DNA of 64,000 nt from an uncultured Nitrospiraceae bacterium (GTDB lineage: Bacteria; Nitrospirota; Thermodesulfovibrionia; Thermodesulfovibrionales; Dissulfurispiraceae). Position 1 is the stretch's first letter. Each line of letters opens with the position of its first letter. Position numbers and translations under genes: made by a program. The stretch is taken from positions 195,671 through 259,670 of the forward strand of contig CAVPIW010000010.1 of assembly GCA_963705105.1 (NCBI GenBank), in the 5' to 3' direction. Shown here in pieces: positions 1 to 64,000 of the stretch. Under the pieces are notes generated by a model, which had not been told where the DNA came from, did not search any database, and worked only from the letters and a program-made list of their open reading frames with translations.

Positions 1-1682
1 AAGTTCCTCGTCTCGGAGCGGTGGACGATCCTGATAAGGGGAAACTTCTGCTTCACGTTCAGGACACTGACGCCCGAGTCGATGGCGAGGTGTATGAGGG
101 CGTTTTCCGTGGGGGAGCCTGTAACGACATACTTCCCCTCCTGACCGGCGACGTCGCTCTCGTTGCAGAGCACGCCCACATGGATGAGCCGGAGAAGTTC
201 ATCGCACCGGTAGGGGTTGAGAAACTCCGCGCCGTCGTGATACTTCCCGCCGGCCACGCTGATGCGCCGCGATCCGGAATGAACCTCGCGGACGGTCATC
301 CTGTTGTACGTAAGCGTCCCTGTCTTGTCCATGCAGATGGTCTGGACCGACCCGAGGGTCTCGACGGCTTCGAGGTGCCGGATGAGCACATGATGTCTTC
401 GCATGTTCCTGATGCCGAGGGCGAGAGTGGTCGTGGCAACCGCGGGAAGGCCCTCGGGCACGGCGGCGACGGCGAGGGAGATCGAAGATTTGAGCATCTC
501 GAGGAAACCGTATCCCCTCAGAAGGCCTATGAGCATCACGAGCAGGCAGACCCCGCCGGAGATGATCACAAGCTGGTTGCTCATCCGGTCAAGCTGCCTC
601 TCCATGGGAGTCTCCGGAGGTCTTGCCTCGCCCACGAGCGCCTGGATCATGCCGATTTCGGTGTACTTGCCCGTTGCGACAACGACAGCGATGCCCTGCC
701 CGCCCGTTGCCAAAGTTCCCATGTAGACCATGTTCGTCCTGTCGGCGAGGGCAATGTCGTTTCTCGGAAGAGACCCCGTCTCTTTCGTCACGGGCATGCT
801 TTCACCTGTCAGTGCCGACTCGTCGACGCTCAGGTGCCTCGCCTCGATGAGCCGGGCATCGGCGGCGATATAGCTGCCGGGCTTCAACACGAGCAGGTCG
901 CCGGGCACGATGTCCTCGGCCCTCACCTCCTGCACTGTCCGGTCCCTGACAACGGACGCCGACGGCCTGACAAGAGTCTTCAGGGAATGGATCGTCTTTT
1001 CTGACTGGCTTTCCGTGACGTAACCGATGACAGCATTCGTCGCGACGACGCCTGCGATGACAAGGGCATCGGCGATGCCGCCCGTCAGGATGGACACGGC
1101 CGCCGCAACGCCGAGAAGAGCGACGGGAAGGGACTTGAACTGGCCGAGGAAGATGGAGAGGCCCGAGCGGGGTACCGATTCCGGGAGCAGATTGGGGCCG
1201 TATCGTTTCAGGTTGGCATTGGCCTGTTCGTCCGTCAGTCCCCGCGCGGAATCGACGTCGAAGGCGCGGACGACGGAAGAGGCTTCCAGAACATGCCAGG
1301 ACTGGACGGACTGGTCTTCAGCGTCAATGATAAGTTTGCGGAGTTTCCTCCTGCTCCGGAGATGGCGACCCGGCTCGGGTTTCTGCGAAACCTCCGTTTC
1401 CGTCGTCGTCTGTCGGACGGCTCTCGACGGTCCCCCGCCGTTGCCCCCCTTCCTGTATTCGGAAACAATGACCTCCAGAACCGCCGCGATCGACTGCGGC
1501 GTATTCCCGGAGTTATAAATGACGAGGGCGTTCCCCGTCAGGTCGCTCACGGAGTAGTTGATTATGTCACGATGTTGCGCGAGCCTGCTTTCGAGAAACC
1601 GCCTGAGCTGACCGGACCGGAAGAGTCCGTCGATTTTATAACGGGCCCTTCCCCTGACGGCGGTGTGAATCGCCTTGACCAC
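1..1682 (-). CDS. P-type cation-transporting ATPase (type IIA/Ca2+-like) with N-terminal HMA2-like domain; 3' end runs off the window
   Basis: Not in the ORF track because it is truncated. Hand translation from GTG 1682 gives VKAIHTAVRGRARY...LTGNALVIY (HMA2-like), GLT...YGPN, VDESALTGES (~790-830), VAAVPEGLP (~440-470) and DKTGT (~315-330). Confidence 0.92.
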   Translation of the reverse strand, partial: MVKAIHTAVRGRARYKIDGLFRSGQLRRFLESRLAQHRDIINYSVSDLTGNALVIYNSGNTPQSIAAVLEVIVSEYRKGGNGGGPSRAVRQTTTETEVSQKPEPGRHLRSRRKLRKLIIDAEDQSVQSWHVLEASSVVRAFDVDSARGLTDEQANANLKRYGPNLLPESVPRSGLSIFLGQFKSLPVALLGVAAAVSILTGGIADALVIAGVVATNAVIGYVTESQSEKTIHSLKTLVRPSASVVRDRTVQEVRAEDIVPGDLLVLKPGSYIAADARLIEARHLSVDESALTGESMPVTKETGSLPRNDIALADRTNMVYMGTLATGGQGIAVVVATGKYTEIGMIQALVGEARPPETPMERQLDRMSNQLVIISGGVCLLVMLIGLLRGYGFLEMLKSSISLAVAAVPEGLPAVATTTLALGIRNMRRHHVLIRHLEAVETLGSVQTICMDKTGTLTYNRMTVREVHSGSRRISVAGGKYHDGAEFLNPYRCDELLRLIHVGVLCNESDVAGQEGKYVVTGSPTENALIHLAIDSGVSVLNVKQKFPLIRIVHRSETRN

Positions 1683-1691
1683 GTACTCTGC

Positions 1692-2384
1692 TTACTCGGC
1701 CGAACGCCTGCCCCTCTTGACCGTCACCTCGGGAGCTTCAACGGCTTCAGCGGCCGGGGGAGTAGGGGGAGCTGCCTGTCCTGCGGTCTGCTTCGGGAGG
1801 GCCGCAGCCGCAATCTCCTTGACCCCTTCGACGACGCCGACGAGCATGTCTTTGACGGCCCTGACAGCGGTGTTCCCGACGGAGCCGGCAGCCTCGATGG
1901 CGCCGCCGACGGCGATCTTGGCAACTTCTTCGACGTTGCCGCCCACTTCCTTCGTCGCCTCGATGACGCCGTCGACGGCCCTGCGGGCGACGAGGCCGAC
2001 ATCAGCGCCGATCTCGGCGGCGCCTTTCACAGCGCCTTTCACGGTCTGACTCGCAACGCTCACGACATCGCCGCCGATGTCGCTCACGCCCATGATCAGA
2101 CCCTTGGCAACGCTCTTCGTGCTCAGAATGAGGCCTGTACCCACTTCTTCGGTCGCCTGGATGGCGCCTTTGACGACATCCTTGGTGACGTTAATGCCCT
2201 CGCCGGCGACTGAGCCCGTCGCCTTAAGGGTATTCGATACGGTGCTCCGGACGAGGCTCACGATTTCGGCCTCGATCTCGTTGATCCCCTTCAGGCTGCT
2301 GACGATGCCCTCCTTGACAGTCGTTCCCGCCTTTCCGATACCCTCGCTGATTTCCGGCTTTCCCGCTGCCGTTTCCCCCTTCAT
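1692..2384 (-). CDS. Amphipathic 22-residue tandem-repeat protein (Val/Gly/Ala-rich)
   Basis: ATG 2384 preceded by GAGGAGG; about eight 22-aa repeats; stop lies 9 nt before the ATPase start. Confidence 0.8.
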   Translation of the reverse strand: MKGETAAGKPEISEGIGKAGTTVKEGIVSSLKGINEIEAEIVSLVRSTVSNTLKATGSVAGEGINVTKDVVKGAIQATEEVGTGLILSTKSVAKGLIMGVSDIGGDVVSVASQTVKGAVKGAAEIGADVGLVARRAVDGVIEATKEVGGNVEEVAKIAVGGAIEAAGSVGNTAVRAVKDMLVGVVEGVKEIAAAALPKQTAGQAAPPTPPAAEAVEAPEVTVKRGRRSAE

Positions 2385-2486
2385 GTCAAACCTCCTCTTT
2401 TGCCGGGCACCGAGTAAATCCACCCGGCTGCTTATTATTCGGCATTGCTGGATTGGTACGCGTAACGAACATGTTACCCGACCCCT

Positions 2487-2524
2487 GTTACAGAAATGTT
2501 ACGGGAGCGTTACATGTGCGTTAC
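2487..2524 (-). promoter_or_regulatory. PHO-box-like array (4 x GTAAC, 11-bp period)
   Basis: GTTAC on + at 2487, 2498, 2509, 2520, upstream of the 2384 start. Confidence 0.75.
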
Positions 2525-2618
2525 ATTGAATGACTGCCTATGCAAAGATCAGATATATGCAATATCGCAAAAAATATTGCGGGGCACACGGCTGGAAACC
2601 GGCATATGCCGTTCGCCC

Positions 2619-3091
2619 TTATTCCGGCTTCGACTTGAGAAAAACGTTGAAGGCATACCAGAATGCGGTATACCACGCCGGAGCGGCGAAGTTGCCCTTC
2701 GCGATCTGGTAGACGCCGATCCCGAGGAGGGAAAGAAAGGACAGAGTCCAGAGGTCGATCGCGCCGCCCGTCAATCCCTTTATCTTGCTGTTCAGTTCCG
2801 TCATTTCCCCCGACACCTGCAAACGCAGACTGCCGGGTCTGTCTTCCATGACCTTAAATATGCGTTTCGTTTGCGCCTTTCTGATGATGGTATCGGCCTC
2901 GGCGGGATGGGTGAACAAAAACAGAATACTTCCGGTAATCGGATTCGTCATAACACTTTCGATGCCGGGCACATTGGAAAACCGGTCCGGCAGTGAGAAG
3001 AAAAAAGAAGAATCCCCCCTTTTCCCGGGACCCTGATCCTCAGTCTCCCGGGCATCCGGTGAACGATAAAGGCGGTTGGAAGATCAGCCAC
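2619..3091 (-). pseudogene. HMA2-domain membrane protein (FezC-like) split by a -1 frameshift at ~3014-3026
   Basis: GTG 3091 gives ADLPTAFIVHRMPGRLRIRVPGK; the shifted frame continues GDSSFFFSLPDRFSNVPGIESVMTNPITGSILF...APAWYTAFWYA. Confidence 0.75.
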
Positions 3092-3374
3092 CCTGGGGGC
3101 CTCCCTCGACTGTATCGGGACTGATCTGCGTCTGCTCCTCCGCCATTTCCGCCTTTGCCTCGGCGACGATGTCCTCAACCATCTCCCCGACTTCCGCAAA
3201 GGTCTCCTTGCCTCTTTCGTACAGCATCAACCCGCCCTTTATGGCAGCCTTGGCGAGCGGTTTCGCGATGCTCGCAACGACGGGTACGACGACCGGTGCC
3301 AGTACGGACGTGCCGATGCCTATGGCGAGGCCGGTCAGTATGTTGCCCTTCAAACCATTATCAAAGAGTCCCAT
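3084..3374 (-). CDS. DUF5132-like small membrane protein (GxxxG)
   Basis: GLAIGIG...APVVVPVVASIAKPLAKAAIKGG...E..EDIVAEAKAE; RBS GGAGGAGG. Confidence 0.8.
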   Translation of the reverse strand: MGLFDNGLKGNILTGLAIGIGTSVLAPVVVPVVASIAKPLAKAAIKGGLMLYERGKETFAEVGEMVEDIVAEAKAEMAEEQTQISPDTVEGGPQGG

Positions 3375-3530
3375 GAATACCTCCTCCGGATTGCCGTCCA
3401 TTGCAACATGGTTCAAATTCCTTTTTATGACTGATTATATACCCGGCGATTCCCTTCAGCAATATCTTTCGTCATGCGTTACCTACATCTCAAGGGCATG
3501 CAGAATTTCACTTCTTACCCTCCGTCCCTC

Positions 3531-3587
3531 TTCATGAAACTGTAACGCAGATGTCATCATCCTGTAACGGACCATATGTTTTAATAT
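3531..3587 (+). promoter_or_regulatory. PHO-box-like array plus -10 element
   Basis: TTCAT 3531, GTAAC 3542, GTCAT 3553, GTAAC 3564; TAATAT at 3582. Confidence 0.75.
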
Positions 3588-3609
3588 CCGAGGAGGCTGT
3601 CGGAACGAA

Positions 3610-3864
3610 ATGGTTTCCTACATCGTGAAACATCACATACCGGGCCGCATACGGATCGAGATTCCTCTTTTAAGAAAAGTCCCGTCGAAGGAACTCAGGA
3701 AGCTTTCCGATATCGCCGTTCCTGAGGGCGTCACGAACCTGCGCGTCAATCCCCTGAACGGCAATATCATCATCACCTATGATCAGAAGATGATTGACAT
3801 ACTGAAATGGCTCAACACCATGGCAACGGACTCCAGGATTCTGGAAATAGCAAACGCCACATAA
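3610..3864 (+). CDS. Stand-alone HMA2-domain protein
   Basis: HHIPGRIRI...VNPLNGNIIITYD; RBS GAGGAGG. Confidence 0.8.
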   Translation: MVSYIVKHHIPGRIRIEIPLLRKVPSKELRKLSDIAVPEGVTNLRVNPLNGNIIITYDQKMIDILKWLNTMATDSRILEIANAT

Positions 3865-3883
3865 GAATGAAAGGGACGAAAAA

Positions 3884-4117
3884 ATGAAAAACCAGGCGGT
3901 TGAAGAAAAAAGAGTGATAACAAAGCCGTCCTGCCCCCATCTCATGAAATCGGTCATCCCGTCCTGCCGGGCTGCGGACGAACCCTACGCGCCCAGCCCC
4001 TTTCAGATGACGGAATACTGCAGGACGCGGAACCACCGGAAATGCCCGTTCTTCATGAACCTGTCAAAGCCGGCCTTTGACCGGTCCGTTGAAGGATGGC
4101 TCGTCAGCATCCTGTAA
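3884..4117 (+). CDS. Small Cys-rich (putative zinc-binding) hypothetical protein
   Basis: CPHL...C...YC...H..CPFF pattern. Confidence 0.6.
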   Translation: MKNQAVEEKRVITKPSCPHLMKSVIPSCRAADEPYAPSPFQMTEYCRTRNHRKCPFFMNLSKPAFDRSVEGWLVSIL

Positions 4118-4168
4118 CGGAATCATCATCATCCTGTAACATTACTGTAATATGTGCAATGGTATACT
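4103..4168 (+). promoter_or_regulatory. PHO-box-like array (5 units) plus -10 of pstS
   Basis: GTCAG 4103, GTAAC 4114, ATCAT 4125, GTAAC 4136, GTAAT 4147; TATACT at 4163. Confidence 0.85.
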
Positions 4169-4226
4169 AAATGAACATGCGAACTTTTCCGCATGAGAGA
4201 TTTCAATCGATGAAGGAGGTAGTACA

Positions 4227-5231
4227 ATGGTGAAAAAGTCAGTTGCTGCTCTCGTGGCGCTCTTGGCATTCGTCCTCGCCTTCTCCCTTCCGGCGAAGGC
4301 GGCCGACAAGATCGTCAAGATCGACGGGTCGAGCACCGTTTACCCGATCACGGAGGCCGTGGCGGAGGAATTCCAGAAAGCCAAGAAGGGCGCCGTCAAG
4401 GTGACCGTCGGCATCTCCGGCACCGGCGGCGGATTCAAGAAATTCTGCCGGGGGGAGACGGACATCTCCGACGCGTCCCGTCCCATCCTCAAGAAAGAGA
4501 TCGATGTCTGCAATGAGCAGAAGATCGAGTACATAGAGCTTCCCGTGGCCTATGACGGGCTCGCCGTCATGGTGAACTTGAAAAACACCTGGGTGACGTC
4601 CCTCACCGTCGCCGACCTCAAGAATATGTGGGAACCGGCGGCACAGGGTAAGGTCAAGACCTGGAAGCAGGTGAGACCCGAGTGGCCCGATAGTCCCCTC
4701 AAACTCTTCGGCCCCGGCGCCGACTCCGGCACGATGGACTACTTCACAGAGGCGATCAACGGGAAGGCAAAGGCATCCCGCGGTGATTATACGGCCAGTG
4801 AGGACGATAACGTCCTCGTCCAGGGCATCTCCGGAGACAAGGGCGCTCTCGGATATTTCGGGCTCGCCTATTACGAGGAGAACAAGGGGAAGCTGAAGCT
4901 CATCCCCATCGACGGCGGAAAAGGCCCCGTCTCCCCGTCCATGAAGACCGTCATGGACGGCACCTACAGCCCCCTTTCGCGGCCACTGTTCATCTATGTC
5001 AACAAGAAGGCCGCCGCCGAGAAGCCGGAAGTAAAGGAGTTCGTCGACTACTACCTGAAAAACGCGGCGAAACTGACGAAGGACGCGAAATACATTCCCC
5101 TCCCCGACAGCGCCTACAAGCTCGCCCAGGACCGGTTCAAGAAGATGAAGACCGGCTCCATGTTCGGCGGCGAGGAGAAGGTGGGCCTGAAAATCGAAGA
5201 CCTCCTCAAGCTGGAGGAAAAGAAGAAATAA
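4227..5231 (+). CDS. pstS: Phosphate ABC transporter substrate-binding protein
   Basis: Signal peptide; [34 protein letters not shown]. Confidence 0.96.
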
Positions 5232-5243
5232 CCATCCACCGAG

Positions 5244-5280
5244 AGGGAGGCGGGTGACCCGCCTCCCCGCCTTTCTTTTA
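5244..5280 (+). terminator. Hairpin/intrinsic terminator after pstS
   Basis: GGGAGGCGGG-TGA-CCCGCCTCCC followed by a T-rich tract. Confidence 0.65.
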
Positions 5281-5336
5281 ACATTCCTGTAACATTCTTG
5301 TAACATTCCTGTAATATTAAACAGTCAAAATATTAT
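5278..5336 (+). promoter_or_regulatory. PHO-box-like array upstream of pstC
   Basis: TTAAC 5278, GTAAC 5289, GTAAC 5300, GTAAT 5311 (near-perfect 11-mer TAACATTCCTG); TATTAT at 5331. Confidence 0.85.
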
Positions 5337-5383
5337 TTGACCAGGAAGTCCACTGATAAGGTGAAATGATTCAGTCCGCATTT

Positions 5384-5442
5384 GTCATCCCGGCTCGTCC
5401 GGGATCCTTCTTGAAGAAAGATTCCCGGCAAGCGGGAATGAC
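5384..5442. repeat. Palindromic REP-like element (GTCATCCCGG...GGGAATGAC); inverted copy at 9259-9317
   Basis: Two near-identical copies in opposite orientation. Confidence 0.7.
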
Positions 5443-5479
5443 GTGGATACTTACGTACCCCTTGGTAACATTGAAAGGC

Positions 5480-5723
5480 GACCGGAAAGGCGGGGCGATG
5501 GCGCCACGAAAAGCATCGGTGCTGCGAAACCTCTATAGTCGTGAGACCACCATTTGACGGCAATTGAGGACGACACAAAAGATGAAATCAAGTGGCTGTA
5601 GGGGCCGTTCCCCGAACGGCCCGACATGTGATGAGACGGTCTGCTCGGGGAGCAGACCCTACGCAATCAATGTCGCTCTATCAGCGAGGCTTTGAGGCGT
5701 TTTGCCCCGCCTTTTTATGCAAC
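5480..5723. repeat. Composite MITE-like repeat with internal GTAG-type REP hairpins
   Basis: Ends AAAGGCGGGGCG / GCCCCGCCTTTTTATGCAAC; TGTAGGGGCCGTTCCCCGAACGGCCC at 5597, also seen at 34273. Confidence 0.65.
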
Positions 5724-5777
5724 TACAGGGTAAACTTGTTGGGCCGTCGGTGACTTTGAATCAGTGAAGGAAAGAGA

Positions 5778-6737
5778 ATGAACCAGACATTTGAAAACGT
5801 GAAGGGTACGATCGAAGATGTCCGCTCCGCGGAATATGCGCGGAAAAAGTACCGGAAAACGAGAAAGCTCAAAGAGGGCCTGATCGAGCTCAGTCTTCTG
5901 CTCTGCGCCCTCTCGTCCGTCTTCATCACCGTCAGCATCGTCGTCGTCCTCGCCTACGAGTCCTTCGGGTTCTTCCAGGCGGTCCCTCTCAGTGAATTCC
6001 TTTTCGAGACGACCTGGACACCGCTCTTCGCGGACCCCAAGTTCGGCATCATGCCCCTCGTCGCCGGCACGATGCTGACGACGTCGATCGCGCTGATCGT
6101 TTCCCTTCCTTTGGGCCTCATCGTCGCCATCTATCTGAGCGAATACGCGCCCCATCGTTTCCGGGAGACGATCAAGCCAGTCCTTGAACTTCTGGCAGCC
6201 GTCCCGACCGTCGTCTACGGCTACTTCGCGCTCCTCTTCCTGACCCCCATCCTCCAGGAAACGATCCTGCCCGACCTCTCGGGCTTCAACGCCCTGAGTC
6301 CCGGCATCATCATGGGCATCATGATCATCCCCTATGTGAGCTCCGTCAGCGAGGACTCCATGAAGGCCGTGCCGATGCACATCCGCGAGGGCTCCTACGC
6401 GATGGGGGCCACGAAGTTCCAGACAGCCTTCAAGGTCGTCATCCCCGCCGCCTTCTCGGGCATTGCCGCCGCCTTCATCATCGGCATCTCCCGGGCCATC
6501 GGCGAGACCATGGTCGTCGCCATCGCCGCGGGGATGATGCCGAATCTCACTGCCAATCCCCTGGAGCCGGTCCAGACGCTGACGGCCTATATCGTCCAGG
6601 TGAGCCTCGGCGACGTGCCGCACGGAACGGTCGAATACAAGACCATCTTCGCCGCGGGGATCACGCTATTCATCATGACCCTGGGCTTCAACATCCTCGG
6701 CTTCTGGCTCAGGAAGAGGATCCGGGAAGTTTATTAG
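5778..6737 (+). CDS. pstC: Phosphate ABC transporter permease
   Basis: ELLAAVPTVVYG, SRAIGETM; operon position. Confidence 0.95.
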   Translation: MNQTFENVKGTIEDVRSAEYARKKYRKTRKLKEGLIELSLLLCALSSVFITVSIVVVLAYESFGFFQAVPLSEFLFETTWTPLFADPKFGIMPLVAGTMLTTSIALIVSLPLGLIVAIYLSEYAPHRFRETIKPVLELLAAVPTVVYGYFALLFLTPILQETILPDLSGFNALSPGIIMGIMIIPYVSSVSEDSMKAVPMHIREGSYAMGATKFQTAFKVVIPAAFSGIAAAFIIGISRAIGETMVVAIAAGMMPNLTANPLEPVQTLTAYIVQVSLGDVPHGTVEYKTIFAAGITLFIMTLGFNILGFWLRKRIREVY

Positions 6738-6748
6738 GGAACGGCATA

Positions 6749-7657
6749 ATGGAAGATATAAGGAAACGCATATCGTACAACAAATTCTGGGACCACGTCT
6801 TCTGGATCGTCGGTCTCATGTCGACCTTCGTCGGCCTCGTCCTGCTCTTCGTCCTCATGGTCGATCTCTTCGTCCAGGGCGCTCCGCGAATTACCTATAA
6901 GTTCTTCACGTCCTTTCCCTCGCGCTTCCCCGAGCAGGCAGGCATCCTCTCCGCCTGGGTCGGCAGCTTTCTGCTGCTCCTCGTGACGGCCCTCTCGGCT
7001 ATTCCCCTCGGTATCGCTGCCGGGATCTATCTCGAAGAATACGCACGGAAAAACTGGCTCACCGATATCATCGAGATCAACATCGCCAACCTGGCCGGCG
7101 TTCCGTCCATCGTCTACGGTCTCCTCGCCCTGGGGCTCTTCGTCTACTTCCTCGACTTCGGCGAGAGCGTCCTGACGGGAGGGCTCACCCTCGGGCTGCT
7201 CATCCTTCCCATGATCATCATGGCGACGAGGGAGGCGATCCGGGCGATCCCCAATTCCATCAGGGAGGCGTCCTATGCCGTGGGAGCGACGAAGTGGCAG
7301 ACCGTGCAGTGGCACATCATACCGTATTCCACGGGAGGCATCCTGACGGGCATCATCATCGGCCTTTCCCGGGCTATCGGGGAGACGGCCCCGATCATCA
7401 CCATCGGCGCCCTCACCTTCATCGCCTTTCTGCCGGCTTCTCCCATTACGTCGGAGTTCCCCTTCCTCTCCCTGAAGTGGCTTTTCGACCCCTTCACGGT
7501 CATGCCCATTCAGATGTTTTCGTGGGTATCGCGGCCCCAGCAGGCATTTCAGGTCAACGCGGCGGCGGCCGGTATCGTGCTCATGATCATGACGCTGCTG
7601 ATGAACGGGCTCGCAATATACATCCGGTACAGGTTCAGGAAAAAAATCAAATGGTAA
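6749..7657 (+). CDS. pstA: Phosphate ABC transporter permease
   Basis: [20 protein letters not shown]. Confidence 0.95.
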
Positions 7658-8421
7658 CAGACGGTATAAAAGCGGAATCAAAGAACCTCAATTTCTACTA
7701 CGGCACAAAACAGGCCCTGAAGAACATCGACCTTATTGTCAGGCAGAACAAGGTCACTGCACTCATCGGTCCGTCGGGATGCGGGAAGACGACTTTCCTG
7801 CGGTGCTTCAACCGCATGCATGACCTCTATCCGCACAACCGGTACGAAGGGGAGATCATCCTGCTTCCCGAAAACATCAACATCGTCTCACCGGATATTG
7901 ATCCCATCGAGGTGCGCATGCGCATCAGCATGGTCTTCCAGAAGCCGAACCCCTTCCCGAAATCGATTTTCGAGAATGTCTGTTACGGCCTCAGGGTACG
8001 GGGCGTCAATAACAAGAACGTCCTCAGGGAAACCGTGGAAAAATCCCTGCGCGGCGCCGCTCTCTGGGACGAGGTGAAGGACAGGCTCGAGGGCCTCGCC
8101 TTCGACCTGTCGGGAGGGCAGCAGCAGCGCCTCTGCATCGCCCGCGCCCTTGCGACGACTCCCGAGATTCTCCTCTTCGACGAACCGACATCGGCACTCG
8201 ATCCGATCGCGACATCGAAGATCGAGGAACTCATCGTCGAGCTCAAGAAGGACCTGACGATCATCATCGTGACGCATAACATGCAGCAGGCGGCCCGTGT
8301 CTCCGATTTCACGGCCTTCATGTACATCGGCGAGATCATCGAGTACGACAAGACGGATAAAATCTTTACGGCGCCCTCTGAAAAACTGACGGAAGAATAT
8401 ATTACGGGGAGGTTCGGATAA
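7651..8421 (+). CDS. pstB: Phosphate ABC transporter ATP-binding protein
   Basis: [31 protein letters not shown]; start ATG 7651. Confidence 0.96.
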
Positions 8422-9074
8422 TGGCAATCTTTGACGAAGAGCTGATGAGACTGAAGGAGAAGGTCCTCAAGATGGGCGCCCTCGTCGAGAACGCCATCAA
8501 AGACTCCGTCCGGTCTCTTGTGGAGCGCGATGACGATATCGCCGTGCAGGTCATCGAGAACGATCACGTCGTCAATGCTCTCGACATAGAGATCGATGAA
8601 GAGTCGATCCGCCTGATCGCCCTCAGGCAGCCGAAGGCGAGCGACCTGAGGTTCATCACGACGGCCATGAAGATCACCACAGATCTCGAGCGGATCGGAG
8701 ACCTCGCCGTCAGCATCGCACAGAAGGCCCTCGATCTGAACAAGGAACCGATCCTGAAGCCTTACATCGACGTTCCGAAGATGCGCGAAATCGCCCAGGG
8801 CATGACCCGCGACGCCCTCGACGCCTTCGTCAACAAGAACAAACGTCTTGCCGTGGACGTCATCATGCGGGACGATGAGATCGATGATCTCAAGAGTGAA
8901 GTCCTCCGGGAACTCGTCGTCTACATGGTCCAGGACCCCTCAACAGTATCGCGGGCGATGAAGATCAGTTTCGTCGCCCAGGGCCTCGAGCGCATCGCCG
9001 ACCACGCCACGAACATCGCCGAGATGGTGATCTACCTTGTCGAAGGAAAGATAATACGGCACGGAATAACGTAA
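8421..9074 (+). CDS. phoU: Phosphate signalling complex protein
   Basis: RQPKASDLR, LERIGD, LERIADHATNIAE. Confidence 0.96.
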   Translation: MAIFDEELMRLKEKVLKMGALVENAIKDSVRSLVERDDDIAVQVIENDHVVNALDIEIDEESIRLIALRQPKASDLRFITTAMKITTDLERIGDLAVSIAQKALDLNKEPILKPYIDVPKMREIAQGMTRDALDAFVNKNKRLAVDVIMRDDEIDDLKSEVLRELVVYMVQDPSTVSRAMKISFVAQGLERIADHATNIAEMVIYLVEGKIIRHGIT

Positions 9075-9079
9075 AGGAT

Positions 9080-9161
9080 AGTGTCAGTGTCAGTGTGAGT
9101 GTCAGTGTCAGCAAAAGGCACGTAAAGATAGTGTCAGTGTGAGTGTGAGTGTCAGTGTCAG
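9080..9161. repeat. (AGTGTC/AGTGTG)n hexamer microsatellite
   Basis: Similar tracts at ~11085, 21184, 21520, 27052, 33351-33463, 35685-35790, 45432-45460 and 47412. Confidence 0.85.
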
Positions 9162-9448
9162 AGAAAGGTGATTTTCCCCATCTCGGGTGTCGAGCCTATG
9201 AGAGGGAGAAACTTCGTCAAGTTCCTAAGGAGGAGCACGTAAGAAAAACTACATCCATGTCATTCCCGCTTGTCGGGCATCTTTCTTAAGAAGGATCCCG
9301 GACAAGCCGGGATGACAAATACAGAACCGGATCATGTCACCTTACTATCGATCCCCTTAATAAGTGACACTGACACTATTTTTCAGGGCACTTTGTCCCG
9401 CCTTTGCGTGCAACTGAAATGTTTTCTCTGTGCTCTCTGTGATTCAGA

Positions 9449-10759
9449 TTACTGCTGGGCCTTGGGTTGATCCCCGCCGCCCTCTGAACTTCTCCTCCTG
9501 CCGCCGCCTCGTTTCACAGAGGGACCGGACCCGGGCTTCCGGGGCCTCTCCGGCCTTCGTCCCGCCGGCGCCTTTTCATCCCTCCGCCTGCGCCTGTCTG
9601 AAAACCTCTTGTAGTCCGTCATCACGATGCTGTCCGTGACGGGCGCGACGGGGATCTTGTACTTGATGTAGTTCTCTATGTCCGGCAGCGACTGGACGTA
9701 TTTCTCGCAGGCCAGGGCGATCGCTTTTCCTTCGGCCCCCGCCCGGGCGGTCCTCCCGATGCGGTGGACATAGTCCTCCGGGTCCTGGGGCAGATCAAAG
9801 TTGATGACATGGCTCACGTCGTCGATGTGGAGTCCCCGGGCGGCGACGTCCGTCGCCACGAGAACGGAGATTTCCCCCGATTTGAAGGATGCGAGGATCC
9901 GCAGGCGGCTCTTCTGCGGCAGATCGCCGGTGATCGACTTCGCCTTGTATCCGTTTGCGTTGAGCAGACCCTCGATGCGGGCGGCTGCAGCCTTGGTGTT
10001 CACGAATATGAGCGTGCGCTCGCCCTGTTCCCTTTTGAGGATACCAAGGAGCAGGCCCGATTTCTCGTCAAGGCCGACATGGTAGAGCTCCTGGGCGACG
10101 GTGTCGACGGTCATCTGTCCCGGTGTCACGCTGATCCTCTCGGGCAGGTTCATGTGCTCGTAGCACAACTCCATGACACGGTATGAGAGGGTGGCTGAAA
10201 AGAGCATGCTTTGACGCTTGTCATAGGGGGACATCCTGCGGAGGAGGAAGCGAAGGTCCGCGATGAAACCCATGTCGAACATCCTGTCCGCCTCGTCGAT
10301 CACGAGGAATTCCGTTCTCCTCAGGCTGTACACCTTCTGTTTCAGGTAGTCGATGAGGCGACCCGGAGTGCCGACGATGATTTCAGGTCTGTGGCCGATT
10401 TCACGCCGCTGGAACTGATAATCCATGCCGCCGTAAACGGGGAGCGTCTTGATGTCCGTAAAGCGGCCGAGCCTCTCAGCCTCTGCGCAGATCTGGACGA
10501 CCAGCTCCCTCGTCGGCGCAAGCACGAGGGCACGGGGCGAGGGATTCTCGCCGGGACTCGGGACGGCGATCATGCGGGAAAATAGCGTAATCAGGAATAC
10601 GGCCGTTTTTCCCGTGCCTGTCTGGGCCTGGACGGCGATGTCCTTACCGGACAGGGCAAGGGGCAGAGCGGCCTCCTGGACAGCGGTGCACTCGCTGAAG
10701 CCCGTCTCCCTGATGCCGTCGAGGACAGCCGGGGCGATTGGAAGATCCTCAAAACGCAT
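9449..10759 (-). CDS. rhlB: DEAD-box RNA helicase, RhlB-like
   Basis: AQTGTGKT, PTREL, DEADRMFDMGF, LFSATLSYRV, HRIGRTAR. Confidence 0.85.
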   Translation of the reverse strand: MRFEDLPIAPAVLDGIRETGFSECTAVQEAALPLALSGKDIAVQAQTGTGKTAVFLITLFSRMIAVPSPGENPSPRALVLAPTRELVVQICAEAERLGRFTDIKTLPVYGGMDYQFQRREIGHRPEIIVGTPGRLIDYLKQKVYSLRRTEFLVIDEADRMFDMGFIADLRFLLRRMSPYDKRQSMLFSATLSYRVMELCYEHMNLPERISVTPGQMTVDTVAQELYHVGLDEKSGLLLGILKREQGERTLIFVNTKAAAARIEGLLNANGYKAKSITGDLPQKSRLRILASFKSGEISVLVATDVAARGLHIDDVSHVINFDLPQDPEDYVHRIGRTARAGAEGKAIALACEKYVQSLPDIENYIKYKIPVAPVTDSIVMTDYKRFSDRRRRRDEKAPAGRRPERPRKPGSGPSVKRGGGRRRSSEGGGDQPKAQQ

Positions 10760-11232
10760 AACTCTTATTATAGCCTATATCATGACGGGAAAACCCCGGA
10801 TTGCCATTGTCCCCGCGTGTCACCCCGGAAAATTGTCCCGGCAGTTGTATGAAAAGGCACGGCAAAGCGCCTCAAAGACTCGCTGGCAGCGACATTGATC
10901 ATTTCAGGTCGTGTATCAGGATTCCCTCCTTGATAAGGTCCTTTCTTCGCATAATAAACCCTTATCACCACAATGAGATCTCAGGAAAGACGGGGCGAAT
11001 GCGCCGAAAAGCATCGGTGCTGCGAAACCTCTGCCTTCCCGTGCAGACCATTGCAGACCAACGATCGAACAAAATTAACCTTTTACTGACACTCACACTG
11101 ACACTGACACTGTTTTTCGGAGCGTTTTGCCCCGTCTTTTCGCGCAAGGCAACCGTGAATTTTTCTTCAGAAACCACACCCTATCCTTGTTTCCAAGGTT
11201 TTGCTGCAAGATATTCTGGACAGGAGTGTCCT

Positions 11233-11270
11233 GTAACACACTTTTCATATTGCCGTAATCAGGCGGTAAA
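11233..11270 (+). promoter_or_regulatory. PHO-box-like array upstream of the TraR/DksA gene
   Basis: GTAAC 11233, TTCAT 11244, GTAAT 11255, GTAAA 11266. Confidence 0.65.
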
Positions 11271-11349
11271 GAATCGCGGCGTATTATAGACGACAGCCCC
11301 GGATTTTCCCGGGCAGACAGGAGTTTGAACATCGTACAAGGAGGCAACT

Positions 11350-11727
11350 ATGGACGGTGAAAACGAAGATCGAATGAGAGATGTGCTCAAGAAGAAACGG
11401 GAGGAGATGCTGAGAAACACCCTCCGTGAGTTCAGACTTGCCATTTCAGGGGAAGAAAAGGGGAGCGTCGGCGCCGGCATGGAAGAGGGAGACATGTCTC
11501 TGCTTTACCAGACTCAGAACATGCGGTCCCGCCATCTCGACGCGCAGAGAGAGACGGTGAAAAAGATCGACGCAGCCCTCAGGAGAATCAAAGAGGGCAC
11601 ATACGGCATCTGCGCGGAGTGCGGCGACGAAATCGGTGATCAGCGGCTGCACGTCATTCCCTTTGCCACCCTCTGCAGGGAGTGCCAGGAAGACATCGAG
11701 AGACGGAGGAGATGCAACAGGTCGTGA
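11350..11727 (+). CDS. TraR/DksA C4-type zinc-finger protein
   Basis: ALRRIKEGTYGICAECG...RL..IPFATLCRECQ. Confidence 0.9.
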   Translation: MDGENEDRMRDVLKKKREEMLRNTLREFRLAISGEEKGSVGAGMEEGDMSLLYQTQNMRSRHLDAQRETVKKIDAALRRIKEGTYGICAECGDEIGDQRLHVIPFATLCRECQEDIERRRRCNRS

Positions 11728-11729
11728 CG

Positions 11730-12047
11730 TCATTCTGATGTCGTTTTGAGGCCGATGACACCGGTGACGATCAGGATGATACAGATGATCTGAGACAGCT
11801 TGTACGGCTCCTTCAGAAAAATCATGCCGAAGAGATTGCATCCGGAGATGGCGATTCCGACCCAGACGGCGTAGGCAATGCCCGTCGGCAGCGATTTGAG
11901 CGCCTGGGATAGGAAGAAGGCCGCTCCCAGGCCGCAGATCGCGTAAAAAACAAGGGGGAAGAGACGGGTGAATCCCTCCGTCATTTTCAGACTGTAGATC
12001 CACCCGATCTCGAAAACACCTGCTATGATGATGTAGATCCAGGGCAT
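11730..12047 (-). CDS. SMR family transporter (SugE/Gdx-like)
   Basis: MPWIYIIIAGVFEIGW...LPTGIAYAVWVGI; overlaps the 3' end of the NeuB-like gene. Confidence 0.88.
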   Translation of the reverse strand: MPWIYIIIAGVFEIGWIYSLKMTEGFTRLFPLVFYAICGLGAAFFLSQALKSLPTGIAYAVWVGIAISGCNLFGMIFLKEPYKLSQIICIILIVTGVIGLKTTSE

Positions 12048-12967
12048 ACCCAGTGTCCGGCATCGGAGTCGGAAACCTCGGAGCAACGGACGCGGCGCAG
12101 CTTCGCGAGCGCTCCTTTTTCGCTGTCGTACACCCTCTTCACTCCGTCTCCGAGAGAGCGCTCGATGTCCCTTATGTTCTTGACAAGCCGCTGCATGCCG
12201 ATGATTTCGACCGACGCAGCCTGGTCGGTCCCCCACATGGCCCTGTCGAGCGTCACATGGCGTTCTATGAAGGACGCCCCGAGGACAATGGACGCCCAGG
12301 TGGGTGACAGTCCCGTCTCGTGGCCGGAGTACCCGATGGGCACACCGGGGAACATGCCCTTCAGAGTCGGTATCATCCTGAGGTTCAGCTCCTCGACCCT
12401 GCAGGGATAGGATGATGTTGAATGGGCCAGCAGGAGTTTCTCGGTGCCGACGACCTGCACCGCCTTCCGTATCTCGATTATCGTCGACATCCCCGTGGAC
12501 AGGAACACGGGTTTTCCTGTCGATGCCATCTTTCTCAGGAGATCCAGGTCGGTCAGGCTTGCCGACGGCGCCTTGTGAAGGGGCGGGTCAAACTGTTCGA
12601 TGAAGTCGACGGACTCTTCATCCCATGACGAGACGAACCAGGTGATCCCCTTGCTCTGACAATGCTTCGCTATTTCAACATAGTCGTCGAAGTCGAACTC
12701 CACACGCCGCCGGTATGCGATATAGGTCATTCTTCCCCATGGAGTATCCCGCTCGATGTCCCACTGGTCCCGGGGGACGCAGAGCTCGGGGGTCCTCTTC
12801 TGGAACTTTACGGCGTCACATCCGGCGAATACGGCGCCGTCGATCATCTTTTTCGCCGTGTCAAGGCAGCCGTTGTGATTGATGCCGATTTCCGCGATGA
12901 CGTACACGGGCTCATCATCTCCGATGAACCGGCCATTGACGCTTACTTTCCTTTGATGTGACAACAT
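12023..12967 (-). CDS. NeuB-family ulosonate synthase (short form, no obvious C-terminal AFL domain)
   Basis: IAEIGINHNG, AVKFQKR, LSTGMS, GYSGHE, ERHVTLDRAMWGTDQ. Confidence 0.92.
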   Translation of the reverse strand: MLSHQRKVSVNGRFIGDDEPVYVIAEIGINHNGCLDTAKKMIDGAVFAGCDAVKFQKRTPELCVPRDQWDIERDTPWGRMTYIAYRRRVEFDFDDYVEIAKHCQSKGITWFVSSWDEESVDFIEQFDPPLHKAPSASLTDLDLLRKMASTGKPVFLSTGMSTIIEIRKAVQVVGTEKLLLAHSTSSYPCRVEELNLRMIPTLKGMFPGVPIGYSGHETGLSPTWASIVLGASFIERHVTLDRAMWGTDQAASVEIIGMQRLVKNIRDIERSLGDGVKRVYDSEKGALAKLRRVRCSEVSDSDAGHWVCPGSTSS

Positions 12968-13022
12968 GTTACCTCCTTTGTGCTGTGCCTGTGTGCTTGA
13001 TATGAAGTGACGAAATCAGGCT

Positions 13023-13595
13023 TCATCCCCGGTTCACGCCTTTGTGGATATCCACATCCCCTATCCTCTCCTGTGCGAGGCCGGCCCTGGCGGCGATAAT
13101 AAATTCCGCGAATTCCCTGAAGGCCCCGTGACCGCCGGGCAGGGAGCAGACGAAATGAACCGCAAAAAGGGTTTCCCTGAAGGCGTCACGGGGACAGGCG
13201 GACAGTCCGACGCGTTTGATGACGGACAGATCGTTCGTGTCGTCGCCGATGAACGCCACCTCGTGCGCCTCAAGACTCCGCTTTCTGAGGATCCGCTCCA
13301 GCACTTCCAGCTTGTCCCTGACGCCCAGATGCAATTCACTGATTCCCAGTTTCTCCGCCCTCTTCCTGACAGAGCCCGACAATTCGCCGGTGATGATCCC
13401 CGTCTCAACGCCGGCGATATCGCGCAGCCTTTCCACACCCATGCCGTCGCGGATCGAAAACCGTTTCAGCATTTCTCCTCCGTCCCCATAGTAGACACCC
13501 GTATCGGTCAGGACGCCGTCGACGTCGGTCAGGAGCAGTCGGATCCACCGTGCCCTGTCAGCCACTGCCTTTCTGCGATGAAACTCACGGTTCAC
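13023..13595 (-). CDS. KdsC-like HAD phosphatase (ulosonate-phosphate phosphatase)
   Basis: DVDGVLTD, RDGMG, IGDDTND, GGHGAFRE; GTG overlaps the SDR stop. Confidence 0.9.
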   Translation of the reverse strand: MNREFHRRKAVADRARWIRLLLTDVDGVLTDTGVYYGDGGEMLKRFSIRDGMGVERLRDIAGVETGIITGELSGSVRKRAEKLGISELHLGVRDKLEVLERILRKRSLEAHEVAFIGDDTNDLSVIKRVGLSACPRDAFRETLFAVHFVCSLPGGHGAFREFAEFIIAARAGLAQERIGDVDIHKGVNRG

Positions 13596-14395
13596 AGGGC
13601 CGTCCACCCCCCATCGACGATGAGGTTCGCCCCTGTCATATAGCATGATGCTTCGCTTGCAAGGAAGACGACGGCCCCCCGGTAGTCGCAGGGGCTCGCC
13701 ATGCGCCGGAGAGGCGTCTTGGCGCAGTAATTCCTGACGAAGTACGCGTCCTGGCCGTTCTCCACACCGCCCGGCGAGAGCGTATTGACGCGGACGCCGC
13801 ATTCGCCCCAGTAGGAGGCGAGGAATTTCGTGAAGGCGATGACTGCGCCTTTGCTCGTCGGATAGGCCGGTGACTTGTGAAAAGGCTGTTCTCCCGAAGG
13901 TTTGCGGTAAATGGACTGGTCGGGAGCGACGACGCCGTACGTGGACGCGATATTGATGATGCTCCCCTTTCCTCTTTCAGCCATATGAGAGCCAATCGCC
14001 TGGGAACAGAGGAACAGCCCCGTAACGTTGACATCCATGACGGCCTTCCACATGGCGAGGGGATAATTCTCGAAACGGGACAGTTCGGCGGCGAGATGGG
14101 GGTCTTCGAATTTTTCATTGATCGCCGCATTGTTGATGAGGATGTCGACACCGCCGAAACGCCCGATCGCCTCTTGGAGGAGATGCCGCACCGCCGTTGC
14201 GTCCGTCACGTCGACGGCGACCCCCAGCCCTTCCGGCTCGAATTCTGCGGCGAACTCCCGGCACTTTTTCCCGTCGGTGTCGCAGGCCACCACATGGGCG
14301 CCCGCTTCCGAGAGGGCCAGGCAATGCTCTCTGCCCAGCAGGCCCAGCGCCCCGGTGACGACGGCGACCTTACCGTCCAGTGAGAACTGCTTCAT
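13592..14395 (-). CDS. SDR oxidoreductase
   Basis: TGALGLLG, NNA, YPTSK, NLIVDGG. Confidence 0.92.
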   Translation of the reverse strand: MKQFSLDGKVAVVTGALGLLGREHCLALSEAGAHVVACDTDGKKCREFAAEFEPEGLGVAVDVTDATAVRHLLQEAIGRFGGVDILINNAAINEKFEDPHLAAELSRFENYPLAMWKAVMDVNVTGLFLCSQAIGSHMAERGKGSIINIASTYGVVAPDQSIYRKPSGEQPFHKSPAYPTSKGAVIAFTKFLASYWGECGVRVNTLSPGGVENGQDAYFVRNYCAKTPLRRMASPCDYRGAVVFLASEASCYMTGANLIVDGGWTAL

Positions 14396-15734
14396 GGTCC
14401 TCTTTTTTCCTCGGCTTGATGTTGAAATTCCCGGTCCGCCGGAAGACGGGCTCCACAGGCTCTCCCCGGAGGCATTCTCTGACGTTGTTCTCCTCCAGGG
14501 CGGTCCCGAGCATGGGAAGCACTTTACTGTAAATTTCGAGGAGATACTCTATGTCCTCGTTGCCGTGGGAGAAGCTGACGGCGTGAAACCCCGACCAGAG
14601 GACGCCGTGCCTGAAGAGTTCCTGCTGGACATATGACTTCATAACAAGGGGGTCCCCGGCAGCGCCGTCGAAGGTGACGAGGGTGCGCGCATCGGGTCCG
14701 ATACAGCGTGTGTATTCCATGTCGAGGTTCCGGGCAATCCTGTTGTAGCCGTCTTTGAGCTTCCTGCCCTGTCGCGCAAGGTGGCCTGGCACGTCTTTTT
14801 CCCTCATCTCCTGTATGGTCGCCCGGGCTGCCGCAAGGGACAATGCCTCACCTCCGAAGGTGGTGTAGAAGAAGACGTCCCTTTCGAGGAGCGCCATGAT
14901 CTCCCTCTTTCCCGCAAGCACCGAGAGGGGCATCCCGTTTGCGATCGCTTTCGAGTAGCAGACGAGATCGGCCCTGACGCCGTAATATTCCTGCGCGCCG
15001 CCGAGGGCGATGCGAAATCCCGTCCACATCTCGTCGAAGATGAGGACGATGCCCGTCCTGTCGCAGATCTCCCGCAGCACGCCGAGGAAGTCGTCCTTCG
15101 GCTCTTCGAACGCGACGGGTTCGAGGATGATACAGGCCGTATCGTCGTCGATCGAATCGATGACGGACGCGGGATCATTGTAGGCGAAGGTGAAGGTGAG
15201 GTCCTTCATGGCTTTCGGCACTCCCCTGTTCCTGTCCGTCACGGCGATGTACCAGTCATGCCACCCGTGATAGCCGCAGCAGAGCACCTTTTCCTTCCCC
15301 GTATATGCCCTCGCAAGGCGGACGGCGGCCGAAGTGACATCGGCGCCCGTCTTGCTGAAACGGACGGCCTCGGCTGAGGGGACGACGGAGCGGATCAGCT
15401 CCGCCACCTCCACTTCGAGGGGGTGCATCATGGAAAAGGTGATGCCGTGAGCAAGCTGCTGTCTGATCGCTTCGTCCACGGCCGGGTAGCAGTATCCGAG
15501 GGAGAGGGGCCCCACGGCCATGGTGAAGTCGAGGTATTCGTTTCCGTCGGCGTCCCATACCCGGGCTCCCTGGCCCCTGGTCAGATACTTCGGCGCCACT
15601 CTCCTGATATACTGAGTCGGCCCTTTCGCCAGTGTCTGCGTCACGCCGGGGATGATTTGAAGCGCCCTCTCGTAGAGCTCCTCCGACCTGTCTACGGCTG
15701 GATAGTCTTCATTGAATCCGATGCTGTTCGGCAT
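14370..15734 (-). CDS. Class III PLP aminotransferase (GSA-aminomutase-like)
   Basis: DADGNEYLD, GYHGWHD, FDEMWTGFR, SKAIANG. Confidence 0.9.
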   Translation of the reverse strand: MPNSIGFNEDYPAVDRSEELYERALQIIPGVTQTLAKGPTQYIRRVAPKYLTRGQGARVWDADGNEYLDFTMAVGPLSLGYCYPAVDEAIRQQLAHGITFSMMHPLEVEVAELIRSVVPSAEAVRFSKTGADVTSAAVRLARAYTGKEKVLCCGYHGWHDWYIAVTDRNRGVPKAMKDLTFTFAYNDPASVIDSIDDDTACIILEPVAFEEPKDDFLGVLREICDRTGIVLIFDEMWTGFRIALGGAQEYYGVRADLVCYSKAIANGMPLSVLAGKREIMALLERDVFFYTTFGGEALSLAAARATIQEMREKDVPGHLARQGRKLKDGYNRIARNLDMEYTRCIGPDARTLVTFDGAAGDPLVMKSYVQQELFRHGVLWSGFHAVSFSHGNEDIEYLLEIYSKVLPMLGTALEENNVRECLRGEPVEPVFRRTGNFNIKPRKKEDHEAVLTGR

Positions 15735-16644
15735 GGGACCTCCCTCCCTTTTTGTATTCGAAAATGCGACCTGCAAGTTTCTGCCCCGTCATGCCGGCAT
15801 GATCGAGGACCTCCTCCAGGAGGGCGGGCCTGAACCAACTGTTTTCGAGGGATACGGGCAGGACATCGCACATCAGGCCGTTGCTGATGAGGACCTCACA
15901 GACTATGCCGTACAGACCGCCCGTCTTGAAATGATCCTCAACGGTGACGATGAGGTCTGTCTCCTCGGCGGCGGAAAGGATGACCTCTTCGTCGACGGGC
16001 TTGACGGTCCTGAGATTGATGAGACGGACCGACGAGCTTGTCCGCTGAAGGATCTCCGCTGCTGCAAAGGCCTCGCTGAGGAGCATCCCGTACGTGATGA
16101 TCGTTATGTCCTCTCCGGCAGAGATGACCTCGGCCTTGCCGATCCCGAATGCAGGATCATGGGTGACGGCCGGCTTCCTGTGATTCAGTCTGATATAGCA
16201 GGGGTGGGGGCTCAGCAGGAGGGTCCGGAGCCCGATGACGAGGTCTTCCTCATCGGCGGGACAGAAGATCTGCATATTCGGGATCATGCGCATGAGCGCC
16301 ACGTCCTCGAGGGCCTGGTGGGTCGGCCCGTTCGCCTCGGAGAGAAACCCGGGAACGCCTCCGCAAAGCTTGACCGGCAGGTCCGGCAGGCCCACGTCGG
16401 TCCGAATGAACTCAAAGGCCCTCATGGTGAGGAAAGCGCTCAGCCCGTGCACGACGGGGATGCGCCCCCTGAGGGCGAGTCCCGCCGCCGTCCCGATGAG
16501 AGCCTGCTCCGTGATCCCCGTATCGATGAAGCGGTTACCCAGGTCCGGTATGATGTCCCGTATGGAGATCCTGTTTTCGGCGGTGAGGACGACAAAGCGG
16601 TCATCGGACAACACGATGTCCCGCAGGGTTTCCTGATAGCTCAT
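15709..16644 (-). CDS. Transketolase C-terminal subunit
   Basis: DTGITEQ, NGPTHQ, TVKPVD, VEDH..GG. Confidence 0.9.
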   Translation of the reverse strand: MSYQETLRDIVLSDDRFVVLTAENRISIRDIIPDLGNRFIDTGITEQALIGTAAGLALRGRIPVVHGLSAFLTMRAFEFIRTDVGLPDLPVKLCGGVPGFLSEANGPTHQALEDVALMRMIPNMQIFCPADEEDLVIGLRTLLLSPHPCYIRLNHRKPAVTHDPAFGIGKAEVISAGEDITIITYGMLLSEAFAAAEILQRTSSSVRLINLRTVKPVDEEVILSAAEETDLIVTVEDHFKTGGLYGIVCEVLISNGLMCDVLPVSLENSWFRPALLEEVLDHAGMTGQKLAGRIFEYKKGGRSHAEQHRIQ

Positions 16645-16645
16645 A

Positions 16646-17503
16646 TCACCTCACCCCCGCCGTCTCGGGCGTGCAGCGGCCGCCGGATGCCGCTCTCAAG
16701 TCGCCGATGAGACCTTCCGCTTCTTCTTCGGTGAAGTTGCAGAACCAGCGGTCTATCCGGTACTCGAGGCTCGGCACCCCCTTGCCCCTGATCGTTTCGG
16801 CGATGACGACGCTCGGCGACCCCAATTCGAAGGGAGCGAGCTGAAAAGCCCTCTCGATGTCCCTGAAGTCATGGCCGTCCACAATCATCGTCGCGAGGCC
16901 GAAGGACCGGAACTTTTCATCGAGCGGTTCGAGCGGAAGAAGCGACTCCGTCTTCCTGTTCGCCTGGACACGGTTTCTGTCAACGACGATGATCAGGTTC
17001 TCCAGGCCCAGCGCGCGCGCCACGAGAAAACCCTCCCAGTTGGACCCTTCATTGAGCTCCCCGTCTCCCACGATGACGACGACCCTGTTCCTCCCTTCCC
17101 TCATTTTGCAGTCGAGGGCGACTCCTGTCGCGACGGGGACGAGATGCCCGAGGGAGCCGGCGTGGAACTCGACGCCCGGAATGCCCCTGTTGGGATGCCA
17201 ATATATGTCGTCTGCGGTGGTGAGGTGATTCTTCAGCCGCTCTTTTTCGAGTATGCCCGCCTCTGCAAGGGCCGCATAGAGGGCCGGGACGGCGTGACCT
17301 TTCGAGAGAAAGAGGTAATCCCGGGAGGGGTCATCGAGCAGATCGGGCCGCACGCGAAGGAAGGAGCCGTATAGATACACGAGCAGATCGGCGCAGGAGA
17401 GGGCCGATCCGGCAAAGGCGCCTCCGTTCCTCGACATGCCGATAATACTTTCCCTCACCCTGAGGGCGGTCTCCTTCAGCCTCATTAATTCCTGACGTTC
17501 CAT
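16646..17503 (-). CDS. Transketolase N-terminal (TPP-binding) subunit
   Basis: LSKGHA, GSLGH, GDGELNEG..WE, VDGHD. Confidence 0.9.
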   Translation of the reverse strand: MERQELMRLKETALRVRESIIGMSRNGGAFAGSALSCADLLVYLYGSFLRVRPDLLDDPSRDYLFLSKGHAVPALYAALAEAGILEKERLKNHLTTADDIYWHPNRGIPGVEFHAGSLGHLVPVATGVALDCKMREGRNRVVVIVGDGELNEGSNWEGFLVARALGLENLIIVVDRNRVQANRKTESLLPLEPLDEKFRSFGLATMIVDGHDFRDIERAFQLAPFELGSPSVVIAETIRGKGVPSLEYRIDRWFCNFTEEEAEGLIGDLRAASGGRCTPETAGVR

Positions 17504-17516
17504 CTTGTCTCCTTTC

Positions 17517-18350
17517 TCACCCTATCGTCTTGAGTTCTTCACGGTGATGCATGTACCAGCCTGTGCCGAGATATCCGGCGTTCCTGCTCCTGATGTGCGG
17601 GTGGTCGTCAAGAAAACGCAGGATATCGCCGATGCCGAACAGGGGATTCTCCCTTGAGAGATGCTCATAGACCGGGCTGATGACATCGTAGTCCTCCCGG
17701 TAGTCGAGGACCCAGCGGTACGTCATCGAATAGTTCAGTCCCAGCTCCCATGCGACGTTGCCGATGCGGAAACGGCCGGGGTTGTCCCAGATGAAAGGTG
17801 TCGTGTGCTCCCGTTCAAAGCCCCTCGATGCCTCGCGCCAGGCCGTCTCAAGGACTCCCATGTGCATTGCTTCCACATCGTTCCCGTCCGGGTAGGTCTG
17901 GGGATGAAGGTTGCTGACGTAGTCGTAGTGGCGGCGATGGCGGAGAAAATAGAGGATCACCCTGTCGACGACGCCGGGGTCGATGAGCGGGCAGTCCGAG
18001 GGAATCTTGACGACCACATCGGCGCCGAAGGACCGGGCCGCCTCATAGTGCCGGTCCAGAAGGTCCGTCGGATGGCCCCTGAAGCAGGGGATGCCCTCAT
18101 AATCGCAGATCCGCTCGATGATGACGTCTTCGGGCAGGACCGTCGTGGCGACGACGACCTCACCTGCCGACAGCGACTCCTTTACCCTTTCAACCATCCT
18201 CACGAAGGACGGCTTGCCTCCCAGGGGCTTCAATACCTTTCCCGGGAGTCTTGTCGACCCGGTCCTTGTCTGGATGACGGTGACGACCTTGAGAAGCGAC
18301 AGGTCGCCGCCTGCCGACGAAGTCTTCTTCCCTCCCTTTCGCCCATTCAT
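17517..18350 (-). CDS. SpsF/PseF-like cytidylyltransferase
   Basis: IQTRTGSTRLPGKVL, SDCPLIDP, REHTTP. Confidence 0.88.
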   Translation of the reverse strand: MNGRKGGKKTSSAGGDLSLLKVVTVIQTRTGSTRLPGKVLKPLGGKPSFVRMVERVKESLSAGEVVVATTVLPEDVIIERICDYEGIPCFRGHPTDLLDRHYEAARSFGADVVVKIPSDCPLIDPGVVDRVILYFLRHRRHYDYVSNLHPQTYPDGNDVEAMHMGVLETAWREASRGFEREHTTPFIWDNPGRFRIGNVAWELGLNYSMTYRWVLDYREDYDVISPVYEHLSRENPLFGIGDILRFLDDHPHIRSRNAGYLGTGWYMHHREELKTIG

Positions 18351-19297
18351 TCGAGCATCTCCCTGCAGACGCCGGCGATGTTGCCCGCCGATGTCCCCCT
18401 GTTTTGAATGGGCGACAGTTCCCGGAGCGTATCGACGTCGAAATAGGAATGCACCTCTTTTCCGAGGGAGATGCCTGTAAAAGCGAGGGAGGAGTACTGC
18501 GTGACAAGGACGTCGCAGTTCGCCACCATGTGGTGCGCATTGCCGTCGGCATAGACGAGGGCGCCTGGTGCATGTCTCCTGATCTCCCGCGCGGACCGGG
18601 AGACATTTTCATTGGGGTGGAGCTTGAAAATGAGCTTTCTCCCTTCGGCTATTTCGGCGGCCCGGCGGATGAATTTCTTTCTCCTGTCGATCTTGAAGGT
18701 CTCCCGCGCATCCGACGTCGCTGCAAGGACGTGCCCTTTGTGGGGGAAATCATTGTCCATGTATTGCTCGGCATGGTCGAAGTTCGGGATGCCCGTGACG
18801 ACTATGCGGTCGGCTTTCACCCCTTTCCGGATGAAGAGGTCCCGGTATCCCTCGGATGCGACACAGAAGCGTTCGTATGCATGGGAAAGACCCGCCGTCG
18901 ACGTGCTTGCCAGGTATCGCGGCAGTTTCAGGTGTTTGACGGCATGGTAGGCCAGGTTTTCCGGGTCCGTCATTCCTTCCTGGACGAGGATCACTTTTTT
19001 GTTCCTGATATTTTTCTGGACGATCAAATCCGAGCAGGTCAGCACGAGATGATAGTCGTCCCTGATGCCCCCTTCATCGATCAGGCAGCGGTGTTCCCTC
19101 AGGTACTCCACGGTCAGCCTCCGCATGTTCCCGCCGAGGACGGTGAAATCGAGATAGCCTGCTTTCGAGAATTTACCGATCAAGCCGTCTCCGTAGAAGG
19201 GTGAAAACCGGCATTCGTATTCTTCCAGATGCTCCGCTATCTTGTGCATCTGCGTCGTCTGATTGAGGGAGCCGCAGATGAAGAGGATTTTTTTCAT
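18347..19297 (-). CDS. Putative GT-B glycosyltransferase (sialyl-/CDP-glycerol-transferase-like)
   Basis: Start ATG 19297; VTGIPNFD, FKLHPNE, DVLVTQYSS resemble the HP and SS motifs of CMP-sugar transferases. Confidence 0.65.
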   Translation of the reverse strand: MKKILFICGSLNQTTQMHKIAEHLEEYECRFSPFYGDGLIGKFSKAGYLDFTVLGGNMRRLTVEYLREHRCLIDEGGIRDDYHLVLTCSDLIVQKNIRNKKVILVQEGMTDPENLAYHAVKHLKLPRYLASTSTAGLSHAYERFCVASEGYRDLFIRKGVKADRIVVTGIPNFDHAEQYMDNDFPHKGHVLAATSDARETFKIDRRKKFIRRAAEIAEGRKLIFKLHPNENVSRSAREIRRHAPGALVYADGNAHHMVANCDVLVTQYSSLAFTGISLGKEVHSYFDVDTLRELSPIQNRGTSAGNIAGVCREMLE

Positions 19298-19328
19298 CGG
19301 CACGATGATTGATGATACCGGACGGGGT

Positions 19329-19388
19329 GTTACAGGAATATTAAGGCACGATGAAAGGTAGGTGAAAGTATTGTTACAGGAATGTGAA
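19329..19388 (-). promoter_or_regulatory. PHO-box-like array (6 units) upstream of the ulosonate operon
   Basis: On +: GTTAC 19329, ATTAA 19340, ATGAA 19351, GTGAA 19362, GTTAC 19373, GTGAA 19384. Confidence 0.72.
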
Positions 19389-19394
19389 CCCGTA

Positions 19395-19600
19395 GTTGCA
19401 TAGAAAGACGGGGCGAAGCGCCTCAAAGCCTTGCTGAAGGCGACGATACGCCTCATTAGGTTTGTCTTTAAGGATTCTACTCTTTGTGGCATCGACCATT
19501 GGCTTGAAAGGTTGTCTTCTGCGAGGGTTACGGTGTCGCCGCAGCAAGGTTTTCGGCGCATACGCCCCGCCTTTCGCGGGAGTGTGTTGCAACGATAAGG
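19395..19600. repeat. ~200-bp MITE-like element; inverted homologue at 30145-30347
   Basis: GTTGCA...GGGGCGAAGCGCCTCAAAGCC left end, CGCCCCGCC...TTGCAACGATAAGG right end. Confidence 0.75.
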
Positions 19601-19619
19601 TGACCCTGTGGCTGTCATA

Positions 19620-20990
19620 TTACAGGAGCAATGCCCCTCTCTCGGCGAGGCGTGACCTGACACTCTGCCTGAGGTTGAGGAAACAGAAATTCCTCTCGTT
19701 GATGAAACGGCTGATCAGAAAGGCAAGGCCGTTGCTCTTCTTGTCCAGGTAGGGCGTATCGATCTGGTCGAGGTCTCCCGTCAGGACGATCTTCGTGCCC
19801 TCGCCGCAGCGGGTGACGATGGTCTTGATATCGATGGGCCTGAGGTTTTGCGCCTCGTCGATGATGAAATACCGCCTCGGCAGGCTTCTCCCGCGGATGT
19901 ACGTCAGGGGCTCCACCTGGAGGAGGCCCGCATCGATCAGGTACTGGTAGCTCTTCATGTTCGACAGATCGATGCGGTCTTTCACCGCATCCCTGCAATT
20001 GCCGATGATCGCCTCCAGATTGTCAAAGATCGGCTGCATCCAGGGCCTGAGCTTCTCCTCCACATCGCCGGGGAGATAACCGAGGTCATTTCCGAGAGGG
20101 ATCACCGGCCGCGACACCATCACCTGGTCGTAGAGTGACGACTTCCTCGTCATTTTCGCCGTCTGGTGCAGTCCCGCCGCAAGGGCCAGAAAGGTCTTGC
20201 CCGTCCCCGCGCGGCCAGTGAGCGCGACGATGTCGATATCGGGATCGATAAGCGCATCGATCGCGCATTCCTGCTCGATATTCTTCGGCGAGATGCCCAT
20301 GATCTCCTTGCCGCGCTTGACCGGTTTCAGCGACATCTTGTCGTTTATCCTCTGCACCGTATCGCCGGAGTGAACATATCGGGCCGACCTGATGCCGTTG
20401 AGAGACTCGTTTTCGCAGAGCACACGCCCGTACATCTCGTAAATCGAGGTCTTGTCGTCCCGGTAGTCTTCCGCCGCAAGACCGAAGGATTCCGCCTTGA
20501 TCCTGACGGCCATATCCTTCGATACGATTTTCACCGCCACCGGATCCCCCCGGTCGTCCCTGAGGTCTTTTTCTGCGATGCTCAATGCCGACCTGATGAT
20601 GCGGTTGTCCTCGACGGACCCGTCGGAAAAGAGCTCGCAGGACTCACTCAGAGAGGCGCTCACCGACATCATGCCTCCCTGACCCACGGGGATGCCTGCC
20701 GAAAGGGACCCCCTTTCTCTCAGCGCGTCGATGATTCTCAGAGAAAGCCTCGCAGACGCTGCGATCTCCCCGTGACCCTTTTTCAGCCTGTCCAGCTCCT
20801 CGATGACGGCAAAGGGGATAACGACGTGGCTGTCACTGAACTTGAAGATTGAGTGCGGGTCATGGACGAGGACGTTCGTGTCGAGGACGAAAATCCTCCT
20901 CTCCGCATCAGGTGCACGAAGGCGACGAAGATTGACGGCTGTCGCATCATTTTTCCTGCACATCGTCTCCATACAGGCGGCATCGTTCAT
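19620..20990 (-). CDS. PIN-domain PhoH family protein (PhoH2-like)
   Basis: VLDTNVL (PIN), GRAGTGKT, LGYLPG, YIRGRSL, IDEAQN, GDLDQID. Confidence 0.92.
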   Translation of the reverse strand: MNDAACMETMCRKNDATAVNLRRLRAPDAERRIFVLDTNVLVHDPHSIFKFSDSHVVIPFAVIEELDRLKKGHGEIAASARLSLRIIDALRERGSLSAGIPVGQGGMMSVSASLSESCELFSDGSVEDNRIIRSALSIAEKDLRDDRGDPVAVKIVSKDMAVRIKAESFGLAAEDYRDDKTSIYEMYGRVLCENESLNGIRSARYVHSGDTVQRINDKMSLKPVKRGKEIMGISPKNIEQECAIDALIDPDIDIVALTGRAGTGKTFLALAAGLHQTAKMTRKSSLYDQVMVSRPVIPLGNDLGYLPGDVEEKLRPWMQPIFDNLEAIIGNCRDAVKDRIDLSNMKSYQYLIDAGLLQVEPLTYIRGRSLPRRYFIIDEAQNLRPIDIKTIVTRCGEGTKIVLTGDLDQIDTPYLDKKSNGLAFLISRFINERNFCFLNLRQSVRSRLAERGALLL

Positions 20991-21396
20991 AAAACCCTCC
21001 AGGTACGAGTATTTTCCTGTCCTCACCGGAACGGACGCCGGCGGATCTTGCACAGCCGATTGTGAACCCTCCAGTTGCATGAAAAGGCGGGACAAAGTGC
21101 ATCAACGCCTTGGTGCTGCGAAAACTTTGCCTTCCCATAAAGACTATTTCAGGCAAAGGGCTGAAAAAATCAACCCTTTACGTACACTCACACTGACACT
21201 GACACTGTCTTTCAGAGCATCTTCGCCCCGCCTTTCCGGAGGTCCTATTGCAACGATAAAGTGAAGAGAAGTTTTCGTCGGGGATGTACAGACGTGATAG
21301 GCGGTATGCGGTGCCGAAGATACTTTGCCCGCCTTGGGGCAGTCATGTGTACCGGCGCTGTTCGCCATGAGGTTGGCTTATTATCGCACGGGTGGT

Positions 21397-21434
21397 GTTA
21401 CAGCAATATTACGTTTTGGAAACAATTCGATGAA
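21397..21434 (-). promoter_or_regulatory. PHO-box-like array upstream of the PhoH gene
   Basis: On +: GTTAC 21397, ATTAC 21408, GAAAC 21419, ATGAA 21430. Confidence 0.55.
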
Positions 21435-21558
21435 AATATGCGAATGCCTCACGTTGATATTTGATGACAAAAGGATTATTTTGTGGTATAAATTGGCAGC
21501 AGGAAAAACACCGATTCCTTCACTGACACTCACACTCACACTGTTTTTTAAAGGAGGC

Positions 21559-24500
21559 ATGGTCATGGTCAATCGCTTTCATCATATCCTTATGACGAGC
21601 GTATTCCTCGTATGGACTCTTTTGCCCTGCGTCGCTTCCGCGCATGGACCGGACCGGGTTGAATCCGACTTTTTCGTGAAAACCGGGCCCTATCTCGACA
21701 GCCAGGCCGGCATCCCTTTTTCGGAATCCCTTTTTGCCGTTCAAGGTCAAACGAAAATTGCCCAGTCCGGTCGGGCAATCAATGCGGCGGATGAGGCCGC
21801 GGTCTCTTTCAGGGACGTGCGCCGGGCCTATTTCTCCGGCGACGAACTGGATGTTCATGTCTCCGTGCAGTCACAGTCTCAGGGTATGAGGGGAGATTTT
21901 TATGCGGTTATATGGACACCGGGTCTCAGGAATGTCATTTTTCTTACGGGCGATCCGCTTAGTCCCCTCTCAATGGTCCCGACCGCTCTCAGAACGTTTG
22001 TAGGTGCCGGATCGCATGATTATCAGGTCCTCCGGTTCAGGCTGCCGGACCTGGCGCAGGGGCTCGAACTTTTCTTTTACGCAGCCCTGGTCAATGCAGG
22101 CACTCCGGTAACAGAGGCGTCCTTCATATCGAACATCGCCCAGGCGAACACCAGGATCATCGGCAACAGCAGCAACGAGGCGGACCGGAAGCAGACCGCC
22201 TTCATGAGGACCCTCAGGACCATCTCAGGCCCGGACACGTACCGTGCAAAGACGGCAAAGGGGGCGTTGAAACGGCTGGACCTGGAGCTTGCCATCCCCA
22301 AAACCCTCCTGCCGCCGGCCTCAGGTGATGACGACCTGGCATTGACCCTCCTTTCTGCAACGCAGGACCTCCTGAGGGTGGAATCACCCCGCCGGAGCTT
22401 CCGCCTCCTCAAGAGGGCGGGACAGGGAACACGAACGCTGACATTCCGCCAGTATTACCAGGATGTCCCTGTCTACGGGTCCTGGCTCCAGATGACGATC
22501 CAGGACAGGGAGGGCTCCTTCCTCCTGAAGAACATGTCCGGAAAGTACATACCTGACCTCAAAATGGATCAGCCTGACCCCACCCTGTCGGCCCCGGAGG
22601 CGAGGCTCAGGGTCATGAAGGCCTTCGGGATCAAGAGCCTGGACAGGCTGAGGATGCCCGTTCCACTGAAGCTGTGGATCTACGATGAGGCACTCTTCGC
22701 CCCTGTCTGCCCGAAATGTCCCGATATCACACATAGTCCGCGGCCGGCCTGGAGGGTCGTCTTCGAATCGCCCGCCCATGGCGGCGTGCTGACGGACGCC
22801 TTTGTCGACGCGTCAACGGGGGAGATCCTGCGCGCCCAGCCCCGGATCGATGATAACGACATGCATATCAGGTCAGCCAACGGCAACACCCTTTCAGACT
22901 GTGCGGACACGAATGACTCCGTCGCCTGGCTCGATGAAGACGGCGTCTGCAAGACACTGGCATCCTGCTCGGGCTGGAATCCCTGCTACTGGGACACCCC
23001 TCATACCTGTGCCAACCCTGACGCGGAGGGCTTTACGGCATTCGATCTGGGCCACCTCATCGACCGGTTCTACAACGACGTCTTCGGCCGCCGCTCCTAT
23101 GAAGACAGCGACAGTTCAGTCTACCGGATCATTCTCGACGTGAGTTTTACGGGCGGAGACAATGCCATGGCCGAACAGTGCGGCGCTTACGAAATCCACA
23201 AGTTCTCCGACGGCTGGGCCACCGCAGACATCATGGGGCATGAATTCGGCCATTCCTTCCACTGGTCCGAGGTGCGCTATGACAGGACCGGGCAGAGCGG
23301 CGCCGTCAAGGAGCACATCGCAGACATGTTCGGCTACTTCTTCGCTGCCTGGAGCGGCCTCGATCCGGACTGGCAGCATGGGGAGCATGCACCGGGCGGC
23401 GGCGGAAGGGACATGGCAAACCCGTCCAGGGACCACATAGACGACTACAATTTCGCCCCTGTCAACGCGGCGAACGACTGGGGAGACGTTCACGCGAACA
23501 GCACCATTCTGAGCAAGGCCGCCTACCTGATGACCGCAGGGGACACCCATCCCGACACGGGCATCCGCGTCAGGGGCGTCGGCGACGTGAAATCGAGGCA
23601 GATCTACTACAGGCTCGTCACGGAGAAACTGGCGGAGAACAACGACTTTGACGATTTCTCGTCCAAGATCCAGGACGCCTGCATCGAGCTGATCGGGCGT
23701 TACGAAATCACCGAGAACGACTGCTGCCAGGTGCGAAACGCCATGGCGGCCATAGGACTTGAAACGGGAGACTCGGACTGCGACGGCAGGGCAGATGACG
23801 TTGAAACGGACGATGACAACGACGGTGTTTCCGATGGAAGCGACAACTGTCCCTTCGTCCCGAATCCCGGGCAGGAAGACGACGACGGGGACGGTTCCGG
23901 TGATGTCTGCGATGACGACGCCGACAGCGACGGCATCAGGAACGCCGATGACAGCTGCCCCCTCGCAGTCAACACCGGCAACGATCAGGACGGGGACGGC
24001 ATTGACGATGCCTGCGACGACAGCGACGGCGACGGCATCGTCGACAGCCTCGACAACTGCCCCAATGCGAGAAACCACAGCCAGGCTGACATGGACGGCG
24101 ACGGACAGGGTGATGCCTGTGACGATGACAGGGACGGCGACGGTGTCGACGACAGCTCCGACAACTGCCGCGATGTTTCAAACAGCAATCAGGCCAACAG
24201 CGATACGGACAGGTGGGGCAGCGCCTGCGACAACTGCGACAGCATTTCCAATGACCAGTCCGACATCGACGGCGACGGCCGCGGCGACGACTGTGATGAC
24301 GACATCGACGGCGACGGCATTCTCAACGGTGAGGACAACTGTCCGGAAGAATACACGGCATCTCCTGAATTGTGCGTCGCCCCTCCGGGCTTCGCCTGCA
24401 GCGATTACGGCTGCCCGCCGAGACCTTTGCTGCCCGCTGCGGAAGTGATGATGCATCTCAACTGGGAACGCCTGCAGGCGGCACACCCGTCTGCGGTGAA

Positions 24501-24966
24501 CCCGGGCTTCGGCATGTCCCTGGACCCCTGCAGCGTCATCGACTGCCGGCCCCAGACCCTCTTCGGGGAGAACGAAGTCCTGCAGGTTGCGATCAGCCTG
24601 GGGATGGGCCTGCCGGCGACATCGCAGACATCCTTCCCGTTTATCGTCAGCGTGTTTGACGAAGAGGGTCACAGGGTGGCGTCCGGTGAGGTGTCCTTCT
24701 TTGCGAACGCAAGGGAGCAGCGGAGGGAAGGAGAGGTGGTTCTGTCCTTCAGGATGATGCCGTCATTCACATGGAGACAGTCCGGCGTCCTGACCGGTCA
24801 GTCCGGCACGGACAACCGGACGGCGACGGACATCGGGGCCGGGGCGGCGCTGCCCGCCTGCCACCTCCTGATCATGCCCCGGAATATGAGCGACCAAAAC
24901 AGGGCACAGCTTTCGCAGATACCACTGAAGTTCTCATATAGGATGAGCTTGCAGTCGCAGAAATAG
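21559..24966 (+). CDS. Secreted M4 (thermolysin-like) metallopeptidase with FTP propeptide and thrombospondin type-3 Ca-binding repeats
   Basis: AGGAGG + ATG 21559, signal peptide; FRQYYQDVPVYG; HEFGH...EHIAD...VHANS; DxDGDG..D.CDNCP repeats. Confidence 0.88.
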   Translation: MVMVNRFHHILMTSVFLVWTLLPCVASAHGPDRVESDFFVKTGPYLDSQAGIPFSESLFAVQGQTKIAQSGRAINAADEAAVSFRDVRRAYFSGDELDVHVSVQSQSQGMRGDFYAVIWTPGLRNVIFLTGDPLSPLSMVPTALRTFVGAGSHDYQVLRFRLPDLAQGLELFFYAALVNAGTPVTEASFISNIAQANTRIIGNSSNEADRKQTAFMRTLRTISGPDTYRAKTAKGALKRLDLELAIPKTLLPPASGDDDLALTLLSATQDLLRVESPRRSFRLLKRAGQGTRTLTFRQYYQDVPVYGSWLQMTIQDREGSFLLKNMSGKYIPDLKMDQPDPTLSAPEARLRVMKAFGIKSLDRLRMPVPLKLWIYDEALFAPVCPKCPDITHSPRPAWRVVFESPAHGGVLTDAFVDASTGEILRAQPRIDDNDMHIRSANGNTLSDCADTNDSVAWLDEDGVCKTLASCSGWNPCYWDTPHTCANPDAEGFTAFDLGHLIDRFYNDVFGRRSYEDSDSSVYRIILDVSFTGGDNAMAEQCGAYEIHKFSDGWATADIMGHEFGHSFHWSEVRYDRTGQSGAVKEHIADMFGYFFAAWSGLDPDWQHGEHAPGGGGRDMANPSRDHIDDYNFAPVNAANDWGDVHANSTILSKAAYLMTAGDTHPDTGIRVRGVGDVKSRQIYYRLVTEKLAENNDFDDFSSKIQDACIELIGRYEITENDCCQVRNAMAAIGLETGDSDCDGRADDVETDDDNDGVSDGSDNCPFVPNPGQEDDDGDGSGDVCDDDADSDGIRNADDSCPLAVNTGNDQDGDGIDDACDDSDGDGIVDSLDNCPNARNHSQADMDGDGQGDACDDDRDGDGVDDSSDNCRDVSNSNQANSDTDRWGSACDNCDSISNDQSDIDGDGRGDDCDDDIDGDGILNGEDNCPEEYTASPELCVAPPGFACSDYGCPPRPLLPAAEVMMHLNWERLQAAHPSAVNPGFGMSLDPCSVIDCRPQTLFGENEVLQVAISLGMGLPATSQTSFPFIVSVFDEEGHRVASGEVSFFANAREQRREGEVVLSFRMMPSFTWRQSGVLTGQSGTDNRTATDIGAGAALPACHLLIMPRNMSDQNRAQLSQIPLKFSYRMSLQSQK

Positions 24967-25056
24967 TGGTGAGACTTTCCGGAAAAGGCGGGGCGAAGTG
25001 CCCCGCTTTTTCACGCAACGCAACGGTAGGCAGGAGCCTGACGACAAATGCACGAC

Positions 25057-25224
25057 GGGAAGGCTGATGTGGTGAAAAGCCTTTCCTCTAAGATACCTAA
25101 TTGATCACCAGACCACCCTGTGCCGTGTCGACCGATGACGAATGCCCGTCAGGCAAGAGGCGCTGAACACCTGGAAAAGTCTCATCATCGCATTGGAAAG
25201 GCTTTGAACCATATCTGCCTTCCC
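25057..25224 (+). repeat. ~168-bp dispersed element with 30-bp imperfect terminal inverted repeats; copies at 31417-31589, 45250-45417, 57524-57691 and a partial inverted copy at 49624-49731
   Basis: GGGAAGGCTGATGTGGTGAAAAGCCTTTCC ... GGAAAGGCTTTGAACCATATCTGCCTTCCC. Confidence 0.85.
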
Positions 25225-25245
25225 GGGGGCCTATGCAACAACGGT

Positions 25246-26988
25246 TCATGCAACGGGCAGGTATATCTTCACCTTCGTGCCTTTTCCGAAGGCGCTCTCG
25301 ATCTTCATCTCCCAGCCATGGGCCCTGACGAGGTGCTTGACGATGGCGAGACCGAGGCCGGTGCCGCCCATGGTCCTGGAGCGGGCGGGGTCGACGCGGT
25401 AGAAGCGCTCTCCCAGTCTCGGCAGGTGCTTCTGCTGAACGCCGATACCTGTATCCCGCACGAAGAGGACGAGCCGCCCCGCGTCCTCTTCGGCTCCCAG
25501 GGTGATTTCGCCCTTCTCCGTGAATTTGATCGCATTGTCGACGAGATTGGTCAATATCTGGATGAGCCTGTTCCTGTCCGCCTGTATCGTGCCGATGCCC
25601 TCCGGGAAGGATGTCCCGACGGCGAGCCCCTTTTCCGCCGCCTTGCTCCTGAGAAGGGCCAGCACAGTGTCGGCGACGTCGATGATGTCGATTTCCGCTT
25701 TCTCGACCTTGATGACGCCGAGCTCTATCCTGGATATCGTCATGAGGTCGTTAATGAGGCTGTTGATCCGCTCGCTGTTCGCCTTGATCATCCCGGCGAA
25801 CCTGATGGCGTTCTCCCTGTCGTCAATGGCCCCTTCGAGCAGCGTCTCGGCGAACCCCCTGATGGCCGTTATGGGCGTCTTCAGTTCATGGGAGACGTTG
25901 GCCACGAAGTCCTTCCTGATCTCCTCGAGCTTTTTCATCTGCGTGATGTCGTGAAGAACGGCGACGAATCCTGCGAGGTCGCGGTCACGGTAAAACAGAG
26001 GTGACACCTTGGCGACCAGGTATCTCTCATCGGGGAGGTCGAGCTTGAGCTGGACCGATGCCGGCGAGAGGCTGGTCCTGACATGATCCACGAGGTCCGC
26101 AAAATCGTGGCTCCTCACGAGTTCCAGGAACTGCTTTCCCGCCGGGTCGGTATTGCCGAAATACTCCGACGACGAGGCGCTCGACAGCAGGACCGTCCCC
26201 TTCGAGTCGGTGATGAGGAGGGCATCGGGCACGCTCTTGAGGATCAGGCCCAGGCGGTTCTTCTCCTCTTCCTTTTCGCTCATGACGGATTTCAGCTTTT
26301 CCGTCATGGTATTGAAATTACGGGCGATCTCCTCGAATTCCCGTCCCCCTTTCAGGAAAAGCTTCCCGCTGAAATCCCCCCCGGCGAGGGACTGGGAAAA
26401 CCCCCTCATCTCGCCGATCAGCTTCCTGAGCCGTTCTATCTGGAGGATGGAGAGGATGCCCGTCGACAGCAGGACGATGCTGACGATGACGATGAGCATG
26501 AATCTTAGATCGTTGACGGCACGGTCGATCTCTTCGAGAGGGACCGCCATCCTGATGAAGCCCTGAACGTCTCCGTCTCTCGTTATTCTCCTGGCGATAT
26601 AGAGATAGTCATGCCTCGTCGTCTCGCTGAGTCTGACCGAAATCCCTGTGGCCGAGAGAAGAGCTTCGACGATCTCGCTCCTGCCGGCATGATTCTCCAT
26701 CTGCGACGAATCGGTGTCCGAATCGCCGATGACCACCCCGTCACCCCTGATAACGGTGATCCGGGCGCCTGTCGTCTCCTTCAGCCTCTTGCAGAGGTCG
26801 TCGATCTTTCCCTGCCCGAAGGGGACGATATCTTCGAGAAGTCCGAGCTGGACGACGAGGCTTTTCTTCAGGTCCTCTTCCCGCCTCTCCCTGACCGCCT
26901 CGGTGATGAATATCTCGATCAGGGCGATTGACAGGACGGTGAGGATCACGTAGATCAGGATGATCCGTGTCAGCATGTCTCTTTTCAT
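25246..26988 (-). CDS. phoR: Phosphate regulon sensor histidine kinase (HAMP-PAS-HisKA-HATPase); start uncertain
   Basis: MENHAGRSEI, DFVANVSHELKTPIT, ERFYRVDPARSR, GGTGLGLAIVKH. Confidence 0.85.
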   Translation of the reverse strand: MKRDMLTRIILIYVILTVLSIALIEIFITEAVRERREEDLKKSLVVQLGLLEDIVPFGQGKIDDLCKRLKETTGARITVIRGDGVVIGDSDTDSSQMENHAGRSEIVEALLSATGISVRLSETTRHDYLYIARRITRDGDVQGFIRMAVPLEEIDRAVNDLRFMLIVIVSIVLLSTGILSILQIERLRKLIGEMRGFSQSLAGGDFSGKLFLKGGREFEEIARNFNTMTEKLKSVMSEKEEEKNRLGLILKSVPDALLITDSKGTVLLSSASSSEYFGNTDPAGKQFLELVRSHDFADLVDHVRTSLSPASVQLKLDLPDERYLVAKVSPLFYRDRDLAGFVAVLHDITQMKKLEEIRKDFVANVSHELKTPITAIRGFAETLLEGAIDDRENAIRFAGMIKANSERINSLINDLMTISRIELGVIKVEKAEIDIIDVADTVLALLRSKAAEKGLAVGTSFPEGIGTIQADRNRLIQILTNLVDNAIKFTEKGEITLGAEEDAGRLVLFVRDTGIGVQQKHLPRLGERFYRVDPARSRTMGGTGLGLAIVKHLVRAHGWEMKIESAFGKGTKVKIYLPVA

Positions 26989-27235
26989 CTTGAATAAAAT
27001 CATACCACGTATCCTGCCGCCATTCAAGGACGGCACCTTCTTTCAACCTTTCACTGACACGCACACTGACACTGTCACTTTTTCCCCTTTATTCATTATA
27101 TGGATCAGGGGTATCATAGAAGAACCTCATCGTTGCATAAGCCTTCCGGAGGCAGCTTCGCCATGAGAAGGCTTTGAGGCGCTTCGCCCGCCTTTTCATG
27201 CAACTAATAAGGTTAACCCGTCAGACGAGAAGGAG

Positions 27236-28924
27236 ATGCCCATGGAAAACCGCAAAGAAACGATCGTCAGGATACTCAATGCCCTGAATAACGAAGACGA
27301 TTACGGCGGCATCTGGCTTCCCGCCATACAGCGGCCCTTCGTCTGGAAAAAGGAGCAGATCGAGCTGCTTTTCGATTCGATCATGCGGGAGTATCCCATC
27401 GGCACCCTCCTGGTGTGGAAGACGAAGGAACCCCTCCGGCTGAGGCGGTTCGTGGGCGCTTTCCGGTCCGGGATGGATCCTGCTCAATTTTCCGTGCCCC
27501 CACAGGGCCGCAGGAAATCCATACTCCTTGACGGCCAGCAGAGGGTCCAGGGTCTGTTCATCGCCCTGCGGGGAAGTTACGACGGCGACGACCTCTACTT
27601 CAATGTCCTGTCCGGAAAGGGTGACGATGACGGCAGGAGATACGTCTTCCGCTTCCTCCCAGCAGAGGAGGCCAGGGCATCAGAGGGTTGGGTGGGGGTG
27701 AAGGACCTCCTTTCCGATTCGAAGGGTTTTTACCGGAAATCCGACGAGATCATCAGCGGCCTCGGTCCGGAAAATCCGCCCGAGAGCGTCAGGGACCTCG
27801 TGCGCTCCAACATCGACCGCCTGCTGCGGCAGCTCCGTGACCGGGACACGATCATTTTTCAGCAACTCGACAGTGTCTATCAGCCCGACAGCTACTCACT
27901 CGACGACATCGTCGAAATCTTCATCAGGGCGAATGCCGGCGGCACGATGCTCGGAAAATCGGACCTCCTCTTCGCCATCCTGAGGGGGAACTGGGATTCG
28001 CTCGACGAGGACCTTGCAGGAGTCGTCGGGCAGTTGTCGGACGGGGGGTTCACCTTCAGCGCCGATTTCATCATCAAAACGGGGCTTGTCCTCACCGGCA
28101 GGGGGGCCGAAATCTCCGTCGATGCCATGCGGGACACAGCGGCGCTCCGTGCCGTCCAGGACGGCCTCGGAGACATGACGGCGGCCCTCAGGGATGTGAC
28201 TCACATGATCAGGGAGTCGACCTTCATCAAGAGCGCCGTCGCCCTCGCCGACACAAGCGCCCTCATCCCCCTTGTCTGTTTCAGACGTCATTTCCCGGAG
28301 GCATGGAATAATACTGACAAGGGTTACCTCTGCAGATGGCTCCTGCTGGTCCTCGTGAGCGGTGTTTTCACCGGGAACTCCGACTCCCTCATCAACGCGC
28401 TGGTCGATGACATAAAAAGGAGCGGCCGTTTCGACGTGCCCGCCCTCACGGCGATCATCAGGAGGAGGGCGAAGAGGACCGATCCTTCGCCCCGGGAGAT
28501 CCTGAGACTCGCGATGGGTCAGAAACAGCTCTATCCGCTCTTCAATCTCCTTTATGACGGTGATGCGCGGGAGCGGGCATTCATCGAAGACCTGCCGGAG
28601 ATCGTCCACATTTTCCCCCCGGCGATGCTCAGGAGCATAAAATCCGTCAACAGGCAATCAGGCCGGAAGACGCTGAAATACAGGCGCTTCGACAGGGATC
28701 AGCTTGCCAATCTCATACTCTGCGAGCGTGAGGATGCAGCGAAAGGGAAGCTCGATGAGCCTGCGGAAAAAAGATTAAAGGGGAAGTCGGCGGCTTACCT
28801 GAAGCGGCATATGATCCCTGCGGATCAGTCACTCTGGAAGGGAGAAAACTACGACGCCTTCATCGCGGAGAGGAAGAAGCTGATCCTGCGAAGGCTGAAA
28901 GAGGTCATAGTTCGGGGATTCTGA
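27236..28924 (+). CDS. DUF262 (GmrSD-like) protein
   Basis: LPAIQRPFVW, LLDGQQR, FIRANAGG; degenerate HIFP...ANL C-terminus. Confidence 0.82.
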   Translation: MPMENRKETIVRILNALNNEDDYGGIWLPAIQRPFVWKKEQIELLFDSIMREYPIGTLLVWKTKEPLRLRRFVGAFRSGMDPAQFSVPPQGRRKSILLDGQQRVQGLFIALRGSYDGDDLYFNVLSGKGDDDGRRYVFRFLPAEEARASEGWVGVKDLLSDSKGFYRKSDEIISGLGPENPPESVRDLVRSNIDRLLRQLRDRDTIIFQQLDSVYQPDSYSLDDIVEIFIRANAGGTMLGKSDLLFAILRGNWDSLDEDLAGVVGQLSDGGFTFSADFIIKTGLVLTGRGAEISVDAMRDTAALRAVQDGLGDMTAALRDVTHMIRESTFIKSAVALADTSALIPLVCFRRHFPEAWNNTDKGYLCRWLLLVLVSGVFTGNSDSLINALVDDIKRSGRFDVPALTAIIRRRAKRTDPSPREILRLAMGQKQLYPLFNLLYDGDARERAFIEDLPEIVHIFPPAMLRSIKSVNRQSGRKTLKYRRFDRDQLANLILCEREDAAKGKLDEPAEKRLKGKSAAYLKRHMIPADQSLWKGENYDAFIAERKKLILRRLKEVIVRGF

Positions 28925-28957
28925 ACCTTGCAGTCGCATGGAAATGGAGGGAATGAG

Positions 28958-30109
28958 ATGAAAAGAAGAGATTTCCTGAAAGCCGGACTGGTGGGGACAA
29001 CAACGGCCCTGCTGGCGGGAAAAGGCATTGCACAGGCCCTGGAGAAAGAGGCGGCACCGGGTCCCTTCATCTTTCCCAAGCCTGTGTACCGGACCCTCGG
29101 CCGGACGGGACTGAAGATCAGCGTCGTCAGCTTCGGGGCAATGCTGACGCCTGAGGCCGAGGTGATGAGGATCGCCTTCGAACACGGCGTCAATTATGTC
29201 GACACGGCCCGCCGGTACATGGACGGCAAAAATGAGGCGATCGTGGGAAAGGCCCTGAAAGGCATGAGGGACAGGGTATATGTGGCGACGAAGACCCTTC
29301 CCGGTTCGACATCGAGGGAGGACATCGTCAGGGACGTCGAGACGAGCCTGAAAAATCTCGGCACCGATTATATCGATGTCATCCAGCTCCACAACCTGAC
29401 GGGAAAAGAGCGTGTCTTCATCGCCGAGACCCGCGAGGCCCTCGTCAGACTGAAGGAGCAGGGCAAGGTGCGGTTCTTCGGGGTGACCACCCACAAGAAC
29501 CAGCCGGAGGTGCTCGACGCCCTTGTCGAAGACCGGGAACGCTTCTTCGACACGGCCCTCGTCGCTTACAACTTCAAGAGTTCAAAAGAAGACGCCGCCG
29601 CCATAGCGCGGGCCGCTCAGGCAAATATCGGGATTATTGCGATGAAAACGCAGGCCGGCGGATACAGCACTGACGCACTGGGTCCCATAAGCCCCCATCA
29701 GGCCGCCCTCAAATGGGCACTGCAGAATAGGCACATTACGACCGCGATTCCGGGGATGCGGGACATGGCACAGCTCAGGGAAGACATTGCCGTCATGGGA
29801 ATGCCTTTCGGGTACGCTGATAAGCTTATACTCCAACGTTACAGCGCCGCCGTGCAGCCGTACTACTGCTCTTTCTGCGGAAAATGCGAGGCCACCTGTC
29901 CCATGGGCGTCGAGATCAGCACGATCAACCGCAGCCTCATGTACGCCGAAGCGTACAAAAGCCCGGATCTTGCCCTCTCCACGTACAGGGAGGTCCCGTT
30001 GTCCGCATCAACGGCCGTATGCCTCCGTTGTTCGGACTGTGCCGCGCAGTGCGTCAACGGGCTGGATATCGCCGCAAAGATGGAGCGCGCAAGAAAAGTG
30101 CTGACATAG
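28958..30109 (+). CDS. Tat-exported aldo/keto reductase with C-terminal Fe-S-type Cys motifs
   Basis: KRRDFLK; YRTLGRTG, DTARRY; CSFCGKCEATCP, CLRCSDCAAQC. Confidence 0.88.
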   Translation: MKRRDFLKAGLVGTTTALLAGKGIAQALEKEAAPGPFIFPKPVYRTLGRTGLKISVVSFGAMLTPEAEVMRIAFEHGVNYVDTARRYMDGKNEAIVGKALKGMRDRVYVATKTLPGSTSREDIVRDVETSLKNLGTDYIDVIQLHNLTGKERVFIAETREALVRLKEQGKVRFFGVTTHKNQPEVLDALVEDRERFFDTALVAYNFKSSKEDAAAIARAAQANIGIIAMKTQAGGYSTDALGPISPHQAALKWALQNRHITTAIPGMRDMAQLREDIAVMGMPFGYADKLILQRYSAAVQPYYCSFCGKCEATCPMGVEISTINRSLMYAEAYKSPDLALSTYREVPLSASTAVCLRCSDCAAQCVNGLDIAAKMERARKVLT

Positions 30110-30377
30110 GGCAGCAGGATGACCATATCACTAACACATTTGCCCTATCGTTGCAATCGCCCTCCCGGAAGGCGGGGTGTATGCGCCGAAAACCTTGATG
30201 CGGCGACACCGTAACTGCCGCAGGGGACGACGTTTCAGGCAAATGATCGATCGCACAGAGAGCGGATTTCTGAAAGACGAACATGACAATGCTCATCGTC
30301 GCCTTCAGCAAGGCTTTGAGGCGCTTCGCCCCGCCTTGTCATGCAACGACAGGATATTACTTCGCTGCCCGGCGTTC

Positions 30378-31286
30378 ATGATCCTCCTGACGGTCCTGTG
30401 CTCATTTTGCATATCGGCTCCCGCCGCAGGGAAGACCCTTGAGGAGATGCTCCCGGCGCCTGCCTGTGCCGACGGATGGACCATGGAGGAGAAGGCTGTC
30501 CTCTACACCAAAGACACCCTCTTCGACCGCATCAACGGCGAAGCGGAGCTCTATTTCCCCTATGGCTTCGAGGTTCTCGTCTCGGCCAGATACGCAAGCG
30601 TGAAGAACCCGGATCTCGCCGTCGAGGCGGACGTCTACAAAATGGGATCTCCCCTCGATGCCTTCGGCATTTTCGCCAACTACCGGAAGGCCGATGACAT
30701 CGTCGTCACCGTCGGCGCCGGGGGAACGGTGTCGTCATCTCAGCTCCTGTTCCACCAGGACCGCTATTTCGTGAGGCTCCAGGCTTCGGGCACATCGAAC
30801 CTGGGGCAGGATGTGCTCCTCGCATGCGCCAAAGCTGTTTCAAAGAATCTACCGGACCGGACGAACCTGCCGCCGGAGCTTGAGGCTTTCAGGATTGACG
30901 GTGTGGCCCGGAGGAGCGAGCGGTATACCGCCCAGAGCCTGCTGGGATACAGCTTTTTCCGCCGGGGCATCACGGCCGACGCAAGCCTCGACGGAGATCA
31001 GGCGCTCATCTTCATGGTGATCGAGGATTCGCGTGCTGCGGCTGCAAAGGCCTTCGACCTCTACCGCTCGTTCCTGAAAGAATCGGGAGGAGACATAAAG
31101 GTATCGGAATCGCGGGAGATCATCTCCCTGTCGGCTGTCGACCCGCTCTACAAAAACGTCTTTGCCGAGCAGCACGGCCGCTTTATCATCGGCGCCGTCA
31201 GGTTCAAAGATTCCCCGGCCGCGCAGTCTTTAGTCGAACGCCTGCGGAGACGCCTGGGCGAAGGCGGAGACGGCCCCACTCCGTAG
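30378..31286 (+). CDS. Exported DUF6599-like protein; start uncertain
   Basis: LFDRINGEAELYFPYGF, DAFGIF; the upstream ORF extension runs through a repeat element. Confidence 0.6.
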   Translation: MILLTVLCSFCISAPAAGKTLEEMLPAPACADGWTMEEKAVLYTKDTLFDRINGEAELYFPYGFEVLVSARYASVKNPDLAVEADVYKMGSPLDAFGIFANYRKADDIVVTVGAGGTVSSSQLLFHQDRYFVRLQASGTSNLGQDVLLACAKAVSKNLPDRTNLPPELEAFRIDGVARRSERYTAQSLLGYSFFRRGITADASLDGDQALIFMVIEDSRAAAAKAFDLYRSFLKESGGDIKVSESREIISLSAVDPLYKNVFAEQHGRFIIGAVRFKDSPAAQSLVERLRRRLGEGGDGPTP

Positions 31287-31659
31287 ATTCACCTTTTAGG
31301 TGCGCATACACCCTTCCGGAAAGGCGGGGTGTATGCGCCACTCATAAACAGTAGACAGAATAAAGTAAACAATAGACAGCAGGAAAAGACAAAAACCGGA
31401 CGACAAACGCACCGATGGGAAGGCTGATGTGGTGAGAAGCCTTTCCGCTAAGATACCTAATCTATCACCAGACCACCCTTTGCCGTGTCGACCGATGACA
31501 AAGGCCTGGCCCGTCAGGCAAAAGGCGCTGAACACCTGGAGATGTCTCATCATCGCATTGGAAAGGCTTCGAACCATATCTGCCTTCCCGGAGGCAGCTT
31601 CGTTATGAGATGGCTTTGAGGCGCTTCACCCTGCTTTTTCATGCAACTGCAAGGCTTAA

Positions 31660-33276
31660 TCAGGAGTCGAGGATTTCGCGGACCATCCTGAGGAGCTCGT
31701 GAGGCTTTGTGGGCTTTTTCATGAAGGGGAACCCCCGCTTCATCACGCCCGTTTTGTTGATGAAATCTTCGGCGTGACCGCTTGTGAAAATGAATCTGAC
31801 ACGGGGGTGCAGCTTTTTTATCTCATCATAAACCTCTTTGCCGCTCTTCTTCGGCATCACCACATCGAGGATGAGCAGATCGATGGATTCCTGGTGCTCC
31901 AGAAACCGGCCGATCGCCTCTTCCCCGTCTTCAGCCTCGATGACGTGGTAGCCGAATTCTTCGAGGACCATTCTCGTGAGGTTCCGCACTTCCTGGTTGT
32001 CTTCGACAAGAAGGATCGTCTCCTGGCTTCCCCGCGGGATGAGCCTGAACTGCTTTGTCCCGTCGCGGGGGGCCTTCTTCGATGTCAGGGGGAGATAAAT
32101 CCGGAAGGTCGTACCCCTTCCCATCTTGCTGGCGACTTCGATGTACCCTTCGTGCTGCTTGATGATCCCATACACCATGGACAGCCCGAGGCCCGTGCCC
32201 TTGCCGACTTCCTTCGTGGTGAAGAAAGGCTCGAAGATCTTTTCCCTCGTCTTTTTGCTCATCCCTATCCCCGTGTCCTCAAAAGTGATCAGGGCATATC
32301 GTCCGAACTTGCCGAAGCCGTGGGTCCTCATGAAGGTTTCTTCGATGGTGACGCCCTCTGTCGTGATCGTGATCTCTCCCCCGTTGGGCATGGCATCGCG
32401 GGAATTTGTCGCCAGGTTCATGAGCACCTGTTCGATCTGGACGCCGTCCGCCACAACAGGAAGGTTTTCATGCGTGGTATGGACGGAAAGACGGATGTCT
32501 TCGCGGATGAGCCGAACGAGCAGGCTCTCAACGCCCCTGACGATCTCGTTTATTTCAGTGACACGGGGGTTCAGAACCTGCCTTCTGCTGAAGGCAAGGA
32601 GACCCTGGGTCAGGTTTGCCGCTTTTTCCGCCGAAGAGAGGATCTGCTCGGCATAAATCCTGAGGGGATCGTCCCTGTCGAGCTTCATCTGGAGCAGGTT
32701 GCCGTAGCCGATGATCGTGGTCAGTAGATTGTTGAAATCATGGGCGATGCCCCCGGCCAGCTGTCCCACCGCTTCCATCTTCTGGGCATGGCGGAGCTGC
32801 ATTTCAAGCATCTCCCGGTCCTTCTCGGCGCTCTTCAACTCTGTAATGTCCCGTATCGACTCGATGGCGCCCACTATATTCCCCTCACGGTCGAGAAGTG
32901 CCGAGGCTGTGATGGAGATGTGAGCGCCCCTGCCGCCGTAGAGAGTGGGGGCGAATACCTCGGCGTGGATGAGATTTCCCTTCCGCTTGATGTAGTCGTA
33001 TCTCGCCTCGAGCTGACGGTCGGGATGCCAGACAAGATCGATGAGAAAAGACCTTGCCTCGCCGTAAAACGGAACGGAGCAGGCGGTATGCTCCTTGCCG
33101 AGAATCATGCTTTTCGGGATGCCTGTCATCACCTCGATGGCGTGGTTCCACGCGACGACTCTCCTGTCGGCATCGATGACGATCGTGGCGTCGGGGAAAA
33201 ACTCGATGATGTCGTACGTGCGCCGGAGGGCCTCTTCCAACATGGTAATGATATAGTACAACAATTCTCCCTTCAA
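31660..33276 (-). CDS. PAS-domain hybrid histidine kinase/response regulator
   Basis: [34 protein letters not shown], receiver LDVVMP. Confidence 0.92.
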
Positions 33277-33527
33277 TGGGACACTTTTTTCGGTCGGCAG
33301 GCTTTATTGTTCAGTTTCGTGAAAGGGTGGGGCGAAGCGCCCTGAAAAATAGTGGCAGTGTGAGTGTGAGTGTCAGAAAAGGCACGTAAAGACAGTGTGA
33401 GTGTGAGTGTGAGTGTCGGAGAAAGGCACGTAAAGACAGTGTGAGTGAGTGTGTGTGTGTCAGAGAAGAGGCGTTTGCGACAATAAGGTTTACAGTTGCA
33501 GAGAGAGCTTCTCTTTCAGGGGATGGG

Positions 33528-33569
33528 GTGAACAGCCGCCCCGCGCATTGACGCGGGGCGGCTGTTCAT
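33528..33569 (-). terminator. Strong hairpin downstream of the 33585-34112 gene
   Basis: TGAACAGCCGCCCCGCG...CGCGGGGCGGCTGTTCA. Confidence 0.7.
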
Positions 33570-33584
33570 CGGTGACCGAAAATA

Positions 33585-34112
33585 TTACAGGAGACTCAGG
33601 AAACTGGTGATCATCTCGGGTGTCTCGAGGGTTGCAACATAAAGGTAATCCCCTGAAAAGCCGAGCAGGGCCGCAAGGTCGGCGACCCAGACATCGATCT
33701 TGATGTTGCTGCCGTACTCAGCGGATACCGAGGCCTTCTTTGTCACGTCGAGGAAGATATAGAGGTCGAACCCGGCCCCCTGGTATGCGATCTTGGCAAC
33801 CGACTTGAGGGCATCGGCGTCGGTCGCACCGAACTGTATTCTCAGTTGGGAAGGTTTCAATACAAGGGGGGTGCCCTGGGTGAGACCCAGCGACCCTATC
33901 AACCCTGCCACGGCATCGGACAACTGGTCCGCCTGAGCCTCGGTGAAGGCGCCCTGGTCGAACTTGCCGACGACGACAATCGCCGGGTCATCGGGGCTCA
34001 CCGGATCCACAGCCGCAAGGACGGGATAGCCCGCGGAAAAGGCCGTCGTTGTGACCGCCAGCAGAAAAACAGCGATAAAGACCATGCCCAGAATACTTTT
34101 TCCTCTCATCAT
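33585..34112 (-). CDS. Secreted hypothetical protein
   Basis: Signal peptide, RBS AGGAGG, own terminator. Confidence 0.7.
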   Translation of the reverse strand: MMRGKSILGMVFIAVFLLAVTTTAFSAGYPVLAAVDPVSPDDPAIVVVGKFDQGAFTEAQADQLSDAVAGLIGSLGLTQGTPLVLKPSQLRIQFGATDADALKSVAKIAYQGAGFDLYIFLDVTKKASVSAEYGSNIKIDVWVADLAALLGFSGDYLYVATLETPEMITSFLSLL

Positions 34113-34481
34113 GCGTTTCCTCCTTTAGGATAATATGTCTTGCCAAGGACTTCCTGCATCACCATGATGCATTTTCAAATCCTCTGCCGCGAGAACCATA
34201 GACATATATTATATTCGGAGAAAAAGTCAGGTCAATCAGTCCTGCCGGAGGGCGTGGCCAGAGCCATGTTCCTGTAGGGGCCGTTCCCCGAACAGCCCGA
34301 TATATGCAGAAGATGTTTTCTTTCTTTGCGCTCTTTGCAACTTTGTGTGAGATAAAATTCGGTTGGATATACCGTGGTCTGCCCGGGGAGCAGACTCCAC
34401 ATAATCATTGTCGCTATCAGCAGGACCTAAAGGCGCTTTGCCCTCCCTTTTCATGCAACCGCACGGTCACGGCAGGGCATA

Positions 34482-35345
34482 TCAGGAACGATGCCGGGCA
34501 GGAGGGGTGGCGCGAACCTTTGCCAACCCCTTTTCTATACTCTCATAGGCAAGGGAGGAGAGGAGCTTCCTCGCAGCCGTCCCGTCATGTTCGCCCGGTT
34601 CCCGGGAAATGACAGGATTGAACCGGACAACGGCATCAATGGCAGACACGCCGATGAGTTTCCAGAAGTGCGGGAGGAAGGCCATGTTTCCATACCACGG
34701 GACAGGACCCGGTCCTGTCTCCAATGCATGGCCGCCGCGGGGGAAGGGGCCGTAGGAGATGCTCACGGGATGAACGGGTATGCCGAGTTTCACCGGGGCC
34801 TGGAAGAAGGAACTCCTGAAATCCAGCAGGGCTGAGCCGTCTCCCGTGGTTCCTTCGGGAAAGAGGATCACATTGGCGCCATGCAGAAGCACCTCTTCCA
34901 CTTCCGGAAGGGCCTTCACAATCGCCTGCCGGGAAGTCCTGTCGATGAAGATCGTCCCGGCAAACCCCGCAAGCCAGCCCAGAAGAGGCCATGAGCGGAC
35001 ATCATGCCTGGATATGAAGACCGACGGCTGGATGCCCGCGAGGACAAAAATATCGACGTAGCTCACATGGTTGCTCACGATGAACGAGCCGGCGCCCCTG
35101 TTCCGGACGCCACGCACATGAACCCTCACAGAGAGGATGCGGCAAAGGAGACGGCCCCAGGCCATGGCGGCGCGGGCCCTGATCCTCGCAAGCCTTCCCC
35201 GGTTGCCAAGCGACAGGACGGGGAAGCAGATTCCCGCGAACAGGAAAGCGAAACAGACAATAAGCAGGCCTGTCAGCCGGAGGACGCGTCTCAGTTCCCT
35301 CCCCTTTCCACGGTCCGGTCGACGAAAGTCCTGAATCTCGCGCAT
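34482..35345 (-). CDS. Lysophospholipid acyltransferase (PlsC/OlsA-like)
   Basis: NHVSYVD, FIDR, FPEGTT. Confidence 0.85.
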   Translation of the reverse strand: MREIQDFRRPDRGKGRELRRVLRLTGLLIVCFAFLFAGICFPVLSLGNRGRLARIRARAAMAWGRLLCRILSVRVHVRGVRNRGAGSFIVSNHVSYVDIFVLAGIQPSVFISRHDVRSWPLLGWLAGFAGTIFIDRTSRQAIVKALPEVEEVLLHGANVILFPEGTTGDGSALLDFRSSFFQAPVKLGIPVHPVSISYGPFPRGGHALETGPGPVPWYGNMAFLPHFWKLIGVSAIDAVVRFNPVISREPGEHDGTAARKLLSSLAYESIEKGLAKVRATPPARHRS

Positions 35346-35527
35346 TCAAAGCCGGTCTCCATGCAGGAGACCACTTCATCGTCCCCGCAGGAGATGCAGG
35401 GCGGTATCCTGCCGCCCAGCCTCTGGACCACGGCCCGGTACTCTTCGGGGCTCATCCCGTCATCTTCACCTTGTCTCATCATGTCGAAATCCTGTATCGA
35501 CACCTGTTTTTGCTTAAGAGCATTCAT
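35291..35527 (-). CDS. Small Cys-containing hypothetical protein
   Basis: AGGAGG + ATG 35527; CISC...C...C. Confidence 0.5.
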   Translation of the reverse strand: MNALKQKQVSIQDFDMMRQGEDDGMSPEEYRAVVQRLGGRIPPCISCGDDEVVSCMETGFECARFRTFVDRTVERGGN

Positions 35528-35788
35528 AGCAAGCCTCCTGCGATGCGCGGCATGGGCAGGGCGTCTCGCCCGCCCTCGGCTTTTCGTTTCAGTAAGCGGT
35601 CCTACTGAGAAAGGACTCCCTCCGGGAGGACCATTTCTGGATATTTTGACGCAAAATGACCACAAGAGTTTAAGCGATCACATTCACTGACATGCACACT
35701 CGCACTCACTGTATTTCCGTTCATTCACCGGTACTGACACTCACACTAATCTCCCATCCATCACTCACACTTGTCACTCACACTCACA

Positions 35789-37288
35789 CTACATTTCCCT
35801 CTTCGCTTCTCTCGCAAGGTGCACGAGCTCCCAGTACGGGGGCTCGTACCCGCGCTCATTCCTGAAACGCTCAGCCTTCGCCGCGAGGCGCTCCGTTATA
35901 GACCGATGGACGGACTCGTAGCGCATGGCCCGCAAGGCCGTTGCAGCCGACATGCCCTCCGGCACCGGTCCCGCTTTGCCGAACCGGTTGAGGATAACGC
36001 TGTATGCCTTTGCGATCCGGGAGAGGGGCAGCAGGAACCACTGGTATGAAAGCTCTTCTCCCCGTTCAGCCCCCTCGAGCATAACTTCCGTCACGGCGTT
36101 GTCAAGACGGTCTTTCCGGAGCGTCCCGGGGTCACGCCATTCGGCGACGACACGCAACTGCGGGTCGTATTCAAGATCCGACGGCTCCTGCGTCTCAAAA
36201 TATCGCACTCCGAACCCGCTCAGCCATCGCCGCAGGCCCGGCGACGAAATGTGAGAGACGCCCGCCCATAGCCGGATCCCGTAGCGGCTGTATGCCTCGG
36301 AAGCCACCTCGGAGCAGAAGAGCTTCGAGGGGTCCTTATAGTCCATCTCGAAATCATAGGGGATGTGACTTCTCGTGGCGCGGGTGTATGCGTACTCCGC
36401 GGCCTTGTGCGGCGCCATCGGGTCTCCTAGGATCTCCGGAAGGTCCGCCCGGGGACGCAGCACCATCACCCGTAGCTTCTTGTCACCGAGGTACTGCTCC
36501 ACCGTGGAGACGGTGACGCCGACTTCGATGTGCGATTCGACAATCTTCGCATCGCCGGACCGGGGATCGATGTAGACGAAGGCGATGTGCGAAAAATTGC
36601 CGGGGTAATCGTTCCCCCGGGCGATCAGGGCCGACGTCGGGGCGCCGCCCCGTGACACCAGGATATCGCCGCTGTGTATGCGGACCCCCCTGATGACTGC
36701 GGAAGGCGTTGCCGACGGTTCGTCCGTTTCATTGATCAGGGCGGGCACTGCGGCTGCCGGCGCCTGCATCATGATCTCCTCGACAGCGCCCCGGGAGCCG
36801 TAGAGCAGGCGATAGAGCGTCACCCTCGCGGGCTCGGAGTTCATATCCCATCGCTCCGACTGCCTCTTTATAATCCTGCGCAGGTCCGTCGCAAAGCTTA
36901 TATATTCCGTCAACCCTGTCCTGCATGCGCCCACGAGGGGCCCGATCTCGAAGAGGCTGCGCTCGATCCCGTCGAATGCGGGATCATCAGGGTCGAGCCC
37001 CCGGAGAGCGATCTGCCGGAGGCGTTCCTGCGCCCTGGCGATCCGGGGTTCGATCTCATGCTCCATCCTCTCACACCCCGAGTCCCTCAGCTCCCGGTAT
37101 TTCTTCTCCAACGCCGTCCAGTACGCATCCTGATTCCAGGCAAAGGGTTGTTTCTTCGCGGAAGACAGGTCCAAGACCGACGGCGCCGGATCGCGCTCCG
37201 GGAAAAGGAGGATGAGATAGACGATGCCGATCAGGGCGATCAGCACTGTGATGAAGAAATATCTCTTTTTTCTCACCTCTGATTGCAT
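35789..37288 (-). CDS. YiiX/YebB-like permuted NlpC/P60 cysteine hydrolase, membrane anchored
   Basis: GDILVSRG, FSHIA, PYDF, FCSEV. Confidence 0.8.
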   Translation of the reverse strand: MQSEVRKKRYFFITVLIALIGIVYLILLFPERDPAPSVLDLSSAKKQPFAWNQDAYWTALEKKYRELRDSGCERMEHEIEPRIARAQERLRQIALRGLDPDDPAFDGIERSLFEIGPLVGACRTGLTEYISFATDLRRIIKRQSERWDMNSEPARVTLYRLLYGSRGAVEEIMMQAPAAAVPALINETDEPSATPSAVIRGVRIHSGDILVSRGGAPTSALIARGNDYPGNFSHIAFVYIDPRSGDAKIVESHIEVGVTVSTVEQYLGDKKLRVMVLRPRADLPEILGDPMAPHKAAEYAYTRATRSHIPYDFEMDYKDPSKLFCSEVASEAYSRYGIRLWAGVSHISSPGLRRWLSGFGVRYFETQEPSDLEYDPQLRVVAEWRDPGTLRKDRLDNAVTEVMLEGAERGEELSYQWFLLPLSRIAKAYSVILNRFGKAGPVPEGMSAATALRAMRYESVHRSITERLAAKAERFRNERGYEPPYWELVHLAREAKREM

Positions 37289-37511
37289 CTGAAAGCACCC
37301 CGTTACATTTTATATGAATGTCCTTTTTACATATTAAATCATATGAATGCCTGTTTTACAATCGTTCTTTTCAGGAACGACATCAGGGAGATGAGAGGCA
37401 GGACCGTGACGCCATGAAACTGTCATCGGCCACCTTTGCGTGAGGCAGTCTTGAGTGTGGTTTGAAGCCGGGAGGCAGGGTGCCCGGCACCCTGCCTCCC
37501 TGTGAGGAAAG

Positions 37512-39632
37512 TTATTTGAGGAGCAGCGGCAGCGTATTTGCCGGCGCTGCCTGACCGCCGGTGTAGATGAGCGGCGACGATGCCGGCGCGATGCCTGGAG
37601 CCTGCAGGGACTGTATACTCTGTATACTCGATGAAGCCTGCACACACCCGCCGTTCTGACAGACCGTCCCGGCGGGGCAGCACCCGGCACCGCAGCACGT
37701 CGTCCCGGTCGGACAACACCCTGAGCCGCAGCACTGGCTTAACTGAGGACAGCATGCTGTTGCACCGGGGCAGCACAGAGTACCTCCCTGGCAACACCCC
37801 GCGCCGCAGCATGGACTGCCCGTAGGACAGCAGTGGTCACCGCAACACTTGTTGCCCGGTAAGCAGGCCATCCCACCACCGCAGCAATCAGAGCCGGCGG
37901 GGACGCACATCGACCCGCAAAGCTGGGGGTTATCAGGGGGGCATACGGTAGGGGTCGAACAACCTGTCGGTGTGCACGTCGACCCGGCAGGACAGCAATG
38001 GGACGAACAGACGACAGGGCTTTCAGCACAGCAAGTAGGCGGCAGGCAGGCGGCGACACACTGATTGTCCCTGCAGATCTGTCCTGAGGCGCAGCAGTTC
38101 GGCCCGCAGGGCGTCGGCTTATCGGCAGGGCAGGAGCAGCCGCCGTTGGCCGAGCACACCCTGCCTGCCGGGCAGCAGCCGCCGTCGGCGCAACAGATGT
38201 TGCCGCTTGGACAGCACCTGCCGTCGTTGCAGCAGACATGGTTCGCCGCGCCCGCACAATGGTAAGACGTGCAGCAGGTGGCGCCGGAAGGCATGCACTT
38301 GTCGCCGCATACGTCAGGGGCGTTGCCGGGACAGCAGATGCCCTTGCCGGCGATGAACGTGGAACCGGCAGGGCAACAAGCATTATTGGTTGCGTCACAG
38401 ACCTCGCCTCCGCCACAGCAAACATTGCCGCAGCATTGCTGTCCCTGTACACAGGAACCGGGAGGGCCTGTCTGGCAGCACACGTCGGTCAGATCGATGC
38501 ACCCTCCCCGGCATTCCTTCTTGCCCTCAGGGCATCGTGTAACGTTCACCGCCGCATAGATTTCGGCTTTCAGGCCCCATCCGTCAGTTACGGTAAAATA
38601 CACGTGGTGAAACCACTCAGTCGCAAAGGAGAATGTGAAACAATAAGTGCCACTGTTGCCTGCGGGCTGCTGTTGGTCCACAGGCGGATCATGCATTTTG
38701 ATCTTCAGCGTGTTGCTGTCTGTGGAGGTCTTCCACTGGACACACCACTTTCCCTGTTCATCTATCAGCAGACGGTTGGTTTGGCTCGTGAATGCAATCT
38801 GCGGAGGAGGGCCGGGCACGACGTTGAAGGTGCATGTCTTTTCTGCGGTGCCGAAGGCGTTTGCCAGGACAAAGCGGACCGTGTGGGAACCAACTGTGTC
38901 GATAGTCGCAGTCAGCTCTGAGAACGGAGATCCTGAAGAATGATTCTTTTCGACAGGCCCTTCGACGACTTTGCCATCCAGGTACCATGTTTCCGTGAAC
39001 GTCCCACCGCTGCCGAGATGGGCGGATATGAAGAATTCCTTGTTGACCACGTAGGAGGGTTCACAGGAGAGGCTTAAGACAACGGGCGGCTTGTCGATGC
39101 GGAAATGGCGAAATGCATGGCAAAAAAACTGATCAGTTATAAAGGTCATCATGTAGCTTGAGTCACTTCCCGTATCTGTCGGACACTGCCATGTCGTCTC
39201 CAGAATGCCGCCCCTGAGCGTCCCTTCGAATACGAGGAGCTCCTCAAAGTGATCGTCGTCACCAGAGGCATAGGGAAGGGATCTCAGCACCTCGATGGTC
39301 GCCTTGATATTGTCCAGTGGAGGAACCGTTGTTCCCCGAAGCAGGACCGTCGTCCCCGGCTTGCCGTGGCTGGGACTCATGAAGAGGCTGCAACTGATAT
39401 CTTGACCTGGGGTCCCGGTGCCTGAAACATCTTCCTGGTTTTTCTTAGTGAGGGCCTTTATCGCCTGCAGTAAGGGGGTGTCCTCTGCGGGGCATTCAAA
39501 GGCAAAGAGGGCGACAAATATGACTGCCACGATCAGACAGGGGCCCCATTGGGGGCCTCTCGAATTCCTCATCAGTGTACTCCTCGTCAATCTCATTATG
39601 GTGTCCATGGCGACCTCGTATAGAACTGTCAT
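37512..39632 (-). CDS. Secreted protein with Ig/PKD-like N-terminus and very Cys-rich C-terminal domain (copy 1)
   Basis: Hydrophobic leader; about 72 Cys in ~300 aa, mostly CC pairs. Confidence 0.8.
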   Translation of the reverse strand: MTVLYEVAMDTIMRLTRSTLMRNSRGPQWGPCLIVAVIFVALFAFECPAEDTPLLQAIKALTKKNQEDVSGTGTPGQDISCSLFMSPSHGKPGTTVLLRGTTVPPLDNIKATIEVLRSLPYASGDDDHFEELLVFEGTLRGGILETTWQCPTDTGSDSSYMMTFITDQFFCHAFRHFRIDKPPVVLSLSCEPSYVVNKEFFISAHLGSGGTFTETWYLDGKVVEGPVEKNHSSGSPFSELTATIDTVGSHTVRFVLANAFGTAEKTCTFNVVPGPPPQIAFTSQTNRLLIDEQGKWCVQWKTSTDSNTLKIKMHDPPVDQQQPAGNSGTYCFTFSFATEWFHHVYFTVTDGWGLKAEIYAAVNVTRCPEGKKECRGGCIDLTDVCCQTGPPGSCVQGQQCCGNVCCGGGEVCDATNNACCPAGSTFIAGKGICCPGNAPDVCGDKCMPSGATCCTSYHCAGAANHVCCNDGRCCPSGNICCADGGCCPAGRVCSANGGCSCPADKPTPCGPNCCASGQICRDNQCVAACLPPTCCAESPVVCSSHCCPAGSTCTPTGCSTPTVCPPDNPQLCGSMCVPAGSDCCGGGMACLPGNKCCGDHCCPTGSPCCGAGCCQGGTLCCPGATACCPQLSQCCGSGCCPTGTTCCGAGCCPAGTVCQNGGCVQASSSIQSIQSLQAPGIAPASSPLIYTGGQAAPANTLPLLLK

Positions 39633-40975
39633 TTCCCTGTTATTACGATCACAAGCTGATCGTTGTTGAATCCGAACGTGATCCCGTCATATCCGAAGAA
39701 CTTCGTTGCGACGATCTCCTCGGGGATGCTGATTGCAGAAGGGGGCATGGTCTGCACCGGCTGACCGTGCATTGCAATAATATTCTGGGTTGTCATGTCG
39801 AACCGGTAGTCCTCCGGCTTGTACGCACCCGGCTGTGTCGGCATGCCGGCTGCGGAGATCGGGGTTTGCTCTATGAAAGCTCCATCGATGAAGGAGACCG
39901 CCATGCCGGCTGCCCCGTAGGCCCAAACCTCGTCGATCCTCGCCACTCCTCCGGAGAGCCTGATCACTTTGACGAATTGAGAGGGATACCCGTAGTTGGT
40001 TATTATCGCCTCCTGCTGGGGCGAAAGCGGCGAGAAGCGCATGGTCGCAATGGAGATATCGCTCACCCAGTTGTTCGGGTCAAAGAGCGCGTTGCCCGCC
40101 CTGACAAGAAGCGCATAGAAGTTGTAATCCCCCCAGGGCAAACCGCCCGGCAGGGCAACGGGAGGAAGGACGGTGAGAATGTCGCCCGTCGTGATAGGGA
40201 AATTCCTCTTGTAGACAGGGACGGCATCCCAGGGGAGTTGATCGCCGAGAAACACGAAGGGGCCGCCCTTGAGTTCCAGGAGAAGGTACATGTCCGCATT
40301 ACCGGCGGCAGTGCCGTGTTCCAGTCCGTACATCCAGCTAAAGGTCGACCCTGGTATGGATGCCGCAGGAAAGACTCCGGAGAACAGGGCGTGTTTGGTC
40401 TCCGGCGATGGGACGAAAGGCGCCTCCTGGATGGGGCCTCTCGGCTTCGATCCTGCCGGCGTTGATGGGACTGTCCCCGTTCCGGGGACATTGCCTGTCC
40501 GGGTGCTTGCGGGCGCCTGATAGGTGGCGGTAAGTGTGAAGTTCGTCCTGGCATTGTTCAGATTCAGCGTCGCCACGTACCACTTTCCCGCCCTGAGGGG
40601 CGGTGTCGAGGACGGCGTTACAGTGATCGTTTCACTCGCCGTGGGACCTTCGGACCTAAAATCGGCGCTTGCACTCAGGAGATCGGGCGAGCTGAACCCG
40701 ACCAGAGGGATGTTATATTTCAGGTACAGATCGAGGTCCCCGCTGCCGTTCGTCAGCGTCACCGTCAGGCTGGTCGCCCCCGCCGGCACGTCAATATAGG
40801 CGTTTGCATAGGTGAGGGCCTCAAGGAAAGTGTTGAAGGGGACCCCGCTCTGCAGGACCGTCTGGCCCGCTCCGTCAGGTACGATAATCAGTAAAACGAC
40901 AGTGATGCACAGGGCCAGGACCGCCGTGAGCGGCGAGCCCGTGAATAAGACACGCAAACGTGGTGATGAACTCAT
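39629..40975 (-). CDS. Secreted PPC-domain protein (copy 1)
   Basis: GGAGG + ATG 40975; VPAGATSLTVTL..GSGDLDLYLK...GKWYV. Confidence 0.8.
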   Translation of the reverse strand: MSSSPRLRVLFTGSPLTAVLALCITVVLLIIVPDGAGQTVLQSGVPFNTFLEALTYANAYIDVPAGATSLTVTLTNGSGDLDLYLKYNIPLVGFSSPDLLSASADFRSEGPTASETITVTPSSTPPLRAGKWYVATLNLNNARTNFTLTATYQAPASTRTGNVPGTGTVPSTPAGSKPRGPIQEAPFVPSPETKHALFSGVFPAASIPGSTFSWMYGLEHGTAAGNADMYLLLELKGGPFVFLGDQLPWDAVPVYKRNFPITTGDILTVLPPVALPGGLPWGDYNFYALLVRAGNALFDPNNWVSDISIATMRFSPLSPQQEAIITNYGYPSQFVKVIRLSGGVARIDEVWAYGAAGMAVSFIDGAFIEQTPISAAGMPTQPGAYKPEDYRFDMTTQNIIAMHGQPVQTMPPSAISIPEEIVATKFFGYDGITFGFNNDQLVIVITGK

Positions 40976-41330
40976 ATTCCGCCTCCTCCATGAAGAGTTC
41001 CAATGTGCTGTTGAAAAAAGGCAGGGCAAAGCGCCGCAAAGTCTGTTTTTCTGCTCCAATCTGCAATATGTGTGCATACTATACCTTCTATCATATTTTC
41101 GGGGATCTGTCCACAGGGTTTATCGATGTATTACGAAGAGTTATCCTCAACGTCATCACAGACACCATGGGAGAAGGCAAGGATGCAGAACACAGTTGAT
41201 TGTCTGCCGCCAACAGTGAAAAGACAGCGGGAAAGGCAAAAAGGGGGAAAATAGAAAGAGAGTCACCGAAACAAGCGTTGTTCGAAGAAGGGGACAGGAT
41301 GCCTGACATCCCGCCCCCCCTGCAAAGGAG

Positions 41331-43397
41331 TTATTTGAGGAGCAGCGGCAGCGTATTTGCCGGCGCTGCCTGACCGCCGGTGTAGATGAGTGGCGACGAT
41401 GCCGGCGCGATGCCTGGAGCCTGCAGGGACTGTATACTCTGTATACTCGATGAAGCCTGCACACACCCGCCGTTCTGACAGACCGTCCCGGCGGGGCAGC
41501 ACCCGGCACCGCAGCACGTCGTCCCGGTCGGACAACACCCTGAGCCGCAGCACTGGCTTAACTGAGGACAGCATGCTGTTGCACCGGGGCAGCACAGAGT
41601 ACCTCCCTGGCAACACCCCGCGCCGCAGCATGGACTGCCCGTAGGACAGCAGTGGTCACCGCAACACTTGTTGCCCGGTAAGCAGGCCATCCCACCACCG
41701 CAGCAATCAGAGCCGGCGGGGACGCACATCGACCCGCAAAGCTGGGGGTTATCAGGGGGGCATACGGTAGGGGTCGAACAACCTGTCGGTGTGCACGTCG
41801 ACCCGGCAGGACAGCAATGGGACGAACAGACGACAGGGCTTTCAGCACAGCAAGTAGGCGGCAGGCAGGCGGCGACACACTGATTGTCCCTGCAGATCTG
41901 TCCTGAGGCGCAGCAGTTCGGCCCGCAGGGCGTCGGCTTATCGGCAGGGCAGGAGCAGCCGCCGTTGGCCGAGCACACCCTGCCTGCCGGGCAGCAGCCG
42001 CCGTCGGCGCAACAGATGTTGCCGCTTGGACAGCACCTGCCGTCGTTGCAGCAGACATGGTTCGCCGCGCCCGCACAATGGTAAGACGTGCAGCAGGTGG
42101 CGCCGGAAGGCATGCACTTGTCGCCGCATACGTCAGGGGCGTTGCCGGGACAGCAGATGCCCTTGCCGGCGATGAATGTGGAACCGGCAGGGCAACAAGC
42201 ATTATTGGTTGCGTCACAGACCTCGCCTCCGCCACAGCAAACATTGCCGCAGCATTGCTGTCCCTGTACACAGGAACCGGGAGGGCCTGTCTGGCAGCAC
42301 ACGTCGGTCAGATCGATGCACCCTCCCCGGCATTCCTTCTTGCCCTCGGGGCATGCATGGACCGATACACCGGTCGCCACACTCGAGTGCCGACCGCCGT
42401 TTTGTATCCGCAGATTAACGGCGAAGTAGCCGGTTTTCGTGAAGGTGTAACGGAAACATCCCGTGCCTTCCTTGCTCACAGTACGTGTTTCTTCATGGCC
42501 GGCATCAGGAATCGACATGGTGAGTGTATTGGATCCGTCCGTATACGCCTCCCACTGTACGCACCATTCCCCTGATTCGTTGATCCCCAGTTTCGATGTC
42601 GCGCTTTTTATGATGAGTCTGGGATGCTTTACCTCAACTTTCCGGCTGCACTCCGCCTCGGACGTCCCAAAGGGTCCTGAGACGATCACTTTTACTGTGT
42701 GAGTACCTTCAGAGAACGGACCTACAGTGGTTTCCGAAGAACTCCTCCGTCCGGCCTGCTCCTTGCCCTTATTCCCGTCCACCAGCCAGGTGAATGTGTA
42801 ATCGGCTTCACGTTTCACGTCGGCAGTCACGCGATAGCTCTTATCTGGTTGCCAGAGAGGGTCCCCGCAATCGAGCGAAATCACGGGGAGCGTATCGTAC
42901 CAAAACGGGCGGTGAGCCACGCAGGCGGTGCCCCCCTCCCTGTTGGGGATGAGCAGACGGACATCGAACCCTCTCACTGTGCCGTCCGTTCGTGCCGGGA
43001 CGGTCCAGGACGTCTCGAATATGCCCCCGGCGCTGAAACGCCCGGTCACGTCGTGAACACGAATGCTTAATTCCGGCTCCCAGATGCTGAGAGTCAGTTC
43101 TGCGCCGGCCAAAGCGCGCTCCCTCGACGTCGCCGTTGCGTGGATAACGACATTCGCTCCCGCCATGCCGTGGCTTGGAGAAACGACGAGGCTGCAGCTC
43201 ACCTCGACCCCCGGTTTGGGGACGTCCTGGTTTTTGAGCTTGTTGAGCTGATTGTTCATAAGATCGACCAGGGGTTGGGCGCCCGTCTCCGTGACCGCTC
43301 CCACAAGAAAGAGCGTGAGGAAGGCAAACACAAAACCCGCAAGAACGCCCCCCCTTCCCGCTGTTTTTCTGTCTATCCTTTCATTCGTTCTTTTCAT
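41331..43397 (-). CDS. Secreted Cys-rich protein (copy 2; same C-terminus, divergent N-terminus)
   Basis: C-terminal ~340 aa identical to copy 1. Confidence 0.8.
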   Translation of the reverse strand: MKRTNERIDRKTAGRGGVLAGFVFAFLTLFLVGAVTETGAQPLVDLMNNQLNKLKNQDVPKPGVEVSCSLVVSPSHGMAGANVVIHATATSRERALAGAELTLSIWEPELSIRVHDVTGRFSAGGIFETSWTVPARTDGTVRGFDVRLLIPNREGGTACVAHRPFWYDTLPVISLDCGDPLWQPDKSYRVTADVKREADYTFTWLVDGNKGKEQAGRRSSSETTVGPFSEGTHTVKVIVSGPFGTSEAECSRKVEVKHPRLIIKSATSKLGINESGEWCVQWEAYTDGSNTLTMSIPDAGHEETRTVSKEGTGCFRYTFTKTGYFAVNLRIQNGGRHSSVATGVSVHACPEGKKECRGGCIDLTDVCCQTGPPGSCVQGQQCCGNVCCGGGEVCDATNNACCPAGSTFIAGKGICCPGNAPDVCGDKCMPSGATCCTSYHCAGAANHVCCNDGRCCPSGNICCADGGCCPAGRVCSANGGCSCPADKPTPCGPNCCASGQICRDNQCVAACLPPTCCAESPVVCSSHCCPAGSTCTPTGCSTPTVCPPDNPQLCGSMCVPAGSDCCGGGMACLPGNKCCGDHCCPTGSPCCGAGCCQGGTLCCPGATACCPQLSQCCGSGCCPTGTTCCGAGCCPAGTVCQNGGCVQASSSIQSIQSLQAPGIAPASSPLIYTGGQAAPANTLPLLLK

Positions 43398-43418
43398 GGC
43401 TGCCTCTCGATGTGTGGG

Positions 43419-44768
43419 CTATTTCGTCGACATGACGAAGACGAGCTGTTCGTTGTTGAACCCGAAGACGATCCCGTTGTAGCTGAAAAACCTGTTCGCC
43501 CCGATGGCGCTGAAGAGGTCGCTCGCAGATGGCGGCGCCGTGGACTCGGCCGGCTGTCCGTGCCGCTCCCTGATCTGCAGGGCCGTCGTATCGAACTGGT
43601 AATTCTCCGGCCGGTTTGATCCCGCCTGGGCAGGGATGCCCGCGATGGAAAGGGGACCCTCCTCGATGAAGGCGCCGTTGATGAACGAGACGCTCACTCC
43701 TCTGCCGCCGTATGCCCACACCTCATCGGTCCTCACCTCTCCGTCGCCGACGATGAAGGTCTTGACGAACTGCGAAGGATATCCGTAATCCCGGATCACC
43801 GCCTCCTGCTGGGGCGACAGCAGGGCAAACCTCATCGTCGAGAAGGCGACATCGCTCACCCAGTTGTTGAGATCGAGAGGCATATTGCCCGCCCGGACGA
43901 GGATAGCGTAGAAGTTGTATTCTCCCGGCGGCAGGCCCGTCGGAAGGGGGATGTCCGGAAGGATCTCGACAGACCCGCCGGCGGCGACGGACAGATTCCG
44001 CCGGAAGACCGGGACTATGTCGCCGGGCAACTGGTCGCCCAGCAGCATGAGCGCGACCCCCTTGAGTTCCAGGGCGAGATACATGTCTGCATCGCCCGCG
44101 GCGGTCCCTTTTGCGGTGCCGTATTTCCACGCGAAGGCGGAGCCCGGGACAGCGACAAAGGGTGTGCCCTCCGGCGTGACGGTATGTTTGGTCTCAGGCG
44201 ATGGGACGAAAGGCGCCTCCTGGATGGGGCCTCTCGGCTTCGATCCCGCAGGTGTGGACGGGACTGTCCCGGTTCCGGGGACATTGCCTGTCCGGGTGCT
44301 CGCGGGCGCCTGGTAGGTGGCGGTAAGTGTGAAGTTCGTCCTGGCATTGTTCAGATTGAGCGTCGCCACGTACCACTTTCCCGCCCGCAGGGGCGGTGTC
44401 GAGGACGGCGTTACGGTGATCGTTTCACTCGCCGTCGGGCCCTCGGACCTGAAATCGGCGCTAGCGCTCAGGAGGTCGGGCGAGACGAACCCGAGCAAGG
44501 GAAAGTTGTATTTCAGGTACAGGTCGAGGTCGCCGCTGCCGTTTGTCAGCGTCACCGTCAGGCTTGTCGCACCTGCCGGCACGTCGATATAAGCGTTTGC
44601 ATACGTGAGAGCCTCAAGGAACGTATTGAAGGGGACCCCGCTCTGCAGGACCGTCTGGCCCGCACCGTCAGGCACGACAATCAACAAAACGACAGTGATG
44701 CACAGGGCCAAGGCCGCTGCGAGTGGCAGACCCGTGAATAAGGCATGCAAACGTCGTGATGAACTCAT
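43419..44768 (-). CDS. Secreted PPC-domain protein (copy 2)
   Basis: N-terminal half near-identical to copy 1; C-terminal half diverged. Confidence 0.8.
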   Translation of the reverse strand: MSSSRRLHALFTGLPLAAALALCITVVLLIVVPDGAGQTVLQSGVPFNTFLEALTYANAYIDVPAGATSLTVTLTNGSGDLDLYLKYNFPLLGFVSPDLLSASADFRSEGPTASETITVTPSSTPPLRAGKWYVATLNLNNARTNFTLTATYQAPASTRTGNVPGTGTVPSTPAGSKPRGPIQEAPFVPSPETKHTVTPEGTPFVAVPGSAFAWKYGTAKGTAAGDADMYLALELKGVALMLLGDQLPGDIVPVFRRNLSVAAGGSVEILPDIPLPTGLPPGEYNFYAILVRAGNMPLDLNNWVSDVAFSTMRFALLSPQQEAVIRDYGYPSQFVKTFIVGDGEVRTDEVWAYGGRGVSVSFINGAFIEEGPLSIAGIPAQAGSNRPENYQFDTTALQIRERHGQPAESTAPPSASDLFSAIGANRFFSYNGIVFGFNNEQLVFVMSTK

Positions 44769-45460
44769 ATTCCGCCTCCTCCATGAAGAGTTCCAATGTG
44801 CTGTTAGATGAAAAGCGCCTTGCCGTGATGTAAGCGCATACTATACCTACTATCATATTTTCGGGGATCTGTCTACGGGGTTTATCAACATATTACGAAG
44901 AGTTATCCTTTCTGTTGCATGAAAAGGCGGGACAAAGTGCCTCAAAGCCTTGCTGATAGCGAGCATGATTATTTGAAATTGGAAATTCGGGATCCCATCT
45001 TCATGCAATCACCCATACGCTTGAAATGATCCGTATGGGACGGCATAGGTTTCGCAGCACCAAGGCTTTTCGGCATCTTCGCCCCGCCTTTCCGGATGTC
45101 TTATTGCAACGATAAGGTTATCCCTTACATTACATAGGCCTTCCGGAAAGGCGGGGCTGGGGTGTATGCGCCACTCATAAACAGTAGACAGAATGCAGTA
45201 GACAATAGACAGCAGGCAAAGACAAAAACCGGACGACAAACGCACCGATGGGAAGGCTGATGTGGTGAGAAGCCTTTCCTCTAAGATACCTTATCTTTCA
45301 CCAGACCACCCTTTGCCGTGTCGACCGATGACAAAAGCCCGTCAGGCAACAGGCGCTGAACACCTGGAGATGTCTCATCATCGCATTGGAAAGGCTTCGA
45401 ACCATATCTGCCTTCCCGGAGGCAGCGGTAGTGACACCGACACTGACACTCACACTCACA

Positions 45461-47411
45461 CCCATCTTCTACAGTAGCAAGAAAATAACTTTCTTATAAC
45501 AAGGGGATATGAGGGCGCAAGAAGGGCGTGGCACTAGGAATCCCCTTGTCAGCTTCACGCTCACTGTCATGACGTCTCCATGTCCAATGCAGTCTGATTC
45601 AGTATCCTGACTGTCGGCGGCACAGCCACGCCCGCCGCCTGAAACGCCTTGCCGGCTTGTCCCTTGAGGTCGCTCCGGAGAAGGACCTCCTTCGTACCGG
45701 TCCGGATCGTCACTTCTTCGACCCTCTCCAGGTCACGGATCACATCAGCCCATTCCGCCTGCCACCCCTTCCTTTCCATCCGCCCCTGCAGTTCCTTGAT
45801 CAGCACCAATGCAAGGAAACTGCAGAACACATGCCCCCGGATCGTCTCGTCACACTTGTGGTAGATGGGCTGCGTGCTGAGGATGCTCTTCATGCTCCGG
45901 AAGATCTGCTCCACCATCCACAACTGCTTGTACTGCAGCGCCACCTCCCGCGCCGGCAGTGTCGTGTTCGTCCTGAGGACCCACTTGCCGTCATACCGTC
46001 CCTCCGCCTTGATCTTGTCCTCATCGATCCCGAACCTCTGCCCCGTCGCCTTGAGGTACTTCCGGTACCCCTTGTTGCCCACCAATGTCTTGTGTCCCTG
46101 CTGCAGTTTGTCCCGCAGGGAGGCAACGATACTCTGCCGGTCAAGAGCGTCTTTCTTGGCCTGATCCTCGTTGTAACAGACGACGTACCGTCTGTCGTCA
46201 ACACGCACGTCCTTGACTTTCAGCGGTGAGGGCGCTTTGCTGTCCGCACCCTTGGGATACACTTCCTCATACCTGCCCGCCCGGCTGAGCACCTCCTGGG
46301 TGACCTCTTTCTGTCTCCTCATCCGGGCGCCCAGGATGTACGGGACCTCCCCCGTCTGCAACTCCTTGACCGTCGCCGCGCTGATCATCCCCCGGTCCGC
46401 CACGACACAGACCCGCTGGATCCCAAACCGCTTGCGTAATCTCTCGGTGACGGGAAGAAGGCTCTTGACGTCCGTCGTGTTGCCCGGCCACAACTCACAG
46501 CACAACGGCCGACCCGCGCTGTCGATGATCACACCCACCACCATCTGCAGAAGGTCAGGCCGGTGGTCCTTGCTGTTGCCCAACTGCCCGATCTCCTCTC
46601 CCCCATTTCCTTCAAAATAGATGCTCGTGGTGTCAAAAAACACCAGGGTGAGATCTGTAAACAGGTCCCTCCGGCGCTCAAAGATCCCTTCTTCGATCAG
46701 GTCCTTCGTGCACCGGCAGGCAAAGGGTGTCGCCCCTTCCTGGTCGTCCTCCGGCAACTCCTCCCCTAACCATGCCATCGCCCGGTACAGGTGGTGCAGC
46801 TCGATCCCCTCCGCCGCCTCAATCCGGTAGTCGTCCTTCCACTTGTCCGCCGCCCTGTCAGAGCCCGATGCGCTGAGCCGGTGCAGCACCGTCAGATAGA
46901 TCGCCCTCTCCACGGCAAACTGATACTTCCTCTGCGACAGCACGCGGGTGATCACGTCCGGGATGCCGAGTTCCTTCCATAGTCGGCCAAACACCAGAGG
47001 CAGTCCGATCTTTTGCTGTCCCACAGACGGAACCTCTCCCTTGTCATAGGCATCAAGCAGGGCAAGCTTTTCTGAAAACCGCGCCCCCGAGCGTACGAGG
47101 CTGTCCAAAGCTCCCGATTCCCGGAGTTTATCGACACGCCCCAGGGTGGCGATGACTTTCTGGCGGACCTTGCCGTTTTCCCATCGGCTTTCAACGATCT
47201 GCAGATAGGAGCGGGGGCCGGATGGTTTGATTCTGATGAACATGACATTAATATTATACCCATTCTAATCCCTATTGGCAAGCTTATAATGGCTATGACG
47301 TGGCACTATGTTTTGAGCTTCTTTCCAATTCCTCTCCTCATATCACCCTGTTTCTCATAGATTCTTATGTCTGATTCGGAGCGCTTTTCGGGTCCAACTG
47401 TAGAAGATGGG
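45461..47411 (-). mobile_element. IS1634-family insertion sequence, complete
   Basis: 15-bp TIRs CCCATCTTCTACAGT / ACTGTAGAAGATGGG; 5-bp target duplication TCACA at 45456-45460 and 47412-47416. Confidence 0.92.
45567..47243 (-). CDS. IS1634-family DDE transposase
   Basis: YLQIVES, FDTTSIYFEG, SKDHRPDL, VADRGM, VEQIFRSMK, IRGHVFCSFLAL. Confidence 0.93.
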   Translation of the reverse strand: MFIRIKPSGPRSYLQIVESRWENGKVRQKVIATLGRVDKLRESGALDSLVRSGARFSEKLALLDAYDKGEVPSVGQQKIGLPLVFGRLWKELGIPDVITRVLSQRKYQFAVERAIYLTVLHRLSASGSDRAADKWKDDYRIEAAEGIELHHLYRAMAWLGEELPEDDQEGATPFACRCTKDLIEEGIFERRRDLFTDLTLVFFDTTSIYFEGNGGEEIGQLGNSKDHRPDLLQMVVGVIIDSAGRPLCCELWPGNTTDVKSLLPVTERLRKRFGIQRVCVVADRGMISAATVKELQTGEVPYILGARMRRQKEVTQEVLSRAGRYEEVYPKGADSKAPSPLKVKDVRVDDRRYVVCYNEDQAKKDALDRQSIVASLRDKLQQGHKTLVGNKGYRKYLKATGQRFGIDEDKIKAEGRYDGKWVLRTNTTLPAREVALQYKQLWMVEQIFRSMKSILSTQPIYHKCDETIRGHVFCSFLALVLIKELQGRMERKGWQAEWADVIRDLERVEEVTIRTGTKEVLLRSDLKGQAGKAFQAAGVAVPPTVRILNQTALDMETS

Positions 47412-47522
47412 TCACACTGTCACTGTTTTTCAGAGCGCTTCGCCCCGCCTTTTCATACAACTGAAGGGTTATCATTCGTACTGCGTTAATCAGGGAAGAA
47501 AAAGGCGGCGGGTGAGGGGTCT

Positions 47523-47858
47523 TTAGGGCATATGGATGGCGATCTCGTAATGCCCGATGGCGACGCGGTCTGCGATCCCATGCTTCCAGAGGAGATCCAT
47601 AGCTTTTACCTTGGCGTGTTTGGGCACCATGACGATGACCTTGGTGCCCGGCTGGGCGAGGGTTTTCCAGCGTTCACCCTGCTCGGGTGTTATGCTTTTC
47701 TCCGTCTCCACCTCGACGACGGCGAGAACGAGCCCGTGGCTGGAAAGCGTGAGGTCGGGGTTTCCGGCGGGGTTCACCCTGATCTCGCTATATTCGCGCG
47801 AGAGTTTCTGCTTCAGATAATCGACGATGAGATCATGGAGACGTTTGTCGTTGTCCAT
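47523..47858 (-). CDS. Hypothetical protein, possible PD-(D/E)xK-like fold
   Basis: NPDLTL...VEVET. Confidence 0.55.
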   Translation of the reverse strand: MDNDKRLHDLIVDYLKQKLSREYSEIRVNPAGNPDLTLSSHGLVLAVVEVETEKSITPEQGERWKTLAQPGTKVIVMVPKHAKVKAMDLLWKHGIADRVAIGHYEIAIHMP

Positions 47859-47888
47859 AGTGCCTTGCCGTCCTGTATGCGGAAAATA

Positions 47889-48341
47889 TTATAGTTTCTT
47901 TTTCTTCTTGAAATCAACGGAAACGACCTTCGACTGATGGAGCGCCTTCGATCCCGGCCGATCGGGAGATCCCTCATCGGGCACACCGGCCCCTGCTCGC
48001 TTGACGGATTGGCGCGTATATTCCTGGAACGGTGACGTGATGAACTGAGCGTTCAGCTCCGGGGAATAGACCGCGACGACATCGTCGGCGGGAATGAAAC
48101 ATCGCTGGGGTGATGTGCCGAAAACGAGGGTCGCCGTTATGCCGTACTCATCCCAGGTGAGCGGTATCCTCGTATTGAAGACGAGGATGAGCCCCTTCTC
48201 CTTTTCGTCATCGAGGAATCCCCTGTCGCCGAGGACGACGTTGTCGGAGTGCCGCACGAGGATGTAGACCCGACCGATGAGGTTCAGAAACTCGTAAAAT
48301 ATATAACGCTTCAGTGTGTTGACACCGGCTGCGGTATCCAT
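47889..48341 (-). CDS. SspB-like (ClpXP adaptor family) protein
   Basis: GITATLVFG..PQRCFIP, C-terminal VVSVDFKKK. Confidence 0.6.
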   Translation of the reverse strand: MDTAAGVNTLKRYIFYEFLNLIGRVYILVRHSDNVVLGDRGFLDDEKEKGLILVFNTRIPLTWDEYGITATLVFGTSPQRCFIPADDVVAVYSPELNAQFITSPFQEYTRQSVKRAGAGVPDEGSPDRPGSKALHQSKVVSVDFKKKKKL

Positions 48342-48372
48342 GGTTCCATGACCTTTCGGGATCTCATACGCT

Positions 48373-49158
48373 TCATCCGGGACCGGGTCGCCTCTGCCTG
48401 AGATAAATGACGCCGAGGCCGGCGAAAACCATGGCCGAACTCAGGATCTGTCCCATCGACAGAACGCCCAGAATGAGTCCGAGCTGGGCGTCAGGCTCCC
48501 TGAAAAATTCCGCAAAAAACCGGAAAGCGCCGTAAAAGACGAGAAAGAGCCCTGTCAGGCTGCCGGCTCCCAGCGGCCTTTTCCTCATCGTCCAGAGAAT
48601 GATGAAGAGGAGGACCCCTTCAAGGAGAAGTTCGTAGATCTGTGAGGGATGGCGGGGAAGGGGCCCGCCGTCCGGAAACACCATCGCCCAGGGAGCAGAG
48701 GAGACTTTGCCGTAGAGCTCACCATTGATGAAATTGCCGAGCCTCCCCAGGCCGATGCCGATCGGCGCGGTGATGATGACGACATCGGCCATCTGCCAGA
48801 AGGGCGCCCCCGTCTTCCTGCAGAAGAGCCATCCCCCGGTGACCGCCCCGATGAGGCCCCCGTGGAACGACATCCCGCCCTTCCAGACGGCGGCGATTTC
48901 GAGAGGATTGCCGACGTAATATCCCAAATTGTAAAAGACGACATACCCGAGGCGCGCACCGATGAGGAGGCCGAGAATGAGATAGGAATAGAGGGACTCG
49001 ACGAAGTCACGCCGTACGGGCAGCGCCCTTTCCCGTATCTGATAACGGACAAGGAGAAAGGAGGAGAGAAACCCGAGGAGGTACATCATGCCGTACCATC
49101 TGACGGCGAAGGGCCCGATGCGTATGATCTCCGGATCGATGTTCGGATAGGGTATCAT
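48373..49158 (-). CDS. lgt: Prolipoprotein diacylglyceryl transferase
   Basis: VRWYG, GARLGYV, GGMSFHGG, GRLGNFINGEL, RHPSQIYE, EFFREPD. Confidence 0.96.
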   Translation of the reverse strand: MIPYPNIDPEIIRIGPFAVRWYGMMYLLGFLSSFLLVRYQIRERALPVRRDFVESLYSYLILGLLIGARLGYVVFYNLGYYVGNPLEIAAVWKGGMSFHGGLIGAVTGGWLFCRKTGAPFWQMADVVIITAPIGIGLGRLGNFINGELYGKVSSAPWAMVFPDGGPLPRHPSQIYELLLEGVLLFIILWTMRKRPLGAGSLTGLFLVFYGAFRFFAEFFREPDAQLGLILGVLSMGQILSSAMVFAGLGVIYLRQRRPGPG

Positions 49159-49382
49159 CGTACCGCATATTATACCAGAGAGAGGACGGACAGCCTCCAT
49201 GCCGTCTCTTGCAAAGGCCGCGGACGTTCGCATAGACTACAGTCTGCCGGAACTCATAAATGGCAGTTTGTTTGTCCTTCCGGCTTGGCCGGAATCGTTC
49301 TTCGGAAGGATTTCCGACGCCCCCGCATTGAGTGTGGGGTTGCGGGAATGACAGATAATGATCACGCTTGGAAGGAGGATCT

Positions 49383-49607
49383 ATGGGCAAGAAATTTCCC
49401 GTGTTCAGGGAGCTCGAGGCGGGGACCTATCAATGGTGCAGCTGCGGCAAGACGAAGACGGAGCCCTTTTGCGACGGCTCGCACGATGAAACGGACAAAG
49501 GGCCCGTCGAATTCAAGCTCAAGGAGAAGACGAAGGTCTCACTTTGCACGTGCGGGCAGACGCAGAACGCCCCTTTCTGCGACGGGACGCACGTCAGGAT
49601 TCCCTGA
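49383..49607 (+). CDS. CDGSH iron-sulfur protein (two motifs)
   Basis: CSCG...PFCDGSH and CTCG...PFCDGTH. Confidence 0.9.
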   Translation: MGKKFPVFRELEAGTYQWCSCGKTKTEPFCDGSHDETDKGPVEFKLKEKTKVSLCTCGQTQNAPFCDGTHVRIP

Positions 49608-49826
49608 CTTACACCCTCTCCTTAGCGCCTGTTGCCTGACGGGCACTTGGTATCAATAAACACGGCAAAGGGTGGTCCGGTGACGAATACGGTATCTTAG
49701 CGGAAAGACTTTTCACCACATCAGCCTCCCCGTCATGCCTTTGTCTACGGTTCCTGTTTATTGCCTACTGTCTATTGTCTGCTGTTTCCTGACATCTTCG
49801 CCCCCTTTTTTTTCTGACTGCCGGCG

Positions 49827-49917
49827 TACAATTTTGTCCCGTCCAACAAAAATGTACTCACCGCTGACCTCGAATCATACTGTATTTCAAAGTATTCTTA
49901 TCTGGCATGGTTCTCGC
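49827..49917 (+). promoter_or_regulatory. Sigma-54 promoter with paired upstream TACA-N4-TGTA-like sites
   Basis: GG-N10-GC at 49904-49917; sites at 49827 and 49845. Confidence 0.7.
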
Positions 49918-49942
49918 TAATCATAATCATCAGGAGATCACG

Positions 49943-50137
49943 ATGAACACCCTGCGGGACAAAGTAACGGAGATGGAAAAGGAAGAGATTGTCAGGGCAT
50001 TGAATGAAAGCGACTGGGTCATGGCAAGGGCTGCCAAAAAGCTCGGCATAACGGAGCGGATGATCGGCTACAAAGTAAAGAAATACAACATCCGCCGGGA
50101 ATTCCGGGGTCTGCCTGAATCGTACCGGCCTTCCTGA
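49943..50137 (+). CDS. Stand-alone Fis-type HTH protein (bEBP C-terminus-like)
   Basis: EKEEIVRAL...WVMARAAKKLGITERMIGYKVKKY; RBS AGGAG. Confidence 0.8.
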   Translation: MNTLRDKVTEMEKEEIVRALNESDWVMARAAKKLGITERMIGYKVKKYNIRREFRGLPESYRPS

Positions 50138-50280
50138 GGTAAAAGGTTGCATATTCCTTCCCTCCTTCATCGGCTGAGGGTGTCGGGCCCTCGGCCGATC
50201 TTTTTGATCACGGGACATCAGACGGGACGGCTGTCACGGGGGAAGAGGGGAACGGGAGGGCACGAGGAACATCTTCGCCA

Positions 50281-50370
50281 TACAAAATTGTAGGAATAAC
50301 AAAAATGTAGGACCAGGCATAGAAAATTATAGTTGATTATAATGATAATTTCGATTGGCACGACATTCGC
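50281..50370 (+). promoter_or_regulatory. Sigma-54 promoter with paired TACA-N4-TGTA enhancer sites
   Basis: TTGGCACGACATTCGC at 50355-50370; sites at 50281 and 50298. Confidence 0.8.
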
Positions 50371-50451
50371 ATAAGGTCAATCGGGTGAAAAGTTTATGGA
50401 TGCGGGCGGAGTCCCGTACATTATTTCAGGATGATTGTGAGGAGGTCTGTG

Positions 50452-51282
50452 ATGAAAAGGTTTTTAACGATGGTATGGGCATGTGTGCTGGTCATGACCG
50501 TTGCGGTCACGAGTGTCTATGCCGAGGAGCAGAAAGCGGCCGAGGAACAGAAGGTGACGGGAAGCGCGTCCCTTGGAGTCTTTAACAGGTACATCTTCAG
50601 GGGCTATGAACTCGGGACCAGCAGCGCCGTCATACAGCCCGCGCTGAGCATTTCCTATTACGGTTTTACCGCGGCCTTCTGGGGGAACATCGACACGGAC
50701 GAGCACCCCACGCAGTCCTTTGTCCCCGACAGGCCCGGACAGAAGAGCTGGAACGAGACCGATCTGACCCTGAGCTATACATACCCGATCGGCAAGCTCA
50801 GCCTGACGGGCGGTTACATCTACTACGCGACGAAATATGCGAACGAGACGGAGGAACTCTATATCGGCGCAAGCTATGACGTCATATCGAAGCCGACGTT
50901 GATGATCTACAGGGACATCAACGAGTACTCGGGCACGTACTTCAATCTCTCCTTTTCCCACTCCCAGCCCGTTTACAAGAACATCACCGTCGATCTCGGC
51001 GCGTCATTCGCATATTTTATCGGCGACGATGACTACTGGAACACCTTCGAAGAGTCGACGGGCGCCTATACCGGCGAGAAATACGAGGCCTTCCACGACG
51101 GCATGGTAAAAGTCGGGGTCTCCATTCCCGTGACCAAGAATTTCGTAATCCAGCCCGTCGTGCAGTACTGGTTCCCCCTTTCGGATAAGGCGAAGAGGAC
51201 AGTCAACGGCAATTCGTACAATTTCAACGGCAAGCTTGATGACACCTTCGTCTACGGCATCAATCTTACCCTGACCTTTTAG
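50452..51282 (+). CDS. Outer-membrane porin, TorF/TIGR02001-like
   Basis: Signal peptide, NRYIFRG, ETDLTLSY, C-terminal F; precedes amtB. Confidence 0.72.
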   Translation: MKRFLTMVWACVLVMTVAVTSVYAEEQKAAEEQKVTGSASLGVFNRYIFRGYELGTSSAVIQPALSISYYGFTAAFWGNIDTDEHPTQSFVPDRPGQKSWNETDLTLSYTYPIGKLSLTGGYIYYATKYANETEELYIGASYDVISKPTLMIYRDINEYSGTYFNLSFSHSQPVYKNITVDLGASFAYFIGDDDYWNTFEESTGAYTGEKYEAFHDGMVKVGVSIPVTKNFVIQPVVQYWFPLSDKAKRTVNGNSYNFNGKLDDTFVYGINLTLTF

Positions 51283-51303
51283 GAGTCCCGCGAAGGAGGA
51301 GCC

Positions 51304-53107
<1,804 letters not shown>

Positions 53108-53120
53108 GCGATACGCTTCC

Positions 53121-53289
53121 TACATTTTTGTAGAGTCTACAAAAATGTAGCAGGTCCGGAACTCCCTGATATTCAGCGTCAATGACCAAACATTTTCCCG
53201 GATAGTCCTACAAAAACGTAGGACTATCCGGGGTTCCCTCCCCCTGCCTCACATAATATCAAGCACATTCACCCTGGCATCCCCTTCGC
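53121..53289 (+). promoter_or_regulatory. Sigma-54 promoter of the second amt gene with three enhancer sites
   Basis: TACATTTTTGTA 53121, TACAAAAATGTA 53138, third site in hairpin 53197-53232; GG-N10-GC at 53276-53289. Confidence 0.78.
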
Positions 53290-53342
53290 TATAGGGATGT
53301 TCCCCTCCCAATAATCTTTCCTTTGAAAGGAGCACCATATCC

Positions 53343-54647
53343 ATGAGTACACTGAAAAGAATTGTTCCACCCGCAATTTTATTCCTCATGTTCGCCTCCG
53401 CCGCACAGGCCCAGGAGACCGCCAAAGTAGACCCCGGCGACACCGCCTTCGTCCTCATCTCGGCGGCTCTCGTCATGCTGATGACCCCGGGCCTGGCCCT
53501 CTTCTACGGGGGCATGGTGCGGAAAAAGAACGTCCTCGGCACCCTCATGCAGAGCTTTGTCACCATTGCGGTGGTCACAGTGCAGTGGGTGCTCCTCGGG
53601 TACAGTCTCTCCTTCGGTCCCGACCTGGGAGGCTTCATCGGCAGCCTGGACTGGGCCGGTCTCCGGGGTGTCGGCGCCGAGCCCAATCCCGATTACGCCC
53701 CGACAATCCCCCACATGGCTTTCATGATCTATCAGTGCATGTTCGCCGTCATCACGCCTGCTCTCATAACGGGGGCTTATGCGGAGAGGATGAAGTTCTC
53801 GGCCTTTCTTCTCTTTACGGTCCTCTGGTCCACCATCGTCTACAACCCCGTCGCCCACTGGGTATGGGGGACAGGCGGCTGGCTGAAGCAGATGGGAGCT
53901 CTCGATTTTGCCGGCGGCATCGTCGTCCACATCACGTCGGGCGTCTCAGCCTTAGCGGCGGCGCTCATCATCGGCAGGAGAAAGGGCTATCTCCGCGAGG
54001 CGATCTACCCTCATAACCTCCCCATGACCGTGCTCGGTACGGGTCTCCTCTGGTTCGGCTGGTTCGGGTTCAATGCGGGGAGCGCCCTTTCGTCGGGCGC
54101 TCTCAGCACGATGGCCTTCACGGTCACCCACTTCTCCGCGGTGTCCGCCACGCTCATCTGGGTTATCATCGAATGGCTTCACAGGGGTAAGCCGACCATG
54201 TTCGGCGCAGCCACCGGCTCGATCGCCGGCCTGGCGACGATTACGCCGGCATCGGGGTTCGTCGGACCCCTGTCATCCTTCCTCATCGGCTTTGCTGCGG
54301 GCGCTGTCTGTTATCTCGCACTGAACCTGAAATCACGTTTCGGGTACGACGACTCTCTCGATGCCTTTGGCGTCCACGGAGTCGGCGGGACGATCGGGAC
54401 CCTGGCGACGGGACTGCTTGCGCAGAAGGTCATCAACTCCGCAGGGGCGGACGGCCTCTTCTTCGGAGGCACGCAGGTGTTCATCGCCCAGCTCGTCGCC
54501 GTCGGTGTCACCATCGTTTACTCTCTCGCCGCAACGGCCCTTCTTCTCTTCTGCATCGACAAGACCGTCGGCCTGCGGGTGGATGACGAGGGAGAAGAGA
54601 GCGGCCTCGATATTTCCCAGCACGGGGAAAGCGGATACACGATGTAA
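53343..54647 (+). CDS. amtB: Ammonium transporter (second paralogue)
   Basis: Same Amt motifs. Confidence 0.95.
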   Translation: MSTLKRIVPPAILFLMFASAAQAQETAKVDPGDTAFVLISAALVMLMTPGLALFYGGMVRKKNVLGTLMQSFVTIAVVTVQWVLLGYSLSFGPDLGGFIGSLDWAGLRGVGAEPNPDYAPTIPHMAFMIYQCMFAVITPALITGAYAERMKFSAFLLFTVLWSTIVYNPVAHWVWGTGGWLKQMGALDFAGGIVVHITSGVSALAAALIIGRRKGYLREAIYPHNLPMTVLGTGLLWFGWFGFNAGSALSSGALSTMAFTVTHFSAVSATLIWVIIEWLHRGKPTMFGAATGSIAGLATITPASGFVGPLSSFLIGFAAGAVCYLALNLKSRFGYDDSLDAFGVHGVGGTIGTLATGLLAQKVINSAGADGLFFGGTQVFIAQLVAVGVTIVYSLAATALLLFCIDKTVGLRVDDEGEESGLDISQHGESGYTM

Positions 54648-54671
54648 TCTGCACAGGAAGCAGGCTGTCTT

Positions 54672-54753
54672 TGCACAACTTTTGTGCAGAGAGACCGGCG
54701 GAGATTGTGCAAATGATTGATATTCAGTGTCACCTTGCAGGCATGAAGATTGC
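54672..54753 (+). promoter_or_regulatory. Sigma-54 promoter with NtrC-type site
   Basis: TGCACAACTTTTGTGCA at ~54672; GG-N10-GC at 54740-54753. Confidence 0.72.
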
Positions 54754-54774
54754 TTATTTAAGGTACAATTTTGT

Positions 54775-55479
54775 ATGAACGTGCTGATCTGTAAAAACGT
54801 TGAAACGGAAGGTCCCGGGACGATCGCGGATTTCCTGAAAGAACGGGAAATACCGTTCACGGTCGTTGAACTCTCGAAAGGCGAGGCCATACCGGATCCC
54901 GCACATTTCGATGTGCTCGTCATGCTCGGCGGTCCCATGAGCGTGAACGAGCCGCACATCTATCCCTATATCGCCCGGGAAGAGGAACTGGTCCGGTCTT
55001 TCGTCAGCGACGGCAAGCGGGTGCTCGGCGTGTGCCTCGGCTCCCAGATCATGGCGAAGGCCCTGGGGGCGAAGGTCTACAGGGGAAGAGAAACGGAGGT
55101 GGGCTGGCATGACATCGGCATCGTGGACGACGGGTCAGGAGACGCCGTCATCCGCAGTCTCGCCGCCGATCCCCGGACCGGTGAATTCCGGAACCGGTTC
55201 AAAGTCTTTCACTGGCACGGTGAGACCTTCGATATCCCGGAGGGGGCGCAATGGCTCGCCTTCTCCGATCTTTATCCCCATCAGGCCTTCCGGTTCGGAG
55301 CGGGGGGCTATGCCTTTCAGTTTCATGTTGAAGTCACACGGGAAATCGTATATGATTGGTTACGGAATGAACATGTGGACTTTGACGGCATCAGGGCTGA
55401 GACGGAGAAGAACATCGATATATGTACCGCACGGGCGTACAATTTCTACCGCGCCTTTTTTGGGGCGGAATACAGCTAA
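54775..55479 (+). CDS. Type 1 glutamine amidotransferase
   Basis: LGGPMSV, GVCLGSQ, FQFHVE. Confidence 0.88.
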   Translation: MNVLICKNVETEGPGTIADFLKEREIPFTVVELSKGEAIPDPAHFDVLVMLGGPMSVNEPHIYPYIAREEELVRSFVSDGKRVLGVCLGSQIMAKALGAKVYRGRETEVGWHDIGIVDDGSGDAVIRSLAADPRTGEFRNRFKVFHWHGETFDIPEGAQWLAFSDLYPHQAFRFGAGGYAFQFHVEVTREIVYDWLRNEHVDFDGIRAETEKNIDICTARAYNFYRAFFGAEYS

Positions 55480-55510
55480 GGGTTGAACAACTTCGGTTCG
55501 CAGGAGGTGA

Positions 55511-55852
<342 letters not shown>

Positions 55853-55951
55853 TAAAAAGCGCATTGGGGAATTCCCGGACCGCCGCCCTTTGACGAGGCG
55901 GACAGGTTATAGGATATGGATACAACAATCATGATCACAGAGGAGGAAAGA

Positions 55952-57364
55952 ATGACACCGAAAGACGTAATCAAGATGGCCCAGGAAAACAAGGCCGTCA
56001 TGGCAAACTTCAAGTTTCTCGATTTCCCCGGAATCTGGCAGCACTTCGCCGTACCCGTAGCGGAGCTGCAAGAGGAGGTCTTTGAGGAGGGGCTCGGTTT
56101 CGACGGATCGTCCATCCGCGGCTGGCAGGCGATCCACACCTCGGACATGCTCATCATTCCCGATCCCGAAACGGCCTTCATGGATCCCTTCATGGAATAC
56201 CCGACCATCAGCCTGATCTGCAACATCGTCGACCCGATCACAAAGGAGCTCTATACGAGGGATCCCCGGTTTGTCGCCCAGAAGGCGGAGGCCTATCTCA
56301 AATCCACGGGCATCGGCGATACCTGTTTCGTGGGACCCGAAGCGGAGTTCTTCATCTTCGATGACGTCCGCTTCGACCAGAATTCATACAGCGGCTACTA
56401 TTTCATCGACTCCGTCGAGGGCATCTGGAACTCGGGACGGGTCGAGAACCCGAACCTCGGGTACAAGCCGAGACATAAGGAGGGTTATTTCCCCGTGCCC
56501 CCCACGGACAGTCTCGTGAACATCCGCACCGAGATGGTCGTGGAGATGCTCAAGTGCGGCATTTATGTCGAGAGGGAGCACCATGAAGTGGCGACGGCGG
56601 GTCAGGCCGAAATCGACATGCGCTTTGATTCCCTCGTCCGCATGGCGGACAAGCTCATGCTCTTCAAATACATCATCAAGAACGTCGCGAGGAGACACAA
56701 CAGGACCGTCACCTTCATGCCGAAGCCGCTTTTCGGTGACAACGGCTCAGGCATGCACACCCACCAGAGCATCTGGAAGGACGGCAAGCCCGTCTTTGCC
56801 GGCGGCGGCTATGCGGGCCTGAGCGAAACGGCGCTCTATTACATCGGCGGAGTGCTGAAACATGCAAAGTCCCTGGCGGCGATCACCAACCCGACGATGA
56901 ATTCCTACAAGAGACTGACGCCGGGCTTCGAGGCGCCGGTGAATCTCGCCTACTCGGCGAGGAACCGTTCTGCGGCGATCAGGATCCCCACGTACTCGGC
57001 GAGCCCCAAGGCGAAGAGGGTCGAGGTGAGGTTCCCTGACCCCTCGTGCAACGGCTATCTGGCCTTCGCGGCAATGCTCATGGCGGGACTGGACGGCATC
57101 GAAAACAAGATCCATCCCGGCGAGCCCCTCGACAAGGACATCTACGAGCTCGGCCCCGAAGAGCTGGCGACGGTGCCGACCATGCCGGGAAGCCTTGAAG
57201 AGGCCCTCAACAACCTCGAGGAGGACCACGAGTATCTCATGAAGGGCAACGTCTTCACCGAGGATGCCATCGAAACCTGGATTTCCTACAAGAGAACGAA
57301 GGAAGTGGACGCCCTCAGGCTGAGGCCCCATCCCTACGAGTTCTTCCTCTACTACGACATTTAG
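55952..57364 (+). CDS. glnA: Glutamine synthetase type I
   Basis: [39 protein letters not shown]. Confidence 0.97.
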
Positions 57365-57387
57365 GATCCGCTGAAACACGCGAAGAG

Positions 57388-57420
57388 GGGGGACAGGATC
57401 GCGGTCCTGCCCCCGCTTTA
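57388..57420 (+). terminator. Hairpin after glnA
   Basis: GGGGACAGGA-TCGCGG-TCCTGCCCC. Confidence 0.55.
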
Positions 57421-57751
57421 TCCCGTGGGTCAACTCTGTCGTTGCATGAACAGGCGGGGCGAAGAAGCCACGAAAGAGAAGACCGTCGACAACAGACAGG
57501 AACCGGGCGACAGACACACCGACGGGAAGGCTGATGTGGTGAAAAGCCTTTGCGCTAAGATACCTTACTCGTCACCGGACCACACTTTGCCGTGTCTATT
57601 CATACCAAAAGCCTGTCAGGCAACGGGCGCTGAACACCTCGATATGTCTCATCATCGCATTGGAAAGGCTGTGAACCATATCTGGCTTCCCGGAGGCAGT
57701 ATCGCTATCGGCGTGGCTTTGAGGCGATTTGCCCCGCCTTTTCATGCAGGA

Positions 57752-59146
57752 TCAATGATTCGGCGTCTTCGTGTTTGCACCCTTGCCGCCGAATCGGCGG
57801 TCGCATTCGTGCAGGAAGGTCCGGACGTTCTCAGGGAAGGTGTTGATCTTTTTGAGCAGAGAGGGAAGGAGATGTTTTTTCGCGAGCACCGGGACGGTGA
57901 TATCCCTGAATTTGAGCAGTCTCAGGTAATCGTCGACGAATCCCTCCGTCACCGCCTGCTCTTCTTTTCCGGAGAGATAATCGAGGCAGAGATGCGACAG
58001 AAAGAGTATCGAGACGTTTTCCCTGCAGGTCTCGTCGAGTTCTTCGGGCGGAGCGAAGACGGGGATGTGCTGCAGTTCGACGCACTGGCAGACCGTTTCC
58101 GGGATCTTCCATTCCTTCAGAAGGAGTGCGCCGATTTTCGAATGGTCGAGCATGTCGAGCAGAAAACCGAAGTTCTGATTTTTCCTCTTCAGGAGGAGGA
58201 TGACACACTTGCCGATATCATGAAGGAGGCCCACGGTGCTCAGGACGACCGGCTTTTTCATGCCGCTGATGAGGGCGACTTCGAAGCTGATCAGTGACAT
58301 CAGCGTGCTGTGCAGATGGAGTTCGTGGAACTCGGGGGAGCTGGGCATGATGTTCTTTATGCTGTTGTCGATGAGGATCTGATAGATCTGGTTGAACCCG
58401 AGGAGGAGGACGGCGTGGTGAAAATCGGAGATCTTGTTCTGGAGATTGTAATATGCCGAATTGACCGTCTTCAGCACGAGCCCGACGAGGGCGGAGTCGT
58501 GCTTGGCGTGCTCGACGACGTCGGTTATCGCCACTTTTTCATCGAAGAGCATCATGGCAAGCTCGTTCACATGGGAGGGCAGGCGGGGGAAGTTCCTGAT
58601 AATGCCCTGGATGAGCTCGGAGCGTTCATACTCACTGGTCCGTTCGATGCACTCCCTCTTCTGCCGGGCCGTCATATAGGAGATCTTCGCCGCCGACGAG
58701 GCAAGTCTTGCGATGAGATCACTGACGATCTTCGTGGACGAGCCGTTGACGTGCTTCATGAGGGCGATCTTGACGTTCGGGGCAAGGGCGTTGAGACCGG
58801 TCTCATCCAACCCGAGGACGACCGTCTCCTCCACAGCAAAAGCGCTCACGGGCCTCTGTTCGAGGGTAAGATCTCCGGTCCAGATGCCCTCGTTGAAGAG
58901 GGCGATGTTTTCCCGCTTTCCGTTGATCGTCTTTGTAATTTGAATAGAACCGGAGAGGACCGCAAAGATCGACTGATTACCGTCGCCCTCGTTGAAAAGA
59001 ACCTCGCCCCTTTTTAATCTCTTCGTTTTCCCCAGGTCATAGAGGGCTACAAGGTCTCTTTCCGCGAAGCCCTTTATCGGTGCGCGTTTCAGCGGCAATT
59101 CTTCTCTTCTGGCGACAGCGGGTTCCCGTCTAAAAAGCGGCGACAT
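57752..59146 (-). CDS. cNMP-binding plus HDOD domain protein
   Basis: GEVLFNEGD...VLSG; VLKTVNSAYY, AVLLLG, GLLHDIGK, DHSKIG...WKIP. Confidence 0.85.
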   Translation of the reverse strand: MSPLFRREPAVARREELPLKRAPIKGFAERDLVALYDLGKTKRLKRGEVLFNEGDGNQSIFAVLSGSIQITKTINGKRENIALFNEGIWTGDLTLEQRPVSAFAVEETVVLGLDETGLNALAPNVKIALMKHVNGSSTKIVSDLIARLASSAAKISYMTARQKRECIERTSEYERSELIQGIIRNFPRLPSHVNELAMMLFDEKVAITDVVEHAKHDSALVGLVLKTVNSAYYNLQNKISDFHHAVLLLGFNQIYQILIDNSIKNIMPSSPEFHELHLHSTLMSLISFEVALISGMKKPVVLSTVGLLHDIGKCVILLLKRKNQNFGFLLDMLDHSKIGALLLKEWKIPETVCQCVELQHIPVFAPPEELDETCRENVSILFLSHLCLDYLSGKEEQAVTEGFVDDYLRLLKFRDITVPVLAKKHLLPSLLKKINTFPENVRTFLHECDRRFGGKGANTKTPNH

Positions 59147-59378
59147 GTCATTTCTCTCCCAGGCGAAATTTCACGAACGATTTGCTTTTAATTATCGTGA
59201 TTTCCCTGTGGGACTGAAGGTACCGCCCGGCTTCGCACTAATAGCATCACGGCATGAACCCTTTGGAAAAGCAGAAAAAGATAGTCGTCGTCGCTTTTCT
59301 TTGCGCTCTTTGCGACTTTGGGTGAGACATATTTTTGTATTTGACAAGAGCAGGCGCCCGGTGCGATAGTGAACGACC

Positions 59379-60101
59379 ATGAACTACCTGTCGAAAAAAC
59401 CCATCCCCGTCGGAGACCGGCTCATCTTCGCCCTCGATGTGCCGGATGCATCCGAAGCAATGAGGCTTGTCGAACTCCTCGGCGACAGCGTCAGTTTCTA
59501 TAAGATCGGCCTTGAGCTCTTCATGGCCGGCGGATACTATGAGCTCATCCAATGGATGGTTGAAAAAAGGGGAAAGAAGGTCTTTGCGGACCTCAAGTTT
59601 TTCGATGTCCCGGAAACGGTGCGCAGGGCCGTCCGCCAGCTCAGGGGCAGGGGTGTTACTTTCACGACCGTTCACGGCAATGACGGCATCCTCAGGGCCG
59701 CAGTTCAGGAAAAAGGGGACCTGAAGATCCTTGCCGTCACGGTGCTGACGAGCCTCGACCAGGGAGACGTGGAGGACCTGGGCTTTGCCGTCGACATCGA
59801 GAAACTGGTCCTCTCCCGGGCCAGGAGGGCGATCGAGATAGGGTGCGACGGCGTCATCTCCTCGGGTCTCGAGGCCCCGAAGCTGCGGGAGCACCTCGGC
59901 GAGCACTTCCTCGTCATCACTCCGGGCATCAGGCCCGTCATCAATAAGCCTGCCGATGACCAGAAGAGGACCGTCGACATCGAAGAGGCCTTCCGCAACG
60001 GGGCGGACTACATCGTCGTTGGCCGGCCGATCAAGCAGGCGCCCGATCCCGCCATGGCCGCGCAGGAAATCCAGGCCCGCATCGTCCGCCTTTTCCAATA
60101 A
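59379..60101 (+). CDS. pyrF: Orotidine-5'-phosphate decarboxylase
   Basis: FALD, DLKFFDVPETV, VTVLTS, TPGIR, DDQKR, VVGRPI. Confidence 0.96.
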   Translation: MNYLSKKPIPVGDRLIFALDVPDASEAMRLVELLGDSVSFYKIGLELFMAGGYYELIQWMVEKRGKKVFADLKFFDVPETVRRAVRQLRGRGVTFTTVHGNDGILRAAVQEKGDLKILAVTVLTSLDQGDVEDLGFAVDIEKLVLSRARRAIEIGCDGVISSGLEAPKLREHLGEHFLVITPGIRPVINKPADDQKRTVDIEEAFRNGADYIVVGRPIKQAPDPAMAAQEIQARIVRLFQ

Positions 60102-60152
60102 AAAAGGGGAGCCGAAGCTCCCCGGATGTTTTGCTTTGTCCTGGTCGTCCGT

Positions 60153-60470
60153 CTACTGCTTCACCTCGACGGTCTTCTTCGTCTCCGCCGCTCCGCTGAA
60201 GGCCTTCGCCACATACCCGAACATCGTCCCCACGATCGAGCCCATCACGATGCTCACCGATGCCATGCAGGCGATTCCGAAGATGATCCCCACCGCCACT
60301 GCCAGCCTCACAAAGATCGTCGGCTCCACGGCCTCTCCCAGCAGGTGCTTCAGCATCATCAGCGTCCCGTAGCTGCCGAAATGATATCCCGGGATGATCC
60401 CGAACACCACAAAGGCCAATCCTCCCAGTGCCGCCCCTGCCTTCGTCCCCGTCCTCACCATGTCTTTCAT
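60153..60470 (-). CDS. Small Gly-rich membrane protein B (copy 1)
   Basis: RBS AAGGAG; duplicated at 62225. Confidence 0.75.
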   Translation of the reverse strand: MKDMVRTGTKAGAALGGLAFVVFGIIPGYHFGSYGTLMMLKHLLGEAVEPTIFVRLAVAVGIIFGIACMASVSIVMGSIVGTMFGYVAKAFSGAAETKKTVEVKQ

Positions 60471-60546
60471 CTCGTTTTCTCCTTGCCTTTCTTTTATTGT
60501 TTCTTTTTTTCTTTTTTTCTACTGTCTATTTTCTACTGTCTAATGT

Positions 60547-60867
60547 CTAATGTTTTCCCACCGCGGCTTCCTCCGCCGCTTCCTGCGCCCGTGCCGACCG
60601 GACATACCCTGCGATGCTCCCGACGATCCATCCCGCGAGGGCCGTGCCGGTCACGCAGACAAAGCCCGCCACGAGGATACCGAACACCATCGATACCGCC
60701 ATGATCATCCGCGTGCCGATCGTCGGCTCCAGAGGCATCCCCGCGATGTTCAAGCCGACGACGACGCCGATGAACGAGCCTGGCAGAAACCCGATGATCG
60801 CAAACAGGACGACCCCGATGCCTGCCCCGATGACCAATCCCTTTTTTGCCGTCTCGTTCGTTTTCAT
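60547..60867 (-). CDS. Small Gly-rich membrane protein A (copy 1)
   Basis: RBS AGGAGG; duplicated at 62603. Confidence 0.75.
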   Translation of the reverse strand: MKTNETAKKGLVIGAGIGVVLFAIIGFLPGSFIGVVVGLNIAGMPLEPTIGTRMIMAVSMVFGILVAGFVCVTGTALAGWIVGSIAGYVRSARAQEAAEEAAVGKH

Positions 60868-60907
60868 CGTCCTGCCTCCTTTTGAGCTGTTCATGCCATT
60901 CATAGAA

Positions 60908-61012
60908 GCACGTCCCGTGCCAACAACTATCTTATTGTTTATCCATCATTCCTCTGCAGCACTTCCTTTGCATTCCTGCGAAAATGAGGTTTGCATTTGC
61001 AATGATGCGAAA
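60908..61012 (-). promoter_or_regulatory. Sigma-54 promoter plus paired TTGCA-N4-TGCGA sites (repeated at 62964-63066)
   Basis: TTGGCACGGGACGTGC on the - strand; the sites are conserved in both copies while flanks diverge. Confidence 0.72.
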
Positions 61013-61480
61013 AAAAGGGTGGTCAGTCGATAGTGGGCAGTCAACAGGACTCATTCCGGCGGGCGTGATACTTCTGCCACGACGTCGCTTACTGTGCTGT
61101 CAGACTGGGTGGAGATGTCACCTGCAAGTCCTCGCAAGAGTCATCGCGCCCATTCGGATGATTCCCAAAACAACATCGCCACCGGCGGACCATAATGGGA
61201 GAGTAGGATGCGTCTGATAACCCTCAAGGAGCACGGGTGTCGATAAAAGCAAGCTTTCTCACGGAAAGCATCGGGGGCCATAGACTTGTGGTCTGCGAAG
61301 AATCCGGTTTCTGATTGCCGTGATGTTCTCCCATACCATATAGAGGCGGACGCTGACGATCTCGTCTTTTCAGACAATCAACTGCTCCTTTTCTCTTCCT
61401 CCCGATCTGCTCAACGGCAATCCATTTTCCGTCCCTTCATCACAGGGCATACCACGATCACTTTTATGTTATAATTGACC

Positions 61481-61837
61481 ATGTCTTGGGAAGTCGAATT
61501 CTACAGAGACAGAAGCGGCAGGGAGCCGGTAGGCACGTTCTTCGACGGTCTTCCGGTCGGAACGAGGGCAAGGGTTGTGAAGCTGATTAACCTGCTTTCT
61601 GAGAGCGGCGTCCTTCTGAAGGAGCCCTATACCAGGCATATCAGAGGCAAGCTCAGAGAGTTGAGAGTGAAGGACAGCCTGGGGCATATCAGGGTCCTCT
61701 ATTTCACATTTACCGGCAGGCGCTTTGTTCTGTTACATGGTTTTGTGAAGAAGACCGGCAGGACGCCTGAAAGGGAAATCGATCTCGCCGAAAAGCGGAT
61801 GCAGGATTATATGGAGCGTCAGGGAGGCAAGCCATGA
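61481..61837 (+). CDS. RelE/HigB (Gp49-like) toxin
   Basis: WEVEFY...EPV, LRELR, RVLYF, LLHGFVKKT..TP..EI. Confidence 0.88.
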   Translation: MSWEVEFYRDRSGREPVGTFFDGLPVGTRARVVKLINLLSESGVLLKEPYTRHIRGKLRELRVKDSLGHIRVLYFTFTGRRFVLLHGFVKKTGRTPEREIDLAEKRMQDYMERQGGKP

Positions 61838-62127
61838 GAGGGAGAACACTCAAAGAGTACATAGCAGACCAAATGGAGAATCCTGAGTTCAAGAGAGCGT
61901 GGGAAGACCTCGATCCGGAGTTTCAAGTATTAAAGGCCATGATAAAGGCACGGGAGAAGGCGGGGCTCTCTCAGACAGAGCTTGCCCGGAGAGTCGGGAC
62001 AAAGCAGAGCGTGATATCCAGGCTGGAGCGCGGGGGATTCAGCAAGGCGACGCTGGAGACAATCAAAAAGGTTGCCGACGCGCTCGATATGAGGCTTGAG
62101 ATAAATCTCCGTCATAAGAAGGCATGA
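61834..62127 (+). CDS. HigA-like XRE antitoxin
   Basis: LSQTELARRVGTKQSVISRLE; ATGA overlap with the toxin. Confidence 0.88.
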   Translation: MRGRTLKEYIADQMENPEFKRAWEDLDPEFQVLKAMIKAREKAGLSQTELARRVGTKQSVISRLERGGFSKATLETIKKVADALDMRLEINLRHKKA

Positions 62128-62224
62128 GCAGTCTCGTGCAAACGAGAGGGGGCTTCAGCAGCCGTGTGTGACCAGATGCGGGGAGCCGAAGCTCCCCGGA
62201 TGGTCTGTCCTTCCGACTGTCCTT

Positions 62225-62554
62225 CTACTGAGACTGCTTCACCTCGACGGTCTTCTTCGTCTCCGCCGCTCCGCTGAAGGCCTTCGCCACATACCCGAAC
62301 ATCGTCCCCACGATCGAGCCCATCACGATGCTCACCGATGCCATGCAGGCGATTCCGAAGATGATCCCCACCGCCACTGCCAGCCTCACAAAGATCGTCG
62401 GCTCCACGGCCTCTCCCAGCAGGTGCTTCAGCATCAGCAGCGTCCCGTAGCTGCCGAAGTGATATCCCGGGATGATCCCGAACACCACAAAGGCCAATCC
62501 TCCCAGTGCCGCCCCTGCCTTCGTCCCCGTCCTCACCATGTCTTTCATCTCCAT
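62225..62554 (-). CDS. Small Gly-rich membrane protein B (copy 2)
   Basis: Near-identical to 60153-60470. Confidence 0.75.
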   Translation of the reverse strand: MEMKDMVRTGTKAGAALGGLAFVVFGIIPGYHFGSYGTLLMLKHLLGEAVEPTIFVRLAVAVGIIFGIACMASVSIVMGSIVGTMFGYVAKAFSGAAETKKTVEVKQSQ

Positions 62555-62602
62555 TTCTCCTTTTCTTTTCTTGTATTTTCTGATACCGTTGCGTTTCGTC
62601 TC

Positions 62603-62923
62603 TTACTTCCGGCCGACCGCGGCTTCCTCCGCCGCTTCCTGCGCCCGTGCCGTCCGGACATGCCCTGCGATGCTCCCGACGATCCATCCCGCCAGGGCCG
62701 TGCCGGTCACGCAGAGAAAGCCCGCCACGAGGATACCGAACACCATCGACAGCGCCATGATCATCCGCGTGCCGATCGTCGGCTCCAGAGGCATCCCCGC
62801 AATGTTCATGCCGACGACGCCGCCGATGAACGAACCGGGCAGAAACCCGATGATCGCAAACAGGACGACCCCGATGCCTGCCCCGATGACCAATCCCTTT
62901 TTTGCCGTCTCATTCGTTTTCAT
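62603..62923 (-). CDS. Small Gly-rich membrane protein A (copy 2)
   Basis: Near-identical to 60547-60867. Confidence 0.75.
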   Translation of the reverse strand: MKTNETAKKGLVIGAGIGVVLFAIIGFLPGSFIGGVVGMNIAGMPLEPTIGTRMIMALSMVFGILVAGFLCVTGTALAGWIVGSIAGHVRTARAQEAAEEAAVGRK

Positions 62924-63253
62924 CGTCCTGCCTCCTTTTGAGCTGTTCATGCCATTCATAGAAGCACGTCCCGTGCCAATGTTTATCTTGTTGTATTTCT
63001 GACATTCTACTGCGAGAATATCTTTGCATTCCTGCGAAAAGGCGGATTTCTTTTGCAATGATGCGAAAAAAAGGCAGTCAGTCGTCTTGTCGATTGCCAG
63101 CTATCGGGCCCCCAAAGCCTACCTTTTTGCTTGACTCCCCCTCTCTTTTTCGATATGATGTGAAAAAATGCAGTCGGCAGTAAAGAATAATGTTGGGTTT
63201 TGAATGACAAAGGTTCTGAGCATATGATCGTGAAGATTGATATAATTTGAATC

Positions 63254-63526
63254 ATGAGAATCGAATGGGACCCAACAAAGGCAAAGCTCAACTTCAAGAA
63301 GCATGGCGTTCGCTTCGAAGAGGCGGCGACGGCAATAAGTGACCCCATGGCTGTCACCGGTTCTGATCCGGATCATTCACACTATGAAGAACGTTACATT
63401 ACCTTTGGTGTTTCTGAAAGGGGTCGGCTCATAGTGGTATCTCACACGGAAGAAGGGGAAGTCATTAGAATCATAAGTGCCCGCAAAGCGAGCAAAGGAG
63501 AACGAGAACTCTATGAAGAAGGATAA
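63254..63526 (+). CDS. BrnT family toxin
   Basis: EWDPTKAKLNFKKHGVRFEEA, EERY, IRIISARKA. Confidence 0.9.
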   Translation: MRIEWDPTKAKLNFKKHGVRFEEAATAISDPMAVTGSDPDHSHYEERYITFGVSERGRLIVVSHTEEGEVIRIISARKASKGERELYEEG

Positions 63527-63776
63527 GACACTTGATAAAGACGAACTGCGTCCGGAGTACAAACGTTCCGATTTCCCTGGCGGCCTCGTCAGAGGTAAAT
63601 ATGCAAAGCGATTGAAGGAATCATCTAATATCGTCGTACTCAGGCCGGAAGTCGCTCAGGCTTTCCCGAATGAAGAAGCGGTGAATAACGCCCTTCTTTC
63701 GCTCATCGATATCGCAAAGAAGACAACACGCCCAAGGCGTTCCACCGGATCGACCAAAAAGCGGGCCTCCCGGTGA
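63513..63776 (+). CDS. BrnA-like antitoxin
   Basis: DELRPEY..SDF...RGKYA, VAQAFPNEEAVNNAL; overlaps the toxin. Confidence 0.8.
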   Translation: MKKDKTLDKDELRPEYKRSDFPGGLVRGKYAKRLKESSNIVVLRPEVAQAFPNEEAVNNALLSLIDIAKKTTRPRRSTGSTKKRASR

Positions 63777-64000
63777 ACTCGTCGTCATTCTTCGCCAGAC
63801 CTGACAGATCTCCTTGAAAGGCCCTGCAAGAGTTTTTCTATAAAATGTAAGGAAAGATGACCCACGGGTATGCGACTTTGTGGCTGAAGCAAGCCAACCG
63901 AATACTATATTAAAACTCCGTCTGTTCCTTGTCCCAGTTTCCATAATATCATTTGGGACACATCGTCCCTGATCGAACTCAATAAAAAGGGGAGCCGAAG

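Follow-up and report, generated by a model that had tools for sequence, protein, structure and literature searches.

Gene content and conservation of the block

The window, a 64,000-nt stretch from an uncultured Nitrospiraceae genome (contig CAVPIW010000010.1), carries nine ORFs on the minus strand at 11730-19297. All overlap or lie at most 55 nt apart, in agreement with the original prediction of nine co-oriented, mostly overlapping or abutting genes. The family assignments made there were also supported by domain matches, the NeuB being short in that it lacks the AFL/SAF domain. Gene 1 (18347..19297) encodes a protein with a GT-B fold whose family has no name; it is likely a CMP-ulosonate:lipid glycosyltransferase (GT) and is followed by an SpsF-type cytidylyltransferase (17517..18350; PF02348, CTP_transf_3), which likely provides CMP activation. 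The N subunit (16646..17503) and C subunit (15709..16644; Transketolase C domain) of a split transketolase-like TPP enzyme (TK) are accessory. The core genes further downstream encode a class III (GSA-aminomutase-like) PLP aminotransferase (AT, 14370..15734; Aminotran_3), which likely installs an amine, and an SDR oxidoreductase (13592..14395), which likely makes the carbonyl for transamination. The nearest model of the AT was PRK06209 (385 bits, cut-off 486), and the SDR is PRK09186-related with a score below cut-off. A KdsC/YrbI-type HAD phosphatase (13023..13646; TIGR01670, above cut-off) may have its true start at the GTG at 13595. The block ends with the short NeuB (12023..12967), which carries an FQKRT motif and is likely a Kdn-9-P-type synthase, and an accessory SMR transporter (11730..12050; Gdx/SugE-like, below cut-off), putatively for export or flipping, found in 15 of 59 loci.

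The synteny search proposed earlier showed that the order GT-SpsF-(TK)-AT-SDR-(KdsC)-NeuB is kept in 59/59 sufficiently long loci, with AT and SDR present in 59/59, NeuB in 58/59, KdsC in 51/59 and TK in 47/59. This order is common to bacteria of about ten phyla, and of the 64 parts of GTDB, 51 yielded confirmed relatives of the GT (514 in all).

The operon holds NeuB, HAD phosphatase and cytidylyltransferase without NeuC, which is the gene set for CMP-Kdn. The best model of the phosphatase was KDN-9-P phosphatase, although its score of 145 did not reach the cut-off of 180. The QKR motif was present in 57 of 59 parsed NeuB orthologs and the AFL domain was missing, a combination suggestive of Man-6-P use and a Kdn-9-P product. 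The same three functions, again without NeuC, make up the CMP-Kdn pathway of Bacteroides thetaiotaomicron (BT1713-1715) and occur among the Pho-controlled teichulosonic acid genes of Streptomyces, whereas the operon adds an amination module, a TPP enzyme and a new GT family, and has lipid genes rather than wall-polymer genes as neighbours. A standard Neu5Ac/Leg/Pse pathway was considered and rejected: NeuC/NDP-sugar dehydratase, DegT aminotransferase, N-acetyltransferase and AFL-bearing NeuB were not found in the cluster. PF02350 was unmatched in the whole genome, and the predicted absence of NeuC holds, though gene 1 folds like NeuC. The predicted non-standard CMP-ulosonate route is supported as well.

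A predicted Pho-type control region

Scanning with a matrix trained solely on 7 pst units (pstS and pstS-pstC regions) located six in-register 11-bp direct repeats of the Pho-box type at 19327..19392 on the minus strand, ending 29 nt before the first ATG. The training sites were the same 11-bp array upstream of pstS (4110..4153, plus strand) and between pstS and pstC (5274..5317, plus strand). The six-unit array, originally described as having the motif seen ahead of pstS and pstC, is real, but the one ascribed to pstC lies just past the pstS stop codon, about 460 nt before pstC. The six units scored -6.4, 14.6, 5.6, -1.1, 7.1 and 14.6, with the exact core in just three of them. The best five-unit sum (40.7 bits) ranked third in the 4.2-Mb genome, and second once the training sites were set aside, while no sum exceeded 25.5 with wrong spacings (9, 10, 12 and 13) or 23.6 in 10 block shuffles. 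Eleven arrays scored above 17 bits, and eight of these share one 30-kb island with pstSCAB-phoU, GT21, PHP and GH1 genes. A -10-like hexamer is located 9 nt past the last array unit; the array would function as a Pho box and the hexamer as a -10 element. A dispersed repeat of about 205 bp (19394..19601), with 223 BLAST matches of 150 nt or more across the genome, abuts the most upstream array unit and lies outside the control region, between a phoH-like gene and the array.

Among 18 Nitrospirota-type loci, 13 also had boxes ahead of gene 1, and in 8 of these the boxes ended 28 nt from the start. Among 56 other loci, TAA-core pairs occurred at 11-bp spacing in 29 and at 22-bp spacing in 23; no other spacing gave more than 5, and 500 shuffles gave no more than 3. 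In green sulfur bacteria, box pairs were present in only 3/15 upstream regions. The best OmpR-type regulator of the genome scored 202 (PhoB cut-off 296) and the kinase at 25246-27036 scored 291 (PhoR cut-off 334). The genome-wide rank, the far lower controls and the recurrence across phyla uphold the predicted Pho-type control region, and the 11-bp direct repeats common to the operon and the pst genes argue for membership of a Pho regulon. The operon is predicted to be induced under phosphate starvation.

Proposed amination and transfer of the sugar

Amination belongs to the core of the operon, with TK as an optional addition. In 73 green sulfur bacterial (FMO-bearing) genomes, GT and NeuB were found in the same 65, as unlinked genes, and were both missing from the same 8, in which class III and KdnA-like aminotransferases were likewise absent. 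Fifty-four of the 65 carry a DegT KdnA-like aminotransferase, 9 a class III enzyme, none both and 2 (drafts) neither; the 54/9 split does not represent 63 independent tests, because the swap took place once (a single branch with SH-aLRT 100). The DegT enzyme had KdnA as its best PDB match (260 vs 169 bits), and the accompanying Fe-ADH matched KdnB at the family level only and is not specifically KdnB-like. Fifteen of 20 fetched FMO loci are ordered flippase-GT-NeuA-Fe-ADH-KdnA-like, and most green sulfur bacterial loci have a NeuA-type enzyme in place of SpsF. Oxidation followed by transamination, as originally proposed, is supported by the KdnA match and by the exchange in FMO genomes.

In Shewanella oneidensis, the Kdo8N pathway (oxidase KdnB, aminotransferase KdnA) similarly oxidises and then transaminates an ulosonate. 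It differs in acting on KdsA-made Kdo with transfer by WaaA, whereas the operon would use a NeuB-made sugar of the nine-carbon type and a lipid GT. It also employs a group III Fe-ADH (KdnB) where the window has an SDR, and a DegT-type KdnA where it has a class III AT, a KdnA match being found only in the green sulfur variant. The core includes no N-acyltransferase, so the amine would stay free and the head group would be zwitterionic rather than anionic, contrary to the anionic product first suggested.

Domain matches of gene 1 were weak (PF04464, 22.8 vs 22.1; PF02350, 19.2 vs 30.6). CMP-ulosonate GT-B enzymes typically carry an acidic (D/E/Q)EG, an HP and an S(S/T) motif and lack a ribose-binding acid. 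In the gene 1 family, QEG and HP are invariant in 114/114 members, accompanied by an invariant KLHPNE and by a TxYSS motif whose first S is invariant, so the protein appears GT38/52/80/107-like in its acidic, HP and S(S/T) motifs. No sequence-level match to a solved sialyltransferase was obtained in the PDB profile search.

Taken together, the operon, with Pho-box-type repeats upstream across phyla, is read as making a phosphorus-free membrane glycolipid under phosphate starvation, with a free-amine nonulosonic head group probably on ceramide (probability about 0.58). NeuB would likely condense PEP and an aldose 6-phosphate lacking an acetyl group (by analogy, mannose 6-P) into Kdn-9-P; dephosphorylation by the HAD enzyme and formation of the CMP-sugar by SpsF would follow. 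SDR and AT would convert one hydroxyl to a primary amine, most likely after NeuB, on CMP-Kdn. We somewhat favour an amine at C5, giving unacetylated neuraminic acid; C8 or C9, giving a Kdo8N-like isomer, has a smaller though appreciable chance. Gene 1 would pass the sugar to lipid at the inner membrane, a flippase-like partner (or perhaps the SMR protein in this genome, where no flippase-like gene was found) would move the glycolipid, and the zwitterionic product would replace phospholipid. Substrates, step order, amine position and acceptor are all putative. To our knowledge, no phosphate-remodelling lipid has a CMP-activated nonulosonate head group.

The acceptor and alternative products

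A lipid is the likely acceptor. The GT is fused to a flippase-like LPG_synthase_TM domain in 3 of 16 long homologs scanned (in three homolog clusters) and to a desaturase-like domain in 1/16, and 19 of 20 FMO loci have a flippase-like gene immediately upstream of the GT, while the remaining locus has one 1.3 kb upstream. Flanking genes for ceramide-synthase-like, OlsF and hydroxylase proteins, lplT with OlsB/OlsA-like genes in Methylomagnum, and a carrier genome with no lpxC match likewise point to a lipid. GT4, GT21, phosphoesterase, OlsF and OlsB/A-like genes recur near the loci. For ceramide, the genome holds a trio of SDR, SPT and GNAT genes, and another SPT-like gene lies 4 kb from a second copy of the GT; a ceramide-synthase-like gene lies directly upstream of the GT in a Caldilineaceae locus (L034). 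Ceramide potential is stated for Thermodesulfovibrio and Ignavibacterium in PMC10667739. SPT-like genes occur in 35/41 genomes of the same order and in 71/73 FMO genomes, including all 8 without the operon; being near-universal in both groups and below cut-off, they allow for ceramide without pointing to it specifically.

The same head group and Pho logic could instead serve diacylglycerol, a diether, a hydroxylated ornithine-type lipid or a lineage-dependent acceptor, which we consider unlikely. OlsF and OlsB/OlsA-like neighbours do indicate other acceptors at other loci: OlsF (708 bits, above cut-off) occurs in 6/59, and lplT and OlsB/OlsA-like genes come after the operon in Methylomagnum. 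In its favour are also an OlsE-related fatty-acid hydroxylase that follows NeuB in 36/59 loci, metallophosphoesterases that neighbour 20/81 loci, and 2 of 5 other carriers that lack a clear SPT (39-40% matches). Against this stand the ceramide-type trio and unmatched OlsF in the genome under study, the Caldilineaceae gene, and the one candidate product known so far, a sphingolipid.

An anionic surface glycan or LPS decoration, either teichulosonic-acid-like or Kdo8N-like on lipid A, appears improbable. Outside the family, the nearest named NeuB comes from an actinobacterium (Nonomuraea, 55%) and lies beside NeuA-HAD, the Streptomyces coelicolor teichulosonic acid genes SCO4873-4882 are under PhoP control according to PMC13011467, and polysaccharide-like genes lie upstream in one locus (L042). 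KdnA itself is an enzyme of LPS synthesis. However, Wzx/Wzy, ABC exporter and second transferase are absent from the recurrent neighbours; and cross-phylum conservation is very high, unlike that of O-antigen loci. GT-flippase fusions, a separate KdsA-like/KdsC pair in the genome and the Caldilineaceae carrier, where lpxC was unmatched, further argue against it. From the earlier alternative of glycan or glycolipid, the membrane glycolipid is thus favoured and the glycan is not. The predicted phosphorus-sparing envelope product is supported, but the system extends beyond diderms with LPS, one carrier genome having no lpxC match.

Early amination, in which aminotransferase and dehydrogenase make an amino-aldose 6-phosphate (with or without gene 1 serving as a NeuC-like hydrolase) that NeuB extends, is distinctly improbable. 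The closest folds of gene 1 are NeuC and UDP-GlcNAc epimerases (Z 16-18.4; best match Z 18.4, rmsd 3.7 over 278 residues, 11-16% identity), ahead of TagF (14.4) and polysialyltransferase (13.4), and of the HRRE motif of epimerases, the R-E pair is retained. The SDR is related to PtmA, reportedly assigned to hexosamine-6-P synthesis in Campylobacter, and adjoins KdsC-NeuB in three FMO loci. Nevertheless, R10, H213 and E296, which we take to be the GTRxE arginine, the catalytic His and the UDP-ribose Glu, are absent from gene 1 (profile alignment; only 3/6 reference epimerases extracted full-length), although its fold is that of the GT-B UDP-GlcNAc 2-epimerase/NeuC family; it has the CMP-site TxYSS and HP motifs instead, and its sole significant PDB profile match was a TagF-like CMP-site motif. 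In green sulfur bacteria, Fe-ADH and the KdnA-like gene are located with NeuA-GT, apart from NeuB-KdsC, and free 5-amino neuraminic acid cyclises.

The TPP enzyme has the GDG..N motif and split N/C domains, and its ketol-binding residues, presumably His26 and His261 (E. coli numbering), are Phe in 60/61 and 61/61 sequences, both His being kept in 5/5 controls; it is an optional component whose active site has been rebuilt. That it and the AT make a sugar with a branched or extended chain, or a sphingoid-like 2-amino-1,3-diol backbone independent of SPT, is highly improbable: the hydrophobic, non-canonical site and the adjacency to AT in all 47 TK-bearing loci would suit it, but TK is gone from 12/59 loci, from the whole genome in 5/5 such genomes tested and from 15 KdnA-type green sulfur loci, and SPT-like genes are already there. 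TK is therefore dispensable for the core product, and the TPP-dependent precursor building of the original prediction becomes secondary.

Returning to the glycolipid reading, the head group of the Chlorobium aminoglycosphingolipid described in 1991 is reportedly unacetylated neuraminic acid on ceramide. Green sulfur bacteria hold orthologs of GT, NeuB and KdsC, an oxidase/aminotransferase pair and a flippase-like gene, co-present with SPT-like and reductase-like genes, although with NeuA/Fe-ADH/DegT in place of the SpsF/SDR/class III AT of the window. The predicted product plausibly matches this lipid, and the operon may be its missing pathway; no genes assigned to it were found in the literature searched, and PMC11762602 cites it for Chlorobium limicola (Jensen, Knudsen & Olson 1991). 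We tentatively extend the reading to about ten phyla: a ganglioside-like unacetylated neuraminyl-ceramide would act as a phosphorus-free zwitterionic phospholipid substitute, made without ManNAc through C5 oxidation and transamination of CMP-Kdn by either of two unrelated enzyme pairs, transferred by a new NeuC-like GT family, and corresponding to the 1991 lipid.

Known phosphate-starvation lipid remodelling (ornithine lipid by OlsF/OlsBA, glycolipids by Agt/PlcP, SQDG, DGTS) shares Pho-box control and phosphorus-free polar lipids, and a CMP-activated nonulosonate head group is absent from the remodelling lipids listed in passages of PMC10667739. If the reading is true, the lipids known from Pho remodelling would be joined by a new class of phosphorus-free membrane lipid, in groups that are abundant but little studied (Nitrospirota, Ignavibacteria, green sulfur bacteria and others), and the Chlorobium lipid would gain genes. 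Further predictions of the reading are a route to an amino-nonulosonic acid that does not depend on ManNAc, a new family of transferases passing CMP-activated sugars to lipids, a TPP enzyme whose active site has been rebuilt, and a lipid that could serve as a biomarker of phosphorus-limited anoxic waters.

Organization and distribution of the operon

The nine-gene block of the original prediction was confirmed at 11730-19297 on the minus strand with the same family assignments (glycosyltransferase GT or gene 1, SpsF, transketolase-like TK N and C, class III aminotransferase AT, SDR, KdsC, NeuB and SMR), and neighbouring genes overlap or are spaced by at most 55 nt. A GTDB scan over 51 of 64 parts confirmed at least 514 relatives of gene 1 out of 601 stretches, the nearest named ones being Nitrospirota. 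In the best 80 of these, SpsF follows gene 1 (80/80). Gene content was counted in 59 loci that extend at least 7.5 kb downstream, 21 truncated loci being left out. AT and SDR occur in all 59, NeuB is found in 58 and KdsC in 51, while 47 loci have the TK pair and 15 have SMR; the gene order, for which a synteny search had been proposed, is constant in 59/59. By record title, the carriers are Nitrospirota, Ignavibacteriota, Bacteroidota, Chloroflexota, Acidobacteriota, Gemmatimonadota, Bdellovibrionota and others, and the full gene set was found on a Methylomagnum plasmid. Rosettibacter primus, Melioribacter spp. and Methylomagnum ishizawai are carriers in culture whose operon is of the window type. 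The operon is thus real and widespread. It is patchy in the order of the organism, whose own genome (4.23 Mb) is 99% complete, with a close NeuB ortholog in 4 of 41 genomes.

An O-antigen or flagellin pathway was rejected because no export, polymerase or Maf genes were among the neighbours and because of the constancy across phyla. Literature searches, which left subscription journals largely uncovered, returned no account of this operon, which is apparently undescribed so far. In five loci (L126:7434-8306, L029, L071, L072 and L134), an endonuclease/exonuclease/phosphatase-family gene is inserted ahead of SDR. Elsewhere in the window, the gene at 21325-24966 encodes a large peptidase of the thermolysin-like M4 family that bears thrombospondin type 3 repeats, and two near-duplicate gene pairs for predicted secreted proteins with repeats lie within 37512-44768 (about 39629-41077/37512-39632 and 43419-44768/41331-43397), adjoined by a transposase gene (45567-47243).

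The upstream array and putative phosphate control

Six in-register 11-bp units were located upstream of the operon at 19392-19327, as originally described. With a scoring matrix trained solely on seven units of the pstS and pstS-pstC regions, the operon array scored 40.7 bits over five units and ranked third genome-wide; the maxima were 25.5 bits for wrong spacings and 23.6 bits for 10 block shuffles. The most upstream unit scored negative and adjoins a dispersed repeat of about 205 bp. This palindromic, MITE/REP-like repeat (19394-19601) has 541 matches genome-wide, 223 of them 150 nt or longer, and partial copies flank several window genes.

Arrays above 17 bits number 11 in the genome, and eight of them fall within one 30-kb phosphate island (contig C10 of the organism's genome, G000, 185214-215051, that is, the window start to 19381 plus the 10 kb before), which also carries pstSCAB-phoU and dksA-like, GH1, PHP and GT21 genes. 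Island arrays precede GH1-PHP-GT21 (GT21 being the ceramide glucosyltransferase family), a P-type ATPase cluster, pstS, pstC and the dksA-like gene (window 11229-11250), and one follows a gene for a secreted PHP-like phosphoesterase. PhoB-type sites have an 11-bp period. Because the units share this period and sit at pst genes, we infer that they are putative Pho boxes. No regulator in the genome reached the PhoB cut-off; a PhoR-like kinase gene (25246-27036) has no adjoining response regulator, and four candidates of the OmpR type are encoded on other contigs.

The pst-trained matrix detected arrays in 13 of 18 loci of the Nitrospirota type, our own grouping that includes four records titled otherwise, and eight of these arrays end exactly 28 nt before gene 1. 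Outside this group, only 2/60 loci scored. Since the matrix proved too GC-specific to serve in AT-rich taxa, it was replaced there by a core hexamer, whose pairs were spaced by 11 bp in 29 and by 22 bp in 23 of 56 other loci. Other spacings gave no more than 5, the opposite strand 11 and 500 shuffles no more than 3. The hexamer was picked after the matrix output had been seen, and the spacing and shuffle controls carry the result. The co-location with pst/pho genes that the original prediction had proposed as a check was found at four relatives' loci (L008, L010, L012 and L065), which pst or phn genes adjoin. The boxes move together with the operon.

Predicted sugar synthesis, amination and transfer

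The NeuB lacks an AFL domain, and 57 of the 59 orthologs parsed carry a QKR motif in place of the QT, QI, QA or QM of ordinary NeuB/PseI. Its nearest named homolog outside the family is actinobacterial (55%) and adjoins a NeuA-HAD gene. The best model for the phosphatase was KDN-9-P phosphatase, with a score under the cut-off, and the genome has a separate KdsA-like/KdsC pair. The absence of NeuC held genome-wide, with no PF02350 epimerase found. Most simply, the product would be a Kdn-type nine-carbon acid made from a non-acetylated aldose phosphate. In the excerpt available of PMC7439481, SpsF is regarded as a putative cytidylyltransferase for Leg.

The proposed role of the TPP enzyme as skeleton builder was not borne out. 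The TK pair is cleanly absent from 12 of 59 loci, and in 5/5 TK-minus genomes tested the sole matches (27-36%) were full-length housekeeping enzymes. Both ketol-binding histidines are replaced by Phe (60/61 and 61/61 orthologs) and kept in 5/5 controls. Given its absence from these loci and the His-to-Phe changes, this TPP enzyme is an optional component whose active site has been rebuilt. D469 is replaced by N in 56/56, which is weak evidence because only 2/5 controls carry D.

The FMO protein, which marks green sulfur bacteria and their kin, was present in 73 of 301 genomes taken from the phylum of genome G041. Orthologs of gene 1 (51-62%) and NeuB (64-70%) occur in the identical 65 of these 73 and are missing from the identical eight, although the two genes are unlinked there. 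In 15 of 20 fetched FMO loci, a flippase-like gene, GT, a NeuA-type CMP-transferase, an Fe-ADH and a DegT aminotransferase follow one another in this order, with KdsC-NeuB elsewhere. In the PDB, the DegT enzyme best matched KdnA, which belongs to the Kdo8N pathway (260 bits against 169 for the second hit), and the Fe-ADH resembles KdnB at family level only. Among the 65 GT-positive genomes, 54 have a KdnA-like enzyme and nine the class III enzyme of the window's operon, none has both, and two, both drafts, have neither; the eight GT/NeuB-negative genomes have neither genome-wide. The same position is thus filled by two unrelated oxidase/aminotransferase pairs, an argument for carbonyl-to-amine conversion as a core step of the pathway and in line with the oxidation and transamination originally predicted from sequence. 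In a rapidly computed tree with 51 GT sequences, the swap maps to one branch and was therefore one event, not many. As the core genes of the operon loci include no N-acyltransferase, the head group is predicted to be zwitterionic. The negative genomes (G065, G094, G122, G130, G158, G314, G338 and G342), possibly one clade, are natural negative controls for lipidomics.

For gene 1, an alignment-based model (pLDDT 90.7) was used and a single-sequence AlphaFold model (pLDDT 40) was set aside. The predicted fold is GT-B, with NeuC/UDP-GlcNAc epimerases as the best matches (Z 16-18.4) and TagF (Z 14.4) and polysialyltransferase (Z 13.4) below them. This NeuC-like modelled fold weakens a simple assignment as a transferase. 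On the other side, R10, H213 and E296 of the epimerases are not conserved in a profile alignment, for which only three of six references were complete in length; QEG and HP are invariant in the family, and a motif search for epimerases across the fetched sequences found none. Profile searching of the PDB gave only one significant match, a CMP-site motif in a TagF-like polymerase. Of 150 homologs listed, 16 long ones were scanned: three carry a fused flippase-like domain (LPG_synthase_TM), another a desaturase-like domain and another the remnant of a class III aminotransferase.

The probable lipid acceptor and the proposed mechanism

In 20/20 FMO loci, GT has a flippase-like gene on its upstream side. 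NeuB is followed by a fatty-acid hydroxylase gene in 36 and by OlsF in 6 of 59 loci, and lplT plus OlsB/OlsA-like genes lie downstream of the Methylomagnum operon; the organism's own genome yielded neither an OlsF nor a flippase-like match. It does encode an SDR-SPT-GNAT trio (C12:130715-133999, L155) that resembles the bacterial ceramide trio and that we take to be CerR-Spt-bCerS (after Stankeviciute 2022). In the Caldilineaceae locus L034, a homolog (28%, E 9e-45) of the organism's GNAT-type ceramide-synthase-like protein is encoded directly upstream, behind an 11-bp array of its own, and no lpxC match was found in that draft genome. A second GT copy in the organism's genome (C6:694946-710476, L140; 56%) is partly damaged, with an apparently frameshifted C-terminal stretch. 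Its neighbours are an EptA-like sulfatase, FabF, a second SPT-like gene, an ABC exporter and a type I PKS, and the region resembles PKS-fed sphingolipid clusters. Within the order, 35 of 41 genomes have SPT-like genes. Two findings speak against ceramide in particular: such genes are near-universal in both groups (the order and the FMO genomes) with scores under the cut-off, so that SPT co-occurrence failed as a discriminator, and 2/5 other carriers have no clear SPT.

The sugar of the Chlorobium aminoglycosphingolipid is reportedly unacetylated neuraminic acid. The excerpts available cite an aminoglycosphingolipid from Chlorobium limicola (PMC11762602, citing Jensen 1991), count Chlorobi among sphingolipid producers (PMC12134224) and ascribe ceramide potential to Thermodesulfovibrio and Ignavibacterium (PMC10667739).

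In the proposed mechanism, low Pi would very probably switch on the promoter. NeuB and KdsC would probably form Kdn, which SpsF would convert to CMP-Kdn, and SDR and AT are quite strongly expected to introduce a primary amine, more likely after NeuB; C5 is slightly favoured as its position, with C8/C9 a more tentative choice. Gene 1 would, with good confidence, move the sugar onto a membrane lipid, for which ceramide appears the best candidate, though with moderate assurance. These step odds are judgements and mutually dependent, and the joint mechanism, without fixing the amine position, was given a probability of about 0.58. SCO4873-4882 are under PhoP control according to an excerpt of PMC13011467, and at low P amino- or glycolipids take the place of zwitterionic phospholipids according to that of PMC10667739. 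Compared with Pho lipid remodelling and Kdo8N-type tailoring, the operon would work like both combined, and it belongs to neither characterised pathway.
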